Translations under genes and position numbers: made by a program
Shown here: piece after piece, positions 1 through 64,000 of the stretch
How the letters are laid out: each line of letters begins with the position of its first letter
Position numbering within the stretch: the first letter of the stretch is position 1
Virus record (IMG/VR): IMGVR_UViG_3300028886_000058
Span: 60,602 to 124,601 of that record
Length of the DNA stretch: 64,000 nt
Direction: 5' to 3' (one strand)
Origin: a virus
Taxonomy: Duplodnaviria; Caudoviricetes
The notes under the pieces: generated by a model
What the model saw: the letters and a program-made list of their open reading frames with translations, nothing else
What the model was told of the DNA's origin: nothing
Database searches by the model: none

Positions 1-624
1 TGGGTTCATCGGAAGAATGTCTACTTTATGTGTATCTCCGTGATAAATAGCTTTTGCTTCGAATAGATCACACATGTCAGATACCATCTTGAAAGCCCCA
101 GTTTTCAATGGTGCAGTCAGGCTCCGTACTTTGGTTGACCCATCTTCCTCTTTAAAGTCTGCAACCTCACCTGGTTCCCAGCCACTGCCTTTCAGAATTG
201 CGTCAAGTAATTGATATGCAGTACCGACATTATTTCCTTCGTCATCTGAAAACTCAAGGTTAAGATTTTTCGTCTTTAACAGTTGGCTGATATGACCAGC
301 CGTAACTTCAACAGTCTTAGAGAAGTTATTATGGTTTATCTTGTTTTCTGAAATTAAAAACCAGTCAGTTTCATAATCGTCAACCAAACGAATTCGATAA
401 TCAGCGATCAGATAATTAAGACGATAATTAGGTTCTTCATCATTTTCTCCATAACATACTGATGGGATAGAAAAGTTTATAGTTTTCCATCCGTTACGTT
501 CATGCGTAACAACTACATTTGTAGCTTGTCCTGAGATATCAGAATTATTGTCATAAAGATTGCATAACACTTTATTAGTATAATCGCATATATCAAGTGT
601 TAATTTCCTTGTTCGCCCCTTCAA
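1..624 (-). CDS. Baseplate hub / Tal-like tail protein, N-terminal part (runs off the window)
   Basis: TTG start at 624 after AAGGAGG. The frame is open to the window edge (LKGRTRKLTLDICDY...GWEPGEV...MCDLFEAK). It lies directly after the Dit-like gene, matching siphophage TMP-Dit-Tal order. Not in the ORF track. Confidence 0.7.
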   Translation of the reverse strand, partial: MKGRTRKLTLDICDYTNKVLCNLYDNNSDISGQATNVVVTHERNGWKTINFSIPSVCYGENDEEPNYRLNYLIADYRIRLVDDYETDWFLISENKINHNNFSKTVEVTAGHISQLLKTKNLNLEFSDDEGNNVGTAYQLLDAILKGSGWEPGEVADFKEEDGSTKVRSLTAPLKTGAFKMVSDMCDLFEAKAIYHGDTHKVDILPMNP

Positions 625-638
625 TCTTATCGCCTCCT

Positions 639-1730
639 TTATGCGAACGTTGGTTTATACGAAAAATTCAGTTTGTCTAAATTCATTGTTGTCTTTGGAG
701 TAATAATAAGTTCGTTCATAGACACGACCATTGTTTTTTCATTTCCAGAATGTTCAATTTCAGGAGTAACAGTAAACCTATCAACATCGCTGTTAATTTG
801 TTCGACGATCTTTCTCCACCTGTTATCAATATAAATATATTTACCAATCAAATTAATATGAACCTGATTAGTTAGCATAACAGTATTTCCCGGTTCATAA
901 CAAGCAAACAACTGTCTCATTGGTTCTCCAGCTGGCTCCAGTTCGATAAACCCTTCGTCATGGTACATAAAAGCTAATTCGCTTTCGGAAGATCCTCTGA
1001 GGAGCGTTTTGCCGCTGACACCGTCTATGTAAACTTCTTTATCAGAGTCAGTTGTATCAGCTCTGGAAATAGCTACTAAGCCACAAGTTTGGTTCGTTGT
1101 TTTGTTATAGATAGTAACTCCGTCACCAACATCACCAGCTACGATAATGCTGACATGAGCACGTTCAGTTCCGGGGTTTAACAACAGAATTTCTGTTTGT
1201 TCTGTTAAGTTAGTAAAAGAAGTTTGCGGAACCATGTCTTCGTTTTCTGGCATAGCTGTATTGCGCATAACTCTAAAATGATCAACATCCGTTAGTTCGT
1301 TGTACATTTTATCGCTTCTTGCATATGGATAGTATGCTTTCATGTTGATAGTAACTAATCCGTTCATATAGTTATTCAGTTCAGGATGAGGCACGCTTGT
1401 TACAGTTGCATAGTAATAACACCAAGGTCTACGTGCAAATATAAGTTTACCCGCCTTACCAATTCTGAATAGATTATGTATTTTAGCCATAACACCTTCA
1501 TCCAACGAAGATTCTTCAAACAAACAACGAAGTCTAAACTCCTTTGGTTGTTTTGAAGATCCATAATAGTATCCGCCATTATGTCCTTCGAAGGTTTCTT
1601 CGTAGATGTTTGTTTCGGCGGGAGCATATACATATGTATCTTCTTTTTCCGGCACATAGGTTAAGCCGAGATCAGCAATATCTATACCGCAAAAAGAAAA
1701 GCCGCCTTCAATTAACTTGTCGCACTGCAC
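639..1730 (-). CDS. Distal tail protein (Dit-like)
   Basis: Immediately downstream of the tape measure. Dit-like N-terminus (GFSFCGIDIADLGL...GHNGGYYYG...KLIF...YYYATV). Likely GTG start at 1730 after GGAGG; the ORF track starts at 1775. Confidence 0.75.
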   Translation of the reverse strand: MQCDKLIEGGFSFCGIDIADLGLTYVPEKEDTYVYAPAETNIYEETFEGHNGGYYYGSSKQPKEFRLRCLFEESSLDEGVMAKIHNLFRIGKAGKLIFARRPWCYYYATVTSVPHPELNNYMNGLVTINMKAYYPYARSDKMYNELTDVDHFRVMRNTAMPENEDMVPQTSFTNLTEQTEILLLNPGTERAHVSIIVAGDVGDGVTIYNKTTNQTCGLVAISRADTTDSDKEVYIDGVSGKTLLRGSSESELAFMYHDEGFIELEPAGEPMRQLFACYEPGNTVMLTNQVHINLIGKYIYIDNRWRKIVEQINSDVDRFTVTPEIEHSGNEKTMVVSMNELIITPKTTMNLDKLNFSYKPTFA

Positions 1731-1854
1731 AAGTTTGCCCTCCTTCCTATGAATGTGGAGAGAGAAGAGCGTCAAGCCCTTCTCTCTCCTTTATGTCTTT
1801 TTTCGAATGGTCACATTTTAAACAATACGAAAAGAAATTATAACAATACGTAAA

Positions 1855-4800
1855 TTACCAAGCATATGCAGCTAAATTGAACCCGTCTTTTTGCAATTCT
1901 TTAGTGAATGCTTTACCAACTCTACGAGCGACCTCATCGTAATCAGCATCGCTCTCAAGACGAGCTTCATAAAGATTGACGTTAACATCTCCAACATTAA
2001 TACCGCCTTTTCCAAATGCGCTTTCATCAAGATGTGTCATGTAAGGTGAAGTTTTAATATACGTAAATTCATCAAGCATTGCACGTAGTAAAGCAGTGTC
2101 AGTAGAATCAAGGAAAGCTTCTGGTTTAGTTTTAGTTCCGTCAACCCAAGCTGGTCCAGTATAGTCTACAAGACCGCCGTTTAAGAACGTTCCTACGTTT
2201 TTCGCTTTTCTGCCACCCGCATTCACAGTTCCGTTTTTGTCTTCTTGATATATATTACCTGTTTGACGTTGAACGCCACCTTTTTTTGCAAATTCAGATA
2301 TGGCTGCGTCTTTAGCAGCATTTTTAGATGATTTCCATCCTCCACCAGCCAACAACGTTGTATTATCAGATTTTAAACCAAATGCTGTTGCATAGTAATT
2401 TGCATATCCACTAGGACTACTACTAGAACTGCTGCTACTGCTGCTACTTGAACTTTTCTTTTTCTTTGGTTCATCTTTTTTCCCAATACCTTCATATTCA
2501 CTAAATTGGCTCATGAAGTCAGTATACAAGTCTTTATGGGGTCCGCCGATAATAGCGTCAAAATAATCTTTAAGATTGCCAAAATCAGAATCAGCACTGT
2601 CCCATTCAACTTTGTAGGTCCAATCTTGCATATCGTCAATCTTGTCTAATATTTCATGAGTATCGTATAGTTCATATTTATCGTCTTTATCTGCAGCAAT
2701 CATACGATCATACATATAGTCAAGATTCATTTCAATTGCTTTTTTACCAGCTTCAGAAGCCATTGCATAAGAATCGCTGCCAAGCATATAATCCATAAAG
2801 CTTTCTTTAGAAGAACCATATCCTTCTACTTCATCCCAATAGGTTTGAAGCTCATGTTTCATTACATGCCAAGTATCTTCCCAACCTTGTTCAAGCTGTT
2901 TGCGACGTTCTTCAGAAGCATTTTTATATTCTTCATCGTCTTGAGCCATGAAATTAACAAAGTCATCAAAAGTACCGGATAAAAGTTCAGTTACTTTATC
3001 TCTAAATGTATCATAGTGACTTAGTCTTTCATTTAAATTTTCTTCTTCTGTGGATACGAATTCATCCAGCGCTTTTATCTGATCTTCATAAAGCTTATTT
3101 TGAGCAGCAGCTTGTTCATCAGCAATGTTCCAAGCAAGATCTCGTTCAATTTCTTCGATCTTCTTAGAAAGTTCTTTAGCGTCTTTTGTACGAGATTGAT
3201 CTGCCTGAATTAATGCTAACTGTTGTTTGAGCCGAGAAAGTTCTTCCATTTTATCTTCTTGGTTCATAGCATCTTTCTTTGCTTTTATTCTTTCGTTTAA
3301 CAAAGCCTTCTGTTCGTTCAAAGCTTCTTTCTGTTTTTGAATTGTTTTCTTAATCAAGGCCCATTCATCTTGGTAATTCTTTTTAATTACGTTTATTATA
3401 GTATTTTCCATAGTAACTGTAGCATTTAACATATTCTTTTCTGTTTGTATTCTATTTCTAATTTCTTTATCTATTGCATTTTCAACATCAGTATGAGCTT
3501 TTATAATAGCTTCCTGATTCTTTCTGATTTTTTCCGTTAATTGTTCTACAGTATTTATTTCAGATTTACGAGCTTCTTCCAGTTTATAAATTTCAGCTCT
3601 TACTTGTTTGTATATCGGAGAACTGCTATCTAATGTATCATAGAAAGCTCTTAATATTTCAAGTTGATTTTCTATATTCGATGTACGTTCATTATGAAGC
3701 CCTTGTTCAACCTCAAGAGCTCTACCGTAGTTAGTAAGCTCTCCAAGGTTCTGGAATTTGGTTTCATCGTATTGAACAAGCTTAATTTGGTGTTGATTAA
3801 GATCGTCGATTACAGAGAACGCATCAACAATATTTTGGAAACTAACTTGTTCTATCTCATTCTTGAGATCAATTATCGCATTTGAAGCGGATTTAGAACC
3901 TTGCTCAAGTTCCCAGATGCCTTCTGTTACTATTTTCCACGCGTCAGAATATTCTTCTATTTCACCATTTCCAATAGCAGTATCAAGCATCTCTTGGAGA
4001 CTATCTCGTTGGGCTTCCTGTTCAATAGCAATTTGCTCTTGAAGTTCAGCTTGCTCACGAAGCATCTGGAGATATCCCTCATTATTGCTTTCTTTTTTAT
4101 ATGCTTCGCCTTGCAATTGAGCCATTTGAAGCTGTGCCTGAAGAGGTTTAACAGCATCTTCAACTTGATATCTTGCTTGATCAACATAAGACTGCGCAAT
4201 TGCTTGATCTCTTTCGATCTTGTCGACGTCAAGCTGATGTAGCATTTCATCGTAGCTATACAATGCTTCTTTAGCATTGTACCAAGATTCAGTTTCAGAC
4301 CATCCATCTTCTTCAAGTTGAGCCATTTGTGCACGAGCACTGTTTGCTGCTTCTTGATAATACTTGTACAACTCTTCATTTTCTGCTTTAATCCCGCGAA
4401 CAGTATCGCGATATTCATCATACATATGAAGCATTTGATACGCATTACCATAACTTTCAAAGTTATTAATGTTATGTTGCGCATCCATAGAATTGCGTTC
4501 AAGCTGAGTAGCAATATTTCCAAGACGTGCTTCATTAAGCGCAATAGTATCTTGCAAGAATTGATTCTCAAGATCAGCATTTTCAGCTTGCAACTGCCAG
4601 ATATGATCTCTTACGTTCAGCCAATTCTTTGAGTTTTCCTTATACTTTGTAAGAAGATCTTCATATTCTTTTATGTCGTCATTATTCTTTTTAATATCTT
4701 CTTTGTATTGACTAAGAATGTCGTTTTGGGTAGATTCATACTTTCCAAATTCTTCAGCAAGCTGATAGTTCTGAGCTTGTTTCTGGAGTATCGTAGCACG

Positions 4801-7800
4801 TTGAGTAGCTGGTTTTTCTTCGTTTTCTTGCCTTATTTCTACTATTGTTATTTTCTTACCTTCTAAATCATCAAGAACATTCTTAATATTGTTGAGTTCT
4901 TCTTCGTAAGAATATAACTGCTCTGTTGCTTTCCACCAGTCATCAGAATATTTAGATAATCCACTTCGATAATTCTTTAATTCTTCTATACTCTTTTGAT
5001 ACTGGGCTTCAAGACGAGATTGAAGGTTTATTTCCTTGTCTACTGTAGATAAATAATTGTCATAATCATTCATCTTTTCGTAGTGTATTTCATCAATCTC
5101 GAGCATCTTTTGCTCGTGCTGCAAAGCGGCAAGATCATGCTTTTGTTTTTCAAGAAGCTTATCGAGGCCAGATTTACCTCCACCGCCTCCTCCGCCTCCG
5201 CCGCCACCATGAGATCCAGTTCCTTTTACACTATCAATAACAACTTTACCAGATACATGTGTCCCATCGTCGGTGACTTCATAATGAGCGTCAACACCCA
5301 TGGATTGGAGCAACGCAATTAGCTTTGCTTGCTCTTCAGACATCGCGCTGCCAACGCCTTCAACGATGTCTTCCATTGAAACATTCCATGATCCGCCTTC
5401 AAGATTAACAGTTGGTCCTCCAGGAATTGTTAACGTTTCTCCGTTAATATATTCGCCTAAAACATCAGAAAGATCATCTATATAATTGTTTGCAAAATCC
5501 TGTAGCCCAGCAATGTCACTTGCTTCGTTTTCCTCTAGCGCTTTTAATATCGCGTCATTAAATTTTCCTGATTTTAATTCTTTATCGCTAAGGTTAAACC
5601 CTGTCATTTCTTTTACAGCAGATAATGTATCCTTATCACGTTTTCCTTTTTTAAACTGATCAGTATAATATTGATTTTTAGCAACTTTTGACAATTCTGA
5701 ACGTAAATTCTTAAAAGCAGATGTTTGTTCTTGTATTGAGCTACTATCATCGTGCATCGCTTTTCTGGCATCACGCAAAGACTTTGTAATATTCTTTTGA
5801 GCTTTGTTCCATTCATCTGACGTCTTTCCAGACTTTTTTAGAATTTCATCATAACGCTCATTTGTCTCGTTGAAATCATCTAGCTCAATTCCAGCCTCTT
5901 GTACTGCTTCAGCAACAGCAGCCCATGTATCAAATCCTTCTATTCCAGACGTATAAGCCTCAAAAGAACCAATTCTATCGTTATTGCGTATTGCGCTTAT
6001 GTCGTTAGAATTTATAATTTGTTGTAAACCTTGATACCTCTGGGAATTTGTTAATCCAGACACGCCGTTTGCAGCATTGTTGACAATAGTATTTGCATAT
6101 AGCTGGTCTAAATCAGAAAGATTCTCGTTTGGATTGAACGTCGCTAAACGTTCTGTCATGTTGCCATCATCTAAAAACCATGATCCGTTTTCGAAATAAG
6201 CACCCTCCGGAAGATTTAACCCCACTCCATTTTGGAAATCAATAAGACTATTTCTAACGTAATTAGAATATCGCGTGTTTCCTGTAATTTGACTTAAAGC
6301 CTCATATCCGGCTTCTTGATCTGCAATGTCTCCTTGTAAAAACGAGAGCGCTCTATCGTAAGTTTCTCCAGATGTAAGCACTTCTGTTATATTGTTAAAA
6401 GATTCAGAAGCTGAAGCAGCTGCTTGAGCAAGCATCAATAAAACTTCAGAAGCTTCATGCCCAGAAGCTTCAACATCGGAAAAGTCTATGTTTCCATTTT
6501 CATCTGCTTTAACGCCAATATCGTTGAATTTTTTACGAAGTTCTTCTGAAGAATTTAAGAGATCTGTCCAGTTTTGAACATCAGTATCATTAATTGCGTT
6601 TGCAAGATCTACAAACGATTTAATGCTACCATTAGAAAGCGAATTATAAATCTCATTAGCAGCAATTGCGCCTTTGTTTTGTTGTTGATACTGTAATTGC
6701 TGATAATTAAAAGCTCCACCAGCAGACGTCGAAGACAGCTTAGCTTTTTCTAAACTCTCTTGTTCTTGTGCAACTCGAAGTGCTTCATTGTTTTCGTTAA
6801 ACGCTAATTGCCTTAATTCTTCTGATGGAGTTTGCCCGTTTTCTATTGCCCATTGATATTGTTGACCATAAGTTCCAAGACTTGAAACAGCGGCAGAATA
6901 AAGATCATAGTCGGTATCTTTTGTTAATACTCCATTTAACAATTGCATCCTTGCATTTGCTAATTCAGAATCTGAGTATTTACGCGTTGTATCAGCAAGC
7001 AAGGCAGATCTATCAACAGTACTGCTACTTGGCTTATTATAGTCAGCTAATATTTTTTCGTATCTTTCTTGTATATACGAAGGCACAGAAAAGAACGTGC
7101 CATATTGTGCCATATTATCTGATGCAAAACCAATAGTTCCAGTACTCTCATCATATTGATATCTATATTCATTTCCTGTTGTGCCATAAAAATCATTTAA
7201 CTCTGCTAAAGCAGCTTGGCGAATAGATTCATCTGTTTTTTGATCTTCTTCTGCTATTCTTTGCTCTGTTAACTTTATGGCTTCTTCTCTGTTGTTCTGT
7301 ATTCTTTCTTTTGACCATCCGGTATACGACATCATCGCATTAAGCTGTTCTTCAGCAGTGCCATTTCTAAATAAAGCAGCTTGTTGCGCATTGTTGTATA
7401 AAGTGTTTTCAAATTCAAGCTTCGCTTTAATGGCGAATTCTCCGCCTTTTTGAAGCCCTTCAACTAAGGCCGCAGTTCCTTCAAGTACTTTATTAGCGGA
7501 TTCTAATTCAGATACTCCTGTAACTGCTATTTGTACGTCTATCTCTCTTTTAAGATTAACCCCTTCTTGAGATCTGCGCTGGAAAAGATCCATTTGCATA
7601 TATTTCTCAAGGCCAGAAATACTTTTAGCAGCACTCCACTCGTCTTCTGTCCATTGAGTTAATCCTGTTTCAGCTTCTGTAAGAGAATCATATCCTAATA
7701 CTTTTTTAGCTAATGAAGCTGCTTGTGAATTGGTGTATTGTTTTCCTGTACCAAATGCAATTCCCTTTTCAGCAAGCGTTCTTCTTACAAGGTTTTCATA

Positions 7801-10800
7801 TTCAGAACCAACATATGTTCCTGTTTCAAGAGCATTAAGAATATTATCTGCATTATCTCCAAAATAAGTTTGGAATGATTTATATCCGTCGCTATTTCTG
7901 TATCCTTCTATAAGATTTGGTTGCGATGAAAGAAGATTAATTATTTCTCCCCAAGATGAAGATATACTAGCATTAGTTGCTTTACCTGTAACAGCATTTT
8001 CCAGTCCGGATTTAACAATATTAATATCGTTACCTAGCCAACCCAATAAAGCTTCTGGAGTATCAAATATAGCATTTGCCAATACAGAATCCAGCCCAGC
8101 AGAAGCATAAGCACTTTTTAGCTCGTCAATTGATTCATATTCAGATATTCCTTTAATTCTATATCTCGACAACGAGCTTAAATATGCCTTTTGAAGTCTT
8201 TTATCGTATTCCTCATCAGATTCTCCTTGATACTGAGAACCAGTAATTTCTTGAGCAAGCAACATAGCAGCATCTGTACTTATTGGTTGTCCGTTTAATA
8301 TGCTTGCTATGCTTGTTTGAAGATTGTTTGCATTGGCTTGTTGTATTTTAGCTGATATAAGTCTATCTGCAGTTTGATAAGCAACATTTCCGTTTGCATT
8401 TTTTATGCTTGTGTATTCTAAACCGTTTGTTCTGACAAATGCTTTTGCTTCGTCTTCAGTAGTAAAACCTTTTCCGTTAACAAAATACGACCATGCATCT
8501 TCCGGGGCATTCTCTTCAACAAAACGATTTATATAAGCGCTTGGATTGTTGCTATTTAAAAAGCCAGTAAACACACGAGAAATTAATGGAGTTATTGCTT
8601 CTGTACTTAAAAGACCTTTTTTTGCTCCTTCTTGAATCAGATATTCTGGCAATATTTCGTTAGTTTCTTGGTCTACAACGTTCTTAACTATGTAGTTCTT
8701 AAGTGTTTTTTCTAAAAATTCAGAATCATACACATCACTTGCATTTGCCAATGATTCGATAGGAAAGTCTTTTACCATATTTTGAGCAAAATTTAAATCA
8801 ATTTGCCTTTTAGCAATGTCTAAATTTTCTTGCATTTCCTGGTTCATTAAACCTGTAACTACATTTTGCCAAAAAGAAGTTGCATCTTCATTAGATATTT
8901 TATTTTCCTTTTTATTCTTTAAAGCAATTGCAACAGGATCAGTTCCATACATTATATCAATATAATCTTTAAAATCTTTGTTTTCAGAATATAAAGAAAC
9001 TAATGCATTTACTCTGCTTTGATTATCTTTATTGGCAGCACTTTCTGTGTTAAACTTACGAATAATTTCTTCTGGTGTTTTATCTTTATATATATTATAT
9101 CTGTCATTTGCTTCTTTGTAATCAGAGTAAGTATATGAACCAGATTCCATACCAGACATTATGGCATAAAGAGAACTTTCATTTGGAACATATTTTGACT
9201 TAATCCAACTAGAAATTCCTGTTTTTAAATTTGAGATGCGTTGTGGTGTAAAAGATTCTTCATATAATAAATTTTCATAAGTTTGTTGAGATGTTTTTGC
9301 CTCATAATCAACTGCTTCCTGAACTGTTTGACGAGTGTTTTCTTTAAGATACTTTTTGCCTGTTTCGCTAGCGCTTTTTACAGCATTTTCCCAGTTAGAA
9401 AGATCTTTAATTGCATTTAGAATTGACGCAGAAACTTCTGGAAACGCATTCTTTAAATCGTATAACCCTTTTGTAAGATTGTTTTCCGCTTGTGACTTAG
9501 CTACTGAGTCTTGAGAATCTTTTAAATCATTATATGCTTTTCCTAATCTCGTAACTTCATCTATGACATTTTGTTTGCTGTCATATGATTCATCTCTTAT
9601 TGCTTTTGATTCTTCGTTGCTTGTTAATAAACTTTCTTTATATTTATTAAACTTTTCTTTTTCACTTTGGAAATTTAAACCTGCAAATAATCCTTCAGAC
9701 AGAGCACCTCCGGCAAGTCCAGCAACCAACATAATTAATGTGGTAATCGGAGCAAGCTTGCCTCCACTAAGCGCCAATGCAGCAGTAGCAGCTGTAATCG
9801 CAGAGATACCTCCAGCAATAACAGAAAATCCATGCTCTATTCCATTATTATTAGATATCATTTGCAAGAATCCAGATATTCCATCAAGAACACCAGTTAC
9901 AACACCGCCATTAACAAAGCTTTCTACAACAGCGTCCCAAGAACTCTTTAATTCATTCATTGACGCTGAAAGACTCTGCATTGCGACTTCATATTTTGTT
10001 TGCGTTATTCCACTAGAGTTTTCAGCTAAGCCAAGATATTTATCTAACGTTGCACCATTATCTTCTGACATGCCCTCCATTAATGTTGCGAACACATTTG
10101 TCTGGCGAGTACCAGCCATCGCGTTCATAACAATATTCTTTTGGGCGTCGCTTAAATTTTGCCATACTTTTGATAAGTCAGACAAAACTTCATAAGACGA
10201 ACGCATTTTACCTAATGTTTTATCGTCCCAAAGATCAATTCCAACAGATTGTAAAGCAGCTTCAGCATCTGACGCCGTAGTTGCTTCGCCGTTCTGATCG
10301 GATGTCCATTTACTAAGACTTAGTCTCCTCATTCGAGTAAATACAGTTTGAAGAGCTGTGCCTACTTGTGTTCCGCTTAACTGCGTATCACTTGTACCAA
10401 TAGTTAAAAGAGCTGTCAATTCAGAATAAGAAACACCTGCAACTTTAGCCGCAGCCGCAGCTTTCTGCATACCTTTGCCAATTTCGGCAGCAGTTGTAGC
10501 AGCAGAGTCACCAAGCGCAACAAGAGCATCCATAGCTGCTTCTGCAGATGGAACAAGATCATTTTGTAAAGCTGTTGTAATTATTTTTGTTGCTTCAGTT
10601 ACGTTTAATTTAGTTACTGTTGCAAACTTAATAATGGACTCTGTACGAGAAGAAACTTCAGTATCACTTAATCCTTGACGATAAAGCGCCGCTTCAACAC
10701 CTGCAACATTAGATACTGATGTGCGAAGACCCAATGCTTTACTTATTGTTTGTGAACGAATTCCAGTCATATCCTCATCAGACTTTAAAGTTATGGCTTG

Positions 10801-13800
10801 AATTTCGTTCATTGAAGCGTCAAATTCTTTTACGAAACGTTTTGTTTCCTGAAGCGCTTTTTGGAACAACTGACGTCCAAGACGTGTAGCTAACCTGCCA
10901 ACAACGTCTCCGAATTGAGAAGTAATAGCCATTGCTGTAGCCATTGGATCAGATAATTGTTCAATAGCTTTTCCGGCCTCAAGCGAAGCAGCTTCAAGTT
11001 CTTCAACTTCTTTTTTTGTGTTTTTATACTTATCGCTTGAAGTATCTCCGCTTTTTATATAGCTGTTTAACTGCTCTCTTTTTTTCGTCAGATCTTCATT
11101 TATTGATTGCTGTTTATTTTCCCATTGGGATAACGCAGAATCTCTTCTGTCTAAAGCACGAACCAAGAACCCATTGCGAGTACCAAGACCATGCCTTTTC
11201 ATTTGATCCATTTGACGAATAGACTGTTTTATGCGTAAACTGTCTCGTTGTTCACGGATATCGTTTTCAGCTCTTAATTGTTCAATATAATCGTCTTCAT
11301 TGTATTGATCATAATAACTAAGCAAAGAATCTAATCTTTCTTGTTGTGCAGCAGACAGTTTTGTTTTACCGTATCTTTTTTGAATACTTGCTTTTTCTTG
11401 CTTTATTTTTTCTGTTTGTTCATGAGCCGCAATATTAATTTGTTCATCTGTAGACAATCTTAAGCTACTTACATTACCAGCAATTCTAGCTTTTCTTGAT
11501 TCAAAATCTGCGAATGATTTGTCAATAATATTATCGCCATATGCTTTCATAGATGATATGGATATCATCTTATCAAGACTTTTCATATAATTGGCATATT
11601 CATCAGATTCTTCATCTATGCCAAATTCTTTTGCGTATAATTTAGCATTTGCTTTTAGCTGTTTTACTGATTTTATATAAGATGTCATTTCGTCAGAGAT
11701 GGAAGTAACATTCGATGTCTTTTCACCAGAAGCAAGATCATCTAAATAATCTCTTGACTGATTAAGTTCGTCCCATACGTCTTTTTCGTTCTTTTTTAAA
11801 TACTTTGATTTTTCTTTATTTAATTTGTTCTGTAATGCCGCAGCTTCTTTTCGTTTTGGAATGAATATTTCATTCTGCGCTTCTATTTCAGCGATCTCAT
11901 TCTGAAGCCTTATTTTTTCTTCTTCTGTTTCGGCACCTTTTAGTTCAGCTTTTTTCTTTTTTGCATTAGTTTCATTTGATTCAATTTTGCTTTTAAGAAC
12001 TTCATATGCATCAGAAGCAGCTTCTATTTGTGCTGTAAGATTTTTAAATTCTTCGACCTTGCTGTTTGCCTTTTTCGATGCGACTTCTTCTGTATTGATA
12101 TTATGTAATAAATCATACGCATCCTGTAAATTTTTAACAGAAGCATCAGGCAATATCGCGTCTAATCCAGAACGAGCTCTGTCTACTTGATCTCTCAGCA
12201 TATCTGCTTGAATAAACATTCCAGCATTTTCAAGATCATAAATAGTGCCTTGTTGCATAGCAAGCTGTTCATAGTTTCTAAGCCATGCGTTTCCTCTAAG
12301 TCCTTGCTTGCTTGCATCGTTTTTCCAGATAAAACTATTGATTCCGGAAACGGTTTGCATTGCTTTATTATATTCGTCATGCATTACAAGAGCCGCGCCG
12401 ACACCTTCGCCAGTATTGCTGCCAACTTGAGCTTGCATATGTTCAACACGATTTTGTTCTTGCTGTAACGTATTTGCAATTTCGCTAAATCCGCTATGCC
12501 CAAACATATCGTCTAAAGCTTTACTAACCGCTAAAACTTGATCCATTTGGAATCCATTTTCCGCTAAGGTTTGGATAAGACGAGTTCCTTCTTGGGCCTT
12601 CTCGAGATTCTTTTGTATTGCTTCTGGAGAAGAATTAATCTGGCTTAGTCTGTTCTGTATCGGTTCAACGATATGGATACCTTCTAGTCCTCCGGCGGCA
12701 AGGCCTTTCGACTCTAAATAACCTGGAATAGCGCTTGCATACAACAACTGTTGCATTTGCCACATAGCTCTATCATGCGCTGTTGCATGAGGATAGTTCT
12801 TTAAGTCGCCAATTGAATACTGACCAGTTTTCCTGTTGCGTACCAATAAGTCGAAATAGCCTTTGCTTGTTACGTCTTCTTCTTCGCCTTTTTCATTCTT
12901 GTTTATTTTTTTACCAAGATTAAACGTAAGAGGAGAATTCTTTTCACCAGGACTTGTCGCGCCTTCTACGGCAACAACCTCATATTCGCTTTCAGGAAAT
13001 AAGTTCACTAAGCTATTACCAAGATAATTTTTTATATTTTTATAAGAATCTGTATTTTTAAGTTTCTTTACTTCTGCTTTTGATAAACCTTTTTTACCCA
13101 CATTATCGTCGAAATATTTTTCAAAATCTCCAACAGCTTCTTGTGCGGCTTTTGCTAATTCGTCTTCTGTCATTAATGTTGGGTTTTCTTCTAAGGCTCT
13201 TGCCATTCTTTTTCTCATAAATCCTTCAACGGCTTCATGAGTTGCCCAACCAAGATGTGTATACGGAGTAACATCTTGCTCTTTTCCGCCAAGATAATGT
13301 TCTGCCCATGCTGTTGGATTTTTCATTAATGATGCAAATAAGCTAGGAGAGAACTGAAGCTGATCAAGCTTTTTTGCGCGTGTTTCTTGATCAAAAGTGG
13401 CAATTTGAGATAATGTATCGTTACGTTCTAATAAGCGCTTTGCCTCTGCTTCTTGTTTTAATGCGTTATTAGATAAAACTTCTCCTTGCACATAGCCGCT
13501 TAAATCTGTATGACCTATAAGATTTGTTAAACCAATTTGATTAAGCTGACCAAATAAATCTCTATTAGCTCCAAGAATTGAAGAATTTTGAGTTAAAGCA
13601 TAAGAAACAAGGTTGTCTATTACAGATCCGCCTTGAGAAGCTAATCTTGATTTTGCAATTGCAGCGTCTGAGCGACGTAAATCAGTTCCTTTTAAAAGAC
13701 CATTTTGTCTTTCTTGAGCTACACGTTTTTCTTCTTCTTCGGTTGCCCTTGCTTTTAATTGCAATAACTGTGCAACCATTACATCAGACGGAGCCAAGTA

Positions 13801-16800
13801 ATCTGCGTTAACAATGCCTAGCATTGTATCACGTAATCCAAGCTTCATTCTTCCAACAGCACTATTAGGATCTATTTCTCCATTAGCCGTCTTAAGAATT
13901 TCATCCCAGTTATATCCTTCGTTTATGTCGTACCCGTACACATTCTTCGCAATAAAACGAGCAAGATTTTGAGATCGCATACTGCCACTCATACTTGCAG
14001 AAGGAAGATTTATACCGAAGAAATTCTTTTTCCTGAGTTCTTCAGGATCAATGTTTCCAAACTCGTCTCTGGATTTATCTACCATTCTATACCATTCACT
14101 GAATGGTTTATATTTTCCAATAATAGATTGTTGTTGGCTACTTGTGTTTCTACCTTCGCCTTTTTTACCTTCTGTTGAGTTTGCATTGTATTGTCTATCA
14201 GCATCGATCAATGCAATTGCTATCTCTGAATCTGGTGTCATTTGAAACGCATTTCGAACTGTTGCGTTAGGCGTTCCCATCGAAGACGATTGCAAAGCAT
14301 AGTCAGACATCCATACTGCCGCGTTCTGTGCACCCTTTTTAGTTCTAAAATCAGTAGAAAAACTGTTTCCATGTTCTCTGAAGCGCCTTAAAACATTGTC
14401 TCTTTGCTTAAGTTGTTCTTCGGAAAGATTTCCACTTTCATATAATTTTTTATTATTCTTTACAGTAGCAGTAACTATTTTGTCCATTACTTTTGCAATT
14501 GATGCTTTTTTCTCTTCGTTCGTAGCAAGTTCAATAATCTCCATTACGTCGCCGTCGAAATCAGCGCCTTGTAAAAGCTGCATCAATGGAGATGTAGTTG
14601 AGATATATAAACCATACGGATCTAATCCTATAGATTCTGCGAATTTTGAAATAGCATTATCGCCTTTCGCATTCATCACAGCTTGAACAGATTGTCCAGT
14701 TGCTGGGTATCTGCCAAGACCTAATTTGCTTGCAAGTGTTTTTTGGAACAAGACTCTATTGTCCCCAAGTGTCAATTCATTGAGTCTATTTTGCACTTTC
14801 TTTGGAAGTTGCTCAAAAGCCGACATAGTTTCGCCATTACGCTTTGTCTGCATATCAGCATTAAACGCATCAATTAACCATGGAGCAGCCATTCCTTTAT
14901 ATGCAGATGCGTTTTCTGGAAGCATAATGTCTCCACGCAACATTCTTGCCATAATTGCTTGGCGGTAATCAGAAATTCTATTTTGAATAGCTTTGCTTCC
15001 AAAAAGTTCTGGATGCTTAGCAAGCAAATCGTGTGTTTCACCTTCGGCAAATAAATGATTCATTGCATAATCGTAGTTACCGACATTTTTATAATGTTCG
15101 ATAAAAGATCTTGCAAACAACATGCTATCTGATTTATCCATTGAAAGTGTTTGCGCTAACTGTCCAGATATCCATCTTGTTTTACCGTTTGCGTCGCTGT
15201 AAAGTTTATTAGCATATATTCCTTTTTGAATATCTTTTTGAACTTCTTTTGTTATTTCTTCATTTGTCATTCCTGCGAAACGAGCGTTTGCATTTTTCAA
15301 GTCCGCAGCGTTAACAATCATATCAACGTCTTTGCCAATCTTGATGCGTTTACCAATCTTAATTTCCTTACCTTTATCATCAAGACGAACATTTCCATTT
15401 TCATCTAATAAAGCTTCTTTTTCTGCGTCAGATCCAGTATACGACGAAAGATAAAGTTCGCCACCGTAAGCTTCTATAAGTTTCTCAATATCTACAGCAG
15501 AAAGTGCAGACTTAATACCATGTGCACGACCTTGGAAACCTTTCTGTACAAATCTGTTAGAAATAATACTAGCACCGTTTAGTCCAGCGCCGCCATTTCC
15601 TTTTGTAGTGTCTTCAAGATCAACAACAACAATGTTTTGAGGCATTTCAGACCCAAATAATTTTTGAATGCTTTTGCCTGGCGTTGCGTTTTTATTTCTA
15701 TATTCCATTGCAGCAGCATATGTTTTCCAATCAGAAAAATCTGTCATTCCTAATCCAGCTGAAAAATATGTAGGATCTTCTTTGTTTATTTTGTCAAAGA
15801 TGCTTTTCCTAACAAATTCAGCTCCCATTTTAGGATTTATTCTGGATAAGACATATCTTTCATTCGCATCGTTCTTTCCTTTGCCGGAAATACCATGTTG
15901 AAACACATCAGCGTATTGATTAATTAAAGCTTTTCTTTCCGCTGCTGGTAAATTTGGATCACCAAGACGCGGATCAACCTCAAGATAAATTACATCGTCT
16001 GAATACGCATTATGCTTTTTGATACCGCCTTTGCTATTACGCATAATAGTATTAAGATGCATACTTTCGTCAACTGCAATGTGATGATAGTCTTTGTAAT
16101 TATCATATGTTTTTCTATCGTTCCAATTTCTATTGTTTTTTATATCATCTAAGTTATAAAAAGCAACTTCATAACTATTCGGAACAGGAGAATAATTAAT
16201 CTTTCCTGCTGAATACATTACGTTTTGCTTGTTTCTTCTTCCGCTATTTATCTTATTATAATCTTGTTGGGAATATCTTTCTGCTTCAAACCATCCATAT
16301 TCATCACTTAACCTTCTTGCGGCAGACATTCCACCCATAAATCTTTTGTTTGATTTGCGAGCTATTTTATCCCAGACGGCAGGATCATTAACGTCTGTGA
16401 TGCCGTACATTCCCATACCCTTTGCTGAATTCACAAGATCATCATATAAATAAGCGCCCATTGACTTGACCATGCCTCTGGACACGTTCTTCTTGACAAA
16501 GAGTTCACCATTTTTTCTTTGTACGATTTTAGCTGCTTCAGCAGCGTCAGCTGCAAACTGGTTATTCATCAACAAAGAATATAATGCTTGAGTTTCTTTA
16601 GCCGTTAATGATTGCGAATTTGCTTTTAATGCTTTTGCAAAATCAGGACTTGAGACATTTGCTGTACCAGTATTTATTCTTTTAAAACCTGTTGGAAGCA
16701 TATCCTGAAAACTGTCAAAAAGATGTTTTGCAGATCCTGTGCCAGTTGCTATTCTATTCATGAACGAAGCACGTTGAGTTTGACCTACACCTTTAAGAAT

Positions 16801-17373
16801 TGCCAGTCGGAAAATATCATCAACGTTACCAGAAGTATCATTTCCTAGTAATGCAGAACGCATTGCTTTGTATTTTTGTGTCGCTTTTATAGAAGCTAGG
16901 ATTTGATCATCAGATGCCAAAGAACCGGTTTGTCTATAAATTTTAGTCGCATCTCTTGCCATTCCCATTAACTGAGGCATTAACGACTTCATTTGCTTTT
17001 GAGTATATGCTGTTGTTTGAGAGCCTATCTGCGATGTCAATTTCTGGATGGTTTGCACATCAGAAATAACGGCAGACAAACTTCTTGCCAAATTATTGAA
17101 CTCTGTTGTTTTAATATCCATTTGATATGAATCAAGTTTTCCAGCTTTTATTTGATCATTTATCAAAGACATATTGTGAAGAGTATTTGTGACGTTTTGA
17201 GATGCTTCATCAAATTGAGCACCAGTTTCTGGCAAAATAGATTCCGCATTCTTTTTTGTTTCTTTAATTGTTTTATTAAGTCTTTCACCCGCTGTAACAA
17301 GAGAGTTAAAATTCTCAACCGAATTACCAAAATCAATTTCAAAAGAAATTACACTTTGATTCTTTTCTGGCAT
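1855..17373 (-). CDS. Giant tape measure protein (5172 aa) with N-terminal RNA polymerase-like and PD-(D/E)XK nuclease-like domains
   Basis: TP901-type TMP core at about 9950-10830 (LYRQGLSD...ALGDSAATTAAEIGKGMQKA...SGTQVGTALQTVFTRM), long coiled coils and C-terminal GGLVDYTGPAWVDG. Also carries GRYP and GADFDGD motifs (14548-14712) and FSPS...GYFDLL...GDLK...QQLLYA motifs (about 12730-13356). Confidence 0.9.
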   Translation of the reverse strand: MPEKNQSVISFEIDFGNSVENFNSLVTAGERLNKTIKETKKNAESILPETGAQFDEASQNVTNTLHNMSLINDQIKAGKLDSYQMDIKTTEFNNLARSLSAVISDVQTIQKLTSQIGSQTTAYTQKQMKSLMPQLMGMARDATKIYRQTGSLASDDQILASIKATQKYKAMRSALLGNDTSGNVDDIFRLAILKGVGQTQRASFMNRIATGTGSAKHLFDSFQDMLPTGFKRINTGTANVSSPDFAKALKANSQSLTAKETQALYSLLMNNQFAADAAEAAKIVQRKNGELFVKKNVSRGMVKSMGAYLYDDLVNSAKGMGMYGITDVNDPAVWDKIARKSNKRFMGGMSAARRLSDEYGWFEAERYSQQDYNKINSGRRNKQNVMYSAGKINYSPVPNSYEVAFYNLDDIKNNRNWNDRKTYDNYKDYHHIAVDESMHLNTIMRNSKGGIKKHNAYSDDVIYLEVDPRLGDPNLPAAERKALINQYADVFQHGISGKGKNDANERYVLSRINPKMGAEFVRKSIFDKINKEDPTYFSAGLGMTDFSDWKTYAAAMEYRNKNATPGKSIQKLFGSEMPQNIVVVDLEDTTKGNGGAGLNGASIISNRFVQKGFQGRAHGIKSALSAVDIEKLIEAYGGELYLSSYTGSDAEKEALLDENGNVRLDDKGKEIKIGKRIKIGKDVDMIVNAADLKNANARFAGMTNEEITKEVQKDIQKGIYANKLYSDANGKTRWISGQLAQTLSMDKSDSMLFARSFIEHYKNVGNYDYAMNHLFAEGETHDLLAKHPELFGSKAIQNRISDYRQAIMARMLRGDIMLPENASAYKGMAAPWLIDAFNADMQTKRNGETMSAFEQLPKKVQNRLNELTLGDNRVLFQKTLASKLGLGRYPATGQSVQAVMNAKGDNAISKFAESIGLDPYGLYISTTSPLMQLLQGADFDGDVMEIIELATNEEKKASIAKVMDKIVTATVKNNKKLYESGNLSEEQLKQRDNVLRRFREHGNSFSTDFRTKKGAQNAAVWMSDYALQSSSMGTPNATVRNAFQMTPDSEIAIALIDADRQYNANSTEGKKGEGRNTSSQQQSIIGKYKPFSEWYRMVDKSRDEFGNIDPEELRKKNFFGINLPSASMSGSMRSQNLARFIAKNVYGYDINEGYNWDEILKTANGEIDPNSAVGRMKLGLRDTMLGIVNADYLAPSDVMVAQLLQLKARATEEEEKRVAQERQNGLLKGTDLRRSDAAIAKSRLASQGGSVIDNLVSYALTQNSSILGANRDLFGQLNQIGLTNLIGHTDLSGYVQGEVLSNNALKQEAEAKRLLERNDTLSQIATFDQETRAKKLDQLQFSPSLFASLMKNPTAWAEHYLGGKEQDVTPYTHLGWATHEAVEGFMRKRMARALEENPTLMTEDELAKAAQEAVGDFEKYFDDNVGKKGLSKAEVKKLKNTDSYKNIKNYLGNSLVNLFPESEYEVVAVEGATSPGEKNSPLTFNLGKKINKNEKGEEEDVTSKGYFDLLVRNRKTGQYSIGDLKNYPHATAHDRAMWQMQQLLYASAIPGYLESKGLAAGGLEGIHIVEPIQNRLSQINSSPEAIQKNLEKAQEGTRLIQTLAENGFQMDQVLAVSKALDDMFGHSGFSEIANTLQQEQNRVEHMQAQVGSNTGEGVGAALVMHDEYNKAMQTVSGINSFIWKNDASKQGLRGNAWLRNYEQLAMQQGTIYDLENAGMFIQADMLRDQVDRARSGLDAILPDASVKNLQDAYDLLHNINTEEVASKKANSKVEEFKNLTAQIEAASDAYEVLKSKIESNETNAKKKKAELKGAETEEEKIRLQNEIAEIEAQNEIFIPKRKEAAALQNKLNKEKSKYLKKNEKDVWDELNQSRDYLDDLASGEKTSNVTSISDEMTSYIKSVKQLKANAKLYAKEFGIDEESDEYANYMKSLDKMISISSMKAYGDNIIDKSFADFESRKARIAGNVSSLRLSTDEQINIAAHEQTEKIKQEKASIQKRYGKTKLSAAQQERLDSLLSYYDQYNEDDYIEQLRAENDIREQRDSLRIKQSIRQMDQMKRHGLGTRNGFLVRALDRRDSALSQWENKQQSINEDLTKKREQLNSYIKSGDTSSDKYKNTKKEVEELEAASLEAGKAIEQLSDPMATAMAITSQFGDVVGRLATRLGRQLFQKALQETKRFVKEFDASMNEIQAITLKSDEDMTGIRSQTISKALGLRTSVSNVAGVEAALYRQGLSDTEVSSRTESIIKFATVTKLNVTEATKIITTALQNDLVPSAEAAMDALVALGDSAATTAAEIGKGMQKAAAAAKVAGVSYSELTALLTIGTSDTQLSGTQVGTALQTVFTRMRRLSLSKWTSDQNGEATTASDAEAALQSVGIDLWDDKTLGKMRSSYEVLSDLSKVWQNLSDAQKNIVMNAMAGTRQTNVFATLMEGMSEDNGATLDKYLGLAENSSGITQTKYEVAMQSLSASMNELKSSWDAVVESFVNGGVVTGVLDGISGFLQMISNNNGIEHGFSVIAGGISAITAATAALALSGGKLAPITTLIMLVAGLAGGALSEGLFAGLNFQSEKEKFNKYKESLLTSNEESKAIRDESYDSKQNVIDEVTRLGKAYNDLKDSQDSVAKSQAENNLTKGLYDLKNAFPEVSASILNAIKDLSNWENAVKSASETGKKYLKENTRQTVQEAVDYEAKTSQQTYENLLYEESFTPQRISNLKTGISSWIKSKYVPNESSLYAIMSGMESGSYTYSDYKEANDRYNIYKDKTPEEIIRKFNTESAANKDNQSRVNALVSLYSENKDFKDYIDIMYGTDPVAIALKNKKENKISNEDATSFWQNVVTGLMNQEMQENLDIAKRQIDLNFAQNMVKDFPIESLANASDVYDSEFLEKTLKNYIVKNVVDQETNEILPEYLIQEGAKKGLLSTEAITPLISRVFTGFLNSNNPSAYINRFVEENAPEDAWSYFVNGKGFTTEDEAKAFVRTNGLEYTSIKNANGNVAYQTADRLISAKIQQANANNLQTSIASILNGQPISTDAAMLLAQEITGSQYQGESDEEYDKRLQKAYLSSLSRYRIKGISEYESIDELKSAYASAGLDSVLANAIFDTPEALLGWLGNDINIVKSGLENAVTGKATNASISSSWGEIINLLSSQPNLIEGYRNSDGYKSFQTYFGDNADNILNALETGTYVGSEYENLVRRTLAEKGIAFGTGKQYTNSQAASLAKKVLGYDSLTEAETGLTQWTEDEWSAAKSISGLEKYMQMDLFQRRSQEGVNLKREIDVQIAVTGVSELESANKVLEGTAALVEGLQKGGEFAIKAKLEFENTLYNNAQQAALFRNGTAEEQLNAMMSYTGWSKERIQNNREEAIKLTEQRIAEEDQKTDESIRQAALAELNDFYGTTGNEYRYQYDESTGTIGFASDNMAQYGTFFSVPSYIQERYEKILADYNKPSSSTVDRSALLADTTRKYSDSELANARMQLLNGVLTKDTDYDLYSAAVSSLGTYGQQYQWAIENGQTPSEELRQLAFNENNEALRVAQEQESLEKAKLSSTSAGGAFNYQQLQYQQQNKGAIAANEIYNSLSNGSIKSFVDLANAINDTDVQNWTDLLNSSEELRKKFNDIGVKADENGNIDFSDVEASGHEASEVLLMLAQAAASASESFNNITEVLTSGETYDRALSFLQGDIADQEAGYEALSQITGNTRYSNYVRNSLIDFQNGVGLNLPEGAYFENGSWFLDDGNMTERLATFNPNENLSDLDQLYANTIVNNAANGVSGLTNSQRYQGLQQIINSNDISAIRNNDRIGSFEAYTSGIEGFDTWAAVAEAVQEAGIELDDFNETNERYDEILKKSGKTSDEWNKAQKNITKSLRDARKAMHDDSSSIQEQTSAFKNLRSELSKVAKNQYYTDQFKKGKRDKDTLSAVKEMTGFNLSDKELKSGKFNDAILKALEENEASDIAGLQDFANNYIDDLSDVLGEYINGETLTIPGGPTVNLEGGSWNVSMEDIVEGVGSAMSEEQAKLIALLQSMGVDAHYEVTDDGTHVSGKVVIDSVKGTGSHGGGGGGGGGGGKSGLDKLLEKQKHDLAALQHEQKMLEIDEIHYEKMNDYDNYLSTVDKEINLQSRLEAQYQKSIEELKNYRSGLSKYSDDWWKATEQLYSYEEELNNIKNVLDDLEGKKITIVEIRQENEEKPATQRATILQKQAQNYQLAEEFGKYESTQNDILSQYKEDIKKNNDDIKEYEDLLTKYKENSKNWLNVRDHIWQLQAENADLENQFLQDTIALNEARLGNIATQLERNSMDAQHNINNFESYGNAYQMLHMYDEYRDTVRGIKAENEELYKYYQEAANSARAQMAQLEEDGWSETESWYNAKEALYSYDEMLHQLDVDKIERDQAIAQSYVDQARYQVEDAVKPLQAQLQMAQLQGEAYKKESNNEGYLQMLREQAELQEQIAIEQEAQRDSLQEMLDTAIGNGEIEEYSDAWKIVTEGIWELEQGSKSASNAIIDLKNEIEQVSFQNIVDAFSVIDDLNQHQIKLVQYDETKFQNLGELTNYGRALEVEQGLHNERTSNIENQLEILRAFYDTLDSSSPIYKQVRAEIYKLEEARKSEINTVEQLTEKIRKNQEAIIKAHTDVENAIDKEIRNRIQTEKNMLNATVTMENTIINVIKKNYQDEWALIKKTIQKQKEALNEQKALLNERIKAKKDAMNQEDKMEELSRLKQQLALIQADQSRTKDAKELSKKIEEIERDLAWNIADEQAAAQNKLYEDQIKALDEFVSTEEENLNERLSHYDTFRDKVTELLSGTFDDFVNFMAQDDEEYKNASEERRKQLEQGWEDTWHVMKHELQTYWDEVEGYGSSKESFMDYMLGSDSYAMASEAGKKAIEMNLDYMYDRMIAADKDDKYELYDTHEILDKIDDMQDWTYKVEWDSADSDFGNLKDYFDAIIGGPHKDLYTDFMSQFSEYEGIGKKDEPKKKKSSSSSSSSSSSSSPSGYANYYATAFGLKSDNTTLLAGGGWKSSKNAAKDAAISEFAKKGGVQRQTGNIYQEDKNGTVNAGGRKAKNVGTFLNGGLVDYTGPAWVDGTKTKPEAFLDSTDTALLRAMLDEFTYIKTSPYMTHLDESAFGKGGINVGDVNVNLYEARLESDADYDEVARRVGKAFTKELQKDGFNLAAYAW

Positions 17374-17525
17374 AATTAACGCCTCCTAAATGTTTATTTA
17401 TATTTCAAACAGCAAAATGCTGATAATTACAAACTTAAAAAATATATTTAAAACAAAGTAAAATCCTGACTTATAACCCTGGTGGTTTAAATGCCGAGAA
17501 AAAATAGCAACTAAGTTCAGGATAA

Positions 17526-17557
17526 GTTAGGGGAGTGCCTAAGCACTCCCCTTAACG
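17526..17557. terminator. Stem-loop after the 17558 ORF
   Basis: Inverted repeat GGGGAGTGC-ctaa-GCACTCCCC. Confidence 0.5.
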
Positions 17558-17920
17558 TTAAGAATTTTTAAAATTCTCCCAATCTTCATTTTCACGATTA
17601 GCTTTCATGAATTCAGTTACTTGCTTTATGTAAGCCGTTTCTTCTTGCAGCATTGCAGGTTCTACTTGCATTGTTATAATTTCATATAGCCAGTTTAAAA
17701 CTTCAGGTTTTTTAGAGTTAATGGTGTTTCTTTTTTCAACTTCAAGTTTTAATGTTTCATAAATATTTTCCCAGCTTGCAGTTTCATCTGAAATATCAGA
17801 TTTATTTAGTCCATTCTCTTTTAGTATTTGGAACCACATCGGCTCAAGATAGAATAATCCATTATCAGCCTGACTAATAGTTAAATCATTTGCCTTATTT
17901 ATAAAATCAATATATAACAT
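17558..17920 (-). CDS. Hypothetical protein
   Basis: ORF with likely ATG at 17920 (MLYIDF) after GAGG. Confidence 0.6.
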   Translation of the reverse strand: MLYIDFINKANDLTISQADNGLFYLEPMWFQILKENGLNKSDISDETASWENIYETLKLEVEKRNTINSKKPEVLNWLYEIITMQVEPAMLQEETAYIKQVTEFMKANRENEDWENFKNS

Positions 17921-17921
17921 A

Positions 17922-18095
17922 TCATTTCGCCTCACCTTCAAGAGTAACGGTTTTTATTTTTTTCCCAAATAACAACTGTTCTTCAGAATATTCAATCTTA
18001 TTAATATCTATTCTTCCGTACTTGTTATGTCGATACATGACAACAGAATCTTTTGGCAATTTCTTTAATTCAGTAATAAGCTCTTTAATGGTCAT
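17922..18095 (-). CDS. Small hypothetical protein (MTIKELITELKKLPKD, 57 aa)
   Basis: ATG after GAGGTG. Below the ORF-track cutoff. Paralog of the adjacent 18100-18264 ORF. Confidence 0.6.
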   Translation of the reverse strand: MTIKELITELKKLPKDSVVMYRHNKYGRIDINKIEYSEEQLLFGKKIKTVTLEGEAK

Positions 18096-18099
18096 ATGA

Positions 18100-18264
18100 T
18101 CACCTCAAAACAACAACAGAAGAATAATTATACTGAGAAACAGAGCTGTCTAAAAAATATGAACCGTCGCAAAGTTCTACTTCGCCTATTTCTTTAAGAT
18201 CGTTTACAACAGGTAAATCCATTGGCATGTTCTCTAATTCTTTAATTAGATCTCTGACTGTCAT
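18100..18264 (-). CDS. Small hypothetical protein (MTVRDLIKELENMPMD, 54 aa)
   Basis: ATG after AAGGTGG. Shares the MT-x-x-(D/E)LI-x-EL-x3-P-x-D N-terminus with its neighbour. Confidence 0.6.
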   Translation of the reverse strand: MTVRDLIKELENMPMDLPVVNDLKEIGEVELCDGSYFLDSSVSQYNYSSVVVLR

Positions 18265-18949
18265 CAGATCCACCTTCTTTTTTCCAAGGGAACAAGAACT
18301 TTAACCAGCTTTTCTTTTCATCTGGAAGAACGCCTAAGACAACTTGTTTTTCCGGTTCGATCTTATTAAGCTGAGCAAACAATTGTTTTCCTACACTAAT
18401 AACACGTTTAATATTTGAATTGTTGTAGCATATTTTCATTGTTGCAAACATTTCGTATTCATTAGAACCAAACGTGAAAGGATTTTCATCAGCAATATCC
18501 ATTAAATGAATGACAAACTGTTCGAACGAAGCTTCATTATTAGACAAATATGCTTCGTTAACCAATTTAATTACATATTGAACGTCTTCTGCTTTTTCAG
18601 ATTTAATTTTTTCTTGTGCGCGTTCAGCTTCTTGGATTTTCTTTTCTTCCTGTTCTGCTTTTTTGTCATAGATATATGGTTGCTTTGGATCTAACTCGCA
18701 TAACCTTTTTGCGTGTTCAATCATCCTGCGACGATTTATCTTTTGATCTACATATCCTCTTGCCCAAATAGAATAGGCTTTCTGCATTTGGAAAAACTCT
18801 TCATATTCGGGTGTGTTATAAGGAAATGGATTCTCGGTTGCAAGCTGCATCCAGCATCTTGCACACTGTTCGACAACGTCCATATTTCCTTCCTTATAAC
18901 CTTGTTTCATATTGGCAAACATGACATACATTTGATTATTTACGCTCAT
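18242..18949 (-). CDS. Hypothetical protein with an internal duplication
   Basis: Likely start MSVNNQ at 18949 after AAGGAG. Repeated motif ENPFPYNTPEYEEFFQM / ENPFTFGSNEYEMFATM. Confidence 0.65.
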   Translation of the reverse strand: MSVNNQMYVMFANMKQGYKEGNMDVVEQCARCWMQLATENPFPYNTPEYEEFFQMQKAYSIWARGYVDQKINRRRMIEHAKRLCELDPKQPYIYDKKAEQEEKKIQEAERAQEKIKSEKAEDVQYVIKLVNEAYLSNNEASFEQFVIHLMDIADENPFTFGSNEYEMFATMKICYNNSNIKRVISVGKQLFAQLNKIEPEKQVVLGVLPDEKKSWLKFLFPWKKEGGSDDSQRSN

Positions 18950-18962
18950 ATAGCACATCTCC

Positions 18963-19343
18963 TTATATTGGTAATCCATCAGCCCAGCTGATATCACCAA
19001 GCTGATCTTTAAGAGCTTTCTGAGAAGCTTCTTTAGATTTTGCTTCAACAACTTTAATTTGTCCCATAAGACCCATAACACCAGTATTTGGTTTTCCACC
19101 ATTTTTAAGTAATGGATTAGCAGCTTGAACAATTTTTGCACTGTCTTTGGCGAAAGAGTTTCCATATAGGTTGGAAATAGACTCATAATTAATTCTCTTA
19201 CCAAGTGCTTCCAATACAGCTTGGAACCAAACATATGCCATATTATTGATCTTATTTTCATCTACTTCGCCCAGGTGAGCGGCGACAGCAGCTGCTGCTT
19301 CGTCAAGGTTTAACGCTTCGCTGCCTGGGCTTCCCTGTTTTTT
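18963..19343 (-). CDS. Tail assembly chaperone -1 frameshift extension (gpT-like)
   Basis: The -1 frame is open from the slippery A AAA AAC (19337-19343) through QGSPGSEALNLDEAAAAVAAHLGEVDENKINN into the MAYVW ORF (18963-19241). Confidence 0.8.
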   Translation of the reverse strand, partial: KKQGSPGSEALNLDEAAAAVAAHLGEVDENKINNMAYVWFQAVLEALGKRINYESISNLYGNSFAKDSAKIVQAANPLLKNGGKPNTGVMGLMGQIKVVEAKSKEASQKALKDQLGDISWADGLPI

Positions 19344-19864
19344 CTTGCTTGCTCTTCTTTCTCGTCTATGTGGTTGATACGTCCAAATATTTTACAAATT
19401 TTATCTATAGTGTCCGCATCTATTTCATCATAGTTATCCCTTACAAAATCAGAGCTATCAAAAACAGCAACAAGAAAATCATATAATAACTGGTCTGCAC
19501 TACGTCGTTCGTCTATAACCCCTTTGTCATAAGTTAACAACTCGTGCAACGGAACAGCCTTGATAATTCCATAGCCAGACGCAGCTTTATTTCGAAAATA
19601 TTTTAATTTGGTTGGTTTGATTTCAATTTTCTCACCGTTAATAACAACACAATTTTCTTCAATTAGATTAGAAGGTTTATCTTCTTTTTCAGGGGAAGCT
19701 TCTGGAGTAAAGTCTAATTTTTTTGACTCTATCGGAGTTTCTGTATTTTTTTCTGATTCCTTTGGTTTTTCTTCTTTAAACGGTAAATTATCCGGAGTTG
19801 CCGGATTAGTAATAACACTTTCCGGAAGATCCGTAATATCACTTGGAACTGGTAATCTAGGCAT
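19310..19864 (-). CDS. Tail assembly chaperone (gpG-like)
   Basis: Follows the tail tube gene. ATG at 19864 (MPRLPV) after GGAGAAAGG. Slippery heptamer near the 3' end. Confidence 0.75.
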   Translation of the reverse strand: MPRLPVPSDITDLPESVITNPATPDNLPFKEEKPKESEKNTETPIESKKLDFTPEASPEKEDKPSNLIEENCVVINGEKIEIKPTKLKYFRNKAASGYGIIKAVPLHELLTYDKGVIDERRSADQLLYDFLVAVFDSSDFVRDNYDEIDADTIDKICKIFGRINHIDEKEEQARKNREAQAAKR

Positions 19865-19883
19865 TTTCCTTTCTCCCTTCGAT

Positions 19884-19919
19884 AAAAAAAGGGGAATACT
19901 GCATGTTACAGTATTCCCC
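19884..19919 (-). terminator. Rho-independent terminator after the tail tube gene
   Basis: GGGGAATACTG/CAGTATTCCCC stem followed by T7 on the minus strand. Confidence 0.75.
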
Positions 19920-19970
19920 AAACATTATATCCTACTGTAACCTTATATATAAACCTTAAGCAAGATACAA

Positions 19971-20703
19971 TTAAGCAGCAGGAGTCTTGATATAAGCGAT
20001 GCTATAGCAAGCCTGATCCTGACGCTTTGCGTCCATAGCGGCAATCGTGAACTGGAAGGTATTCGCAGTCTTGTAGGACGCATCGAAACCGGGCTGAGCA
20101 GTCACGCGGCACTTGTACACACGGACATACACATGACCGATGATAGAGCTGTCGGTGCAGTCGTCACCGTTACCATACACGGGATAAACCATGACGGCTT
20201 CGCCCATAGCAGAGCTCTGGTTGGTGATGTTAGCTTCTTGAGCAGCTTCCCTGTAGAAGTAGTTAACTTCCACTTTGCCACCTTCGACATCGCTAGACGC
20301 AAAGGTGATCTTCGCAGGATTCGCGCCAGAAGCAGCAGTAACCTTGAATTTACCTTCGGTAGGAGTCTGCGCAGTCTCTTCCATGCCAGCAATAGACACA
20401 GAACCAGACACAGGGTCCTTCAGAAGCTGCACTTCATTCTGACCATCAAGAGTCAGGAACTCAGTCATAGGAACTTCATAGTTCGCGTTAGCTTCGAACT
20501 TGGTTGCATTCGTCATAACGAACAGATCAGCTTCAAACTTACCGGAAGTAACCTGCATTTCAAAGGTAGACTGACCAGGTAAGTAAGCAACAGGGAACAG
20601 AGACCAACCAGCGTTAATTTCGGTGTAGTTTACCTGAGGGCTAACAGAGGCCTGCGTGAGTTCGTCGAAATAGAACACACGACCATCGCAACGTTTAAAC
20701 CAC
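19971..20703 (-). CDS. Major tail (tube) protein, exon 2
   Basis: Frame WFKRCDGRVFYFDEL...GFDASYKTANTFQFTIAAMD. Located between neck genes and chaperones. Joins exon 1 in frame (AT|G TGG), giving about 261 aa. Confidence 0.8.
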
Positions 20704-20843
20704 CATTATGTTTAATAAAGCTCGCTAGGCTTTATCCATTATGCTCTATATTACTATAGAGTTCAGACTATATCATCATCCTAAAAAGGATGGCTCCCAT
20801 TTCAGCCGCCAATCGCTTGCGGCTTACGTCTTTCGACTAGTCG

Positions 20844-21521
20844 TTAGGCATTTACAAATTGTATGTGGAGTCCATTTATCGTGCGATTATTATGACACGC
20901 ATGACTAATTGAAGATTTGTTTATATTTAGTCTTCTAGCTGCTTCTGAAATAGATTCAAAAACTTCATTAGTTTCAACGACAATTATGCGTTTCATAAAA
21001 CTTCTTTTTATTTCTCTTGAACGTTCTTTAAACTCTTCAGAACGTTTTTTACCACGATTTTTCTCTGCACTTTTCATTATCGAATCCATAGATATTACTT
21101 GTTTAGCTCTTGCAACTTTTATTTTTTGTTTTGTTTCTTCTGAAACAATTTTATTAATATTTGCTTGTCTTATTTTTTCTATTGATTCTTCTGAGTGTTT
21201 ACAGGCAAATCCACCCGCATCGATATTATATCCATTGTTTATTGTATCAAAGTTTTTAATTAATAATCTTTCCATGTTTGCTGCTTCTTGGACGGTAAGT
21301 TTTGAAGCAATGACTTCATGATCAAAACTATCCCATCCATATTTTTTTATAGCTTTATAAAATTTATCACAATGAATATAACCTGATCCGTCTTTACCCC
21401 ATCTTAAAGAAGGTTTCTTTACACCAGTAATTCCAATATACATTTTCCCGTTAAGTTTATTAATATGGGCATAAACAAAATAAGTATCATTCAAAATAAT
21501 CATAAAAAGCTCCTTATACAA
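20844..21521 (-). CDS. Intron-encoded GIY-YIG homing endonuclease with NUMOD3/NUMOD1-type C-terminal repeats
   Basis: YFVYAHINKLNGKMYIGIT (GIY-YIG variant), NGYNI, HSEESIEKI/VSEETKQKI repeats and FESISEAARRLNI HTH. Confidence 0.9.
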   Translation of the reverse strand: MYKELFMIILNDTYFVYAHINKLNGKMYIGITGVKKPSLRWGKDGSGYIHCDKFYKAIKKYGWDSFDHEVIASKLTVQEAANMERLLIKNFDTINNGYNIDAGGFACKHSEESIEKIRQANINKIVSEETKQKIKVARAKQVISMDSIMKSAEKNRGKKRSEEFKERSREIKRSFMKRIIVVETNEVFESISEAARRLNINKSSISHACHNNRTINGLHIQFVNA

Positions 21522-21561
21522 TTTGATTTAGCACGGTAAGTTGTCTTTTTATGGTACCTTT

Positions 21562-21601
21562 CCTTTATATTTATTTTCGAAAGGCTTCAAAATTAGGCAC
21601 C
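21562..21601 (-). promoter_or_regulatory. Candidate phage promoter, class B, upstream of the homing endonuclease
   Basis: GGTGCCTAATTTTGAAGCCTTTCGAAAATAAATATAAAGG matches the copy at 49822-49861 at 34/40 positions. Confidence 0.6.
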
Positions 21602-21671
21602 TAACTAAAAAGAGTTTCTCCGTTTAGAGAGCTTTATCGATATGCGTTACCGCATAAAGGGACACAATTTT

Positions 21672-21724
21672 ATCCGAGGCACGTCAGCAATATAGCCCTG
21701 AAACTCTGGAATATAAGTAGCCAT
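21672..21724 (-). CDS. Major tail protein, exon 1 (MATYIPEFQGYIADVPR)
   Basis: ATG at 21724 with AGAGG upstream; 17 codons plus 2 nt before the intron. Confidence 0.75.
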
Positions 21725-21854
21725 AATACATGACCTCTTTCTGGATATATTTATAACAAATCACAGCCTCCGAGCTTCCCCTCACATTGGCATAGATTAG
21801 TTATACTAAGAGAGGCCTTCAAATAACCTTTGATACTTTTGCCTGTATCTAGGC

Positions 21855-22319
21855 TTAATACACTTTCATATATCTGAAAGCTATAGTATATCGGGCGTAA
21901 CCAGCAACTCTTGTGCCCATATCCCAATCTCCAGCAACCCAGAATCTATATCCTGTATCAGCAAGATATCTTTCCTGTGTTAAAAGTTTAATAAGTCTAT
22001 TTGCAATCAAATGTGTTCTCAATTGCAACCTATCGTCTCCGACATTATGTAACTCGCTTTGTTTTACATATATATCAAAAGTCATTAGATTCTTTGTTAT
22101 ATTTGGAACACTTGTTTCAGTTCCTTGTGCATCAGCATAGACTATTCTACAAACTTCGTCTGTTAATAGCTGATTGGTATACCCAGCCCGAATAAAATAT
22201 TTATCGATAAATTGTAAAATGTTGGTTTTAGGTGGAATTTTCATTAAAACCTTTAAGTCATGATCCGTCCAGATAACTTTACGAATAATAGTATTCCATG
22301 CGTTTATCCATCCCATCAT
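21855..22319 (-). CDS. Tail completion/terminator-like protein
   Basis: Position immediately before the tail tube gene, size, and beta-rich motifs (LMTFDIYV, YARYTIAF). Confidence 0.55.
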   Translation of the reverse strand: MMGWINAWNTIIRKVIWTDHDLKVLMKIPPKTNILQFIDKYFIRAGYTNQLLTDEVCRIVYADAQGTETSVPNITKNLMTFDIYVKQSELHNVGDDRLQLRTHLIANRLIKLLTQERYLADTGYRFWVAGDWDMGTRVAGYARYTIAFRYMKVY

Positions 22320-22831
22320 GACGCAACACCTCCCAACATTTTCTTTATTTCGCCCATAGCGAATTCTTTTGCAGCATTCTGAATTTCATCCATAGTTGGT
22401 CCATTAATAGAAACATTTACATATATCGAATCAATTACTTGATTCGTAGCTTCTATTTCATCTGGATTGTCTTTAAATTCAGAAGCTATTTTTATATATT
22501 CGTTTTTTACGATGTTCGTAAGAAACATTTCAATATCATTTGCAGAACCTCCGCTTAAAAGTTCTGTTATGTGATCTTGAATTTCTTCGTTTATAACAGA
22601 AGATATTATTTTTTTAGAATTTTCTTCAGCATATCCAGCAGCTTCAGAACCTTCTGTAAAAATACCTCCAGTAACAGCGGCTCTAGAAGGTCTGGTTCCT
22701 CCTTGTGGAAGTATTATATCTCCACCAGTAACAGAAGGAGGAGAAATACCTTCATCCATTAACTCTCTCCATGACTCATTCGAAGATGTGATTTCATAGG
22801 ATACGGTTACTGTAAAATTACTCGTACTCAT
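22316..22831 (-). CDS. Hypothetical neck-region protein
   Basis: ORF overlapping its neighbours in the head-tail module. Confidence 0.55.
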   Translation of the reverse strand: MSTSNFTVTVSYEITSSNESWRELMDEGISPPSVTGGDIILPQGGTRPSRAAVTGGIFTEGSEAAGYAEENSKKIISSVINEEIQDHITELLSGGSANDIEMFLTNIVKNEYIKIASEFKDNPDEIEATNQVIDSIYVNVSINGPTMDEIQNAAKEFAMGEIKKMLGGVAS

Positions 22832-23597
22832 GTAAACCACCAGCCGCTCTTTTAGCCTGAAGTTTTAACGTTCCATGTGTGCTTGTAATATCAACACCTA
22901 CAAAATTGACATCAACAATTTCATATGTTGCGTTTTGCCAATCAAAATGCTGTCCAATTTTTATGTTTTTAGTTTGATTATTATATTGAACAGTCATCAA
23001 AGTTAAGGCATCCGCAATTGTGCCGGGAGTCCCTGATACAGCTACATAGCCAGGTCTTCCATCATATCTGCAAGCATTAGCAGGAATATCTTCGCATATT
23101 ATTTTCAAATTTTCAGACATGTCATCAGACGCGTATGTTTCGTTTGATATAACATATCCTTCATCATCTATTACATATCCTTCCTCGTCAACTGTAGAGT
23201 CTTTATATTCATATACTTTCAAATATAAATTACATCTTAAAGCACGAGATGGAATATTGTTAGACTCTTTATGCCCATCCCAGTCAAGAATATAAATAGT
23301 CTGATCTGGTTCTATAACAATATCACCTTTTTGTATCCCGCTTGTAAGAGAACATCTGATATTCATATTGTTATCTGTGTTCTCATAACGGCTTTTAGTA
23401 GAATCAGGATATAACTCGCCACGAACATAAGTTGGTTCATAGTTGTCGTTAAATTTGTCATACCAGTTATGTAGAAGTTCAAAATCCATAACTGTATTTG
23501 GAATGTCATTATTTAAGAAAGCGTCGAAATCTGCGGCAAGTGTCCTTGGGACCCTAAACCGCTTGGATGTACCTTGCGGTACGTAGGGAATAGACAT
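22818..23597 (-). CDS. Head closure / head-tail adaptor-like protein
   Basis: Position in the neck module; SPbeta-like (IQKGDIV...YIL...RCN) pattern. Confidence 0.5.
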   Translation of the reverse strand: MSIPYVPQGTSKRFRVPRTLAADFDAFLNNDIPNTVMDFELLHNWYDKFNDNYEPTYVRGELYPDSTKSRYENTDNNMNIRCSLTSGIQKGDIVIEPDQTIYILDWDGHKESNNIPSRALRCNLYLKVYEYKDSTVDEEGYVIDDEGYVISNETYASDDMSENLKIICEDIPANACRYDGRPGYVAVSGTPGTIADALTLMTVQYNNQTKNIKIGQHFDWQNATYEIVDVNFVGVDITSTHGTLKLQAKRAAGGLHEYE

Positions 23598-23609
23598 ATT
23601 GCCACCTTC

Positions 23610-23942
23610 TTATTTGTTTAATGTTTTTGCGAGAAATTCGCTAAATGACATTGTAGATCCTTTGATCCCTTTGTAAGATAAATTTTCAGGCAAACGTTTT
23701 ATTGAATTTGCCTGATCTAATATCTTATGCCTGATTTTGTTAAACTTTTCAGTTAACTCAGGAGGCCATTCATTTTTCTGTTTGTTCCCAGAAAAACAAT
23801 AAAAAGCATCTTCAATGTCCATTAGAACTCGTTTCAGTTCAAGACTGAGCATTTCAGTATAATCTATAAAACCGTATTCCTTTTCAACAACAGTTTCAAG
23901 ATCTTTGTTTTTATACTCAATTTTCACTTTAAAATCACTCAT
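23610..23942 (-). CDS. Hypothetical protein
   Basis: 110-aa ORF within the operon. Confidence 0.6.
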   Translation of the reverse strand: MSDFKVKIEYKNKDLETVVEKEYGFIDYTEMLSLELKRVLMDIEDAFYCFSGNKQKNEWPPELTEKFNKIRHKILDQANSIKRLPENLSYKGIKGSTMSFSEFLAKTLNK

Positions 23943-23948
23943 TTTCCT

Positions 23949-24386
23949 TCACCCTTCATCACGAGCCATCATTTTATGAAAAACACGAATCCGTTCTCTT
24001 TCAAGAGTATCGAGCTCTTGTTGAATTGATTTGTATCCTTCTTTTGCTCCGGTTACAGATAAAGCATTGGTTGTATAACTTACAGCTCCATCACCAGACA
24101 AGTCGCTTAATACAAGATTTAAAAATCTCATATTGCTAATAATGCGAATATATTCCTCTTGAAGAATGTTAAAATCAAAATCATAAAACAGAGTATCGGC
24201 TTCGTCAGTTGTGAACAAAGTTTGGTCATAATAATCAGGATGGTTGATATCAACAAACAATTTCTTAATAGAATGCACAATGATCTTAACGTAATCCTTT
24301 TCGCTTAAAGGATACGGAGTGTTACGCCATGCGTTTTCATTTTCAAGCTCGTCAGCAGCTTCATAGATGTTGTACAAATCAACCAC
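23949..24386 (-). CDS. Head-tail connector-like protein
   Basis: Helical 145-aa protein after the capsid genes. Confidence 0.5.
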   Translation of the reverse strand: MVDLYNIYEAADELENENAWRNTPYPLSEKDYVKIIVHSIKKLFVDINHPDYYDQTLFTTDEADTLFYDFDFNILQEEYIRIISNMRFLNLVLSDLSGDGAVSYTTNALSVTGAKEGYKSIQQELDTLERERIRVFHKMMARDEG

Positions 24387-24397
24387 TCCATTCCTAA

Positions 24398-24865
24398 TTA
24401 TTCTTCGCTTTCTTCTTCATCTAAAAGATCGCGGTTCGGCATTTTAGAATTTAAGACCTTCAGTTTGCTTGCTGGAAGATCCATCTTTTTGCCAACTTCC
24501 CAGATCTCATGAAGTTCAACGGGATCGTCAATTTTACTAATCCACGTCTTGAAAGCATTAAAAGGTTTCTTAAGATTAGTCTCAATTTCTTTAGCGTTGT
24601 GATGTACTTCGGTAGATTCATCGGTGAATCCACCAACGTCTTCAAGCGCTAAATCCTTACCAGAATCATCTACTGGTACAAGCATTTTCGCAGAGAAAAA
24701 TTTCTTGCGATTGCAAATGCTCTCAATGTAAAGAATATCGTTTACGGACAAAACAGCAAAACTGCCCGGCTTAATGTTGATAGATTGTTGTCCGTTGTTT
24801 ACGTACACACCAATTGCATGATTGCACCGATTATACACACGGTACCTTGCATCTCCATTAATCAT
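24398..24865 (-). CDS. Hypothetical virion-associated protein
   Basis: ORF directly after the capsid terminator. Confidence 0.6.
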   Translation of the reverse strand: MINGDARYRVYNRCNHAIGVYVNNGQQSINIKPGSFAVLSVNDILYIESICNRKKFFSAKMLVPVDDSGKDLALEDVGGFTDESTEVHHNAKEIETNLKKPFNAFKTWISKIDDPVELHEIWEVGKKMDLPASKLKVLNSKMPNRDLLDEEESEE

Positions 24866-24885
24866 AATTCCTTCTTACCTTTCAT

Positions 24886-24919
24886 TAAAATAAGGAGCGG
24901 GGCTTTTACACCCCGCTCC
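24886..24919 (-). terminator. Terminator after the major capsid gene
   Basis: GGAGCGGGG/CCCCGCTCC stem with a T-rich tail on the minus strand. Confidence 0.7.
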
Positions 24920-24926
24920 GGTTTTG

Positions 24927-25928
24927 TTAGCCAATTTCGTAAGCACCGATAGTAGGAATGCTTCCAACAACAAACGCAGCACCGAAGCGCTGAGTAAGTT
25001 CGGTTTCAAACGTATGATCATCAATCGTCTGCTGAGTCATGCTGTAGGTCGGACCCTCATTCAGAACTTTCAGATTCTTTTGATCATTGCCAACACCAGA
25101 AGAAATAATATAGATCCAATCCTCATTCAGAATAGGAGTGGTCTTACCATCTTCATAAGCGTTGACCATAGAAATAACGCTAGCACCATTGTAACGTCCA
25201 AGGTAACCAGTGTTATTCTTCTCGTCGATCATGCTACCGCTGTACTGTATGCTCGTGTTAGACACAGGAGCACCAGCCAGAGCAAACAGACCTTCGACAG
25301 CAGCAGCGTCACCAACGAGTGACACGCCGCCAAGACGCTTAAAGTACATCAGCTGGTCATCCAGCGTAGCCTTCACGATACCGGTACCAGTGCCATAGAA
25401 CGGACTCTGATACTGAGAAATAGCATTGTGCAGAACCTGCTCCACATACTTCAGTTTCAGCATGGTGAATTCCTTGTTCGCATCGCGAATCAGGTCAGGC
25501 ATGTTGATACGATTCATGCGAATATCCCAGATGTTGATAGCGGGACGGCTCGCAATTTCAAAAGTATTAATGGAGAACTGACGGTCAGTCACATAGCTAC
25601 GAGCAGTCGTAGCACCAGTAGCCTGAATGAACGCCTTGATACCAGCGGTCTTCATCCGATACATAGGCCTGTCGCCAAGCGCCACGTTACGAATATCACC
25701 GAAGGTTTCCATGAAGTTCAGAGAATTCTGCTGCAGTTCGTTAATAGTGAACGCAATGATCTGACCAATTTCGTGCTGATGCTGAGGAGACATGTCCTGA
25801 GCCAGTTCATTCACGATAGCGGAAGCTTCTTCGACCTTATCGGAGTCGACCCGTTCATTACGGACCTGAGCAGCCATTACTTTAATAAGCTTGCTGTCCT
25901 TATCCACTTTAATTTCAGCCATTGTCAT
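24927..25928 (-). CDS. Major capsid protein
   Basis: 333 aa, follows protease/scaffold and decoration genes, strongly biased codon usage, LGRYNGASVISMVNAY motif typical of SPbeta-like capsids. Confidence 0.8.
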   Translation of the reverse strand: MTMAEIKVDKDSKLIKVMAAQVRNERVDSDKVEEASAIVNELAQDMSPQHQHEIGQIIAFTINELQQNSLNFMETFGDIRNVALGDRPMYRMKTAGIKAFIQATGATTARSYVTDRQFSINTFEIASRPAINIWDIRMNRINMPDLIRDANKEFTMLKLKYVEQVLHNAISQYQSPFYGTGTGIVKATLDDQLMYFKRLGGVSLVGDAAAVEGLFALAGAPVSNTSIQYSGSMIDEKNNTGYLGRYNGASVISMVNAYEDGKTTPILNEDWIYIISSGVGNDQKNLKVLNEGPTYSMTQQTIDDHTFETELTQRFGAAFVVGSIPTIGAYEIG

Positions 25929-25936
25929 TCACCTCC

Positions 25937-26377
25937 TTAACCAATAGTACCATCGGCTTTAACGCCATACGCAGTGCCAACAACAGGAGTCCCGGTCACG
26001 TTATTAGTAACGAATTCTTCACCAACAAGGATGGGATGGGCACGCATAAGCTCGCCAACGGGTTGCGTGTAATCACGCTTGTCATATTCTTGATAATCCT
26101 CAACGTTGAATTGACGCTCATTTTCAACGAAGTAATACCTCTTCGCCAGAGTGTCAGCAACAAAACGATAAGCAGTCACACCGCCATAGATGTCAGTCAC
26201 TTCCGTGCAAACAAACTTGGTAGTAGTGTCAGCCGCACCCGGCAGCACCAGCTTATCAGCATTAGCGCCAGTTCCCTGAACCATCAGAAGTCCGTTGGGC
26301 ACAGCAGCAGCAGCGCCGTTAGACCACCGACCTTCATAAACATAGCCCTGAAGCTTTGTCATATAGCCACTAGCCAT
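25937..26377 (-). CDS. Capsid decoration/cement protein
   Basis: 146-aa beta-rich protein between scaffold and capsid with the same codon bias. Confidence 0.6.
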   Translation of the reverse strand: MASGYMTKLQGYVYEGRWSNGAAAAVPNGLLMVQGTGANADKLVLPGAADTTTKFVCTEVTDIYGGVTAYRFVADTLAKRYYFVENERQFNVEDYQEYDKRDYTQPVGELMRAHPILVGEEFVTNNVTGTPVVGTAYGVKADGTIG

Positions 26378-26410
26378 ATTCGGTCATTCCTTTCAAAAGA
26401 ATTTCTTTGC

Positions 26411-27688
26411 TTAGGCTTTCTCAAGCAAAGAGTATGAAATATTTTTTGTGTCCTTTTCCAGAAGACTATATTTGTTCTCCGTGGAAATAGTACCCATGAA
26501 CGGATTAATTTCACCGACTACTGACTTGGCTTCAGTTGCTTTCTGCTCTTTCAGTTCGGCTACTTCGTTCTTAAGACTGTTAACAACTTCCATTAATTCA
26601 GCGATAAGTTGTTCAGCGGTCTTCTTTTTGGAGTCATAACTATCCTGATTAATCTCATCAGGAGTTTCATCGTCGCTTTCATCGCCGTCTTCGGGATCAT
26701 CATCTGCGGCAACTTCCTTTTTAGCGTCTCCGGAGTCTTCTTCTGCCACAACAGAAGGATCGCTATCAGACGCTTCAGCAACGTGTACACCGTCGACTGT
26801 CTCCACGAGATTTCCTTCAACTACGTTACTTGTCTGAGTTTCAACAGTTACTGCCTGGAAAACTTCTTTTCCGGTTTCAGTATCATAGGCACTCTGAGTA
26901 GTGCGTTCTACATGATTCTCGTGCATAATAACAGCAGCGGTTTCGTCTTCAGCCTTTTCCTTTTTCTTGCAGGCTGCTTCTTCTTGTTTTTCCTCCTCAG
27001 ACTGCACTTCTTGTGCAGTTTCTAGAGAAGATTCGTTTTCAGCCAGTTCAGGCTGATCAGTTTCAACAACTTCAGCCTTGTTTTCGACTTCTGCCATTTC
27101 CTCATCACCCTTTCTGGTCTCATCTGCTTGCTGTGCAACTAATTCAAGTGCTACAGCATCTTCGCAGGCGGGGTAGGTCACAATGGCTGTGCCTTCCAAA
27201 TAATTGTTTTCAGACGCATCGATTAAGATCGTATCATCATCAAGTTCTTCATATTCACCAACAGAAAGCTCAAAAGAAAACTTTAAGTTTCCTTCTGCGA
27301 ATAATTCAGATATTGCTTTACTAAGTTTTTTATTACGCTTAGGAATTCTTGCATATCCGATTAATGCGCATCCGCTTTCAATAGGTTGTTTTTCGAACTT
27401 ATAGAAAGATCCAATCTGCGTAGAATGAAATTCGCCTGTTTTTGTGTCATACAGATGACCAAGGCGAGTGTAGTTTCCGCCTATTAATGCTTTTTTGTCA
27501 GCATACAGCGGAAGCCCAACATACCGCGTTTCATTACCTACGATTTCATCAATGAAAGCTTCGGTAACTCTAGCTCCATTAAGATTAGCCTCAGGAGCTT
27601 CGCAGATGCGAGCCTTTACAGTCATGAACACATCAGACTGCTGGATTTCGGAGATGACAGAAGCAAATGTAATTTTGCTCATAAACAT
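26411..27688 (-). CDS. Prohead protease / scaffold
   Basis: N-terminal protease-like domain (NLNGARVT...LGH...FSFEL...PACEDA) plus a long acidic, coiled-coil C-terminus. Confidence 0.75.
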   Translation of the reverse strand: MFMSKITFASVISEIQQSDVFMTVKARICEAPEANLNGARVTEAFIDEIVGNETRYVGLPLYADKKALIGGNYTRLGHLYDTKTGEFHSTQIGSFYKFEKQPIESGCALIGYARIPKRNKKLSKAISELFAEGNLKFSFELSVGEYEELDDDTILIDASENNYLEGTAIVTYPACEDAVALELVAQQADETRKGDEEMAEVENKAEVVETDQPELAENESSLETAQEVQSEEEKQEEAACKKKEKAEDETAAVIMHENHVERTTQSAYDTETGKEVFQAVTVETQTSNVVEGNLVETVDGVHVAEASDSDPSVVAEEDSGDAKKEVAADDDPEDGDESDDETPDEINQDSYDSKKKTAEQLIAELMEVVNSLKNEVAELKEQKATEAKSVVGEINPFMGTISTENKYSLLEKDTKNISYSLLEKA

Positions 27689-27767
27689 TCTCCCTTTGCT
27701 TTGCGTTCAGTGGGGGAAGACAAAGAGCGCAAGGCTAATCTATGATAAACACCGTAAGGTGTTATCA

Positions 27768-28970
27768 TTAAAATATAATTGGGTATACACATCTACGTCC
27801 ATACCCTTCTTCGACTAGTATCGCTGTAGCGCCAGGTAAGGCTCCGTATCCTTTGCTTTGAGCATAAGGATCTATTCCGCAAAAACTTGGAACACGTTCA
27901 ACGAATACGTTTCCGTCCGGAATTATTCCGGTTGTGAAAGATTGCGTTTTGTGTAAATGTCCGATGATAAAAGCATCAATTGGTCTTTGATATAAATTGA
28001 CATAATCTTTAGCCATTGATTCTATATCTGTGTTTTGACCATGCAGCAATAAATATTTATATCCGCATACGTCTATCAATTTTGTCATAGGAGCATCGTT
28101 GTCTTCAATCAAAACAGATACTTGATCTTCGAACCTCGCATATAAATAATGCATCACAATGCGCTCCATGTTTTCTTCAGGAAACTGTCCTGCTTTTGAC
28201 CCAAGAGGACGTATTTCTCCATGGTTTCCTCTGACAGCGTATACGCGAATCGGTATATTAACAGACTCTTCAAGTTTGACTAACCATAAGGTAAATGTTT
28301 CAGCAAATCTCATAGAACTTTCAACAACTCCAAACTCTAACCTTTGAAGCTGGCTCGCTCTTAAAATACCGTCCAGCATATCACCTACAATCATAATAGT
28401 AAGCTGATCTGGATTTTCTTTTTCGCATATTTGAATAATATGCCTTAAAAGCTGACCTATACGTTTTTCAAAAACTTGCGAGTCATATTCGTTAATTATT
28501 TTTCCATCCAATCCCATGACGCTAAAATTAGCACCATAATGGAAGTCACCCATACAAACAAGAAGATCTTTTCTTACTTTTGTTTGCTTTTTATGTGGAA
28601 TATTAATTTCTATTTTAGGCAAAAGCTTTATTGCCTCACGAACACTTTCACATATCAATTCGGTACGGGAAAATTCGCGCATGTTTCTATTAATATCTCT
28701 TTGAATATCGTATAGCTTCTGACGCTCTGTAAAACCTCTGTCAATATGTTTCTGGCTTTCTGTATCGAATACCATTCCTGCAGTTTGTGCAAGATCAATA
28801 CCGACGCCTATTTTTCTTAAAGTGTCAGTGCTGCAATCAAGATCGTATTCTTTAACAAGATCAATCCAACTTTTACTGCTATGCCTGCATTTTTTATCGA
28901 TTATTTCTTTTACAAGCATTTGCATTTCCTGTTGACCTAACTCGTCAATATTCTTGCCCAAAAAATCCAC
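27768..28970 (-). CDS. Calcineurin-like metallophosphoesterase with an N-terminal helical domain
   Basis: All five motifs present: GDFHYG, GDMLDG, GNHGE, LHG, GHLH. Confidence 0.85.
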   Translation of the reverse strand: MDFLGKNIDELGQQEMQMLVKEIIDKKCRHSSKSWIDLVKEYDLDCSTDTLRKIGVGIDLAQTAGMVFDTESQKHIDRGFTERQKLYDIQRDINRNMREFSRTELICESVREAIKLLPKIEINIPHKKQTKVRKDLLVCMGDFHYGANFSVMGLDGKIINEYDSQVFEKRIGQLLRHIIQICEKENPDQLTIMIVGDMLDGILRASQLQRLEFGVVESSMRFAETFTLWLVKLEESVNIPIRVYAVRGNHGEIRPLGSKAGQFPEENMERIVMHYLYARFEDQVSVLIEDNDAPMTKLIDVCGYKYLLLHGQNTDIESMAKDYVNLYQRPIDAFIIGHLHKTQSFTTGIIPDGNVFVERVPSFCGIDPYAQSKGYGALPGATAILVEEGYGRRCVYPIIF

Positions 28971-29094
28971 ATCCTTTTTAAAAGAGGAAAATGCCGGGGC
29001 TTACATCGTTCGAATGCCCGGCATACCTCCAAAATGTACGCATTGCAACAGCGCTAATAAAAAATGGTGGTCGCTTGCAAGAGGCGTTGGTAGG

Positions 29095-30648
29095 TCATTC
29101 TTCCATAGATCCTTCAGGGTTAGATGGTTTAGGTTGTTTACCCCTGATTGCATTTTCAGGATCTGATGTTCGCTCGGTCTCGTCCATTTCCGGACGTCCG
29201 ACTTTTTCCTGAACATATTCAGTGTTGCCTATTTCACGAGGAAGCATAGCTTCGTCTGTTCCATCAGACTTTTCTTTCTCACGGTTTTCTCTTTCAACTT
29301 CAAGAGAATAACCTTGAGTCTTAAGCATATGATCAGTAGAAATAACACCTTTCTCCCAAAGTTCAACAGCTTTTTCACGCAAAGCCTTTTTGCCTTCGAT
29401 AGAAAGAGGCTGAAAATGGAATTCAGGAGTTTCTTTTAAGTTATATGTGCCTGGAATTACTTCGGCAAGACGCTTGTTGATTTGCGTCATCATGTCACAG
29501 AATTCGTCCCTGATGGCATTAATACGAGCCTCTGCCGTTTCTGTTGAAATCTGAGCAGAAGCAAACGTAGAACCGTCTTCCGATATACCAGTAACCAATA
29601 ATCCGCTAATGCCTCCGGCAGCTAATATATCATTATTAACATTGCGATACTTGTCCCATTGGAACAAGTCATCCATGTCAAACTGAATTGTTTCTGCAGA
29701 AGCTAAATGATTAGTAACAGCTAAAGGAGTGCCGCTCATAGCCGCAAGGAAAATTCTTCTCACCGCAGACAATTGAGCCTGATCTGGAAGAATGTCGTTT
29801 GTTTTAGAACTCTCGCCGTATTTAACATGGACAAAACTTCTCTTGCCAATATTAAGCATTGCGTCTTCATAACTTGAAATAAGTTCCTTTTTAGATAACG
29901 CTCTTAAAGCAGCCGCAATAAACGGAATGGCGTATCTCTGCCAGCTTTCCTTCGATCCTTGTAATACAAATGTGTTAGCGGGATCAAGCTGCGCATACTG
30001 CTGACCAGCTTTAACTGCTTTTTGAACTTCTTCCGGATAACCCTTTAAAATATAATCCGTGTTGCTGTCTTTTACATACTTTTCAGTAATACTGTAAGAC
30101 TTCATCTGAATTTCGTTGATAATGCTTTGGCAGTCATAATCAACAATAGGAGTTCCGTTAAACATAGTGTTACCGATTCTCCATTTGTTTATCGGTAATG
30201 TTATAAGATCTCCATCCTTTAGATAACAACACACATTATTGTATTTAGTAAACTCAAGCATAATAGCATCGAGTTTTTCTCTTAGCCGCATACGCTTATA
30301 TTGTTCTTCGTATAAAGCGTATGTTTTTTTCTTAGACCCTGTTAAGTACCATTCAGAACAAGTAAGAAAAGGAACAAATACATGTTTCACGATTCCGTGA
30401 ATAATAGGATCAGCATCTGTATAATAATCAGCAAGCTGATAAAAACTTTGAATGTTGTCCTGCTTATTACGTAAAATGTTTACATAATCATAGCTTGATA
30501 ATTCGCCTGAAAATGTAAAATTAGAATTAGTAAAGCTTTGAATCGTTTCCTGATCCTGTTCCTTGCTTGCGCCAACTGCAATAGTTTTCTGGGGCTGAAC
30601 AGCCACAGTTGTCTTAGTTCGACCAAATAACTGGTCAATCAATCCCAT
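29095..30648 (-). CDS. Portal protein
   Basis: 517 aa immediately after the terminase; RYAIPFI and C-terminal KVGRPE motifs as in SPbeta-like portals. Confidence 0.8.
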   Translation of the reverse strand: MGLIDQLFGRTKTTVAVQPQKTIAVGASKEQDQETIQSFTNSNFTFSGELSSYDYVNILRNKQDNIQSFYQLADYYTDADPIIHGIVKHVFVPFLTCSEWYLTGSKKKTYALYEEQYKRMRLREKLDAIMLEFTKYNNVCCYLKDGDLITLPINKWRIGNTMFNGTPIVDYDCQSIINEIQMKSYSITEKYVKDSNTDYILKGYPEEVQKAVKAGQQYAQLDPANTFVLQGSKESWQRYAIPFIAAALRALSKKELISSYEDAMLNIGKRSFVHVKYGESSKTNDILPDQAQLSAVRRIFLAAMSGTPLAVTNHLASAETIQFDMDDLFQWDKYRNVNNDILAAGGISGLLVTGISEDGSTFASAQISTETAEARINAIRDEFCDMMTQINKRLAEVIPGTYNLKETPEFHFQPLSIEGKKALREKAVELWEKGVISTDHMLKTQGYSLEVERENREKEKSDGTDEAMLPREIGNTEYVQEKVGRPEMDETERTSDPENAIRGKQPKPSNPEGSMEE

Positions 30649-30667
30649 TGGAACTCAGCCCCTTTCA

Positions 30668-32338
30668 TTAAAACTTTCCAAACGTTCTTGCGATACGTTT
30701 AGATTCCACGTCGTCAAATCCACCTGTAATGCCAACACATACAGGGCCGTGTTTATGTAAACGAATGCTTTCCTTTTCAAGTTCTGAAATGTAATCGTTG
30801 CCCATAGCCAAAGATGAATACCTATCCTTGTGCATAGTTGACTTAGGAACATCGTACAAAACATTTCCGCTTGCGCCTATTTTTCCTACAACGTTACCCA
30901 TCTCTATCTGTAAAGCATCCGCTTCAATAAAATTAGCAAACTCTTCTTTGGACATTCTGTCTTTTTTCTCTTTTATCGCTCTTGAAGAAGAAGGAAGCTC
31001 TATCGTCTGTTTTTCAAGAGCAACCCTTAAATTCGTATAGATTCTTTGGTTTAAAGTATTTACAGCTCTAAACGGGTGTAAAGCTTGTTGAGCATCTGGA
31101 TTAGCCAACGGCTCATCATCAACTACTAATGGAGGATATTCTCTTCCAGACTCTATATCTATCCATGGCTTGTCAAAGAATCTATCGAAACTATCTCCGA
31201 TTCCTCGTGCGTCGTATACTATTTTTTCGGAATTGGGAAATTTGACATGAAAATATTTTCTGACTTCTTCAGCCAGAAAATCTAACGGTTCACCGTTATA
31301 TGAACGTATATGGACGACTTGTTTATTAAACGAGCCGTCTTTTTTTTCAGTAAATTTTTGTATCATAAGAACGCTGTTATCAGAACCTTTTGCTTTTGAC
31401 GTAGCTATGTCTAAAGAAATAATATATCGAGATTTGGAACCTTTAGGTTGTTCCATCTCAATGTTATTTAAAGTTCTGCAGCTTTGAACCAGATCGTAAG
31501 GAAACGCAGAGTCTTCTGCTGCTCCTATGAATTTTGATTCATATTCCATTTGGAAAGTAATGTCCGGTAAGCTTCTGCGTTCTTCTTCGTAATATTCTTC
31601 AGTCGTTAAACCTTCGTTGATAGGGGTATGGTAATCCAAAACACAGGCAAAATATCTTTTATCTCCTCTTGCTCTGCGTTGGATAATCCTTTCAAACTCT
31701 GTAAAAAACTCAAACGACTTAGGACAAGCCGATGTAATATAAACCAGTTTGGAAGGGAAGTCATCGAAGCCATAAGCCCTGCAATTGTATCTTGTCTCAT
31801 TACGAGTAGGAGATACTACAGATTTTAATACTTCCATGTTTACATCACGGGCTTCGTCTACAATAACCAACTTAGCTCTTCGAGAACGAGCGCTTCCAAT
31901 TGCAACAGACTCAATCATGCTTCCGTTTTTCAAAGTACAAGTTGAACTGTCTTTGGAAATAGAAACATAAGTCCTTGCGTTTGTAGGTTTAATTTCGTTG
32001 GCGAAGTTCTCGTTTTCATTGGCTAAGTCTCGTATTTTCTCGGCAACTCTTGTTGCTTGATCAGCTGTAGGAGCTACTACTAAAACTTTAGTTCCTGGAT
32101 ATAAAGAACCTAATGATACAGCAATAAATGCTATTAACCATGTTTTACCGTATCCACGAGGAGCAACTACGGCGGACACCATAGCGTTCCCGACTTCTCT
32201 TGCTATAACATGCTGAACAGGAGTTAATTTAACAGGCGCAAATGCATTTTCAATAAACATATCCATATGCGTCCTGAAATAAATTATCTGTTGCTCAATA
32301 ACATTCCATGAATTTATCTGCCCAGGTCGTGCAATCAA
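30668..32338 (-). CDS. terL: Terminase large subunit
   Basis: Walker A APRGYGKT, Walker B LVIVDEA, coupling motif ITSA, nuclease motifs SLDIA and HKDRYSSL. Confidence 0.92.
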   Translation of the reverse strand: MIARPGQINSWNVIEQQIIYFRTHMDMFIENAFAPVKLTPVQHVIAREVGNAMVSAVVAPRGYGKTWLIAFIAVSLGSLYPGTKVLVVAPTADQATRVAEKIRDLANENENFANEIKPTNARTYVSISKDSSTCTLKNGSMIESVAIGSARSRRAKLVIVDEARDVNMEVLKSVVSPTRNETRYNCRAYGFDDFPSKLVYITSACPKSFEFFTEFERIIQRRARGDKRYFACVLDYHTPINEGLTTEEYYEEERRSLPDITFQMEYESKFIGAAEDSAFPYDLVQSCRTLNNIEMEQPKGSKSRYIISLDIATSKAKGSDNSVLMIQKFTEKKDGSFNKQVVHIRSYNGEPLDFLAEEVRKYFHVKFPNSEKIVYDARGIGDSFDRFFDKPWIDIESGREYPPLVVDDEPLANPDAQQALHPFRAVNTLNQRIYTNLRVALEKQTIELPSSSRAIKEKKDRMSKEEFANFIEADALQIEMGNVVGKIGASGNVLYDVPKSTMHKDRYSSLAMGNDYISELEKESIRLHKHGPVCVGITGGFDDVESKRIARTFGKF

Positions 32339-33252
32339 ATTGCATCACCTTCGTCTTCCCTTAAAGACTCAACAACGTAGTTTAAACTTTCAATAGTCAT
32401 GTCCACTACGTCTTTAGGCCAATCTATAGGTTTAACACACGGATACCCATGTGTTTCACAATACATAGTTGTTTCTGCCCAATTGTTTAATGTGTTTTTA
32501 TCTCCGGGTTTACGCTTACATGCTGCGAAATTACCAGTTTTCATAAGTAAGTCAAGTTGGGCAGTTGCGTCTTTAACGTCCTGTAATGAACACCTTCCAG
32601 CCATATAATCATTCTGAACCTTATCTGCCATTAAAGAAGCCTTGGCTACTTTTTTAGCCGTATCTCTTAAAGCAGTGTCAGAAAGATCAAAGTCCTCCTG
32701 TAAACCATTGTAATAGTTTTCAAGGTATTCAATTTCAAGTTCCTTGAATTCTCCGTTAAAGAACTCGTTGTATGTTTTTATATTTTTGTCTTTTGTTTCT
32801 GTGATCTTACCATTCTCTTTGGCTTCATCGTAAGAATTGGTGTGCGGATCATTTAAATGTTCTTCATATTGATAGTTCTGGGTTAATCTAAAAAGCTCAG
32901 GCATAATTGAACATGCTATATGCTCAAGCAAAATATTCTTCCTGTCTTCATTAGACTTTTGATAAACAGCAGACTTTGACGCTTCGAGCTTTGCTTTTTC
33001 TATAGCATTCTCCCAAACATTTTCTTTCCATTGCCTGTTATTTTCCCAAAAGTATCTTCGCATTTCATCTTTAGTTTGGATCTTGGCTACACAGTTTTTG
33101 CACCATTTATCCTTTTTACCGTTTTCTACCCAGTCTTTGTTTGAAAAGAATTTTGTTAAAGGATAAGTCTGGTTACAGTGTAAACATAAACGTGTCTGAA
33201 CTGGCGGCTTTGACTTTGGCGTTTTAGATAAGATGTAAGGCATCAGTCTCAC
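32335..33252 (-). CDS. Putative terminase small subunit (N-terminal Zn finger)
   Basis: Overlaps terL; CLHC...CKNC motifs. Confidence 0.55.
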   Translation of the reverse strand: MRLMPYILSKTPKSKPPVQTRLCLHCNQTYPLTKFFSNKDWVENGKKDKWCKNCVAKIQTKDEMRRYFWENNRQWKENVWENAIEKAKLEASKSAVYQKSNEDRKNILLEHIACSIMPELFRLTQNYQYEEHLNDPHTNSYDEAKENGKITETKDKNIKTYNEFFNGEFKELEIEYLENYYNGLQEDFDLSDTALRDTAKKVAKASLMADKVQNDYMAGRCSLQDVKDATAQLDLLMKTGNFAACKRKPGDKNTLNNWAETTMYCETHGYPCVKPIDWPKDVVDMTIESLNYVVESLREDEGDAI

Positions 33253-33596
33253 TCCGTATCATCATTAAAAACTTTAAGTACGTCGTCTTCTCCAATTAAC
33301 TTTCTCTCGGCTGGAGTTAAGTCTTCAGATTTTAAGCTAATGTAACCGTCTTCTAAAGACTTCACAGCATCTTCAACATCTCTGAAGAACTGCTGGTTAC
33401 GAACCTGATTATAAAACTCGGCTAAAGCCAAAAACAGTTCAGGTGTTTTAGTGTACTTATATTTAACTATTGGATATTCATTATTTTTCTTTGCGTAGGT
33501 ATACCTGATACCTTTGTCTTTAAGAAATTCAACTTCACGTTTCCATTGCGTGGAATATTCCTTATCGAACACGTTTTTTGGAATCTTGTCGTACAT
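33249..33596 (-). CDS. Hypothetical protein, first gene of the late operon
   Basis: ATG at 33596 (MYDKIP) after GGAG. Confidence 0.65.
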   Translation of the reverse strand: MYDKIPKNVFDKEYSTQWKREVEFLKDKGIRYTYAKKNNEYPIVKYKYTKTPELFLALAEFYNQVRNQQFFRDVEDAVKSLEDGYISLKSEDLTPAERKLIGEDDVLKVFNDDTE

Positions 33597-33663
33597 AATA
33601 ATCACTCCATTAATCTTATTTTGTTCACTTATGCGTAAAAGGACGAGATGCGCTAGCATCTCT

Positions 33664-33686
33664 CCCTTATAACGGTTTTCGAAAGA
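33664..33686 (-). promoter_or_regulatory. Candidate class B promoter heading the structural operon
   Basis: CTTTCGAAAACCGTTATAAGGG shares the TTCGAAAA-N4-TATAA(A/G)GG core with three other intergenic copies. Confidence 0.55.
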
Positions 33687-34181
33687 CACGCTAAAAAAAG
33701 ATAAAAAAAGATACATTTTTCCCCAATGTGTTTTTTGTTTTGTTGTTGTTTTTTTATTTGTTGTGGGACGAAGTTTTTATTTGGCGTAATCTTTTTTGGA
33801 TATATAAATGCAAAAGTATTACGCCAAAAAGGGAACATTCATATTAACACATGGGAATGTTCCTTTTTTTGTTTTGAATGAGCTTTGAATTAGTTTTGAA
33901 TTGGTTTTGAAAAATGAGTTGGAAGGGAACATATGTGAAACTTTGAGCGAAGCGAAAAGTTTCACAGCGTAAATTAACGCGGAGCGAGCGAAGCGAGCGG
34001 AGCGTCACGCTGCAACGGAGATGTTTGGAACAAGCACACACGTTGCTTCGGACATCTACGGAACAAGAATGGCTGCTGGATGCACCCGTGCCAGCGAGCA
34101 CACTGCCAATGCGGGTTGTTTGGCAAACCGAGTAGCGCACGATACGCGCACAACATGGAGAAACGAATGGAGGAAAGCAAA

Positions 34182-34412
34182 ATGATGTACACGGTTAACT
34201 ACGTATACTCCGAAATCGGAAGAATTTCTATTGTGAACCACATTGGTTCTGCAGTTGAGATCGCAGAACGTACTGTAATTAAGTTTGCATGTCTGGAAGA
34301 TGCGCTTGCCATAGCACGAATGATGAAAACAAAAGGATATAACGTCTTCGTCGGTGACACTAATGACTCTGAGGCGAGATATCTCATTCCTCGTGAGTCT
34401 ATGGAATTCTAA
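34182..34412 (+). CDS. Hypothetical early protein
   Basis: ATG at 34182 after GGAGG. Confidence 0.6.
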   Translation: MMYTVNYVYSEIGRISIVNHIGSAVEIAERTVIKFACLEDALAIARMMKTKGYNVFVGDTNDSEARYLIPRESMEF

Positions 34413-34413
34413 A

Positions 34414-34471
34414 CCCGTCTGATGATGGCTGGTTGGTCACCAGCCGAAACATGCGTTGGAATGTCACTGGA
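34414..34471 (+). ncRNA. Candidate hammerhead ribozyme (type I, variant core)
   Basis: CTGATGA-T-GGCTGG(loop)CCAGCC-GAAA-CAT...ATG-TC. Stem I is short and bulged (CCGT/AC-T-GG). Confidence 0.5.
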
Positions 34472-34548
34472 AACCGTCATGTCTCAAAAACATGAATAAA
34501 AAATGGACACGGGTACCAGCCGTGTCCAAGGAAAGGGGTATTACTACT

Positions 34549-34971
34549 ATGTCTACCACCAACAATGTTACCAACAATGGTAACAAAAATCAAGTAGTTC
34601 TATCTTGGGACTACATGGATAAAGAAAACTTTGTCCATAAAAACAGCATGTGTTGTTCTTATGAAGCAGCTCTTGCGTTTTGTGAGCAACTCAAGAGCTC
34701 ACCAGATGTAACTAACGTCTTCATCACAAACGGTGAAGAAAAGTTCGTTACCGTCGTGTGCGTGTTTAGCAACAGCACTAAACAGTACACGTATCTTTGC
34801 AAAAAGCCCGTTAAAGCTGGTTCTTCAGTCCTAGTTGATACAACTTATGGGCTGAAGATTGTCAAGGCTATCAGGAGCGAGATCAAAACTCGTTCCGAAC
34901 TTACAAAGGTAATGCCTATGTGTAATTATCGTTACATCGTAGGCACAGTCTACCTTGATAAGGAGGTGTAA
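34549..34971 (+). CDS. Hypothetical protein
   Basis: ATG at 34549; KQYTYL...GSSVLVDT motif. Confidence 0.6.
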   Translation: MSTTNNVTNNGNKNQVVLSWDYMDKENFVHKNSMCCSYEAALAFCEQLKSSPDVTNVFITNGEEKFVTVVCVFSNSTKQYTYLCKKPVKAGSSVLVDTTYGLKIVKAIRSEIKTRSELTKVMPMCNYRYIVGTVYLDKEV

Positions 34972-35190
34972 CAATGATCTATTGGATCGTTGCCATAATC
35001 CTTATTGTTGTTCTTGTTCCTGATGTGGTCAAGTACTACAAGGAATACTACAAATAAATGTAAATATTGAGAGTAGGAGATCCACTTGGGTCTCCCTCTT
35101 TCAGTACTTACTGACGTTTAGTTGCAGATTAACGTAACTGTAACAGTTCAACTCGGCTAAAGAGAATTAAATTATTTTGGAGGTTGCACT

Positions 35191-35547
35191 ATGTTTAATT
35201 CTATCAAACCTTTAACTTATCTCGAAGCTCGTTCAAACCTTTCCATCTACGAAAAGAATATGGCTTTATCTGGATTACTGTCGAGTTTGTCTAAAAACCG
35301 CTTAACTAATGAAGAAAACTTTGATGGCATTGGTATCACGCTTGCAGATACAGAAGACTATGTATATGCAGTAATTCCCTGCGTTGGAGCAAAATTCATT
35401 TGGAAAGTTTCTCGTTCTTTTGCAATATCAAACAACTATACTTATTGGGAAATAAACAAAGCTGATAAATATTTAAAGCCAACTAAAAAGGATATTCACA
35501 TTGCGCAGAAAAAATTCAAGAAATATCTTGATATCATTTACAAATAA
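35191..35547 (+). CDS. Hypothetical protein
   Basis: GGAGG SD and a 118-aa ORF. Confidence 0.6.
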   Translation: MFNSIKPLTYLEARSNLSIYEKNMALSGLLSSLSKNRLTNEENFDGIGITLADTEDYVYAVIPCVGAKFIWKVSRSFAISNNYTYWEINKADKYLKPTKKDIHIAQKKFKKYLDIIYK

Positions 35548-35626
35548 ACCTTAACACACAAGGCCTCCGCTGGAGACCTTGTAGTTAGGGCTTATGCTCT
35601 AAAATATTATTTAGGAGGTGCTTCTC

Positions 35627-35908
35627 ATGAAGAAGCTGGTTGCTATCATTATTATTCTTGTGTCTCTTGGATCTACTGCTCAAGCTGTAGAAATTTATCC
35701 TCGTTGCGGCATCATCGTCGATTTCGATTACGACACAGACATTGTTGTCGTAGAAGATTCAGTGGGCTTTATATGGGAATTCTATGGAATAGAAGATTAT
35801 TGCATAGGAGATCTTGTTATCATGACTCTTTGCAACGTTGGAGAACCTGAATACATCATAGACGATGAGATAATAGAAGTCGTCTATGGTGGGTATAACT
35901 TTAATTAA
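35627..35908 (+). CDS. Hypothetical secreted/membrane protein
   Basis: Signal-peptide-like MKKLVAIIIILVSLGSTAQA; AGGAGG SD. Confidence 0.6.
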   Translation: MKKLVAIIIILVSLGSTAQAVEIYPRCGIIVDFDYDTDIVVVEDSVGFIWEFYGIEDYCIGDLVIMTLCNVGEPEYIIDDEIIEVVYGGYNFN

Positions 35909-35928
35909 TCTATTACTGGAGGTATCTT

Positions 35929-36234
35929 ATGTATACTCATTTTGCATCGTTAACATACATTGATCCTTCTGATAATGGCATACACACTGTAGAAACAAAA
36001 CGAGCATGCTGCAAAGAACTTGCTTGTATGTGGCTTGCCGATGTTGCTAAGCAATTTATTGATAAATCGATTATCGAAATGTCGGTTGACAAAAATGTTT
36101 TCTGGAAAGCACCAGAAGAAGATATACCAAGAATCAGAAAACTTCTTAGAGATAATTATATTAAAGTCGGATGCAATATGCATAAACTGAAAGCTTTATA
36201 TGATTATTATGAAGCAGATTTCAACAAACATTAA
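35929..36234 (+). CDS. Hypothetical protein
   Basis: GGAGG SD; followed by a terminator-like hairpin (AAGCCGT/ACGGCTT-TTT). Confidence 0.6.
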   Translation: MYTHFASLTYIDPSDNGIHTVETKRACCKELACMWLADVAKQFIDKSIIEMSVDKNVFWKAPEEDIPRIRKLLRDNYIKVGCNMHKLKALYDYYEADFNKH

Positions 36235-36333
36235 GTAAGATTCAGTGTAGAAGCCGTAGCAATACGGCTTTTTAATTGAGTCTTATTGGACTCAATAATT
36301 TTATGGGTTGCGGCCTACCGCAGGAGGTGTCTT

Positions 36334-36897
36334 ATGTCTTTTTCTCTCTTTAATCGTATCCGTATTTTAAACGATCAAGAATTCAAGGTCGTTGGATGCG
36401 ATGGTCTAAAATTCTGTGTTGGCAATTACTCATCGGATCACAGGTACCATGGAGTTGACGTTGAGTTAAGCGATGGGAAAAGGTATAACAATTATCTCTG
36501 CAGCCTTAGCACAAAAGCTTTTGTTGACAAGTTTAGCATTCATCCAGATGATCAAGAGTGGCTCAGAAAGAAAATAGTTAACCGAAACAAAATGGAAGAT
36601 GATCGTACTGAAATAGATAATGTTGAATTTTCTATTTTTCACAATGACCGTGAATATAGTATCGTTATTTGGTATGATGGACAAGTGTTTAAGACTGAGT
36701 TTTACCCCGTTCTTGATGTTGTTTTATCTTGGGCGGCTGGGAAGATTATGGATTCAAATATGTATTATGGTGATAAATTTATTGCGTTTAATGCGTTAAA
36801 GAAACTTGCAAAAGAACGCGGGTGCGATTCAAATTTCGAAAGAGAAGAAACAATGCTTGAAGAAATAGCGAAGGAGTATTATGAGGGTTGTATGTAA
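36334..36897 (+). CDS. Hypothetical protein
   Basis: ATG at 36334 after AGGAGG. Confidence 0.6.
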   Translation: MSFSLFNRIRILNDQEFKVVGCDGLKFCVGNYSSDHRYHGVDVELSDGKRYNNYLCSLSTKAFVDKFSIHPDDQEWLRKKIVNRNKMEDDRTEIDNVEFSIFHNDREYSIVIWYDGQVFKTEFYPVLDVVLSWAAGKIMDSNMYYGDKFIAFNALKKLAKERGCDSNFEREETMLEEIAKEYYEGCM

Positions 36898-37099
36898 AAG
36901 AAACTTTAATTAAATAAAACAACAGCCAGTCCTGAGCATGACGTTAAACTGCTCATTAACTTTGAAATTTCGAGCTTTATGCTCTTGATATAAATTGCGA
37001 AGCTGCTGTCGCGTAGAGTTCAGCAGTCGGTTAAAGCTCCGTTAAAAGCTCTTTTTGTTTACCAAAAAAGATGAGGCAAAGCCTCGAAAGGAGAACACT

Positions 37100-39493
37100 A
37101 TGAATACTATTTATAAGCTTAACCTGGCAGAAAACAAGATGGAGGAGATCACCATGTTTGACTCCCCTCTGACCCGCAAACTCAAGAAGATGGGCGTCGA
37201 TCCCAAAGACGCCATAATAAAAGTTTGCGCTGAATGCGCAAAAGAGGAAAACGCAGAAGCCATGATCCGTAACACTCTTACGGACATGTTGGCATCTCAA
37301 TTTATGGTGAACGGAAGCAACTACAAGCCGTTTATGGCTGGTGCTTCCGATGCTCGCAAAGCAACTTCTTCATGGGTGATGGAAGATATTCTTGCCGATC
37401 TCGGAAGATGGGCGATGTGCGGTCTTCGCACAAAGTATATGAAGTTAGCCATAAACAAATATATGGCATATATTGGACTGTTGTCTTCGGCCTCGAAGCC
37501 CTGGTCCGAGGTATTCGGCACGAAGATTGATGTTCGCCGTGTTGCGTTCATCAAAGATGCCGAAGTAGAAGTTACGTCCAATGTCGATCTCCAGACAATG
37601 ACCGACACAACACAAAATGTTAAACGCACCATCAAGATTAACGCGTTTGACGGCTGTGGTATTCACAGAGGTGAACTTTCCAACTGGGAAGCTTGCACAG
37701 GCAGAGATGCCTGGTGGAAGTTCCTGTCCATTCCTGTTGACTTCAATAAGCTCAACGGGAAAACGTTCGTTGACTTCTGGGGAAATACTGTGCGTATTGA
37801 AGATGTGGACATGATCCTTACTGAGTCCTGCTTCAAAACGATCAAACTCTACGAGAGCTACGAGCAGTATTGCGCGGCTCACGAAGAACTGGATCACGAA
37901 GTCTGCGTGTGTGTAAAAGAACACGCTCCGCATCTGAAGGGTATGCCCTATCAACAGGGGCAGACCCTCATGGGAACCGAAGACGACGCGACCGCTTTCA
38001 TGCAGCACGCAAAGAAAACGGTTTATAAGTACAGCGATCCTAAGGAAGCAGCATCTCTGCTGTACGGCTCTCATCGTCAAGCAGCGAAGATGTATCCGGC
38101 GATGTTGAACGAAGGATACACCAAGCGCACTATTCAGGAGAAATATACCACTAAGCGAAACGATATGCTCGGTGGACGTATTCCTGAATTGGGATACAAC
38201 GCATTCTTAGCGCCTGACCTTGTAGCATTTGAAGAGCATCTCTTTGGACGTCCGATCAAGGGCTTCCTCAAAGCAGGTGAATGCTTCTGCGCTGCAGCAA
38301 AGCCTGGTCGTGTTGATATCACTAGGAATCCCCATCTTGACAACGCACACGTTGTGCTGAACAACGTGAAGTTCATGCCTCTGGCTAAAGGTCCTACGAT
38401 GTATATAAACATCTGGGACATGACAACTATTCAGCTTCGTGCTGATTATGACGGAGACCATGTGTGGTATTCTCAGGATTCACACCTGTTGGATCTTGTA
38501 AACCGGACTTACGAAGCTCTTAAGAATATCCCTGTTGACTGGGATGTTGATAAGGCTCCAAAGTCTGACATCAACACCGTAACCATCGCTGCGTTTATCA
38601 CTAATCTGATCCATGGCTCAGAGATCGGTCTGTATGCCGACGCTCTTACGAAGATGTGGAACACAAAGTATAACCGTGATGTTTGCGATTGGCTGACTTA
38701 TGCAGCCAACGTGTTGATCGATGCGGCAAAACATGCAGCCGTCAAGATCAAGAAGCCTGATGCCGTAAAAGCTCTTAACATGATGTCTCTGCCGCTCTTC
38801 GCGATGTATGCGAAAGCTGACGCCGACCGCCCTGTTAATAGCGATTATTGGCTCAAGGAGCGCACCACCAAGTCTGGCATGACTCTGCCTCCGCGGTGCA
38901 AGTACTCCGGATCTTTCCTGGATATGTATTCCAAGAAGATCAAGGAAAACATTCCTGAAGTTATCGAAGTGAAGGGAATTGAAGAGGACATCTTCAATCC
39001 TTGCACGATGATGATTGATCCGCATCGAAAGATCGGAAACTTTACTGGTTTGTCCAAGAAAGGCATCTACGACCCTGAAACAAACACATTCAAAGAATGT
39101 GGAAAATTCCAGGAGATCGCATTCCGTCACAGTACGGAATGGAACAAGTTGGTCGGAGACGCGTCCTTCTTCCGCAATCGTCGTGAGTGGGAAGAAGAAA
39201 CTGGTCGTGCTGCTCGTAAAGAGCTCCTCGACTGGGGTTACGCTCAGTATCCTGAAGTCCAGCGCTCTGAAGAGATGGATAAGCGTATCGATGACGCTCT
39301 GTTCGACATCGTTACTCGTAACATCTTTAATACGAGAATGTCCGACGGAATGGACACCGTTATTAAGCAGGCCTATTGGAGAATCTATGGTGATAAGGCC
39401 GTGGATACTCTGAAGACCAATCTGAACGCTTCTATCCCGGACTTTGAAGGCGAAGACTGGGATGAACTGTTCGACACTGACGACATGGATTAA
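37100..39493 (+). CDS. YonO-like single-subunit double-psi-beta-barrel RNA polymerase
   Basis: Motifs FDGCG, RNPHL, catalytic ADYDGD (38441-38458) and LIDAAKH. About 800 aa, like SPbeta YonO. ATG at 37100 after AAGGAG. Confidence 0.85.
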   Translation: MNTIYKLNLAENKMEEITMFDSPLTRKLKKMGVDPKDAIIKVCAECAKEENAEAMIRNTLTDMLASQFMVNGSNYKPFMAGASDARKATSSWVMEDILADLGRWAMCGLRTKYMKLAINKYMAYIGLLSSASKPWSEVFGTKIDVRRVAFIKDAEVEVTSNVDLQTMTDTTQNVKRTIKINAFDGCGIHRGELSNWEACTGRDAWWKFLSIPVDFNKLNGKTFVDFWGNTVRIEDVDMILTESCFKTIKLYESYEQYCAAHEELDHEVCVCVKEHAPHLKGMPYQQGQTLMGTEDDATAFMQHAKKTVYKYSDPKEAASLLYGSHRQAAKMYPAMLNEGYTKRTIQEKYTTKRNDMLGGRIPELGYNAFLAPDLVAFEEHLFGRPIKGFLKAGECFCAAAKPGRVDITRNPHLDNAHVVLNNVKFMPLAKGPTMYINIWDMTTIQLRADYDGDHVWYSQDSHLLDLVNRTYEALKNIPVDWDVDKAPKSDINTVTIAAFITNLIHGSEIGLYADALTKMWNTKYNRDVCDWLTYAANVLIDAAKHAAVKIKKPDAVKALNMMSLPLFAMYAKADADRPVNSDYWLKERTTKSGMTLPPRCKYSGSFLDMYSKKIKENIPEVIEVKGIEEDIFNPCTMMIDPHRKIGNFTGLSKKGIYDPETNTFKECGKFQEIAFRHSTEWNKLVGDASFFRNRREWEEETGRAARKELLDWGYAQYPEVQRSEEMDKRIDDALFDIVTRNIFNTRMSDGMDTVIKQAYWRIYGDKAVDTLKTNLNASIPDFEGEDWDELFDTDDMD

Positions 39494-39542
39494 TGTCGTT
39501 AAAGCTGCGCTATCGGCTATACGGGCAGAAAGGAGTTACAAC

Positions 39543-39728
39543 ATGTTAAAAACTAAAGTACAAGTAAATAACACTGCTATTGGTTATTACTACGGCGAGT
39601 TTCGAATTTTCGATAACGGTCATGTTCTGCTTGGTTATATACATACAAAAGATTACAACACTGAAACCGAAGCGTTGGAAGCCGCAAAAGATATTGCGAA
39701 AAACGTTTACGACTATCTTCCAGAATAA
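39543..39728 (+). CDS. Hypothetical protein
   Basis: AAGGAG SD, ATG at 39543. Confidence 0.55.
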   Translation: MLKTKVQVNNTAIGYYYGEFRIFDNGHVLLGYIHTKDYNTETEALEAAKDIAKNVYDYLPE

Positions 39729-39879
39729 TACTAAAGATTCATACACGGGAGCTCCGCTGGGGCTCTCGTAATGAGTCCTTAGTGACTCTAAACGTCCAAT
39801 ACAGGGCGATATACATTTCAGGGCGGGGGAATTTTTTCGGCTTCGCAACGCTACGCAGAAGTCAAGATACGGGAACGTC

Positions 39880-39908
39880 ACGGCGCAAGCGCCTGTAGAT
39901 GCTGTGAA
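39880..39908 (+). promoter_or_regulatory. Class A intergenic motif, copy 1 (ACGGCGCAAGCGCCTG-N5-KCYGTGAA)
   Basis: Identical 16-nt core in three intergenic regions upstream of genes. Confidence 0.65.
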
Positions 39909-39949
39909 GATTACGGTCTTCAGAAATTTAATATTGGAGGTATCCCATC

Positions 39950-40171
39950 ATGACTATGCGTAGAGAAACAAAGGCTCAGGAAATTGAACTCATCAAGAAT
40001 GAACTCGAAACCAAGAAGATGTTCCTTGAAAAGATCGTCCGCAAATTCGAGGTAACAGGCTACCTCACCAAAGAGGAACGTGAAACAGCTGGTGCCTATG
40101 CCAACTGGATAGAAAAACATGCGAAAATTGTCAAAGACTTCTACAAACCTGCGATGGTGATCGCTGACTAA
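39950..40171 (+). CDS. Hypothetical protein
   Basis: GGAGG SD and a 73-aa ORF. Confidence 0.6.
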   Translation: MTMRRETKAQEIELIKNELETKKMFLEKIVRKFEVTGYLTKEERETAGAYANWIEKHAKIVKDFYKPAMVIAD

Positions 40172-40561
40172 CCTGTATGCGTTGTACTGCACTCGGGCTA
40201 CTGCTATGCGCTGGCGGTGAGTGCAGAATTGTGCACACAGGGACGCTTGAGATGTGGACTGGCTAAGAAGCATCTCCAGACATGTCCTACAAGAAAAACT
40301 GTGTTCAGGATTGTTGCCAGCATGAATGGACACAGCTTGATTGGGTCGCTGGGGTTTAGGGGACCCCGGCGATTTCCATCGACATTTTCCACACTTTTGT
40401 GTTCATGGGACTCCTCCTTTCAACGGGGCTGGCGTGGGAAACCAGCCCTAACGTTTATTCGGGCTTCAGTGAGCTGCGCCTTTAAGCAGCTCATATTTTT
40501 TGTGGCGGGCGATGTTTTTGGCCTCCCGGCTTGGTCGCGCTCCCCTCACTATACGGAGCCG

Positions 40562-40590
40562 ACGGCGCAAGCGCCTGCTAATGCTGTGAA
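40562..40590 (+). promoter_or_regulatory. Class A motif, copy 2 (upstream of RNase H)
   Basis: ACGGCGCAAGCGCCTGCTAATGCTGTGAA. Confidence 0.65.
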
Positions 40591-40620
40591 AAATACGCTT
40601 AATAGCGAAAGGAGAAAAAT

Positions 40621-41055
40621 ATGTTCGACGTAACCATCTACACGGATGGCGCGTGTTCCGGCAACCCCGGCGTGGGTGGCTACGGCGCTATCCTCAACTT
40701 CAACGGCTACAAAAAAGTAGTCTGTGGTTGCTGCCCTGATGTAACAACTAACAATCGTATGGAGCTTACGGCTGTAATTGAAGCTATCAAAGCTCTAAAG
40801 AAACCCAGTAACGTAACTGTCTACACTGACTCGCAGTATATCTGCGACGGCAGTCTTAAAGACAAGGACTGGTTCAAGACTGCTGAACGTAAGAACAAAG
40901 ACTTATGGATTGAACTCATCACTGTCAGCTGGAAAGGTGAACACAAGATCAAGTTTGTCAAAGTCGCTGGTCATGCTGGCGACAAGATGAACGAAGAGTG
41001 TGATCGCATTGCCAAAGAGCAGTGCATCAAAGCAAAGCATCAGTTGATTAAATAA
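40621..41055 (+). CDS. rnhA: Ribonuclease HI
   Basis: YTDGACSGNPG, TNNRMEL, TDSQY, GHAG and NEECD motifs. Confidence 0.95.
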   Translation: MFDVTIYTDGACSGNPGVGGYGAILNFNGYKKVVCGCCPDVTTNNRMELTAVIEAIKALKKPSNVTVYTDSQYICDGSLKDKDWFKTAERKNKDLWIELITVSWKGEHKIKFVKVAGHAGDKMNEECDRIAKEQCIKAKHQLIK

Positions 41056-41068
41056 GGAGGTTTTTCTA

Positions 41069-41215
41069 ATGAAAGGTCCTGTTGTTGAAGAACCCGTTGT
41101 GATCGATCTCGATGAATATTTCGCTGAACATCCCGACGAAGAAGACGAGTTCATTGATGAAATGGCTCGTCTTTCCAATGTTGACGAAGTTCTTGAGTAT
41201 CCGGAGGACTGGTGA
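41069..41215 (+). CDS. Small acidic protein (48 aa)
   Basis: AAGGAGG SD; MKGPVVEEPVVIDLDEYF; below the ORF-track cutoff. Confidence 0.5.
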   Translation: MKGPVVEEPVVIDLDEYFAEHPDEEDEFIDEMARLSNVDEVLEYPEDW

Positions 41216-41481
41216 CAATGCAGATACTGGACAATCTGATTATCTTGACACTTCCTGTTCTTGCATTTATCGCTGGGAAGATCGTCTCTGATAACTACAA
41301 CGATAAAGTCATCTCCTATCTTCAGTATCAAATCAGGTTATTGTCTGCAAAGGAAGGTGTTGGATACGTCGCACCTCCTGCAAAGAAATATGTCCCGATA
41401 GGTCAGCCTTTCATGGACAAACTGAAAGAACAAGGCCGCGCTATCCAACAAATCCGCTCCGACAAAGGTGCGGAAACGTGA
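41212..41481 (+). CDS. Small membrane-anchored hypothetical protein
   Basis: N-terminal hydrophobic segment LIILTLPVLAFIAG. Confidence 0.55.
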   Translation: MTMQILDNLIILTLPVLAFIAGKIVSDNYNDKVISYLQYQIRLLSAKEGVGYVAPPAKKYVPIGQPFMDKLKEQGRAIQQIRSDKGAET

Positions 41482-41509
41482 CGGCGCAAGCGCCTGTTAA
41501 TTCCGTGAA
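41481..41509 (+). promoter_or_regulatory. Class A motif, copy 3 (upstream of ssb-1)
   Basis: ACGGCGCAAGCGCCTGTTAATTCCGTGAA. Confidence 0.65.
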
Positions 41510-41673
41510 AAGGGGAACCCATCACCCTTTTATAAGTGGCGTCCACTACCCACGTTAAATACCGCCGGTGGATAGACTGTCTCGGTCGATAATTGAGGGG
41601 CCGCATACGGGTCGAACAGTATGCCTCGAACAACAGAAATTAATTAATAAAAGAAATTATTGGAGGTACTAAA

Positions 41674-42039
41674 ATGAATCGCACTACTATTATTGGACAC
41701 GTTACCAAGGATGCCGAAACCCGCACTGTTAAGGTTGGCGGAATTGATACTCTGGTTACCGACTTCACCGTTGCCGCTAACGAAGGCTTCGGTGAGAACC
41801 AGAAGACCGCCTATTTCCGCATCACGATCTGGCGTGAGCGTGGAGCTAAGATGGCTCCGCATCTCGTGAAGGGCCGTGCTGTGGCTGCTACTGGCGTGGT
41901 TTCCGCTCGTGGCTGGAAGGACAACGAGGGTAACGCCCGTGCTCAGCTGGAACTGAACAACGCGTCTGTGGAGTTCATCGGCAAGAAGCCTGGTGAACCT
42001 GACGACCTGCCGTTCGTTCCGGACGAAGAGATCGCGTAA
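41674..42039 (+). CDS. ssb: Single-stranded DNA-binding protein 1
   Basis: MNRTTIIGHVTKDAE, FTVAAN, FRITIW, LVKG and the DDLPF tail. Confidence 0.92.
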   Translation: MNRTTIIGHVTKDAETRTVKVGGIDTLVTDFTVAANEGFGENQKTAYFRITIWRERGAKMAPHLVKGRAVAATGVVSARGWKDNEGNARAQLELNNASVEFIGKKPGEPDDLPFVPDEEIA

Positions 42040-42046
42040 TAATAAG

Positions 42047-42082
42047 GGAGTCGAGCTGATGGGAGCTCGGCTCCTATTTTTT
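42047..42082 (+). terminator. Terminator after ssb-1
   Basis: GGAGTCGAGC/GCTCGGCTCC stem with a T-run. Confidence 0.75.
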
Positions 42083-42157
42083 GTTTTTACGGGGCTGTTT
42101 TTTTCGGGCACCCGCTTTTTCCCCACGGCGCACTTTTACCCACGGGGCGACTGCTTC

Positions 42158-42197
42158 GGTACCGAACAATAAAGCACTTCGAAAAACACTATAAAGG
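42158..42197 (+). promoter_or_regulatory. Candidate class B promoter
   Basis: GGTACCGAACAATAAAGCACTTCGAAAAACACTATAAAGG aligns without gaps to the 49822 and 21562 copies. Confidence 0.6.
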
Positions 42198-42335
42198 AAA
42201 CACCCTATTGCATGCCCTATTTCTGTATGTCAGGACGACATGCTTTTTTTGAACGACTATTTATTCACCCGTGAATCTGGATATCGACGTGACCCTTGAT
42301 CTTTGAGGGTGACATTTAATAAAGGAGGCCTATTT

Positions 42336-42635
42336 ATGAGGGCGAAAATATCTATCCCGTATGCCGAACAGGAAATGGTTATTAACTATACTCCCGACAT
42401 GGGCAAAGAATGCGAAATATATACTACCATTCCCTGGATGATGAAACATCTGGAAACTATGGTTGAAAAATACCCTGATATATATATTCTTGTTAAAGAC
42501 GATCAGTATTCTTATACTGTACGACTGCCTTATAAACTTATTAAGCCGCGTGCTCCTAAAGTAATGACTGAAGAAGAAAAGACTGTGTTGGCAACACGAC
42601 TGGCTGAAGCGAGGAAGAAGAATGGACGTACTTGA
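42336..42635 (+). CDS. Hypothetical protein
   Basis: AAGGAGG SD, ATG at 42336. Confidence 0.65.
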   Translation: MRAKISIPYAEQEMVINYTPDMGKECEIYTTIPWMMKHLETMVEKYPDIYILVKDDQYSYTVRLPYKLIKPRAPKVMTEEEKTVLATRLAEARKKNGRT

Positions 42636-42864
42636 AGCTTGGTATAAAATTAGTAACAGTATTCCTTGTGGTGAATTTACCTGTGAAGAATGCGCTAAAT
42701 ACTATGGAGTAGACAGCAATGTATGTGAGCGTGGTGTTATCGACAGAAAAGAAGCCTTGAAGTTTATTAAATCCGTGACTGAAAAGCTTAAAGAAAGATA
42801 TAATGACCCTGTATGTAATGTTTCTGAAGATGATTTAGTGGATATTATATTGTCCTGTGACTGA
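42622..42864 (+). CDS. Hypothetical Cys-containing protein with acidic-hydrophobic C-tail
   Basis: CEEC motif; ends VSEDDLVDIILSCD. Confidence 0.55.
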   Translation: MDVLEAWYKISNSIPCGEFTCEECAKYYGVDSNVCERGVIDRKEALKFIKSVTEKLKERYNDPVCNVSEDDLVDIILSCD

Positions 42865-43200
42865 AATCTATCATTATAGTTATTATATATATTAATATAA
42901 TAAGAAGAAACAGAATTATTTATCTTTAGTCTGAATAATTGATTATTGGACTGGAATTATATTCTTTTTAAAGGAAATAATGACTGGAATATATATGGTA
43001 TTGATAGATTATTGTAGAGAATATAGTTGCTGATGGAATAATTATATCATCGTCATCATCATTATATCATCATCATTTTTATCATCATTATATTCCCCTT
43101 TCAATTACAACAATAATTTTATATTCCCTTTTCTTTCAATTACAATAACAATTACATTCTTTTTTCAATCAAAATAACAACAAATATTATATATTCTGCA
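42865..43200. repeat. AT-rich low-complexity intergenic region with (CAT)n and ATATTCCC(C)TTT...CAATTACAA direct repeats
   Basis: Repeats seen directly at about 43046-43160; no ORF. Confidence 0.55.
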
Positions 43201-43224
43201 GTAACTGCTATATAGGAGAAATAA

Positions 43225-43551
43225 ATGAAAATACATACTATTACATGGTACGAATCTATAGATAGTAAATTATTTACAGATGAATTTGAATGTATAATGC
43301 ATGATATTAACATTCTTTATAAAAACAGTGGAGTAGTATTTTATAAAAACAAAAAGAAAATAGAATACTTAGAAGATGATAATACTTATAACTACATGAC
43401 TGATGTATACATAGATAGAGATAAAGCCGCGAGTAACAAAAGGTTTCGTAACGCCGTTGAATATGGTCTGGGATGGTCTCTTGTAATTGAAGCGCTTGAT
43501 GGTGATGGAACTCATTACAAGCTTACAGATAAGGCCGTGAAAATTGAATGA
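43225..43551 (+). CDS. Hypothetical protein
   Basis: AGGAG SD and a 108-aa ORF. Confidence 0.6.
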   Translation: MKIHTITWYESIDSKLFTDEFECIMHDINILYKNSGVVFYKNKKKIEYLEDDNTYNYMTDVYIDRDKAASNKRFRNAVEYGLGWSLVIEALDGDGTHYKLTDKAVKIE

Positions 43552-43865
43552 ACGATAAATTAAACGAATTTTTAAACAGTAAATGTTGTGTAAAAATTAC
43601 CCTGAATGATTTTTGCTGCCTGGATGAATTTCAGGAAACAGTTAAGGTTAAGTTTTCTTCGGGACATTCTTTAAATGATCATTACATTAAAAGCCTTGTT
43701 GAAGATAAAGATATTATTTATGTTTATTGCAAATACGGAAAAATTTTCTATCAGACTTTACAAACTTTTGAATGCAAAAGACGAGTTTACTCAATGACTG
43801 AATTTCTTGAATATAATAATTTCGAACTGAACGACAATGAAATAATGAGTGTGCTCAATGGATGA
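43548..43865 (+). CDS. Paralog family P1 protein
   Basis: Shares (E/K)FL(N/S)...C(V/L)...IT with the next two ORFs, plus the shared C-tail. Confidence 0.6.
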   Translation: MNDKLNEFLNSKCCVKITLNDFCCLDEFQETVKVKFSSGHSLNDHYIKSLVEDKDIIYVYCKYGKIFYQTLQTFECKRRVYSMTEFLEYNNFELNDNEIMSVLNG

Positions 43866-44154
43866 ATTTTTAAGTGGTGAAAAATATCTTCGTTTAACTG
43901 TTGATGATATTCCGCATTTGGATAAATTAGCCTCTTTGGATGTAAAGTTTGTATCAGGTGATACATTGTATGGTGATTACATAAAGAAAACTCTCAAAAA
44001 ATATAATGTGATTTATCTGAAAAACAACAAAAAAGGAGTTACGTTTTTAAGCGTTGGATTTTTACCGTCTGAAGAACATACTATTTGCATATCTGATATA
44101 AAAATATTCGATGTTTCTGAAAATGAACTAATGGAGATTTTAAATGATAGATAA
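43858..44154 (+). CDS. Paralog family P1 protein
   Basis: MDEFLSGEKYLRLT...KFVSG...DVSENELMEIL. Confidence 0.6.
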   Translation: MDEFLSGEKYLRLTVDDIPHLDKLASLDVKFVSGDTLYGDYIKKTLKKYNVIYLKNNKKGVTFLSVGFLPSEEHTICISDIKIFDVSENELMEILNDR

Positions 44155-44443
44155 GTTTTTATCTGGAGAATGTTGTGTATTAATAACAAAAGAAGATCTT
44201 CCTATTCTTGGTGAATTTGTTAAAGCCGCTGGGGATATTAAGTGGGCAGATGGAAGAAAATTTAACAGTTCTCTTGTGTATGATTTAGCCAATAGATATG
44301 AAAAAATATGGGTTGGATATTCTGACGAAGTAACGTTTTCAACTCATGGATCATGGAAAGAATATGAATATCCTGTTTGTGATTTTAAACAAAGGTCAAT
44401 TGAAATAACCGAAGAAGAAATAATCGGATTGATGGGTGACTGA
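44144..44443 (+). CDS. Paralog family P1 protein
   Basis: MIDKFLSGECCVLIT...KWADG...EITEEEIIGLM. Confidence 0.6.
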   Translation: MIDKFLSGECCVLITKEDLPILGEFVKAAGDIKWADGRKFNSSLVYDLANRYEKIWVGYSDEVTFSTHGSWKEYEYPVCDFKQRSIEITEEEIIGLMGD

Positions 44444-44445
44444 AA

Positions 44446-44793
44446 ATGAATATCATCGTAGCGGGTGGAAGAACGTTTGATAATTATTCTCTGTTAAAAG
44501 AGCGACTGGATTTTTATTTCAAAGGCATTAAGCCGACAATTATATGCGGAGAAGCAAAAGGCGCTGATACATTAGGTCGGAAATACGCGACTGAAAATGG
44601 ACTTAGGATTTTATCATGCCCTGCTAACTGGAAGATGTATGGTAAAGCCGCTGGATATATCAGAAACGAACAGATGGCTGATATGGCTGACGGACTGGTA
44701 GCATTTTGGAACGGAAAGTCTCGTGGTACAAAACATATGATTGATACTATGTGTAAAGCCGGAAAACAAGTGAGGATTGTAAAATATGAATGA
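44446..44793 (+). CDS. SLOG-family (YspA/DUF2493-like) protein
   Basis: IIVAGGRTF, GEAKGAD, AGYIRNEQM and AFWNGKSRGTKHMI motifs. Confidence 0.85.
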   Translation: MNIIVAGGRTFDNYSLLKERLDFYFKGIKPTIICGEAKGADTLGRKYATENGLRILSCPANWKMYGKAAGYIRNEQMADMADGLVAFWNGKSRGTKHMIDTMCKAGKQVRIVKYE

Positions 44794-45201
44794 AATAATT
44801 ATCCGTATTTATTGGGACGATTTGTCTGAAAATATGAAGCAGAGACTTCTTGATGTTTTTGGTGACAATATGAACTGGGACGTAATTCCAATGTGTACGT
44901 TTGAAATTAACAATGAGTTTTCTAATTATCCAAATCAAAATATCACATTGGATTCTTTTCTTGGAGACGTTTATGAAGCGAATGATTGAATATATTAATG
45001 AATATATTTCAATAGACAGACCGCAACAATTAAAGAAGTGCAAAAGATGCAAGGCTGAGTTTGCTGTTTTAAGAAATTCTAATTTTTATAAAACAGTATG
45101 CTTCTGCCCTTATTGCGGACAACAGTCTGTAAAGAATAAAAGCCGCATTGATTATGATGAAAAGTAATTTATAAAAGCTGTTATAACAAAATGCTTAATA
45201 G

Positions 45202-45489
45202 GTGACTGATATGTATAATATTGGAGATAAAGTACGCATAAAAGAAAACGCAAATGTAATTTACGTAAAAGGCATAGCCTGGGTTCCGCCAATGAACAAA
45301 TATCTTGGTACGGAAACTACTGTTATCGGCATCGAACAAGATAAATTTTATTTGCTTGATGGTTGTCATATTTGCGAAGGTGCTAGTAAATCAGATTATT
45401 ATTGGTTCGGCTCTGAGTGGCTTGAACTGGTTGAAGACTGTTTTATAAATGAAATTGAAACCAATGATTTATTAAGTTTATTTCAATGA
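45202..45489 (+). CDS. Paralog family P2 protein (SH3/KOW-like)
   Basis: YNIGDKVRIK...W...MNKYLG...YWF...WLE. Confidence 0.6.
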   Translation: MTDMYNIGDKVRIKENANVIYVKGIAWVPPMNKYLGTETTVIGIEQDKFYLLDGCHICEGASKSDYYWFGSEWLELVEDCFINEIETNDLLSLFQ

Positions 45490-45506
45490 TGGAAAAAGGA
45501 GTTAAT

Positions 45507-45956
45507 ATGCTATACGAAATAAAAGGAGATATAGTGACTGGAAATTTTAATTTCTTTGTCCAGCAAGTAAACTGCAAAGGTGTGATGGGTGCTGGACTGG
45601 CAAAACAAATTCGTGACAAATATCCTGCAGTATATTACGACTATATAAATGCAATTAAATATGAAAACGCAACGCTTGGGCATGTATTGTTTTCGCCCGC
45701 AAATGGAAGAATATGTGTATGTCTGTTTTCCCAATATGGATACGGTCGGGATAAACGATATACGGACTATAAAGCGTTTAACAAATGTCTGACAGTTCTG
45801 CAAAGAATGATTAGTGACTACCCGGCAGAATATACAATTGCGTTTCCGTATGGAATTGGCTGTGGATTGGCGGGTGGTGACTGGAATATCATTCGTCCAA
45901 TGCTTGAGCAGTTTTCAGAAAATGTAAAACAAAAAGTATATATCGTAATGAAATGA
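45507..45956 (+). CDS. Macrodomain (ADP-ribose binding/hydrolase)
   Basis: IKGDI, QQVNCKGVMGAGLAKQI and IAFPYGIGCGLAGGDW motifs. Confidence 0.9.
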   Translation: MLYEIKGDIVTGNFNFFVQQVNCKGVMGAGLAKQIRDKYPAVYYDYINAIKYENATLGHVLFSPANGRICVCLFSQYGYGRDKRYTDYKAFNKCLTVLQRMISDYPAEYTIAFPYGIGCGLAGGDWNIIRPMLEQFSENVKQKVYIVMK

Positions 45957-46259
45957 GTGACTAGAATGTTTAAAGTAGGCGATATTGTTGAAATTCATTA
46001 TCATGGAGAAGAAAACGGTTGGTTTCCGATGGAAGGAAGCCCTGTTAAGAATTTGGAAGGAAGTATAGCCAGGATTTCAGAAATAAAAGAGCTTGCGTTT
46101 AAAGGTGGCAGCTATTATTGTCTGGAATTCATTGAAATTAACGCGAAAGATCCCGCAAAGTTTGAAAGCTCAATGGGCGATTTAATATGGAAAGACAGGC
46201 ATCTCATACCGCATACCAATATCAATATTAACACTGATGATCTATTAAAATTACTTTAA
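45957..46259 (+). CDS. Paralog family P2 protein
   Basis: FKVGDIVEI N-terminus and the shared C-tail. Confidence 0.55.
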   Translation: MTRMFKVGDIVEIHYHGEENGWFPMEGSPVKNLEGSIARISEIKELAFKGGSYYCLEFIEINAKDPAKFESSMGDLIWKDRHLIPHTNININTDDLLKLL

Positions 46260-46351
46260 ATTGTTGACGACGGCCTCGTAAACTCGGCCTATAAAAATGA
46301 AATACCTTTCTATCCTACAATGCCATTTTCAACTACCGATAAAGGAGAGTT

Positions 46352-46684
46352 ATGAGTGCTATTTTAGAATTTTTAGATAAAGAAGCTTGTATTGATTTAA
46401 CCCTTGAAGAAAATTTTGATGTTGAAAAGTTAGCTTCAGTTTTAAGTGAAGCTGGAGTTCATACAAACATTGAAAGACTTGGTGGGTTGAACAAATATAT
46501 AGACGAGTGTATATCTCAAGGTTGGGAAGTTATTTTTTGCGAAAATGATCTTGATATAAACGCTGGCAGAGGATCGTTTGCTAAAGAAATAAGAGAATCA
46601 AAAAATGTTTATCCGCCATCTCGTTTTATAGGTTTTGATGCAAAAATAGAAGATGAAGATATAAACAAAATATTTGGGTGGTAG
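46352..46684 (+). CDS. Hypothetical protein (P1-like)
   Basis: LEFLDKEACIDLT; C-tail KIEDEDINKIF. Confidence 0.55.
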   Translation: MSAILEFLDKEACIDLTLEENFDVEKLASVLSEAGVHTNIERLGGLNKYIDECISQGWEVIFCENDLDINAGRGSFAKEIRESKNVYPPSRFIGFDAKIEDEDINKIFGW

Positions 46685-46685
46685 T

Positions 46686-46961
46686 ATGAGATTTAAAGCT
46701 GGCGACTATGTTATGGTTAAACCAAGAGACGAAATAGAGTATGACGATTGTATTGGTTGGGATTCAGAAATGGACCAATATTGCGGAAAGTGCTTTATTG
46801 TTCGTTCTGTGTATAACAATTATTATAACCTTGAAAGTGCAGGTTCTGGGAATATAAACGGAAACGGATATTGGATGTTTGTAGATAAATGGCTGGATTA
46901 TGCAGACAGAGTTGAGTTTGATTTATCTGAAGACGAATTAATAGGAGTTTTAAATGTATGA
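46686..46961 (+). CDS. Paralog family P2 protein
   Basis: FKAGDYVMVK...WDSEMDQYCG...YWMFVDKWLD. Confidence 0.6.
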   Translation: MRFKAGDYVMVKPRDEIEYDDCIGWDSEMDQYCGKCFIVRSVYNNYYNLESAGSGNINGNGYWMFVDKWLDYADRVEFDLSEDELIGVLNV

Positions 46962-47223
46962 AAAAGGCGATTACGTTACCGTAAAAGATGGAACTGGAAG
47001 TCGTTATTGGAACAAACAAATGGAAAAATATGTAGGTCGTGTATTTCAAGTTCTTGATCGTGTCGGAGAAGAATATGTTTTAGAAGATTGTTTAGAAAAT
47101 GAAATATTAAATGATATTGAAATATACGGCTATTACTGGTTGTTTGATGAATCATGGCTTGAACCAGCACAATCTTGCGAAATTGATTTAAAAGAACAAG
47201 AAATAATGGAAATATTTAAATAA
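46954..47223 (+). CDS. Paralog family P2 protein
   Basis: YEKGDYVTVK...WNKQMEKYVG...YWLFDESWLE. Confidence 0.6.
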   Translation: MYEKGDYVTVKDGTGSRYWNKQMEKYVGRVFQVLDRVGEEYVLEDCLENEILNDIEIYGYYWLFDESWLEPAQSCEIDLKEQEIMEIFK

Positions 47224-47265
47224 AAAAGGGAACATATATATTATATATTTTTGTGTTCCCTTTTT
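47223..47265. promoter_or_regulatory. Inverted repeat AAAAAGGGAACA...TGTTCCCTTTTT (operator or bidirectional terminator)
   Basis: 12-bp arms; the same GGGAACAT half-site occurs at 33826-33933. Confidence 0.5.
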
Positions 47266-47299
47266 AATAGAAATTAATTACAAAAGAAAGGATATTGTT

Positions 47300-48184
47300 A
47301 TGTGGAAAATGGATAAAGAAACTATTAGAGTGTTGAACAAGTGTATGATGGAGACTGATCCTCGAAATGGTTGGTACGGTGTTACGCCAGAACTTGCTAA
47401 ACTATTGCTTGAATATAATGTAAACAATTACAGAGTGTTTAACAAAAATGTTCTTGAGAAATATGCTAAAGATATGAAAAATGGTCTTTGGCAGAAAAAC
47501 GGAGAACCAATTGTTTTCAGTAAAGAAGGAATCCTAAATAATGGACAGCATAGATTAAAAAGCATCATTAAAAGCGGTGTAGCCGTTATTATATACTTGA
47601 TTTTTGATGCGGACAAATCTGATATTTATGATAGTCAATATAAACGTACAATTACTCAAATTCTCCGTTCCGTTGGCTACAGTGTTACAACTGCCGTCCC
47701 TGCAACTGCACGCGTAATGATGGCTGGAAAGTTTTCTAAAATGAATGTTGGTGAAGGACAGATTATTGAGTATTGTATTGATCATATGGATCATCTGAAG
47801 CTTGCAGAAAATATCGTGTGTACAAATGGTTTAATGTGTCGTAAGGCCGCATGTGAAACTATTGTTTATTGCATTTTGAAGACTGGAGAAATGACAGAAC
47901 GCGAAATGCGCGACTTCTTTAAGGTTGTAAACAGCGGTAAGAAATGCAGACTTCGTAGAGAAGTAGGATCAGCTCTTGCAATTAATAAATATTTTAAGAG
48001 CAACCCTTATGGAAGTTATGATGAACGTAATAGAATGCTTGAATATGTATATAAGGCCATGCTTGACTTCCACTCTAACGTATATCATGACCCTAAAGAA
48101 CCATATACTTCAGATACCAATTTGGCTGATCGGTTAATTAAAATGGTGCAGTGTATGGATGGACATTGTCCAATTGCTGCTTGA
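47300..48184 (+). CDS. ParB/Srx-superfamily (GQHRL-type) phage protein
   Basis: VTPELAK.LL...NYR...YAKDM..G.W..NGEPI.F...G.L.NGQHRL motif. Confidence 0.7.
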   Translation: MWKMDKETIRVLNKCMMETDPRNGWYGVTPELAKLLLEYNVNNYRVFNKNVLEKYAKDMKNGLWQKNGEPIVFSKEGILNNGQHRLKSIIKSGVAVIIYLIFDADKSDIYDSQYKRTITQILRSVGYSVTTAVPATARVMMAGKFSKMNVGEGQIIEYCIDHMDHLKLAENIVCTNGLMCRKAACETIVYCILKTGEMTEREMRDFFKVVNSGKKCRLRREVGSALAINKYFKSNPYGSYDERNRMLEYVYKAMLDFHSNVYHDPKEPYTSDTNLADRLIKMVQCMDGHCPIAA

Positions 48185-48499
48185 TGGTATTATACAACAA
48201 ACGACTGGCAATAAAGTTTAGTTGTAGTAAACGATATATTTAGGTAAAGGTTACCGAAACATATAAGATGCCTGAAAGCTTTATATTACAATGGTTTCAG
48301 ACGTTATTGCAATGTTGGTATTATGGCATTTATTAACTTGCATGCAACGTTGTTTTACTTATATTTACAACAGATTTTTTGTCATGGTTTTAAAACGTTT
48401 TTTAAACATTATACGTTGAAACAAAATAAACTGCACGTATATTTATAAAATTTATCAAACAAAAGAAATTATTTTACAAAAGAAAAGGAGTGTATATTT

Positions 48500-48886
48500 A
48501 TGCAGAAAATTATCATTTGTGGCAATCTTACTGCCGATCCGATTATTAATGAACGGGAATATGTGGTTAAAGATACGGCAGAAATTAAAAAGACAAAGGT
48601 TGCTAATTTTACTGTGGCTGTTGACAGTGGCTATGGTGAAAGGAAAACTACACAGTTCTTCAGGGTAAATGCATGGCGCGGACTTGGCGAAACTTGTGCA
48701 AAGTATCTTGAGAAGGGTCGTCAGGTTATGGTTGAAGGCGTTGTCTCTCTTAACAATTACGTTGACAAGAACAATAACCTTCGTGCTGTAATGGAAATTC
48801 GTGCAAATGAAGTACAGTTTCTTGGCAGCAAGGGCGTTGAGACTCCTGAAGAACTTCCTCCTGAAGAAGAGGAAATGCTTTATTAA
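48500..48886 (+). CDS. ssb: Single-stranded DNA-binding protein 2
   Basis: IIICGNLTADP, FTVAVD, FFRVNAW, YLEKGRQVMVEG and EVQFL motifs. Confidence 0.92.
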   Translation: MQKIIICGNLTADPIINEREYVVKDTAEIKKTKVANFTVAVDSGYGERKTTQFFRVNAWRGLGETCAKYLEKGRQVMVEGVVSLNNYVDKNNNLRAVMEIRANEVQFLGSKGVETPEELPPEEEEMLY

Positions 48887-48905
48887 GACATTATCTAATT
48901 GCTGG

Positions 48906-48940
48906 GGAGCAGGTTTGATGGGAGCCTGCTCCTGTTTTTT
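48906..48940 (+). terminator. Terminator after ssb-2
   Basis: GGAGCAGG/CCTGCTCC stem with a T-run; same TGATGGGA loop as the ssb-1 terminator. Confidence 0.75.
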
Positions 48941-48954
48941 AAAAGGAGTTCAGA

Positions 48955-49440
48955 ATGAGATATCACGTTAAAGATACTGATATGTATTTTGATGATTACG
49001 AAGAAGCTGTTGATTATTGCTTAGATGATGACTATCACTGGGATGATGAATGGACTTTTAAAGATTATGTAAATGAAGCATATGGTAGCATCGAAATTTG
49101 TGGCAGAACCTTTTATGCGTATGACATTCTTGAAGGAATAGATGACAATCTGTTAGACGACTTGCATAGAGATTTCTGCAATGACGAAAACGACAGAGAT
49201 CGAGAAGATGCTTTGTATGAATTACGCAATGCAGATGCTGGAGAAGAAATTGAATGTCAAAGCTACACTATCGTAGTAGTTGAAGATGAAGAAGAATTAA
49301 ACGAAGAAGATCAAGAAGATTATATTGAAGCAACGCGCAGATACTACGATGAACAATCTGCAATCGCTAAAGAAATTGAAACAAACGAAAAGAACATGGA
49401 AAAAGATATGATTAGCTTGTTTCAAGTAATCGGAGGTTAA
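48955..49440 (+). CDS. Highly acidic hypothetical protein
   Basis: 161 aa, very D/E-rich. Confidence 0.65.
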   Translation: MRYHVKDTDMYFDDYEEAVDYCLDDDYHWDDEWTFKDYVNEAYGSIEICGRTFYAYDILEGIDDNLLDDLHRDFCNDENDRDREDALYELRNADAGEEIECQSYTIVVVEDEEELNEEDQEDYIEATRRYYDEQSAIAKEIETNEKNMEKDMISLFQVIGG

Positions 49441-49441
49441 T

Positions 49442-49813
49442 GTGGGATATTATACTGAACACACAATGACCGTAAGAAACGTTTTAAATAAAGATCAATA
49501 TGAAGCACTCAAAGAAGAAATGGAAAGCCGTGATTTAATCGGGTATGCTTTTGATGAAGGATCTTACGATGAAAAAAATCACGAAGTATTTTTTGGATGC
49601 TATGACAGCGCAAAATGGTACGATCATCCAACTGATATGGTAGCAATTGCAGAAAAGTTTCCGAATATGTTTTTCGAACTTTGTGGAGCTGGCGAGGAAT
49701 TTGGAGACTTTTGGAAAGAATATTATCATGATATGGATGTTGAGACTTGTAGAGGCGACGTTGTATTTGAAAAGCCTCATAAAATTCCATGGAATAGACT
49801 GATTAAATTTTAA
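49442..49813 (+). CDS. Hypothetical protein
   Basis: MGYYT...KWYDH..DM...GEEFGDFW pattern. Confidence 0.65.
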   Translation: MGYYTEHTMTVRNVLNKDQYEALKEEMESRDLIGYAFDEGSYDEKNHEVFFGCYDSAKWYDHPTDMVAIAEKFPNMFFELCGAGEEFGDFWKEYYHDMDVETCRGDVVFEKPHKIPWNRLIKF

Positions 49814-49821
49814 ATTAATTC

Positions 49822-49861
49822 GGTACCGAAATTTGAAGCCTTTCGAAAATTAGTATAAGGG
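49822..49861 (+). promoter_or_regulatory. Candidate class B promoter upstream of the tRNA/HNH/RAMP region
   Basis: GGTACCGAAATTTGAAGCCTTTCGAAAATTAGTATAAGGG. Confidence 0.6.
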
Positions 49862-49879
49862 GAGAAAGATCTCCCTTGT

Positions 49880-49906
49880 CCGGGTTTAGCGCAGTTTGGT
49901 AGCGCA
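49880..49906 (+). pseudogene. 5' fragment of a tRNA (Pro-like)
   Basis: CCGGGTT-TA-GCGC-AGTTTGGTA-GCGC-A gives an acceptor 5' strand plus D arm, then breaks off before the HNH gene. Confidence 0.65.
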
Positions 49907-49924
49907 TATATAGGGAAAAGGAGG

Positions 49925-50497
49925 ATGTTTATGAGTAAACCTGGATGTAAACCATATAAATGGGTTAAAGCACCAGCAGAACATCCGTATGCAACAAAGA
50001 AAGGCTTAATTCAACAACATAGACTTGTTGCAGAAACAATGGTCGATAGATACCTAAAACCAGAAGAAGTAGTACATCATATAGACGGAAACACATTAAA
50101 TAACGATGTTTCAAACTTGATGATATTCGCTACAGCAAAAGAACATAACGCTTTTCATCTTGGGGGAGCTGCTTGGAGTAATGACTTAATTATTTGGCAT
50201 TCATCAAATGTTTTACATGTAAAAAAATGTGATTATTGCGGAAAGTTATATATTCCAAAAGACTCAGCATTGTCAAAAATAGAAGAATCAAAATACTGTT
50301 CTAAAAAATGTATGGATAAATCAAAATTTATCAAGACACAAAATAAAATACCAGAAATAATTAATTTAATATATAAAAACAATGGCAACTTTTCGAAAAC
50401 AGCTAAAATCATAGGTATAACATCGACTGGACTATCAAAAATTTTAAAAACACATGGAGAAAAATATCACTCAAAAGATTATAAAAATATCTTTTAA
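49925..50497 (+). CDS. HNH homing endonuclease
   Basis: QHRLVAE...EEVVHHIDGNTLNNDVSNL...EHNAFH, then CDYC/YCSKKC Zn finger and a C-terminal HTH. Confidence 0.9.
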   Translation: MFMSKPGCKPYKWVKAPAEHPYATKKGLIQQHRLVAETMVDRYLKPEEVVHHIDGNTLNNDVSNLMIFATAKEHNAFHLGGAAWSNDLIIWHSSNVLHVKKCDYCGKLYIPKDSALSKIEESKYCSKKCMDKSKFIKTQNKIPEIINLIYKNNGNFSKTAKIIGITSTGLSKILKTHGEKYHSKDYKNIF

Positions 50498-50569
50498 TTC
50501 GCTGGTTTTGAAGCTATGGTGAGATAGGCTTCATGTAATAGGTTCGGTATGATTCCTTCCAGCGTTTGT

Positions 50570-50640
50570 CGAGGATGTAGTGTAACGGTAACACGCGTCG
50601 CTTGGGACGACGAGTAGCAGTTCGACTCTGACATCTTCGA
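50570..50640 (+). tRNA. tRNA-Pro(TGG), atypical acceptor/T-stem geometry
   Basis: CGAGGATG/CATCTTCG acceptor, GTGT/ACAC D stem, CGTCG-CTTGGGA-CGACG anticodon arm and TTCGACT T loop with a weak T stem. Confidence 0.75.
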
Positions 50641-50832
50641 CTTTAAACCGAGTGTATGGGACGAGGCTACACATTCCCATTCGAAACGCACAAAAACTCT
50701 CGCCCAGTGTAGGGGTAGGTGAACGGTAACGCGTAGCGCTACCGACACGAAGAAGAGAGTTGCTGGGTTTATATTCCTGCGGTTTGCCGGCTTTGTTATT
50801 ATTTTATGACTTACTGATAATGGAGAAAACGT

Positions 50833-51357
50833 ATGAAAACAAATTATGTTGCTTCTTGGCGTCCAGGTGCAGATAAGGTTTATAGCAAAAATATTGATGT
50901 TCAAAAGGTAGCTCAAGAAATGCTTGCTATTAAAGGTGAAAATAGTCTTGAAACAACTACTGCTGAAGAGATTGTTAATATGGCAAGAGACGAAAATACA
51001 GAGAGCCATAAAATTTTTGAGTGGGATGATTCTATAGCGGCTGAAAAATATAGAGTTACTCAAGCTCGTTACTTAATGCACGATGTGCACATTATATGGA
51101 CAAAGACTGGCAAAAAGAAAGAAAATAAAACAGTTGTTCCTGTAAGAATGTTTTATAACTTGAAAGGCGAACTTGGATATCATCCAACACCAGTTATTAT
51201 GAAGAACGATGATCTTCATAAGAAGCTTTTAATGACCGCAAGAGCTGAACTTGAAGCTTTTAAAAAGAAGTATGAAATACTTTCAGAATTAAAGCCATTA
51301 CTTGTTGAAATTGATAAAGTTATTTATGAATTAAAGATATTTGAAGAAACTGCCTAA
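50833..51357 (+). CDS. Hypothetical helical protein, partner of the RAMP-like gene
   Basis: TAEEIVNMARDENTESHKIFEWDDSIAAEKYRVTQARYL motif; ends 6 nt before the pentamer array. Confidence 0.75.
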   Translation: MKTNYVASWRPGADKVYSKNIDVQKVAQEMLAIKGENSLETTTAEEIVNMARDENTESHKIFEWDDSIAAEKYRVTQARYLMHDVHIIWTKTGKKKENKTVVPVRMFYNLKGELGYHPTPVIMKNDDLHKKLLMTARAELEAFKKKYEILSELKPLLVEIDKVIYELKIFEETA

Positions 51358-51363
51358 TAATCA

Positions 51364-51964
51364 TGCGGTTAGTACAATTAGGAGCTTATTACTTCTTTTG
51401 CATAGCTTATAATAGAATAGAAAAGGACAGCAAATAGATAAAACACTATAAAATATAATAAGCTTCTTATTGTGCTAACCGCACAGAACCTTACAATAAA
51501 ACAGAAAAGCAAACAATAGTTCCATGTAAAATACGTTAGCCTAATACAGAACACGAAAGCATATCTACCGGTCTGAATAAGGATGCAATGCATCCTGTAA
51601 GTTAATTTATGATATTATAAGTTAAATTACTATATAATATGATTTTATACCACAGTATACTATATAACATTGCATCTTTATTCAGGCTGGTAGTGATACC
51701 AGTTGTAGGTCATGACAGCAAAATATAGGATAGTTAAGAAAACCTTATGATTGGACAGGACACAATAATGTGTACCAACTATGTGGTTGGTACAATTGGA
51801 GACTTGTGAAAGTCTTTCAGCATATGACAAACTAGGACACTTTAGGCTAGAAAAACATATGACACAATAAAATACGACATAAGTCTTCAATTGTGCTAAT
51901 CGCACAACTATATTGCAATATAGCAAAACAAAGGTCAACCTAGGAAAAAACAACACATAATATT
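51364..51964 (+). ncRNA. Array of three long hairpins and six 5-nt-periodic (NNA-NN) tracts; putative guide RNA array
   Basis: Stems 51364-51391/51456-51483, 51565-51590/51668-51693 and 51782-51808/51878-51904. Eleven of the 12 non-Watson-Crick positions are G-U on the + strand. Pentamer tracts lie inside and between the hairpins. Confidence 0.85.
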
Positions 51965-51980
51965 TAAAGGAGTAAAAGAA

Positions 51981-52661
51981 ATGAAAAAGAAAGAAATCAA
52001 AGCAAACAATGAAGTAGAACTGATGAACATTCAAGCAAACATTAAGCATATGATTGTCACTGTTGAAGGTGATGGCGATCTTATTCTTAATAAAATGAAT
52101 GCTCGAAATGAACGCTGGCTTCTTGGTGGACGAGATAGCGGTGTTGAAGAACGTTCAAACGTGTGGGAAGATATCATTACGTCTATTCATTGGTATAAAC
52201 CACTTGAATGCGAAGACACTTATAAAGAATGTAATGAAGAAATGATGATGTCTCTTCTTAAGGAAAATAAACCGTGTATTTCTGCGTTTGCATTTAAGAA
52301 AAGCTTTGGAGATGCAACAGTACGGAACGAAATTGATACATATGCAACGAAGATTAATACAGCTGTTAATGTAGTTGCTGTTGGAGGACTTATTCCGATT
52401 GAATTCGGTGGTTGGAGCGTAGAAAAACGGCTGATGAGCCCGAAGAAAGGCAAGCCGCTTACTGTGCATCTTAATCATTTTCATAATTGGAGTGCTAAGA
52501 TTCAAATTGATTATATGGATCATGTATTTAGCCGTGATCAAATTCTGAATATTATCAATCTGGCTGGCTTTGGTCTTGGCATTGGAAGTGGACGAACTTC
52601 TGGATATGGGCGTTATCACATTACTAACGTAGATATGATTGAAGAAGCAGAAGCAGCATAA
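51981..52661 (+). CDS. Solo RAMP / Cas7-like RNA-binding protein
   Basis: N-terminal strand (MIVTVEGDGDLILN), PCISAFAFKKSF helix, WSAKIQIDY strand and C-terminal glycine-rich loop AGFGLGIGSGRTSGYGRY, as in RAMP RRM folds. No other cas genes or CRISPR array in the window. Confidence 0.75.
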   Translation: MKKKEIKANNEVELMNIQANIKHMIVTVEGDGDLILNKMNARNERWLLGGRDSGVEERSNVWEDIITSIHWYKPLECEDTYKECNEEMMMSLLKENKPCISAFAFKKSFGDATVRNEIDTYATKINTAVNVVAVGGLIPIEFGGWSVEKRLMSPKKGKPLTVHLNHFHNWSAKIQIDYMDHVFSRDQILNIINLAGFGLGIGSGRTSGYGRYHITNVDMIEEAEAA

Positions 52662-52710
52662 AAATAATTGATGAAAAACATCTGACAGCTCGGAAAGACG
52701 AGCATTTTAT

Positions 52711-52796
52711 CGGCTAGTGGCGCAATAGGCAGATTCGCAGGAGACTTAAAATCTCCCGGAGGTAACTCCATGTGGGTTCGAGTCCCACCTAGCCGA
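52711..52796 (+). tRNA. tRNA-Leu(TAA)
   Basis: CGGCTAG/CTAGCCG acceptor, GGAGA-CTTAAAA-TCTCC anticodon arm, long variable arm and GTGGG-TTCGAGT-CCCAC T arm. Confidence 0.9.
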
Positions 52797-52818
52797 CTTA
52801 TTTTTAGGAGGATCAAAT

Positions 52819-53043
52819 ATGATTGAATATATTGTTCCGGTAGATGAAAACCAACTAGAAAAAGAAGACTATGAATGGTTTAAAGAAAATTCACATGGAA
52901 GACTGATAAGATGTAAAGAGTGTAAGTACGCATTCTTTAAAGAAGGTCTTGTTCTTGAGAATCATGTTTTCTGTACAAAGGCTGGAACAGAACGAGGTAA
53001 CGCGGTGAAACCGAATGACTGGTTTTGCGCAGACGGGAGATAA
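52819..53043 (+). CDS. Zn-ribbon family Z1 protein (RCKxC...WFCADG)
   Basis: RCKEC...DWFCADGR. Confidence 0.65.
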   Translation: MIEYIVPVDENQLEKEDYEWFKENSHGRLIRCKECKYAFFKEGLVLENHVFCTKAGTERGNAVKPNDWFCADGR

Positions 53044-53045
53044 GG

Positions 53046-53300
53046 ATGACACATGAAATAAAATTGCATGAGACTTTTGCCGAAGCCGTGTTAAATGGTG
53101 ATAAAACGTTTGAAGTGCGATTTAATGATCGTGGTTACAGAATTGGAGACTATGTAAAATTTATAGTACTTAGCGATCTAAATAATGAAATATTAGATCA
53201 TCCATTGAATAATAACAAATACATAATTACATACCTTTTATCTGGTTGGGGAATTAAAGATGGATATGTAATATTTAGTATAAAGAAGGTAGAAGAATGA
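53046..53300 (+). CDS. DUF3850 / ASCH-PUA-like protein
   Basis: HEIKL...FAEAVLNGDKTFEVRFNDRGYRIGD...ITYL...GYVIFSI. Confidence 0.8.
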   Translation: MTHEIKLHETFAEAVLNGDKTFEVRFNDRGYRIGDYVKFIVLSDLNNEILDHPLNNNKYIITYLLSGWGIKDGYVIFSIKKVEE

Positions 53301-53614
53301 AAGTAACTAAATGGACATATTGGAATAATAATAAATATAAAGATATTAATGAACTTACAGACGATGAATTTAAAGAAGTAGAAGAAACTATTATCAAAGA
53401 AATAAAAGATAAAGGATATAAATTCTGCGGATCTGCTCATCAGAACATTGAAACTGGATGCCCAGTAATTGACGATAAATATATCTACTGCGTTTCGATG
53501 AGAAAATGGGGAGACATTATGGCAAGAGCTTACGACCTTCCAAACGAAGATGGACTGGCATATGTATTATGGTCATGGGCTGTTCCTGATGGAGAAACTT
53601 CTGTATATCCATAA
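53297..53614 (+). CDS. Hypothetical protein
   Basis: GSAHQ...PV...SMRKWGDIMA. Confidence 0.6.
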   Translation: MKVTKWTYWNNNKYKDINELTDDEFKEVEETIIKEIKDKGYKFCGSAHQNIETGCPVIDDKYIYCVSMRKWGDIMARAYDLPNEDGLAYVLWSWAVPDGETSVYP

Positions 53615-53738
53615 GATCAATATTTATTTACAAAAACCATATTAATGAACAAAAATAATAACATTATAGTTTAAAAATGAACTAAAAAGTAAAAATTATA
53701 AACACGGACAATAATATTACGATGTAGAGACGAAAACA

Positions 53739-53948
53739 ATGAATGACATACAAGAACTTGCGAATATAGCAGGAATGACTGCAAAAGCAATTGAAAGCGG
53801 TAAATTTGTTTGGGTTGTTCGATGCAAAAACTGTATCTTTGGAAAGCCCGAAGAAGACAATAAAACAAACAAGAAATGGGTCTACTGCTATCATTATAAG
53901 GAAAACCGACCAGAAGAATGGTTTTGTGCAGACGGAAAACGAAAGTAG
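53739..53948 (+). CDS. Zn-ribbon family Z1 protein
   Basis: RCKNC...EWFCADGKR. Confidence 0.65.
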   Translation: MNDIQELANIAGMTAKAIESGKFVWVVRCKNCIFGKPEEDNKTNKKWVYCYHYKENRPEEWFCADGKRK

Positions 53949-54361
53949 AGCGTCATTTCGGCACACGAATACAAGCCGTGTGTGGCACGTATGATGATGG
54001 AGGGATACTGGCCAACACAGCCGGAAGAGGGGGTAGGGCTTCCGGATTTTATAAGGAGGATATTGTTATGAAAAGTAAGCTGTTTGAAGTTATTATCATA
54101 GCACTTATTCTCGCCTTTTGTGCTAGCGCATGGATTTATGTATTAAATTACTTGTGAGGTAAAAATGAAGATTGTGCATTTTAACAAAATGTCAGTTCGT
54201 GTTCCGTTGAAAAACGACGAGAATGTTAAGGACGTTGAGAATAGATTGATTGAAGCAGTTGACTCTATAGGCGACGGTGTTGCCATGTACTTTAGTATTG
54301 AAATCGAAGATGAAGAATCATCATTCAATGAATGATAAATGTGTTGTCTTTAAAAACTTAA

Positions 54362-54434
54362 TGGGGTGTAGCCAAGACGGTTAAGGCACAGGACTTTGAC
54401 TCCTGCATCGTAGGTTCGAGCCCTACCACCCCAG
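54362..54434 (+). tRNA. tRNA-Gln(TTG)
   Basis: TGGGGTG/CACCCCA acceptor, CAGGA-CTTTGAC-TCCTG anticodon arm and GTAGG-TTCGAGC-CCTAC T arm. Confidence 0.93.
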
Positions 54435-54500
54435 CTTATTTTAACAGAACTCTGCAGGTTTTAAGTTTTGCAGAATCCTATTGAAAAGGAGCAGTTTGCA

Positions 54501-54854
54501 ATGTTAATAGAAAACCAAAAACCAGTTTGGAATGTATACATAGAAGACTACAACAAAAGAGAAATAAAAGTATTCAATGTATTTAATCATTATACGTTCT
54601 TTGAAAATTGCAAAAAAGAATTTAGAAGATATAGCAGACATAAAGATATTGAAAAACTGGAACATGAAATTAAAGGTTGGGCAATGTATTGTTTCTGGTC
54701 GAAGTGTGAATATGAAATTATATTGACTTCATGGCCTGAAAAAAAGGATTTTAAAGATATGAAGATTGATATTTACGATCAGCTTAATCTTAATTGGGAT
54801 TCGTTCTTTAAGTATGTCATGGAACATAAAGCCGATTTTTTAAGAAAAGAATAA
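54501..54854 (+). CDS. Hypothetical protein
   Basis: WNVY...FNVFNH...MYCFWSKCEYEI...KIDIYDQL. Confidence 0.65.
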   Translation: MLIENQKPVWNVYIEDYNKREIKVFNVFNHYTFFENCKKEFRRYSRHKDIEKLEHEIKGWAMYCFWSKCEYEIILTSWPEKKDFKDMKIDIYDQLNLNWDSFFKYVMEHKADFLRKE

Positions 54855-54857
54855 AAA

Positions 54858-54974
54858 TATGCGGTGGCGAAATAGGTAGACGCTTAGAACGTAAGGTGAA
54901 CATAAGGTCGAAGCTCGCATTGATCAGCGACTCCGCAGTACCATCATGTAAGGTGCAAATCCTTACCCGCATTT
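54858..54974 (+). ncRNA. tRNA-like RNA with replaced anticodon region
   Basis: ATGCGG/CCGCAT acceptor, Leu-type D arm TGGCGAAATAGGTAGACGC, 6-bp T arm GTAAGG-TGCAAAT-CCTTAC and an interior of about 64 nt with no canonical anticodon arm. Confidence 0.7.
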
Positions 54975-55156
54975 ATATGTTAGGTCTGCCGTGTCTGCGG
55001 ACATAGAGCAGTTGTGCAAGGCATGAGTGCCGAAAACATAATCCTCAAATTAATACTGTTGCTCGTCCCCGGGGCATAGAGTTACAGTAGCTTACGACAT
55101 TCCGATGCACATAGAGGATTTGGTGTCAAAACCTTTGGGAATGATTCGTGAGCATA

Positions 55157-55353
55157 GATACGGTGGCGGAATAGATTCCATCATTCCTGCGGGTAGTAGA
55201 TAAGGGCGTGGTTACCTATTATAATCACCTGAAAAGACAGGAGCGCAGGTCACGGTAAAGTAGACGCTATCAATATTCAGTTCGTGGCCCGCAGTAATGG
55301 GCGAGAGACCGAAACTGTAAGGTTATGTGGGGTGCAAATCCCCACCCGTATTA
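55157..55353 (+). ncRNA. tRNA-like RNA with insertions in the D loop and anticodon region
   Basis: GATACGG/CCGTATT acceptor, TGGCGGAATAG-[about 85 nt]-GTAGACGC and T arm GTGGGG-TGCAAAT-CCCCAC. Confidence 0.65.
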
Positions 55354-55372
55354 TTATGAAAGGATGATTATT

Positions 55373-55591
55373 ATGGACGAAGAATATGCCATTTCCTATG
55401 ATACACTTATTCATCCGGATTTGGAAGCTATTAAAAAGCGTGATGCTTTTCTGTCCGATAAAAACGGCAAGAAATTACGGGAAATGATAGACCAGATTCA
55501 CTTAATGGAAGAGATTTTAGATTGTAATAACTGTGAATATCCCAATGAATGTGAAAATTGCGCCCGCGCAATAGAAGATAGAGAAAGGTGA
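55373..55591 (+). CDS. Small Cys-rich hypothetical protein
   Basis: CNNC...CENC. Confidence 0.5.
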   Translation: MDEEYAISYDTLIHPDLEAIKKRDAFLSDKNGKKLREMIDQIHLMEEILDCNNCEYPNECENCARAIEDRER

Positions 55592-55600
55592 TAAAAAACA

Positions 55601-55942
55601 ATGACAGATCATACTCTTAATCTAATTTACGCTATTAAAAAGAGCGGTAAATCATGGAATCAAGCAGTTAGTGAATATATGTCTGCATATTCTGGTTCTC
55701 CCATTGAAAGATATGATGAGTATAGTCTTAATCATATTTTAAGAGAAGCATATTGCGATTATATATCTACTTGTGATAATCCCGCGGTAGAGGCACATAA
55801 ATTGTTAGAAATGATGGATAGTTATCCAATGTATTCGCGCGCCCATCATTTGGCAAATTGTATGGGATTGGCGCAAGTAAAAGATAAAGGAAAGTTCGTT
55901 AATGGCTTTAGAGAATATAATAATGAAATTAAGGATGGATAA
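55601..55942 (+). CDS. Hypothetical protein
   Basis: 113-aa ORF with SD. Confidence 0.6.
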   Translation: MTDHTLNLIYAIKKSGKSWNQAVSEYMSAYSGSPIERYDEYSLNHILREAYCDYISTCDNPAVEAHKLLEMMDSYPMYSRAHHLANCMGLAQVKDKGKFVNGFREYNNEIKDG

Positions 55943-55948
55943 AATAGG

Positions 55949-56212
55949 ATGCTTGCAGTCAGACTTGGAAAATTGCTGAAAGAGCAAGAAGAACAAATAA
56001 AAAGCCGTGATGAATCACTTGAAAAAGCATGGGAAGAAATCAAATGGCTTCGGGGAATGCTAAAAGAGCAGGAAACAGTAAAACCGATAGTAATGGATCA
56101 TATAGTTTTTGGAACAAATAGAAAATGTTCAAAATGTAATCAGGCACTTTTTCCTGCTGGAAAATACTGCCCACATTGCGGACAGGCGGTGAAGTGGGAT
56201 GAAGGTTGCTGA
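55949..56212 (+). CDS. Zn-ribbon family Z2 protein (LLKEQ...CxxC...YCPxCG)
   Basis: CSKC...YCPHCGQAVKW. Confidence 0.65.
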   Translation: MLAVRLGKLLKEQEEQIKSRDESLEKAWEEIKWLRGMLKEQETVKPIVMDHIVFGTNRKCSKCNQALFPAGKYCPHCGQAVKWDEGC

Positions 56213-56373
56213 ATTTGAAAAATGCTTTATTGGGATTCCGATGAAGGACGGGGAAACCCGTGAAGAAATTGAGGATAGGTTTATATCCGCATTGGAGTCG
56301 GTCAACGAGGATTGCGTTGCGACATACACGCTGAAAATCACAGAATACGATGATTAAAAGGTCGGTGAAGTGA

Positions 56374-56586
56374 ATGAGGCTGTTTAAGAAACGCAAAAGA
56401 AAACACTACAATTTGAGAGAAGAACTTGCAAAGTGGGTTGAAAAAACTATCGGTGCTGAATATGTAGAAGAAGCGCTCGATAAGTATGACAAAATAAACA
56501 GTGGTATTCCGATTGGTGGTATGGCTGAAACAGTTGCGTTTGTCGGTATGGTTGAAACTGTAAAAGCTGAAGTAGAAGGTCGGTGA
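56374..56586 (+). CDS. Hypothetical protein
   Basis: 70-aa ORF bounded by AAGGTCGGTGAA junction repeats. Confidence 0.55.
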   Translation: MRLFKKRKRKHYNLREELAKWVEKTIGAEYVEEALDKYDKINSGIPIGGMAETVAFVGMVETVKAEVEGR

Positions 56587-56931
56587 AATGACAATGGAAC
56601 AAATCATAGAAATGTTAGCACATGTGGAAATGTGCGTAACAGGAATGACAATATGCGTAGTTTTGATAATGGTTGCCACGCTTTTAACAGCAATTAATTC
56701 TTTTTTCAAGTAACTTATTAAAGTAGACAATAAAGTCGGTGAAGCGAATGAATGAACTTATTGATGTTCTTAACTGGATTCACAGAGATTTGCTGGTTAT
56801 TGCCACTATTCTGATTTGTTTTGTGCTGTTTAAGGATTGCCACGGTTATAGTAATTCTGGAATAGTTGACGAATTAAAAAACATCAAATCGATCATTCAG
56901 CACAAGAAATAAGAAGGTCGGTGAAGTTATA

Positions 56932-57288
56932 ATGGGACTGACTGAAAGGCATTGGTTTGAAGATGAAGAGCCGGAATTAACAGATCGACAATTAGAAGAT
57001 ATAGTATATGAAAACAAAAAGGCGTATGACAATGGTTATGTAAAAGGCTTCCATGATGCTAAAACACTTGAGGAATATTTTGTTGAACTTGGAGTAAAAA
57101 TAGGGTTTTTGACACCGGAAAAAGCAGAACAACTATTAAAAGAACATCCACAAATAATCCGATGCAAGGATTGCAAGCACGGGAAGAGCAGGAAAAATGC
57201 TAAAGGCGAAGACATGATTGATTGTTTGCTTGCGGATAATTGGTTAAAGTCTCCTGATTGGTTCTGTGCTGACGGAAAACACAAATGA
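56932..57288 (+). CDS. Zn-ribbon family Z1 protein
   Basis: LLKEH...RCKDC...DWFCADGKH. Confidence 0.65.
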   Translation: MGLTERHWFEDEEPELTDRQLEDIVYENKKAYDNGYVKGFHDAKTLEEYFVELGVKIGFLTPEKAEQLLKEHPQIIRCKDCKHGKSRKNAKGEDMIDCLLADNWLKSPDWFCADGKHK

Positions 57289-57304
57289 ATAACGGGGTGA
57301 TGGG

Positions 57305-57595
57305 ATGGACAGGGAAAAGGTAATTAAAGGACTTGAAATTTGCACAAGCCCAGGAACAAAGGGATGTGTGTATGATATGTATGAATCAGCAATTGAATGT
57401 CCATATGCCCATCATGGGTGCAGAGTGCAAATGGAAAACGACGCTCTTGCTCTGTTGAAAGAGCAAGGAAAAACAGGACATTGGATATACAAAAAATATG
57501 ATGATATGTTCATGTGTTCATGTTGCAAGAAGTATAGCATTCGTAATAACTATCCGTATTGTCATTGGTGCGGCGCAAAGATGAAAGGTCGGTGA
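57305..57595 (+). CDS. Zn-ribbon family Z2 protein
   Basis: DREKVIKGLEIC...LLKEQ...CSCC...YCHWCGAKM. Confidence 0.65.
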   Translation: MDREKVIKGLEICTSPGTKGCVYDMYESAIECPYAHHGCRVQMENDALALLKEQGKTGHWIYKKYDDMFMCSCCKKYSIRNNYPYCHWCGAKMKGR

Positions 57596-57600
57596 AGTAA

Positions 57601-57882
57601 TTGGACAGAAAGAACGTTATGAAAGGGCTTGAATGTTGTTCTGATGTTGGTGGGAAACATTGTTATGAAGGTAAATGTCCGTATGCTTCAATGTCTGGAC
57701 CGTGCAGAGAACAACTTGCACAGGATGCCCTTGAACTGTTAAAAGAGCAGGAAGCAGTTGAACCTATCCCGCCAACAGACGAATCAGAAATGTGGAGATG
57801 CGGAAACTGTCATCATCAAATCTTTAGATGTAGACATCAACGGTTCTGTGAGAAGTGTGGAAGACAGGTGAAATGGGAATGA
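57601..57882 (+). CDS. Zn-ribbon family Z2 protein
   Basis: DRKNVMKGLECC...LLKEQ...CGNC...FCEKCGRQVKW. Confidence 0.65.
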   Translation: MDRKNVMKGLECCSDVGGKHCYEGKCPYASMSGPCREQLAQDALELLKEQEAVEPIPPTDESEMWRCGNCHHQIFRCRHQRFCEKCGRQVKWE

Positions 57883-58121
57883 ATCCGTGGAGATTAAGAC
57901 CGATAACGGATAAGCAAAAAAATATATTGACGAAATGCAGAACTATAGCCCATATCCGTTGCCAAAGTTTGAAGGGCAAACAAGAGGAGAAGCTGCTGAT
58001 TACATCGACAAATATGGAAAGCTTGCACACGAAAACGAATGGGCAATTGAACATGGATATAATTGATAGAAGGTCAGTGAAATTGGCGTTAGGTTATCAG
58101 ATAGGAAGAGGAAGGTAATAA

Positions 58122-58433
58122 ATGAAGCACGATATTGAAAAGACCATTAAAGGTCTATATGATATCAGCGGCTGGATTACAGGACGACTAGGTTATGAGC
58201 AGGCAAAGAACTTTCTAAAGACAATTGATAATGCCGTTGAATTGCTAAAAGATCAGATTGTTTCCGATGAAATTCACGAAACAGCAAAACAGTTTCGCAG
58301 AACAATTATCCTGTGTAAAGATTGTATGCATCGTGATCCGGAAGATAACAAATGTGATTGCGGGCATGATATCCAATGGCAATTGCCACGAAAGGACGAT
58401 TGGTTCTGCGCCGATGGAAAACACAGAGATTAA
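58122..58433 (+). CDS. Zn-ribbon family Z1 protein
   Basis: LLKDQ...LCKDC...DWFCADGKH. Confidence 0.65.
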   Translation: MKHDIEKTIKGLYDISGWITGRLGYEQAKNFLKTIDNAVELLKDQIVSDEIHETAKQFRRTIILCKDCMHRDPEDNKCDCGHDIQWQLPRKDDWFCADGKHRD

Positions 58434-58875
58434 AGTGCAACAATAACTTTAGGAGTAAAAAACGATGGACGAGAAAAAAGCCAGTTTGCTGACAAATCCA
58501 TATGGAGAGACAAAAAGCGAGTTTATTGAAAAGTATAAGAGCATTGAAAACATTGCCGAAATTTGCTGGTACTTTGGAGTAAGGCCGGAGAAATTACAGG
58601 ATGAACTGAAGATATTACTTAAAGACAGCGTAAATGAAATGAATAAATAAAACGCTAATGGGGTGATGAAATGGCAGACACAATAACTGTAATGTCATGG
58701 CTTGAAGGTTTGGCACAGGACGATTGGAGGATGTTCCACTCTGACAGCGAGGTGCAAGAGATCGCACGGTCTGCCATTAAACTGCTGAAAGAGCAGACAG
58801 ACGAGATTAAAGAACTGCGGTCAATAGTTGAGTTTTGGAAAGAGAAAGCATTACGCACTTAAAGGAGAAAACAAA

Positions 58876-59355
58876 ATGATTAAAGTAAAACAGCATACTG
58901 AAGGGGACAGTAGAGTATCAAAAACAATACCAACTTTTCGTGATTTTCATACGGCAAATGTTGACCATATTGATGATGTTAAGCATCTATCAGTGTTTTT
59001 TGCCGAAGAGTTGAAAAGAAGAATACTAAGTCATGATTGGACAAAAATAACGGAACCTTACGAAAGTATGTTTTATCGTGATTTATGTGCTGTGCTTGAA
59101 GGACGAATGGATTTTTTTGATGGTGAGTGGTCAAATCTTCATTACAACGAATTGGAAAGACATCACCTTAAAAGACATTGCCCGGAAGACGTAGATATGT
59201 TTGATGTAATAGAAATGCTATGCGATTGTGTAGCTGCTGGCATGGCAAGATCAGGGAATGTGTATGATGTTGATATTCCTGCTGAAGTGCTGACTAAAGC
59301 AGTTGGAAACACAGTAAAAGTCTTGGAATCACAGATTGAAGTAATAGAGAAGTAA
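58876..59355 (+). CDS. HD-superfamily phosphohydrolase-like protein (DUF5662-like)
   Basis: HIDDV...SHDWTK...HY...RHH...EMLCD motifs. Confidence 0.65.
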   Translation: MIKVKQHTEGDSRVSKTIPTFRDFHTANVDHIDDVKHLSVFFAEELKRRILSHDWTKITEPYESMFYRDLCAVLEGRMDFFDGEWSNLHYNELERHHLKRHCPEDVDMFDVIEMLCDCVAAGMARSGNVYDVDIPAEVLTKAVGNTVKVLESQIEVIEK

Positions 59356-59440
59356 TGCGTTAAAGGCAACAATTTACTGCGTATTTTCTCCATGAAATTG
59401 TGTTTTACACAATTTGAAGATGAAAATAACTACAAATTAT

Positions 59441-59512
<72 letters not shown>

Positions 59513-59976
59513 CTACAGGGGTTCCCGTGCGGTGTGGGAACTTAATGTTGTCCGCTGTTGATGCTTGCGCAGGCTAAATACAGAACCAATCCCTGTTCTC
59601 TTCTTTCTTTTCTCGGCGGACGCGAAAGAAGAATCCATTATGGTTGTATTTGCATGGAGTACAACTGAAAATCTAATCCAGTGCGCAAACACGGTGTGTG
59701 GTTCTCTATGATTGAAACGAGCAATTTATGAGGCCTTACGTAAATTAGTCGCGACAATAGCACTTAATTGGACGTTCGATTCGTTCAGCCGTATAGCTAT
59801 GCTCCGCTTGGCATAGCAGTGATTCGCGTAGCACCTTATCAAGCATAACAGGGTGGTTCCCAACTCCGAAGTTACAGCACGGATTCATAGTAAGTTATAG
59901 TTTTATAGCTAACCATTATATATAATTCTATAACACTAAGAAGCGTTAGTAAGACTGGTTAGTAGGAGTATTATTA

Positions 59977-60047
59977 CGGGATGTGGTGTAGCGGTAGCGC
60001 ACCTGGCTTATATCCAGTAAGTGGGAGTTCGACTCTCTCCATCCCGA
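59977..60047 (+). tRNA. tRNA with TAT anticodon (Ile, reads AUA)
   Basis: CGGGATG/CATCCCG acceptor, CTGG-CTTATAT-CCAG anticodon arm and GGGAG-TTCGACT-CTCTC T arm. Confidence 0.8.
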
Positions 60048-60269
60048 CATCGTTGCTTCGTTCGAATCGAACCGGGACTACTTTCGCCGTCGCAAGCTCC
60101 GGCGATACCGAGAAAACGCGCTATCTTGCGCTACGCATTTTCAACTTTCCGCTTATCCATATTGGGTAAGCTTTATGCGCTTGCGTGTAAGCATTAATAT
60201 CAAGCTCACCACTTGATGGCGTAAAGATCATCATCTAAAGAAAAAATGATTAAGGAGTGTGATTAAAAG

Positions 60270-60878
60270 ATGATCAAGGTGTTTATGACTACTACTGCTG
60301 GACGGAAGAGCGATCTTTTCGATGAGGGAACTACTATTCGTGAGATCTTCGACCATTTCGATGTTGACTATTCTGTTGCGACAAATTGTATCGATGGTAC
60401 CAAGATCGATCCCGCTGGGATGAATAAGACCCTTCGTGAGTGGGGCGTTGACAAGGAATGCCGTCTGTCTTCCATCGTTAAGATTGATAACGCGGCCCAT
60501 GTCGACATTTCTGGCGCTTCTGCTGTTCTTGTTTCCGATGTAAAGCTGGAAGACTGGAAGCGTGTAGAAAAGTTTGCTCCGGAAATTCTTAAAATTGTCG
60601 ACGAAGACGATGATCCTCTGTTCCTGGTGAAAACTTGCTGTGGTGGTGGGTCAATTAATAAGTATGGCGTATGCTTTGGCGCTCATACAAACGAGGGTGG
60701 ACTTGCAACTGTGACTGTTCTTCTGGACGAAGAAGTAGAAGACAAGCTTGAGGCTGTCAAAGAGATTATGGGTTCTGCTCTGCTTGATCTGAACAGCATT
60801 GAAAAGGAAATTCCTGATGTGCTGAAGGAGATTGCAGATAAGGAAGCGGAGATCGAAAAGCTGATTATTGCTAAGTGA
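60270..60878 (+). CDS. Ubiquitin-like (beta-grasp) protein with a C-terminal extension
   Basis: Residues 1-75 show a beta-grasp pattern (IKVFMTT...TTIREIF...IDG...KTLREWGV...RLSSIVKIDNA); context next to E2/JAB/E1. Confidence 0.7.
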   Translation: MIKVFMTTTAGRKSDLFDEGTTIREIFDHFDVDYSVATNCIDGTKIDPAGMNKTLREWGVDKECRLSSIVKIDNAAHVDISGASAVLVSDVKLEDWKRVEKFAPEILKIVDEDDDPLFLVKTCCGGGSINKYGVCFGAHTNEGGLATVTVLLDEEVEDKLEAVKEIMGSALLDLNSIEKEIPDVLKEIADKEAEIEKLIIAK

Positions 60879-60887
60879 TCTCCATAC

Positions 60888-60917
60888 GGGGCTGGGTGAA
60901 ATATCCCAGCCCCTTTT
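60888..60917 (+). terminator. Terminator-like hairpin after the Ubl gene
   Basis: GGGGCTGGG/CCCAGCCCC followed by TTTT. Confidence 0.7.
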
Positions 60918-60944
60918 ATAACAGAAAAGGAGATTGCAAAAGAA

Positions 60945-62390
60945 ATGTTTAGAGAGTATATAAACAATCCAATTGATCCCATCCCTGTAGAATATGTTAA
61001 TAAACTTAAAAGAATTTCAAATGAACCAGACTATTCACTAACTTGTCTTGGTATTGCGCTGTTAAAGCATAGAATTGAAGATTATCAAGGTATCGATGGA
61101 GTATATAATTCTTTTACAACAGAAAGAGACTGTGTAGCAAACTTCATTGAAGACTATAAAGATGTAGATAGTTATCCGCGATTCTGTTATTATGCATATT
61201 CAGTAAAAAGTGATGATAATGAAATTAAAACAAAGTTAACAGAACACGGTTTTGAAATTAAGGAGAGCATTGGGGCTCTTCTTAAAGATAAAGCAGATAC
61301 AAAATGTATTGCCGCATATCATAAAACAATGAATTGCGCTGCAATATTCATTAACTCAAAAGATATTCGGTTTTATCATATGTTGATTTCTTTCCTTTCG
61401 TTGCTGTTTCCAAATCTGTTTGCAGAAAAGCCTTTGGAAGAAAGAGATTATAATATTATCAAAGCCCTATCTAAAACCAGTAAAAATGCATTTACAGATA
61501 AAATTCGTGAAGCAGTAGAACCGTATGCAATGGAATTTAGACGGATGATGCTTTGCAGCTTAATGAAAAGAATGCATGAAGTTAAAATTGTTCGGGCACA
61601 AGGCGATGTAGATAGTCAACGCAATGTTGTTAGAGATCTGTCTAATAGATATGCCCAGGCAATGAAACAATTAAAAGATCTTATTGTTATCTTTGAGGGA
61701 ATGAAAGCTACTGAATCGTATGATCAGGCCGAAGAAGATCTTGTAGAATATCTTGCAACAAATAAGCTGATTCATAATTTGAACATTGATAACAATAAGC
61801 TTACGTTTACTGTAGCAACGTTGCTCAATAATTATAACGAAAATGCATGGAGCACATTCGATGATCGTGGATATATTTACGACGGAAATTACACGAATGA
61901 CGGAAGACACACAATTAATTTGCTTGATGTCTTCAAGAAAAGAGAGAATAGAAAGATTCTTCTTAATAATATTTTCTCTGCTGCTCCTGAATTTGTTGTT
62001 AAAATTGCCGGAAATTATTGTCTAAACTTTGAAGAATGCAGAATTACAACCAATAGAAACTTTGATTATAACCTTGCTGATCCTCTCTATCACTCTTATA
62101 TGCCTAATCCGCATTTAAAGATCTTTGGATGTCTTGGAGGATATGAAACAAGAGTAAACAAGGCACTGCAAGAAAGAAACTATATTGGAGCAATAGAAAT
62201 GTGTTGTGCTTCTGCTGGATCTGTTGACCTTGATGAAACGGAACAGACTTTTAGACCGTTTATTGGATGGCTTATGAGTAGCCGTGAAAAGGTTTTGAAG
62301 CGCAAGGACGGCAATGACATGACTCCAGAAGAAGCATTGCTTTATCTTATCGATAAGGAGAAAACAAATGAGACCGATACGAATGACTAA
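60945..62390 (+). CDS. Large protein with a coiled coil and a C-terminal prokaryotic E2-like domain
   Basis: PNPHLKIFGCLGGY resembles the HP(H/N)...CLG active site of prokaryotic E2 families; located between Ubl and JAB. Confidence 0.6.
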   Translation: MFREYINNPIDPIPVEYVNKLKRISNEPDYSLTCLGIALLKHRIEDYQGIDGVYNSFTTERDCVANFIEDYKDVDSYPRFCYYAYSVKSDDNEIKTKLTEHGFEIKESIGALLKDKADTKCIAAYHKTMNCAAIFINSKDIRFYHMLISFLSLLFPNLFAEKPLEERDYNIIKALSKTSKNAFTDKIREAVEPYAMEFRRMMLCSLMKRMHEVKIVRAQGDVDSQRNVVRDLSNRYAQAMKQLKDLIVIFEGMKATESYDQAEEDLVEYLATNKLIHNLNIDNNKLTFTVATLLNNYNENAWSTFDDRGYIYDGNYTNDGRHTINLLDVFKKRENRKILLNNIFSAAPEFVVKIAGNYCLNFEECRITTNRNFDYNLADPLYHSYMPNPHLKIFGCLGGYETRVNKALQERNYIGAIEMCCASAGSVDLDETEQTFRPFIGWLMSSREKVLKRKDGNDMTPEEALLYLIDKEKTNETDTND

Positions 62391-63141
62391 AGAAGCAGAA
62401 GAAAAAATGCTTAAACTTTTCTTTGAAAAGTTCCAGAAAGAATGGAAAACCTTTAAGGAGAACGTAAACGATAAAAAGTTTACGTTCTCAGTCGACTTTT
62501 CAGAGCCAATAAAAGACAAGATTGAAATTATGTTTACTCCACAGGCGTTCCTTAGGATGCGTGCTCTTGTCGAATATTATGGCACTGAAGTTGGATGGTA
62601 TGGTTTAGTAGAAAAGCTTGATAATATGTTGTATCGAGTATACGACGTTAAGATTTGCAAACAATATGTAAATGGATCTAAAGTTGATACGGAAGATGAA
62701 GATACTCTTGAATTCTTTAATAGTCTGACTAACGAAGAAGCGGAGCATATGCATTTTCAGGCTCATTCGCATGTAAAGATGAGCACAGAAGCATCAGGCG
62801 TAGATCTTCAGAATCAGTTGGATGTTGTTCGTAACATGGGGAAAGAAGGATTTTATATCTTCCAGATTTGGAATAAGAATGAAGATATAAATACTTATTT
62901 GTATGATCTTGATAACAACATGTTTTACGATAAAAAGGATGTTATTATTACAATTGAAGACGAAGATCAGACAATAGCAGACTGGGTAGCAGATACTAAA
63001 AAGTTAGTACAGGAAAAGAAAGTGAAGACGTATTATCCTGCTCAGTACTATGGCAAAGGAAATGAGCCAAAGAAAGATCCTGTATATCTGCAAGATGGAT
63101 ATTGGGATGGCACTAATTATGATCAGAGGTGGGATTGGTGA
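62368..63141 (+). CDS. JAB/MPN metallopeptidase
   Basis: TEVGW glutamate and HSHVKMSTEASGVD (HxH-x7-S-x2-D). Confidence 0.85.
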   Translation: MRPIRMTKEAEEKMLKLFFEKFQKEWKTFKENVNDKKFTFSVDFSEPIKDKIEIMFTPQAFLRMRALVEYYGTEVGWYGLVEKLDNMLYRVYDVKICKQYVNGSKVDTEDEDTLEFFNSLTNEEAEHMHFQAHSHVKMSTEASGVDLQNQLDVVRNMGKEGFYIFQIWNKNEDINTYLYDLDNNMFYDKKDVIITIEDEDQTIADWVADTKKLVQEKKVKTYYPAQYYGKGNEPKKDPVYLQDGYWDGTNYDQRWDW

Positions 63142-63809
63142 ACTTAGCAAAAAGTTCTGAATTTTTTGATCCACAGTCCTGTAAAGAAGCAATTCACGTA
63201 ATAGGATGTGGTTCTGTAGGATCTTGTGTGTGCGAGCTGCTTGCACGATTTGGACTAACAAATGTAAGTTTGTACGATTTTGACACCGTAGAAGAACATA
63301 ATCTTGCTAATCAGAATTTTACAACAGAAGATCTTTATAAACCAAAGCTTGAAGGTGTTTACAGCAGGTGGGTTAAAATCAATCCTGAAGCTACAAAAGA
63401 AATTAAACTGTATCCTGACGGATGGAATGGACAGAAACTTTCCGGATATGTGTTTCTTTGTGTAGATAACATTGATTTACGGAGAAAGATTGTTGAAGAT
63501 AATAAATACAATATGAACATTAAAGCAATGTTCGACTTCAGAACGGCTTTGACGTCTGCTCAGCACTATGCTGCCGACTGGTCTGACGATGATAGTATTA
63601 ATTATCTTCTTGATCAAATGGACTTTTCTCACGAAGAAGCTGAAAAGAACGTCCCAGTAAGTGCTTGCAAAGTATCTCTTTGTGTAATGCCTACTGTTTG
63701 GAGTGTAAGCATGGCTGGAGTAATAAACTTTGTAAACTTTGTTAAAACTGGAACACTGGAGAAAGCAATGATTCTAAAGCCGTTTGATTTTGAAACTTTG
63801 GTTCTTTGA
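63129..63809 (+). CDS. ThiF/E1-like adenylyltransferase
   Basis: IGCGSVGS, DFDTVEEHNLANQ, KPK, CVDNIDLR and a C-terminal SAC cysteine. Confidence 0.92.
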   Translation: MGLVNLAKSSEFFDPQSCKEAIHVIGCGSVGSCVCELLARFGLTNVSLYDFDTVEEHNLANQNFTTEDLYKPKLEGVYSRWVKINPEATKEIKLYPDGWNGQKLSGYVFLCVDNIDLRRKIVEDNKYNMNIKAMFDFRTALTSAQHYAADWSDDDSINYLLDQMDFSHEEAEKNVPVSACKVSLCVMPTVWSVSMAGVINFVNFVKTGTLEKAMILKPFDFETLVL

Positions 63810-64000
63810 CGCGTAAAGTAGTTCAACATCACAAATGTTGATCAATTTATGTCATAAATTGAATAATTTTGCTCGACGAATAGACGACGCCTCCAGAGCC
63901 CTGCAGCTGAGCGGAGAACCGTCGCTGGTTATAACGAAACTCAAATATAACCTAATAATACACATAAATAAAAGAAAATTAAAATTCGAGCGATAATAAA

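What the first reader, a model, noticed from the sequence alone, without database searches (positions are those of the whole stretch)
51364..51904. Three 26-28-bp hairpins with G-U covariation punctuate the array, a possible guide-processing scaffold
Seen in sequence: stems 1 and 3 are diverged copies (TGCGGTTAGTACAATTAGGAGCTT vs TGTGGTTGGTACAATTGGAGACTT), while stem 2 is unrelated in sequence. Eleven of 12 deviations from perfect complementarity are G-U pairs on the + strand, which indicates selection on RNA rather than on a DNA cruciform. Tracts alternate loop/linker/loop/linker/loop/linker. Inference: cleavage across each stem, for example by host RNase III, would release six separate guides without a Cas6.
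Basis: partly seen in the sequence, partly recalled or inferred. Interest (0 to 1): 0.75.

Follow-up and report, generated by a model that had tools for sequence, protein, structure and literature searches.

The report
Hairpin-punctuated phage VIPR guide-RNA array
The three long hairpins are real, conserved RNA helices that separate six guide RNAs of a phage VIPR system (a CRISPR-like, RNA-guided DNA silencer first described in 2026). This layout is absent from the text of the four VIPR papers I searched, and it probably marks where the guides are cut apart.

Summary
Observation confirmed exactly. There are three stems of 28, 26 and 27 bp; 11 of 12 non-Watson-Crick positions are G-U on the + strand. 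These are the three longest helices in the 124.6-kb phage genome.

They lie in the gap between a 174-aa gene and a 226-aa gene. The 226-aa protein is a Vipr-type RAMP: its profile hits PDB 36pp "SUSP1 Vipr", and its model matches Cas7/Csm3. All six tracts (three loops, two linkers, one tail) are runs of 11-16 pentamers NN-A-Y-A. This is a variant of the published GGY/NN code of VIPR guide RNAs.

The module gene - hairpin array - vipr recurs in 146 of 160 related metagenomic loci. The stems there are + strand-specific (G-U 726 vs A-C 309). They covary strongly (21 of 25 pairs with double changes), and the same stems carry different loops.

Two tracts decode in frame under the published 1-nt-skip rule: T5 to an SSB motif, T6 to the Walker A of type I HsdR.

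The RNase III idea fits but is untested. No ribozyme and no phage RNase III gene were found, and stems of unrelated sequence share one array.

I also found a small competing 5' hairpin in 97% of units.

Earlier reports of this scan described the same architecture on other phage DNA. Verdict: new variant of a known kind.

The parts
50833..51357 (+). 174-aa accessory gene (vap-like; phrog_15946, no Pfam). It ends 6 nt before hairpin 1.
   Evidence: found with the array and vipr in 146 of 160 related loci. Model pLDDT 88.8 with no solved-fold match.
51364..51391 (+). H1 5' arm (family B stem)
51392..51455 (+). T1, loop of H1. Pentamer tract NN-A-Y-A, the weakest periodicity of the six.
51456..51483 (+). 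H1 3' arm
51484..51564 (+). T2, linker tract. 16 pentamers, 15 ending in A; it fills the whole linker.
51565..51590 (+). H2 5' arm (family A stem; homologues in L047, L127, L049)
51591..51667 (+). T3, loop of H2. 14-15 pentamers NN-A-T-A.
51668..51693 (+). H2 3' arm
51694..51781 (+). T4, linker tract. About 13 pentamers starting at 51703.
51782..51808 (+). H3 5' arm (family B, diverged copy of H1)
51809..51877 (+). T5, loop of H3. 11 pentamers from 51820. Its NN series reads the SSB motif AWRGLGETCAK in frame.
51878..51904 (+). H3 3' arm
51905..51975 (+). T6, tail tract. 11 pentamers from 51908, running into the vipr Shine-Dalgarno. Its NN series reads L-x-MATGTGKTY, the Walker A of type I HsdR.
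51981..52661 (+). vipr: 226-aa RAMP protein with a C-terminal glycine-rich loop (GIGSGR..GYGRY)
   Evidence: Profile hit to PDB 36pp_D 'SUSP1 Vipr protein', E 3.3e-4. Model pLDDT 88.4 matches Cmr4/Csm3 Cas7 proteins, E 2e-7.
51580..51596 (+). Small local hairpin of unit 2: the top of the 5' arm pairs with the first loop bases (-9.6 kcal/mol). It is mutually exclusive with the upper long stem.
51798..51817 (+). Small local hairpin of unit 3 (-7.4 kcal/mol). The unit 1 equivalent, 51380-51396, is weak (-2.1).

Best explanation
The 623-nt gap between the 174-aa gene and the 226-aa gene is the guide-RNA array of a VIPR system. VIPR consists of a lone Cas7-like protein (Vipr) plus guide RNAs written in five-base steps.

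In this clade the step is NN-A-Y-A, not the published GGY/NN. The array is transcribed on the + strand, most likely as one RNA with the two flanking genes.

The three 26-28-bp helices are punctuation. Each closes one guide tract in its loop, and in this subclade the spaces between helices hold further guides.

Most likely (inferred, not shown), a double-strand-specific host endoribonuclease such as RNase III cuts both strands of each helix. That would release RNAs of roughly 90-115 nt from loops and linkers alike, much as RNase III stalks in rRNA operons release the loop rRNAs and the spacer tRNAs.

After the cut, a small 5' hairpin that competes for the upper 5' arm could take over. That would free the guide ends so that Vipr can polymerise along the tract.
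For: Shown here.

- RNA-level, + strand selection. In the window 11 of 12 deviations are G-U. Under strand-symmetric detection in 203 distinct related hairpins, G-U 726 vs A-C 309, and 147 hairpins vs 24 favour the + strand.
- Covariation. In 11 homologous hairpins, 97.7% of cells pair and 21 of 25 pairs have changes on both sides. 0 of 500 shuffles reach this, and slid controls give 32-43% paired.
- Conservation of the module. vap - hairpins - vipr occurs in 146 of 160 loci. 109 of 114 distinct arrays have at least one stem of 17 bp or more, and the other five fold into bulged long stems. 16 of 18 MAG loci also have the hairpins.
- Family identity. Vipr profile hit E 3.3e-4; Cas7 fold match E 2e-7.
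- Same pentamer logo in 231 loop tracts and 52 linker tracts.
- Scaffold/guide logic. Identical stems carry different loops.
- The guides look functional. T5 matches the SSB motif in frame. T6 matches the HsdR Walker A in 92 viral contigs, all in frame, where I estimate about 2 chance hits.
- No other cutter in sight. No ribozyme or other Rfam family in 15 arrays. No RNase III gene in the phage.
- Stems of unrelated sequence (families A and B) share one array, which argues for a structure-specific rather than a sequence-specific enzyme.
- H1 starts 6 nt after the upstream stop. In 76 of 109 arrays the first hairpin starts within 25 nt, so co-transcription is likely.
- No intrinsic terminator follows any stem.

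Inferred.

- One Vipr protomer binds per repeat, with a 72 A pitch per six subunits (10.64898/2026.04.26.720927, read). Eleven or more repeats would therefore span about 130 A, too long for a loop held shut by a stem. The stem should be cut or opened before loading.
Against: - Transcription, cleavage and RNase III involvement are therefore untested.
- In most related arrays the hairpins stand back to back with 5-20-nt linkers. There, a single-strand endonuclease cutting between hairpins would do as well.
- T6 overlaps the vipr ribosome-binding site, so it may not be released as a free guide.
- T1 has weak periodicity.
- The filament-geometry argument assumes that this clade's filament resembles SUSP1's; the ends of that filament are reported as flexible.
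- The figures of the VIPR papers could not be seen. The 'staggered arrays' of fig. S18 cannot be excluded as the same thing.
Confidence: 0.5

Rival explanations
1. The stems are not cut. They are structural boundaries: they cap each guide, stop Vipr filament growth at the tract ends, and protect the RNA from exonucleases. Separation happens in single-stranded RNA, by RNase Y, E or J.
For: Linker lengths are bimodal, and 162 of 278 linkers are only 0-20 nt. Most units could therefore be released whole by one cut between hairpins. Published SUSP1 vrRNAs end in a structured 3' tail that is kept in the mature RNA (10.64898/2026.04.26.720920).
Against: In the window and its nearest relatives the linkers are themselves full guide tracts that abut the stems with 0-1 nt to spare, so a cut in the linker would destroy a guide. 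A closed 64-77-nt loop seems incompatible with a straight filament of 11-14 protomers (inference).
Confidence: 0.25
2. A phage protein recognises and processes the hairpins, playing the role of Cas6. The candidate is the 174-aa accessory protein or Vipr itself.
For: The 174-aa gene accompanies the hairpin arrays in nearly every locus, while other neighbours are not conserved. It has invariant or near-invariant charged and aromatic residues (W64, R74, H59, K60, D66, E71, Y116) and a fold with no solved match. RAMP proteins include RNA endonucleases (general knowledge).
Against: One array holds stems of unrelated sequence, and stems across the clade share only a weak G-rich patch. This is unlike the repeat-specific recognition of Cas6. 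There is no nuclease-like fold or motif. The published accessory proteins are described as DNA-interacting.
Confidence: 0.15
3. The inverted repeats act on DNA. They could be cruciforms, single-strand replication signals, or recombination cassettes that let guides be swapped between phages. On this view the RNA helix is a by-product.
For: Identical stems carry different loops in related phages, as expected if the stems serve as homology arms for guide exchange. The region lies among replication genes such as ssb.
Against: Strong strand asymmetry: G-U on the + strand vs A-C. The orientation is constant relative to the flanking genes in all loci. Covariation keeps G-U intermediates. A swap role is compatible with the RNA role rather than an alternative to it.
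Confidence: 0.05

Closest known systems
VIPR systems (Vipr protein + vap + vrRNAs). Type II exemplars are Escherichia phage SUSP1 and a Pseudomonas fulva prophage: bioRxiv 10.64898/2026.04.26.720920, 10.64898/2026.04.26.720927, 10.64898/2026.10.15.759431; PDB 36pp.
   Same: - Phage-borne.
- One small RAMP protein with a G-rich loop.
- One accessory gene.
- Guide RNAs of 9-16 pentamer repeats with two variable bases each.
- Targets read with one skipped base that falls on the codon wobble position.
- Aimed at other genetic elements.
   Different: - The fixed letters are A-Y-A, not G-G-Y.
- There is no 3' tail or pseudoknot. Instead 24-30-bp helices enclose the guides, and in this subclade further guides sit between the helices.
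- The array lies between vap and vipr.
- The accessory protein is an unrelated, unknown fold.
- The papers' text names tailed, staggered, hammerhead-interspersed and single-guide arrays. A term search found no long closing stem, stem-loop or RNase III.
Hammerhead-interspersed VIPR arrays (types I and V, fig. S19 of 10.64898/2026.04.26.720920)
   Same: A structured RNA element between guides that serves to cut a multi-guide transcript.
   Different: No hammerhead or other ribozyme is detectable here or in 14 related arrays. The element is a plain long helix that would need a protein nuclease.
RNase III processing stalks of bacterial rRNA operons, and RNase III sites of phage T7 early mRNA (textbook knowledge)
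   Same: Long, nearly perfect helices formed by sequences that flank a functional RNA. Cargo sits both in the loops (16S, 23S) and in the spacers between the stalks (tRNAs). The enzyme is structure-specific, not sequence-specific.
   Different: The cargo here is guide RNA for a RAMP protein. Cleavage is not demonstrated.
Type II CRISPR pre-crRNA maturation by tracrRNA and host RNase III
   Same: A guide array without Cas6 whose punctuation is a roughly 25-bp RNA duplex cut by a host enzyme.
   Different: The duplex here is intramolecular (inverted repeats in cis). There is no tracrRNA, no Cas9 and no CRISPR repeats.

Membership tests
VIPR system | Small single-RRM RAMP protein (Vipr) with a glycine-rich loop | tested here: met
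   Profile of 32 homologues hits PDB 36pp_D 'SUSP1 Vipr protein', E 3.3e-4, across the G-loop region. The AlphaFold model (pLDDT 88.4) matches Cmr4/Csm3, E 2e-7 to 1e-4.
VIPR system | Guide RNAs made of 9-16 tandem pentamers, each with a fixed trinucleotide and two variable bases | tested here: met
   Six tracts of 11-16 pentamers. Position 5 is A in 81-89% of pentamers, position 3 is A in about 60%, position 4 is depleted of G, and positions 1-2 vary.
VIPR system | The fixed trinucleotide is GGY (canonical), or the listed variants NNNGG, YNNNG, NNNNG | tested here: not met
   The fixed letters are A-Y-A. A term search of the papers' text did not find AYA or ACA.
VIPR system | Targets read by the 1-nt-skip rule, with the skipped base on the codon wobble | tested here: met
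   T5: 9 of 11 dinucleotides in frame on the SSB motif in its own and a related phage, and 10 of 11 in L239. T6: 10 of 11 in frame on the HsdR Walker A in 76 contigs. Binding itself was not tested.
VIPR system | Adjacent accessory gene (vap) and phage location | tested here: met
   The 174-aa gene is syntenic in 146 of 160 loci. The record is a 124.6-kb virus contig. Homology to the published vap1-6 could not be tested because no sequences were at hand.
VIPR type II vrRNA | Conserved 3' tail with hairpin and pseudoknot after the repeat tract | tested here: not met
   The tracts are closed by long-range 26-28-bp stems or lie between them. No common 3' tail is present.
RNase III substrate | About two turns (20 bp or more) of nearly uninterrupted double-stranded RNA | tested here: met
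   26-28 bp with one mismatch in total. The clade median is 25 bp.
RNase III substrate | Cleavage of both strands with a 2-nt 3' overhang, dependent on rnc | not testable with these tools
No RNA-end data.
CRISPR array with Cas6 processing | Direct repeats of 23-50 nt alternating with spacers; a Cas6 or other Cas nuclease nearby | tested here: not met
   The repeats are inverted pairs of several unrelated families. There is no Rfam CRISPR repeat family and no PADLOC hit for the two proteins.
Ribozyme-interspersed guide array | Hammerhead or other self-cleaving motif between guides | tested here: not met
   No ribozyme family at gathering score in the window or in 14 related loci, and none at E<=10 in 51200-52100.

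The most novel reading that the evidence does not exclude
The long stems are a third, host-dependent solution to guide-array maturation in the RAMP world, beside Cas6 and ribozymes. An intramolecular RNase III stalk releases two guides per hairpin (loop and linker). A conserved competing 5' mini-hairpin acts as a switch that opens the cut stem for Vipr loading. The same stems serve as portable homology arms for swapping guides between phages. In addition, one guide (T6) is aimed at the Walker A codons of type I restriction hsdR genes, which would make VIPR a programmable anti-restriction weapon as well as an inter-phage one.
Probability: 0.3. Interest if true: 0.8.

Novelty: new variant of a known kind. 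Interest (0 to 1): 0.6.

Why it matters
VIPR was described only in 2026 and is proposed as the ancestor of CRISPR effector proteins. How its multi-guide transcripts are matured is an open point; the papers mention tails, staggered arrays and hammerheads.

The clade found here is large and known only from metagenomes. I found more than 700 confirmed loci in gut and rumen phages, and the related MAG contigs are mostly labelled Clostridia. It uses a different fixed code (A-Y-A) and frames its guides with long covarying helices.

If these helices are RNase III stalks, guide maturation by a host double-strand RNase arose independently of tracrRNA-based type II CRISPR. The two-guides-per-hairpin layout would also be a compact design rule for multiplexed VIPR guide expression.

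The competing mini-hairpin suggests a folding switch that could be tested directly.

Tried and rejected
- Rfam, whole window at gathering score and 51200-52100 at E<=10: only tRNAs and meaningless sub-threshold miRNA-precursor matches, which reflect the long hairpin shape.
- ROOL, GOLLD and Y RNA, recalled from memory as large phage RNAs near tRNAs: no Rfam match.
- GenBank phage DNA search with the gap and with 7 kb around it: only tRNA hits.
- IMG/VR scan for the conserved stem words of H1/H3: 43 hits, all chance, none extending into a stem.
- Close-relative search with the two proteins alone in IMG/VR: almost nothing. Alignment-based queries were needed.
It was rewritten from coordinates.
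- Minus-strand ORFs over the gap (51378-51593, 51678-52049): no PHROG match, and the gap is non-coding in relatives.
- Intrinsic terminators after the stems: none on the + strand.
- Column-wise covariation test of the small local hairpin on the MAFFT alignment: inconclusive, 64.6% paired and not above shuffles, probably because of register shifts. The energy comparison supports the hairpin.
- Self-targets for T1-T4 and T6 in the phage's own genome, and targets in 1.8 Mb of fetched loci: none above order-shuffled controls.
- A perfect 11/11 target for T5: absent from IMG/VR.
- Fold of the 174-aa protein: no Foldseek match; best VIA Z 4.9, on a helical hairpin only.
- The Vipr clade in cultured GenBank phages: only weak C-terminal hits to gene 19 of two Gordonia phages.

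Full report
**1.

- H1, 51364-51391 with 51456-51483: 25 Watson-Crick pairs, 2 G-U pairs and one U-U mismatch.
- H2, 51565-51590 with 51668-51693: 23 Watson-Crick and 3 G-U.
- H3, 51782-51808 with 51878-51904: 21 Watson-Crick and 6 G-U.

Eleven of the twelve departures from perfect complementarity are therefore G-U on the + strand. On the - strand they would be C-A.

The + strand of 51340-51985 folds to -168.6 kcal/mol (z -11.8 against shuffles). The - strand folds to -150.6 (z -3.6). A scan of the whole 124.6-kb virus record on both strands shows these are its three longest helices, 26-29 bp against 22 bp for the next.

H1 and H3 are diverged copies in which two single-base indels are compensated on the other arm. 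Their loops have diverged further. H2 belongs to another stem family.

**2. Context**

The window is the right half of an IMG/VR phage record that is 92% complete. It carries five tRNAs. The stretch lies among + strand early genes, with ssb and an HNH endonuclease upstream.

The hairpins fill a 623-nt gene-free gap between a 174-aa gene (50833-51357; phrog_15946, no Pfam) and a 226-aa gene (51981-52661).

Nothing in Rfam matches. No GenBank phage has similar DNA. A pattern scan for the stem words in IMG/VR gave only chance hits.

**3. Relatives**

Alignment-based searches with the 174-aa protein confirmed 288 loci in IMG/VR and 432 in metagenomes; 160 were fetched.
- In 146 of the 160, a homologue of the 226-aa protein lies 350-1,300 nt downstream on the same strand. 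Other neighbours are not conserved.
- The gap in between almost always holds long hairpins on the + strand only.
- Of 114 distinct arrays, 109 have 1-6 stems of at least 17 bp. The median stem is 25 bp and the median loop is 72 nt. The other five fold into long bulged stems.
- Twenty contigs of metagenome-assembled genomes, mostly labelled Clostridia (Ruminococcus, Oscillospiraceae, Lachnospiraceae, Blautia), carry the same protein. Hairpins lie just upstream in 16 of the 18 examined.

**4. What the system is**

A profile of 32 homologues of the 226-aa protein hits one solved structure: PDB 36pp chain D, "SUSP1 Vipr protein". The E-value is 3.3e-4, over the C-terminal half including the glycine-rich loop. 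Its AlphaFold model (pLDDT 88.4) matches the Cas7-family subunits Cmr4 and Csm3, E 2e-7 to 1e-4.

Vipr is the effector of VIPR systems, described in 2026 preprints.
- These are phage-borne. They consist of one small RAMP protein, one accessory gene (vap) and guide RNAs (vrRNAs).
- Each vrRNA has 9-16 pentamers, each with a fixed GGY and two variable bases.
- The variable bases read double-stranded DNA with one base skipped per step. That base is usually the codon wobble.

All six tracts of the window are such pentamer runs, but the fixed letters are A-Y-A.
- T2: 15 of 16 pentamers end in A.
- T6: 13 of 13.
- T5: 12 of 13.
- T4: 13 of 16.
- T3: reads NN-A-T-A throughout.
- T1: weaker.

Across the clade, 231 loop tracts and 52 linker tracts give the same logo: position 5 is A in 0.81-0.89, position 3 is A in about 0.6, position 4 is depleted of G, and positions 1-2 vary.

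**5. The tracts behave as guides**

Under the published rule, the eleven dinucleotides of T5 fall on codon positions 1-2 of the SSB motif AWRGLGETCAK.
- 9 of 11 match in the phage's own ssb (48671) and in the related phage L049.
- The same two codons mismatch in both.
- 10 of 11 match in another viral contig, L239.
- No perfect match exists in IMG/VR.

The core nine dinucleotides of T6 occur in 92 viral contigs, where I estimate about two by chance. All 92 are in frame on [M/I]ATGTGKTY, and 76 reach 10 of 11. The two target genes I examined are type I restriction R subunits (ResIII, EcoEI_R_C and HSDR_N domains).

So both a loop tract and a tract outside any loop look functional. The helices stand between working guides.

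**6. The helices are selected as RNA**

- With a detection rule that treats G-U and A-C alike, 203 distinct hairpins of the clade hold 726 G-U against 309 A-C. 147 hairpins favour the + strand against 24.
- I aligned eleven homologues of H1/H3 from the window, L047, L049, L128 and L129. They keep 97.7% of cells paired, and 21 of 25 pairs have changes on both sides. No shuffle out of 500 reaches this, and sliding the partner by 1-3 columns drops pairing to 32-43%.
- One U-G wobble is itself conserved (8 of 11 sequences).
- Within a stem family, the stems stay while the loops are replaced. One arm pair carries 5 different loops, and 19 arm pairs carry 25 loops. This is the scaffold-and-guide logic of CRISPR repeats and spacers.
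- Stem sequences differ completely between families, apart from a weak G-rich patch 7-10 bp below the loop. Two families sit in the same array in the window.

**7. How the helices probably work**

*Shown.*
- H1 begins 6 nt after the upstream stop codon. In 76 of 109 arrays the first hairpin begins within 25 nt.
- No stem is followed by a U-run.
- The last tract runs into the vipr ribosome-binding site. One vap - array - vipr transcript is therefore likely.
- No ribozyme is present in the window or in 14 related arrays.
- The phage has no RNase III gene.
- In the window and its nearest relatives, the linker tracts abut the stems with 0-1 nt to spare.

*Inferred.*
- A cut in single-stranded RNA would destroy a guide, so separation has to happen in or at the helices.
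- Uninterrupted helices of 26-28 bp and unrelated sequence call for a structure-specific double-strand RNase. Host RNase III is the obvious candidate.
- Mid-stem cuts would give RNAs of about 90-115 nt, the size class of published vrRNAs.
- One Vipr protomer binds per repeat in a helix of six subunits per 72 A. Eleven or more repeats span about 130 A, which a loop pinned by a stem cannot accommodate. The stem should be a precursor feature.

The closest functional analogue is the rRNA operon. There, RNase III stalks release the looped rRNAs and the spacer tRNAs (textbook knowledge).

**8. An added observation**

In 97% of 180 distinct units, the top of the 5' arm can also pair with the first bases of the loop.
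- Mean free energy of this small hairpin: -7.9 kcal/mol.
- Mirrored 3' side: -1.4 kcal/mol.
- Shuffled loop starts: -3.3 kcal/mol.

In the window the values are -9.6 for H2, -7.4 for H3 and only -2.1 for H1. This small hairpin and the upper long stem exclude each other.

A column-wise covariation test on the MAFFT alignment was inconclusive. I read the hairpin as a possible switch that opens a cut stem, but this is speculation.

**9. Caveats and rivals**

Most arrays of the wider clade have back-to-back hairpins with 0-20-nt linkers (162 of 278 linkers). There, a cut between hairpins would suffice, and the stems could simply cap and protect the guides.

The 174-aa protein always travels with the hairpins, and its fold matches no solved structure. 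A dedicated phage processing factor therefore cannot be excluded, although the sequence diversity of the stems speaks against a Cas6-like reader.

A DNA-level role in guide swapping is compatible, but it does not explain the strand bias.

**10. Comparison and novelty**

The locus is a VIPR system by protein, by pentamer guides, by the skip rule and by genomic setting. It fails the canonical GGY feature and the type II 3' tail.

A term search of the text of the four papers that mention vrRNAs found no long closing stem, stem-loop or RNase III. The array types they list are tailed, staggered, hammerhead-interspersed and single-guide. Their figures could not be seen.

Earlier follow-up reports of this scan on other phage genomes reached the same reading: ACA/AYA code, long hairpins, competing mini-hairpin. 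I saw them only after my own analyses. The architecture has thus been found before by this scan on other DNA.

**Verdict.** It is a new variant of a known kind. The RNase III step is plausible but unproven.

Noticed in passing
window 51908-51962 (T6); targets e.g. L318:1396-3783, L331:7784-10117: [quoted passage not shown] Its nine-dinucleotide core occurs in 92 IMG/VR contigs, all in frame. The two target genes I examined are type I restriction R subunits (HsdR), so this phage guide may silence a restriction gene. The tract also overlaps the vipr ribosome-binding site, which could allow self-regulation.
   Followed up: partly
window 51820-51874 (T5) vs 48671-48703; L049:7365-7397; L239:488-519: T5 matches the conserved SSB motif AWRGLGETCAK in frame. 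The match is 9/11 in the phage's own ssb, with two mismatched codons (possible self-avoidance), and 10/11 in another viral contig. No perfect target was found in IMG/VR.
   Followed up: yes
window 51771-51794: A perfect 10-bp small hairpin forms between the 3' end of linker tract T4 and the lower 5' arm of H3. This is an alternative pairing that would compete with the base of H3.
   Followed up: no
window 50708-50780: A second copy of the 5' part of tRNA-Pro (50715-50740, 73% identical to 50577-50602) lies 138 nt downstream of the called tRNA. ARAGORN and Rfam do not call it, so it may be a degenerate or unusual tRNA-like element.
   Followed up: no
window 51609-51638: A sigma-70-like promoter match (10 of 12) lies inside the AT-rich loop of H2. 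It is probably chance, since the region has fewer promoter-like sites than shuffles.
   Followed up: no
window 50833-51357: The 174-aa accessory protein family is large and viral. It has a confident predicted fold (pLDDT 88.8) that matches no solved structure. One structural neighbour cluster in the ESM Atlas is labelled DUF4494.
   Followed up: partly
window 1855-17373 (- strand): A single open reading frame of 5,172 aa in the late-gene half of the phage.
   Followed up: no
Gordonia phages ODay (MW534375.1, 10775-10960) and Ecliptus (OP820472.1): The only GenBank phage hits to the Vipr protein are weak matches (34-36% over about 58 residues) of its C-terminal glycine-rich region to hypothetical gene 19. 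These may be distant RAMP-like proteins in cultured actinophages.
   Followed up: no

Follow-up and report, generated by a model that had tools for sequence, protein, structure and literature searches.

A predicted ubiquitin-like protein-tagging cassette beside a retron in a rumen phage

Prokaryotic ubiquitin-like conjugation has been characterised, in the work that we could find, only as a bacterial defence (Bil, type II CBASS) or in operons of unknown role (Bub). We asked whether four adjacent genes of a 125-kb rumen phage (IMG/VR record IMGVR_UViG_3300028886_000058) encode the parts of such a system, how its tag would be processed, and what the system works with. The window, that is the whole stretch of DNA analysed, comprises 64,000 nucleotides (positions 60,602 to 124,601 of the record). 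The original prediction described four co-oriented genes, the last three overlapping, with beta-grasp, PH...CLG, JAMM and ThiF motifs, a ubiquitin-like (Ubl) domain that ends in KIDNA without Gly-Gly and is followed by a domain of about 125 aa, a terminator after the Ubl gene, and an E1 without CxxC sites. All of these observations were confirmed. The features of the locus are as follows.

60270-60494, + strand: ubiquitin-like (beta-grasp) domain, residues 1-75 of a 202-aa protein (ORF 60270-60878), ending ...SSIVKIDNA, with Ala75 as the predicted mature C-terminus.
60495-60878, + strand: domain X, residues 76-202 of the same protein, acidic (pI 4.4).
60888-60919, + strand: intrinsic terminator hairpin plus T-run between the Ubl-X gene and the E2-like gene.
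60945-62390, + strand: E2-like protein of 481 aa, with an N-terminal alpha/beta domain (1-175), a 77-residue helix (180-256) and a UBC/RWD-like domain (258-430).
62368-63141, + strand: JAB/JAMM (MPN+) metallopeptidase of 257 aa, with a variable Tyr/Gly-rich tail that usually ends in D-W.
63129-63809, + strand: minimal E1 (ThiF/MoeB-type adenylation domain) of 223-226 aa.
63810-64000, + strand: 5' part of a retron-type ncRNA; the rest of the ncRNA and the reverse transcriptase (RT) lie across the contig junction, at positions 183-1433 of the contig start (G000:C1).

The last three protein-coding genes overlap by 23 and 13 nt. The true start of the E1 is probably GTG 63138 (MNLAKS..., as in homologues), which gives a GTGA start/stop overlap with the preceding gene. 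The cluster is phage-borne, since the window holds terminase and portal genes and the homologues lie on viral contigs of 100-160 kb. All 18 relatives that cover the region keep this gene order, even where the E2-like protein is only 23-25% identical, and none was found in cellular genomes. Synteny in every related contig examined excludes chance.

We first examined the tag. In the AF2 model of the 202-aa protein (pLDDT 85), residues 1-69 have the order b-b-a-b-a-b, and all 50 top hits of a structure comparison (VIA) are ubiquitin-like folds, among them ubiquitin, SUMO, BilA and MoaD (Z 8.0-9.4, rmsd about 2 A over 66-74 residues). Foldseek gave TM 0.6-0.69 to ubiquitin/SUMO. The tail is predicted to be flexible, with pLDDT below 50 at residues 71-73. 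There is no C-terminal Gly or Gly-Gly: D73, N74, A75 and A76 are invariant in 30 homologues, with one NNAA variant seen. Ubiquitin residue 75 aligns to model residue 74 as the last aligned pair, which would put Gly76 opposite Ala75.

Residues 77-202 form a second domain, for which we found no significant Pfam or PDB sequence match. In two relatives (the locus L013 and MT835544.1) domain X is a separate gene just upstream of the Ubl (HMM E 5e-21), and the Ubl is a free-standing 78-aa protein ending in DNA plus three variable residues (..DNATSK and ..DNALAA). These two natural gene fissions put the predicted processing site at Asp-Asn-Ala75|Ala and back the cut at DNA|A that had originally been proposed.

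We next looked at the spacer behind the tag gene. A 9-bp stem with 8 GC pairs plus TTTTAT lies at 60888-60913. The hairpin is present in the window and in 14 of the 15 related spacers folded, the MT835544.1 spacer having no clean terminator hairpin, and 8 of 10 stem pairs show compensatory changes. It is bracketed by TCTCC (60879-60883), which can pair with the GGAGA of the Shine-Dalgarno sequence of the E2-like gene (60930-60934). The conserved terminator fits an excess of the tag, as had been suggested.

The 257-aa protein carries the E...HxH-x7-S-xx-D motif of JAMM/MPN+ metallopeptidases, with E74, H133-S-H135, S143 and D146 invariant in 13 sequences. Its profile aligns to Rpn11 across the motif at E 0.002, whereas the PADLOC JAB hit is weak (0.0065) and no Pfam JAB model matched at E <= 1. 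The 226-aa protein belongs to the ThiF/MoeB/E1 adenylation superfamily, with a Pfam ThiF (PF00899) score of 67.5 bits against a gathering cut-off of 28.1 (E 1.3e-18), and also scores with NCBIfam ThiF (3.9e-15) and, in its Rossmann region, with PADLOC E1-E2 (Cap2-type) models (4.6e-13). Its GCGSVGS and DN..R motifs are invariant. None of the 13 homologues has the Zn-binding CxxC pairs of ThiF/MoeB, the conserved cysteines being C27, C111 and C180 only. Cys180, invariant in PVSAC, appears to sit where MoeB has its conserved Cys. There is no second adenylation domain and no separate Cys domain.

The identity of the 481-aa protein is less certain. No Pfam, PHROG or PADLOC model recognises it (for Pfam at E <= 1, including the Prok-E2 families), and the only family lead is a language-model similarity of 0.84 to Prok-E2_D clusters. 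In the full-length AF2 model (pLDDT 90.7), residues 258-430 match the RWD domains of Knl1 (Z 7.3) and Listerin (6.8), a SEA-complex chain (8adl_C, 6.8) and Ubc9 (6.2), a modest fold match in a range that is common for this comparison. The order of secondary-structure elements, read from the DSSP string, is a1-b1-b2-[insert]-b3-b4-motif-Cys-a2-a3, which fits UBC topology with one insert. The motif is PNPHLKIFGCLGG (PNPH390...C396-L-G), with N388, H390, C396 and G398 invariant in the alignment, so that the Cys is preceded by PN-x-H and not by the HPN of E2 enzymes. The family comprises 1831 clusters at 50% identity, and PNxH-x5-C-x-G is present in 138 of 144 cluster representatives.

The original prediction did not extend to what follows the E1. 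A 182-bp contig end overlap joins the window end to the contig start, and across this junction the E1 runs directly into a retron-type ncRNA and RT. The ncRNA starts at the first base after the E1 stop (a1 arm CGCGTAAA), with conserved hairpins at about 63822-63862, and no terminator-like site was found between the E1 and the window end. Terminal 8-bp inverted repeats covary in 8 loci. Inverted repeats of 7-11 bp close each unit of ~260-280 nt, starting within 5 nt of the E1 stop in 8 of the 9 loci that show them, and their sequences differ between loci. A conserved internal hairpin has 5 of 9 compensatory pairs. The RT matches Pfam RVT_1 (2.9e-19) and the PADLOC retron RT_II-A model (2.1e-49, over profile positions 13-297 of 304), and all 25 best models are retron RTs. 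The RT follows the E1 in all 18 related loci examined.

Taken together, we interpret the locus, with moderate confidence, as a phage-encoded, thioester-type ubiquitin-like conjugation cassette of five protein modules (Ubl, domain X, E2-like, JAB, minimal E1) that is transcribed together with a retron. The analysis itself establishes the folds and motifs of the Ubl, the JAB and the E1, the domain boundary at DNA|A, the conserved gene order, the conserved terminator after the tag gene, and the retron-type RT and ncRNA that begin directly after the E1, while everything that follows, including cleavage, thioester formation, conjugation and msDNA synthesis, is inferred from sequence and predicted structure. 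In this view, the JAB would cut the Ubl-X precursor, or the 3-residue tail of free-standing Ubls, after Ala75, and the E1, probably a ThiF-like homodimer, would adenylate the Ala75 carboxylate and take it onto Cys180. The Ubl would then pass to Cys396 of the E2-like protein. No E3 is encoded, so the N-terminal domain and long helix of the E2-like protein would choose the target, with the Ubl joined to a lysine, and the JAB may also reverse conjugates. The terminator, together with the masked ribosome-binding site of the E2-like gene, would keep the tag and X in excess over the enzymes. There are precedents for the processing step: BilC trims BilA precursors (10.1101/2023.09.26.559546), and the BubCD JAB domain cuts a Ubl-E2 fusion (PMC11601596). 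In the papers searched, however, we found no characterised protein-conjugating E1 system with a C-terminal alanine.

Since the retron always follows with no gap, we think that the two act as one unit, with the retron RT-msDNA as sensor or regulator and the tagging kit as the output, likely in conflict with other phages or with the host. This link rests on adjacency and a shared transcript layout, and in a conserved phage genome synteny alone can persist without joint function. The interpretation originally offered was partly supported. The cluster is phage-borne, has the parts of a Ubl/E2-like/JAB/E1 system and has a predicted cut at DNA|A, but the E2 assignment rests on the modest fold match, matching topology and an invariant Cys and His, and the idea that the kit tags host proteins or jams host conjugation defences remains a conjecture. 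That reading had also missed that the cassette is a fixed block in this phage lineage rather than a variable accessory gene, and that it runs into a retron, which points to a joint retron-tagging unit rather than a stand-alone counter-defence.

Of the alternatives, that stand-alone counter-defence or host take-over, in which the phage would tag host proteins such as defence factors, or flood or mimic host Bil/CBASS-type conjugation, with a functionally unrelated retron next door, is the least unlikely. The cassette sits among early-type genes on the + strand (tRNAs, small Zn-ribbon proteins, RNA-polymerase-like genes, exonuclease and SSB), the E2-like protein, especially its N-terminal domain and helix, diverges much faster than the E1, as expected for a target-binding part in an arms race, and the E1 scores with Cap2-type models. 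However, counter-defence genes are usually variable, yet this block is fixed in 18 of 18 relatives, and the start of the ncRNA at the first base after the E1 stop in most relatives argues for one unit. We consider it less likely still that the 481-aa protein is a non-catalytic RWD-like scaffold or adaptor and that the E1 alone activates and transfers the Ubl, as in archaeal SAMP/UbaA or Urm1/Uba4. The best fold matches are indeed to non-catalytic RWD domains and no Prok-E2 Pfam model matches, but an invariant Cys with a nearby invariant Asn and His lies between b4 and a2, where E2 enzymes carry their active site, and is kept in outline across the 1831 clusters and in 138 of the 144 representatives examined, whereas non-catalytic RWD/UEV domains typically lack this Cys.

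A role in morphogenesis, in which the JAB would release a Ubl-X precursor needed for virion assembly and E1/E2 would crosslink it to a structural protein of the phage itself, also appears improbable. It is suggested by the layout of the lambda and T1 tail-assembly protein TAPI, a Ubl followed by a small globular C-terminal domain with a JAB in the neighbouring TAPK that is predicted to cut after the Ubl, and by lineage-wide conservation, which fits a core function, but the cassette lies about 27 kb from the structural module on the opposite strand, its JAB has no NlpC/P60 domain, and TAPI has a C-terminal glycine and no E1 or E2. Equally doubtful is a system without protein tagging, in which the Ubl is a sulfur carrier (ThiS/MoaD/TtuB-like thiocarboxylate) or its C-terminus is chemically modified by a ThiF-like enzyme as in MccB-type peptide pathways. 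The E1 is closest in size and sequence to ThiF/MoeB, phage tRNA genes lie next to the cassette, and JAMM enzymes do cut MoaD-MoaE fusions (PMC8832034). Against this, the known sulfur carriers end in Gly-Gly whereas this tag ends in DNA, no rhodanese, cysteine desulfurase or sulfur-acceptor enzyme was detected among the cassette genes and six neighbouring genes scanned, and the conserved E2-like protein with a catalytic-type Cys would have no role.

A bolder possibility, which we hold only tentatively, is that the retron and the tagging kit form one machine, a retron whose output is covalent ubiquitin-like tagging of proteins, carried as a fixed module by a large clade of gut and rumen phages, with a tag activated at a C-terminal alanine. 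This would be a new class of retron effector and, as far as the literature we could search shows, the first complete phage-encoded ubiquitination-like pathway. We found no paper on a phage-encoded system of this kind. A full kit fixed in a large phage clade would show that viruses of bacteria also use protein tagging, as eukaryotic viruses do. The kit has a new E2-like family of more than 1800 clusters at 50% identity, the alanine end would widen what E1 enzymes are known to activate, and the physical coupling to a retron offers a concrete, testable candidate for a new retron effector mechanism.

We finally compared the locus with known systems. As in retrons (see Mestre et al. 2020, PMC7736814), modelled in PADLOC with type labels up to XIII as RT plus msr-msd ncRNA plus effector, the ncRNA lies upstream of a retron-clade RT, is flanked by covarying inverted repeats and shares its transcript layout with accessory genes. 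In contrast, no paper that we could search pairs a retron with a ThiF or ubiquitin-like module, and retron effectors are not known to include a ubiquitin-like kit. The lambda/T1 tail assembly proteins TAPI and TAPK (PMC1779556) are likewise phage-encoded, with a Ubl followed by a small globular C-terminal domain and a JAB predicted to cut between them, but they sit in the tail module, end the Ubl in Gly, have no E1 or E2, and their JAB is fused to NlpC/P60. With type II CBASS Cap2 (E2-E1) and Cap3 (JAB), the cassette shares an E1 Rossmann region that scores with Cap2-type PADLOC and NCBIfam models, a JAB partner and an E1 of the non-canonical, ThiF-like dimer type. Here, however, E2-like and E1 are separate genes with no longer fused forms found, there is no CD-NTase in the block, and the substrate is a true beta-grasp Ubl.

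In Bub (6E/DUF6527) operons (PMC11601596), the Ubl is also made as a fusion with a downstream module from which the operon's own JAB cuts it, and the E1 is a compact adenylation domain without a separate Cys domain. Bub uses Ser/Tyr oxyesters and lacks catalytic cysteines, whereas Cys180 and Cys396 are invariant at the candidate sites here; its fusion partner is the E2 itself rather than domain X, and no DUF6527 protease was detected among the cassette proteins or the six neighbouring proteins scanned against Pfam. Type I/II Bil (BilABCD) anti-phage operons (operon class 6d of Iyer, Burroughs and Aravind 2006; 10.1101/2023.09.26.559546; 10.1101/2023.09.04.556158) have the same gene order of Ubl, E2, JAB and E1, no E3, so that the E2 is thought to pick the target, a JAB that pre-processes a Ubl with extra C-terminal residues, and an E1 and E2 that appear to be cysteine-based. 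Bil is bacterial, while this cassette was found only on phage contigs, and the reactive residue of BilA is a universally conserved Gly where here it is Ala. BilD has inactive and active adenylation domains, a mobile Cys domain and a Zn site, whereas this E1 is a single 226-aa domain without CxxC. The E2-like protein has 481 aa with extra domains and a PNxH...C motif and matches no Prok-E2 Pfam model, and the cassette also has domain X and a retron.

We first examined the genomic setting of the cassette and found that the four ORFs lie exactly where the original prediction had placed them:

60270-60878, + strand, the Ubl-X gene (202 aa)
60945-62390, + strand, the E2-like gene (481 aa)
62368-63141, + strand, the JAB gene (257 aa)
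63129-63809, + strand, the E1 gene

The E2-like/JAB and JAB/E1 pairs overlap. The E1 most likely starts at GTG 63138, as this start gives MNLAKS as in all homologues, a GTGA start/stop overlap and a Shine-Dalgarno sequence at the right distance. A tRNA-Ile with anticodon TAT and a DUF5662 protein (59977-60048 and 58828-59355) lie just upstream of the cassette. The viral record of 124,601 bp (contig G000:C1, of which the window spans 60602-124601) encodes a tailed phage with a large terminase, a portal protein and five tRNA genes. The sequence closes on itself, since its last 182 bp repeat at the contig start (G000:C1:1-182 = 124420-124601, window 63819-64000; 99% identity), which suggests that the record, although listed as linear, is a complete circular or terminally redundant genome.

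We next characterized the tag. An AlphaFold2 model of the 202-aa protein, built from 30 homologues (pLDDT 85), shows a beta-grasp in residues 1-69, a low-confidence stretch at residues 71-73 and a second domain in residues 77-202. All 50 best structural matches are ubiquitin-like folds at Z 8.0-9.4, including SUMO, ubiquitin, MoaD and the bacterial BilA, and a Foldseek search was in agreement. In the ubiquitin row, the last aligned pair is ubiquitin residue 75 with model residue 74, which would put Gly76 opposite Ala75. Sequence searches of the 202-aa protein against Pfam, PHROGs, PADLOC and NCBIfam gave nothing significant.

The tail S-S-I-V-K-x-D-N-A-A is invariant in 30 homologues that are 58-94% identical, with one distant relative carrying N-N-A-A. 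Two relatives provide a natural experiment. In the IMG/VR locus L013 and in the GenBank record MT835544.1 (human faeces), the Ubl is a free-standing ORF of 78 aa ending ...KTDNA-TSK and ...KMDNA-LAA, respectively, and the homologue of residues 76-202, which we call X, is a separate gene immediately upstream (HMM E 5e-21). The constant part therefore stops at Ala75, and what follows varies. This is how Ubl precursors look in Bil, where up to nine non-conserved residues follow the reactive glycine and are removed by BilC (10.1101/2023.09.26.559546). The cut at DNA|A proposed in the original prediction is thus well supported, although the reactive residue would be alanine rather than glycine.

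Domain X is acidic, always present, either fused or separate, and has one invariant lysine (K101 of the full-length protein). For this domain, the Pfam scan gave only non-significant matches (best E 0.036), the profile search of PDB sequences gave only marginal ones and the search of a protein atlas gave no usable hit, while in both structure searches of the full-length model the hit lists were filled by the ubiquitin domain. X could be a cofactor, an adaptor for the long helix of the E2-like protein or the first target.

Turning to the predicted enzymes, the JAB protein carries the complete JAMM motif, with E74, H133-S-H135, S143 and D146 invariant, and a profile of 13 sequences aligns to Rpn11 across the motif at E 0.002. 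The protein ends in a variable Tyr/Gly/Lys-rich tail (window 63010-63141, residues 215-257) that closes with a conserved acidic-aromatic D-W in most relatives and may be a docking peptide. The E1 matches Pfam ThiF at 1.3e-18 and is a single adenylation domain of about 225 aa with no CxxC. Its one invariant cysteine outside the nucleotide-binding region is C180, in P-V-S-A-C-K-V-S-L-C-V-M-P-T-V, which we infer to correspond to the conserved Cys just before the G-V-M-A-P helix of MoeB.

The E2-like protein was recognised by no family library (Pfam, PHROGs, PADLOC or NCBIfam). It defines a very large family, as a profile of its C-terminal half found 1831 clusters at 50% identity, of which 440 score below 1e-30. 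In the model (pLDDT 90.7), residues 258-430 run a1, b1, b2, an insert, b3, b4, the PNPH motif, Cys396, then a2 and a3, which is the UBC order. In an unbiased search of 48,161 chains, the non-coiled-coil matches among the top seven rows were the Knl1 RWD domain (two entries), Listerin RWD (two entries), a SEA-complex chain (8adl_C) and Ubc9, at Z 6.2-7.3. That these all belong to the UBC/RWD fold group is our reading of the entry titles, and since such scores lie in a range regarded as common for this search, we rate the fold as probable, not proven. A Foldseek search of the whole 481-aa model against the PDB gave only noise, re-examination of the Foldseek candidates gave only coiled coils and weak MoaB/MogA-like matches for residues 20-175 (Z <= 5), BFVD returned one uncharacterised phage protein, and a profile of the E2-like protein against PDB sequences gave nothing. 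A search for longer fused forms found none. Residues N388, H390, C396 and G398 are invariant, and the relaxed motif PNxH-x5-C-x-G occurs in 138 of 144 cluster representatives. The N-terminal domain and the 77-residue helix diverge faster than the UBC-like part, and the E2-like protein as a whole diverges faster than E1 (23-57% against 46-83% identity).

The 66-bp spacer after the Ubl-X gene holds a 9-bp GC-rich hairpin followed by TTTTAT. The window and 14 of the 15 related spacers folded have such a hairpin and T-run at the same place, with differing stem sequences, and in an alignment 8 of 10 stem pairs show compensatory changes. In addition, TCTCC directly after the Ubl-X stop codon (window 60879-60883) can pair with the GGAGA ribosome-binding site of the E2-like gene (window 60930-60934), enclosing the terminator. 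This pairing is kept in the window and in its close relatives (the IMG/VR loci L001-L009), with G-U or extended pairs in some, and may couple or limit translation. Both features fit more tag than enzyme, as the original prediction had suggested.

To assess the distribution of the cassette, we examined neighbourhoods in IMG/VR and one GenBank record. These comprised 13 IMG/VR loci found with the E2-like protein, three further loci found with the downstream polymerase-like gene, one locus found with a distant cluster representative, and MT835544.1. Of the three further loci, two cover the cassette region, one only from the JAB gene onward, whereas the third (L023, a 9.4-kb contig) begins inside the RT gene and was left out of the count. 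The order Ubl(-X), E2-like, JAB, E1, reverse transcriptase is kept in all 18 relatives that cover the region, even where the E2-like protein is only 23-25% identical. Two pattern scans of 185,579 species genomes found no relative, which is weak evidence as only a few peptide patterns were searched. Among 50,697 phage records, a DNA search found no match and protein searches found only MT835544.1. The cassette therefore looks like a fixed module of a clade of 100-160 kb gut and rumen phages, not a variable accessory gene. The genome has a tyrosine recombinase outside the window (G000:C1:26490-26942; Pfam Phage_integrase, 52.7 bits), so a temperate or plasmid-like lifestyle is possible but not shown, and no related prophage turned up in the species genomes.

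The conserved synteny drew our attention to the RT, which matches the PADLOC retron model RT_II-A at 2.1e-49 over nearly the whole profile, with all 25 best models being retron RTs. The retron-type ncRNA and RT follow E1 with no gap (window 63810-64000, continuing at G000:C1:183-1433, locus L016). The 299-nt spacer begins at the first base after the E1 stop with CGCGTAAA, and its complement TTTACGCG lies 13 nt before the RT start. Seven relatives have such an arm starting within five bases of the E1 stop, each with a different sequence (TTCATAAA, TACGTAAA, CACTTAAA, CATTTAAA, TGCATAAA and others), while locus L005 has one further in and locus L004 carries two tandem units. Such covarying arms are the a1/a2 signature of retron ncRNAs, and an internal hairpin also covaries. 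The 53-aa ORF at 63835-63996 lies inside this RNA and is probably not a gene. We also considered whether the RT belongs to a diversity-generating retroelement and rejected this, because no template/variable repeat pair exists in the genome. No terminator-like site was found between E1 and the window end. The E1 and the ncRNA therefore appear to share a transcript.

Further elements were observed in the genome. At 1495-1576 and 1779-1861 of L016 (G000:C1), an 82-nt near-perfect palindrome lies just after the RT gene and, beyond it, a tRNA-like gene (Rfam tRNA, 47 bits) lies inside a 100-aa ORF that is therefore doubtful. Two paralogous large proteins (window 37055-39493 and G000:C1:2435-5260; 812 and 941 aa, PHROG 8308) match Pfam RdRP (PF05183) and, by analogy with YonO and crAss-phage polymerases, may be two-barrel phage RNA polymerases. 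The 941-aa gene follows the retron in most relatives whose retrieved sequence reaches that far. A dispersed element of about 50 bp, 78-89% identical between copies, lies upstream of the 941-aa gene (G000:C1:2336-2388) and at four other places (window 21559-21611 on the opposite strand, 42155-42200 and 49815-49861, and G000:C1:18300-18348), and may be a phage promoter or regulatory site.

Taken together, the interpretation given in the original prediction was supported in part. We think that a thioester cascade is most likely, in which the JAB would cut at Ala75, the E1 would adenylate Ala75 and take it onto Cys180, and the Ubl would pass to Cys396 of the E2-like protein, which would select the target without an E3, as proposed for Bil. 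All chemical steps in this scheme are inferred. Because of the retron, we favour a joint unit with the retron as sensor or regulator and tagging as output. The alternatives are the stand-alone counter-defence or host take-over function put forward in the original prediction, an E2-independent system with the 481-aa protein as a scaffold, an assembly role like that of lambda TAPI/TAPK, and a sulfur-carrier or peptide-modification role.

Literature searches found no paper on a complete phage-encoded Ubl/E1/E2/JAB system or on a retron paired with one, although most subscription journals lay outside these searches and this is not proof of absence. If the retron coupling is functional, the cassette may be more than a variation on known ubiquitin-like conjugation systems. 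In its inferred mode of action it works like Bil, but it departs from Bil in the E1 architecture, the E2 family and the C-terminal glycine. It shares the cut-off-the-fusion logic of type I Bub (PMC11601596) but has cysteines where Bub has Ser and Tyr. Finally, it shares the Ubl-plus-domain layout of lambda TAPI (PMC1779556) but adds an E1 and an E2-like protein.
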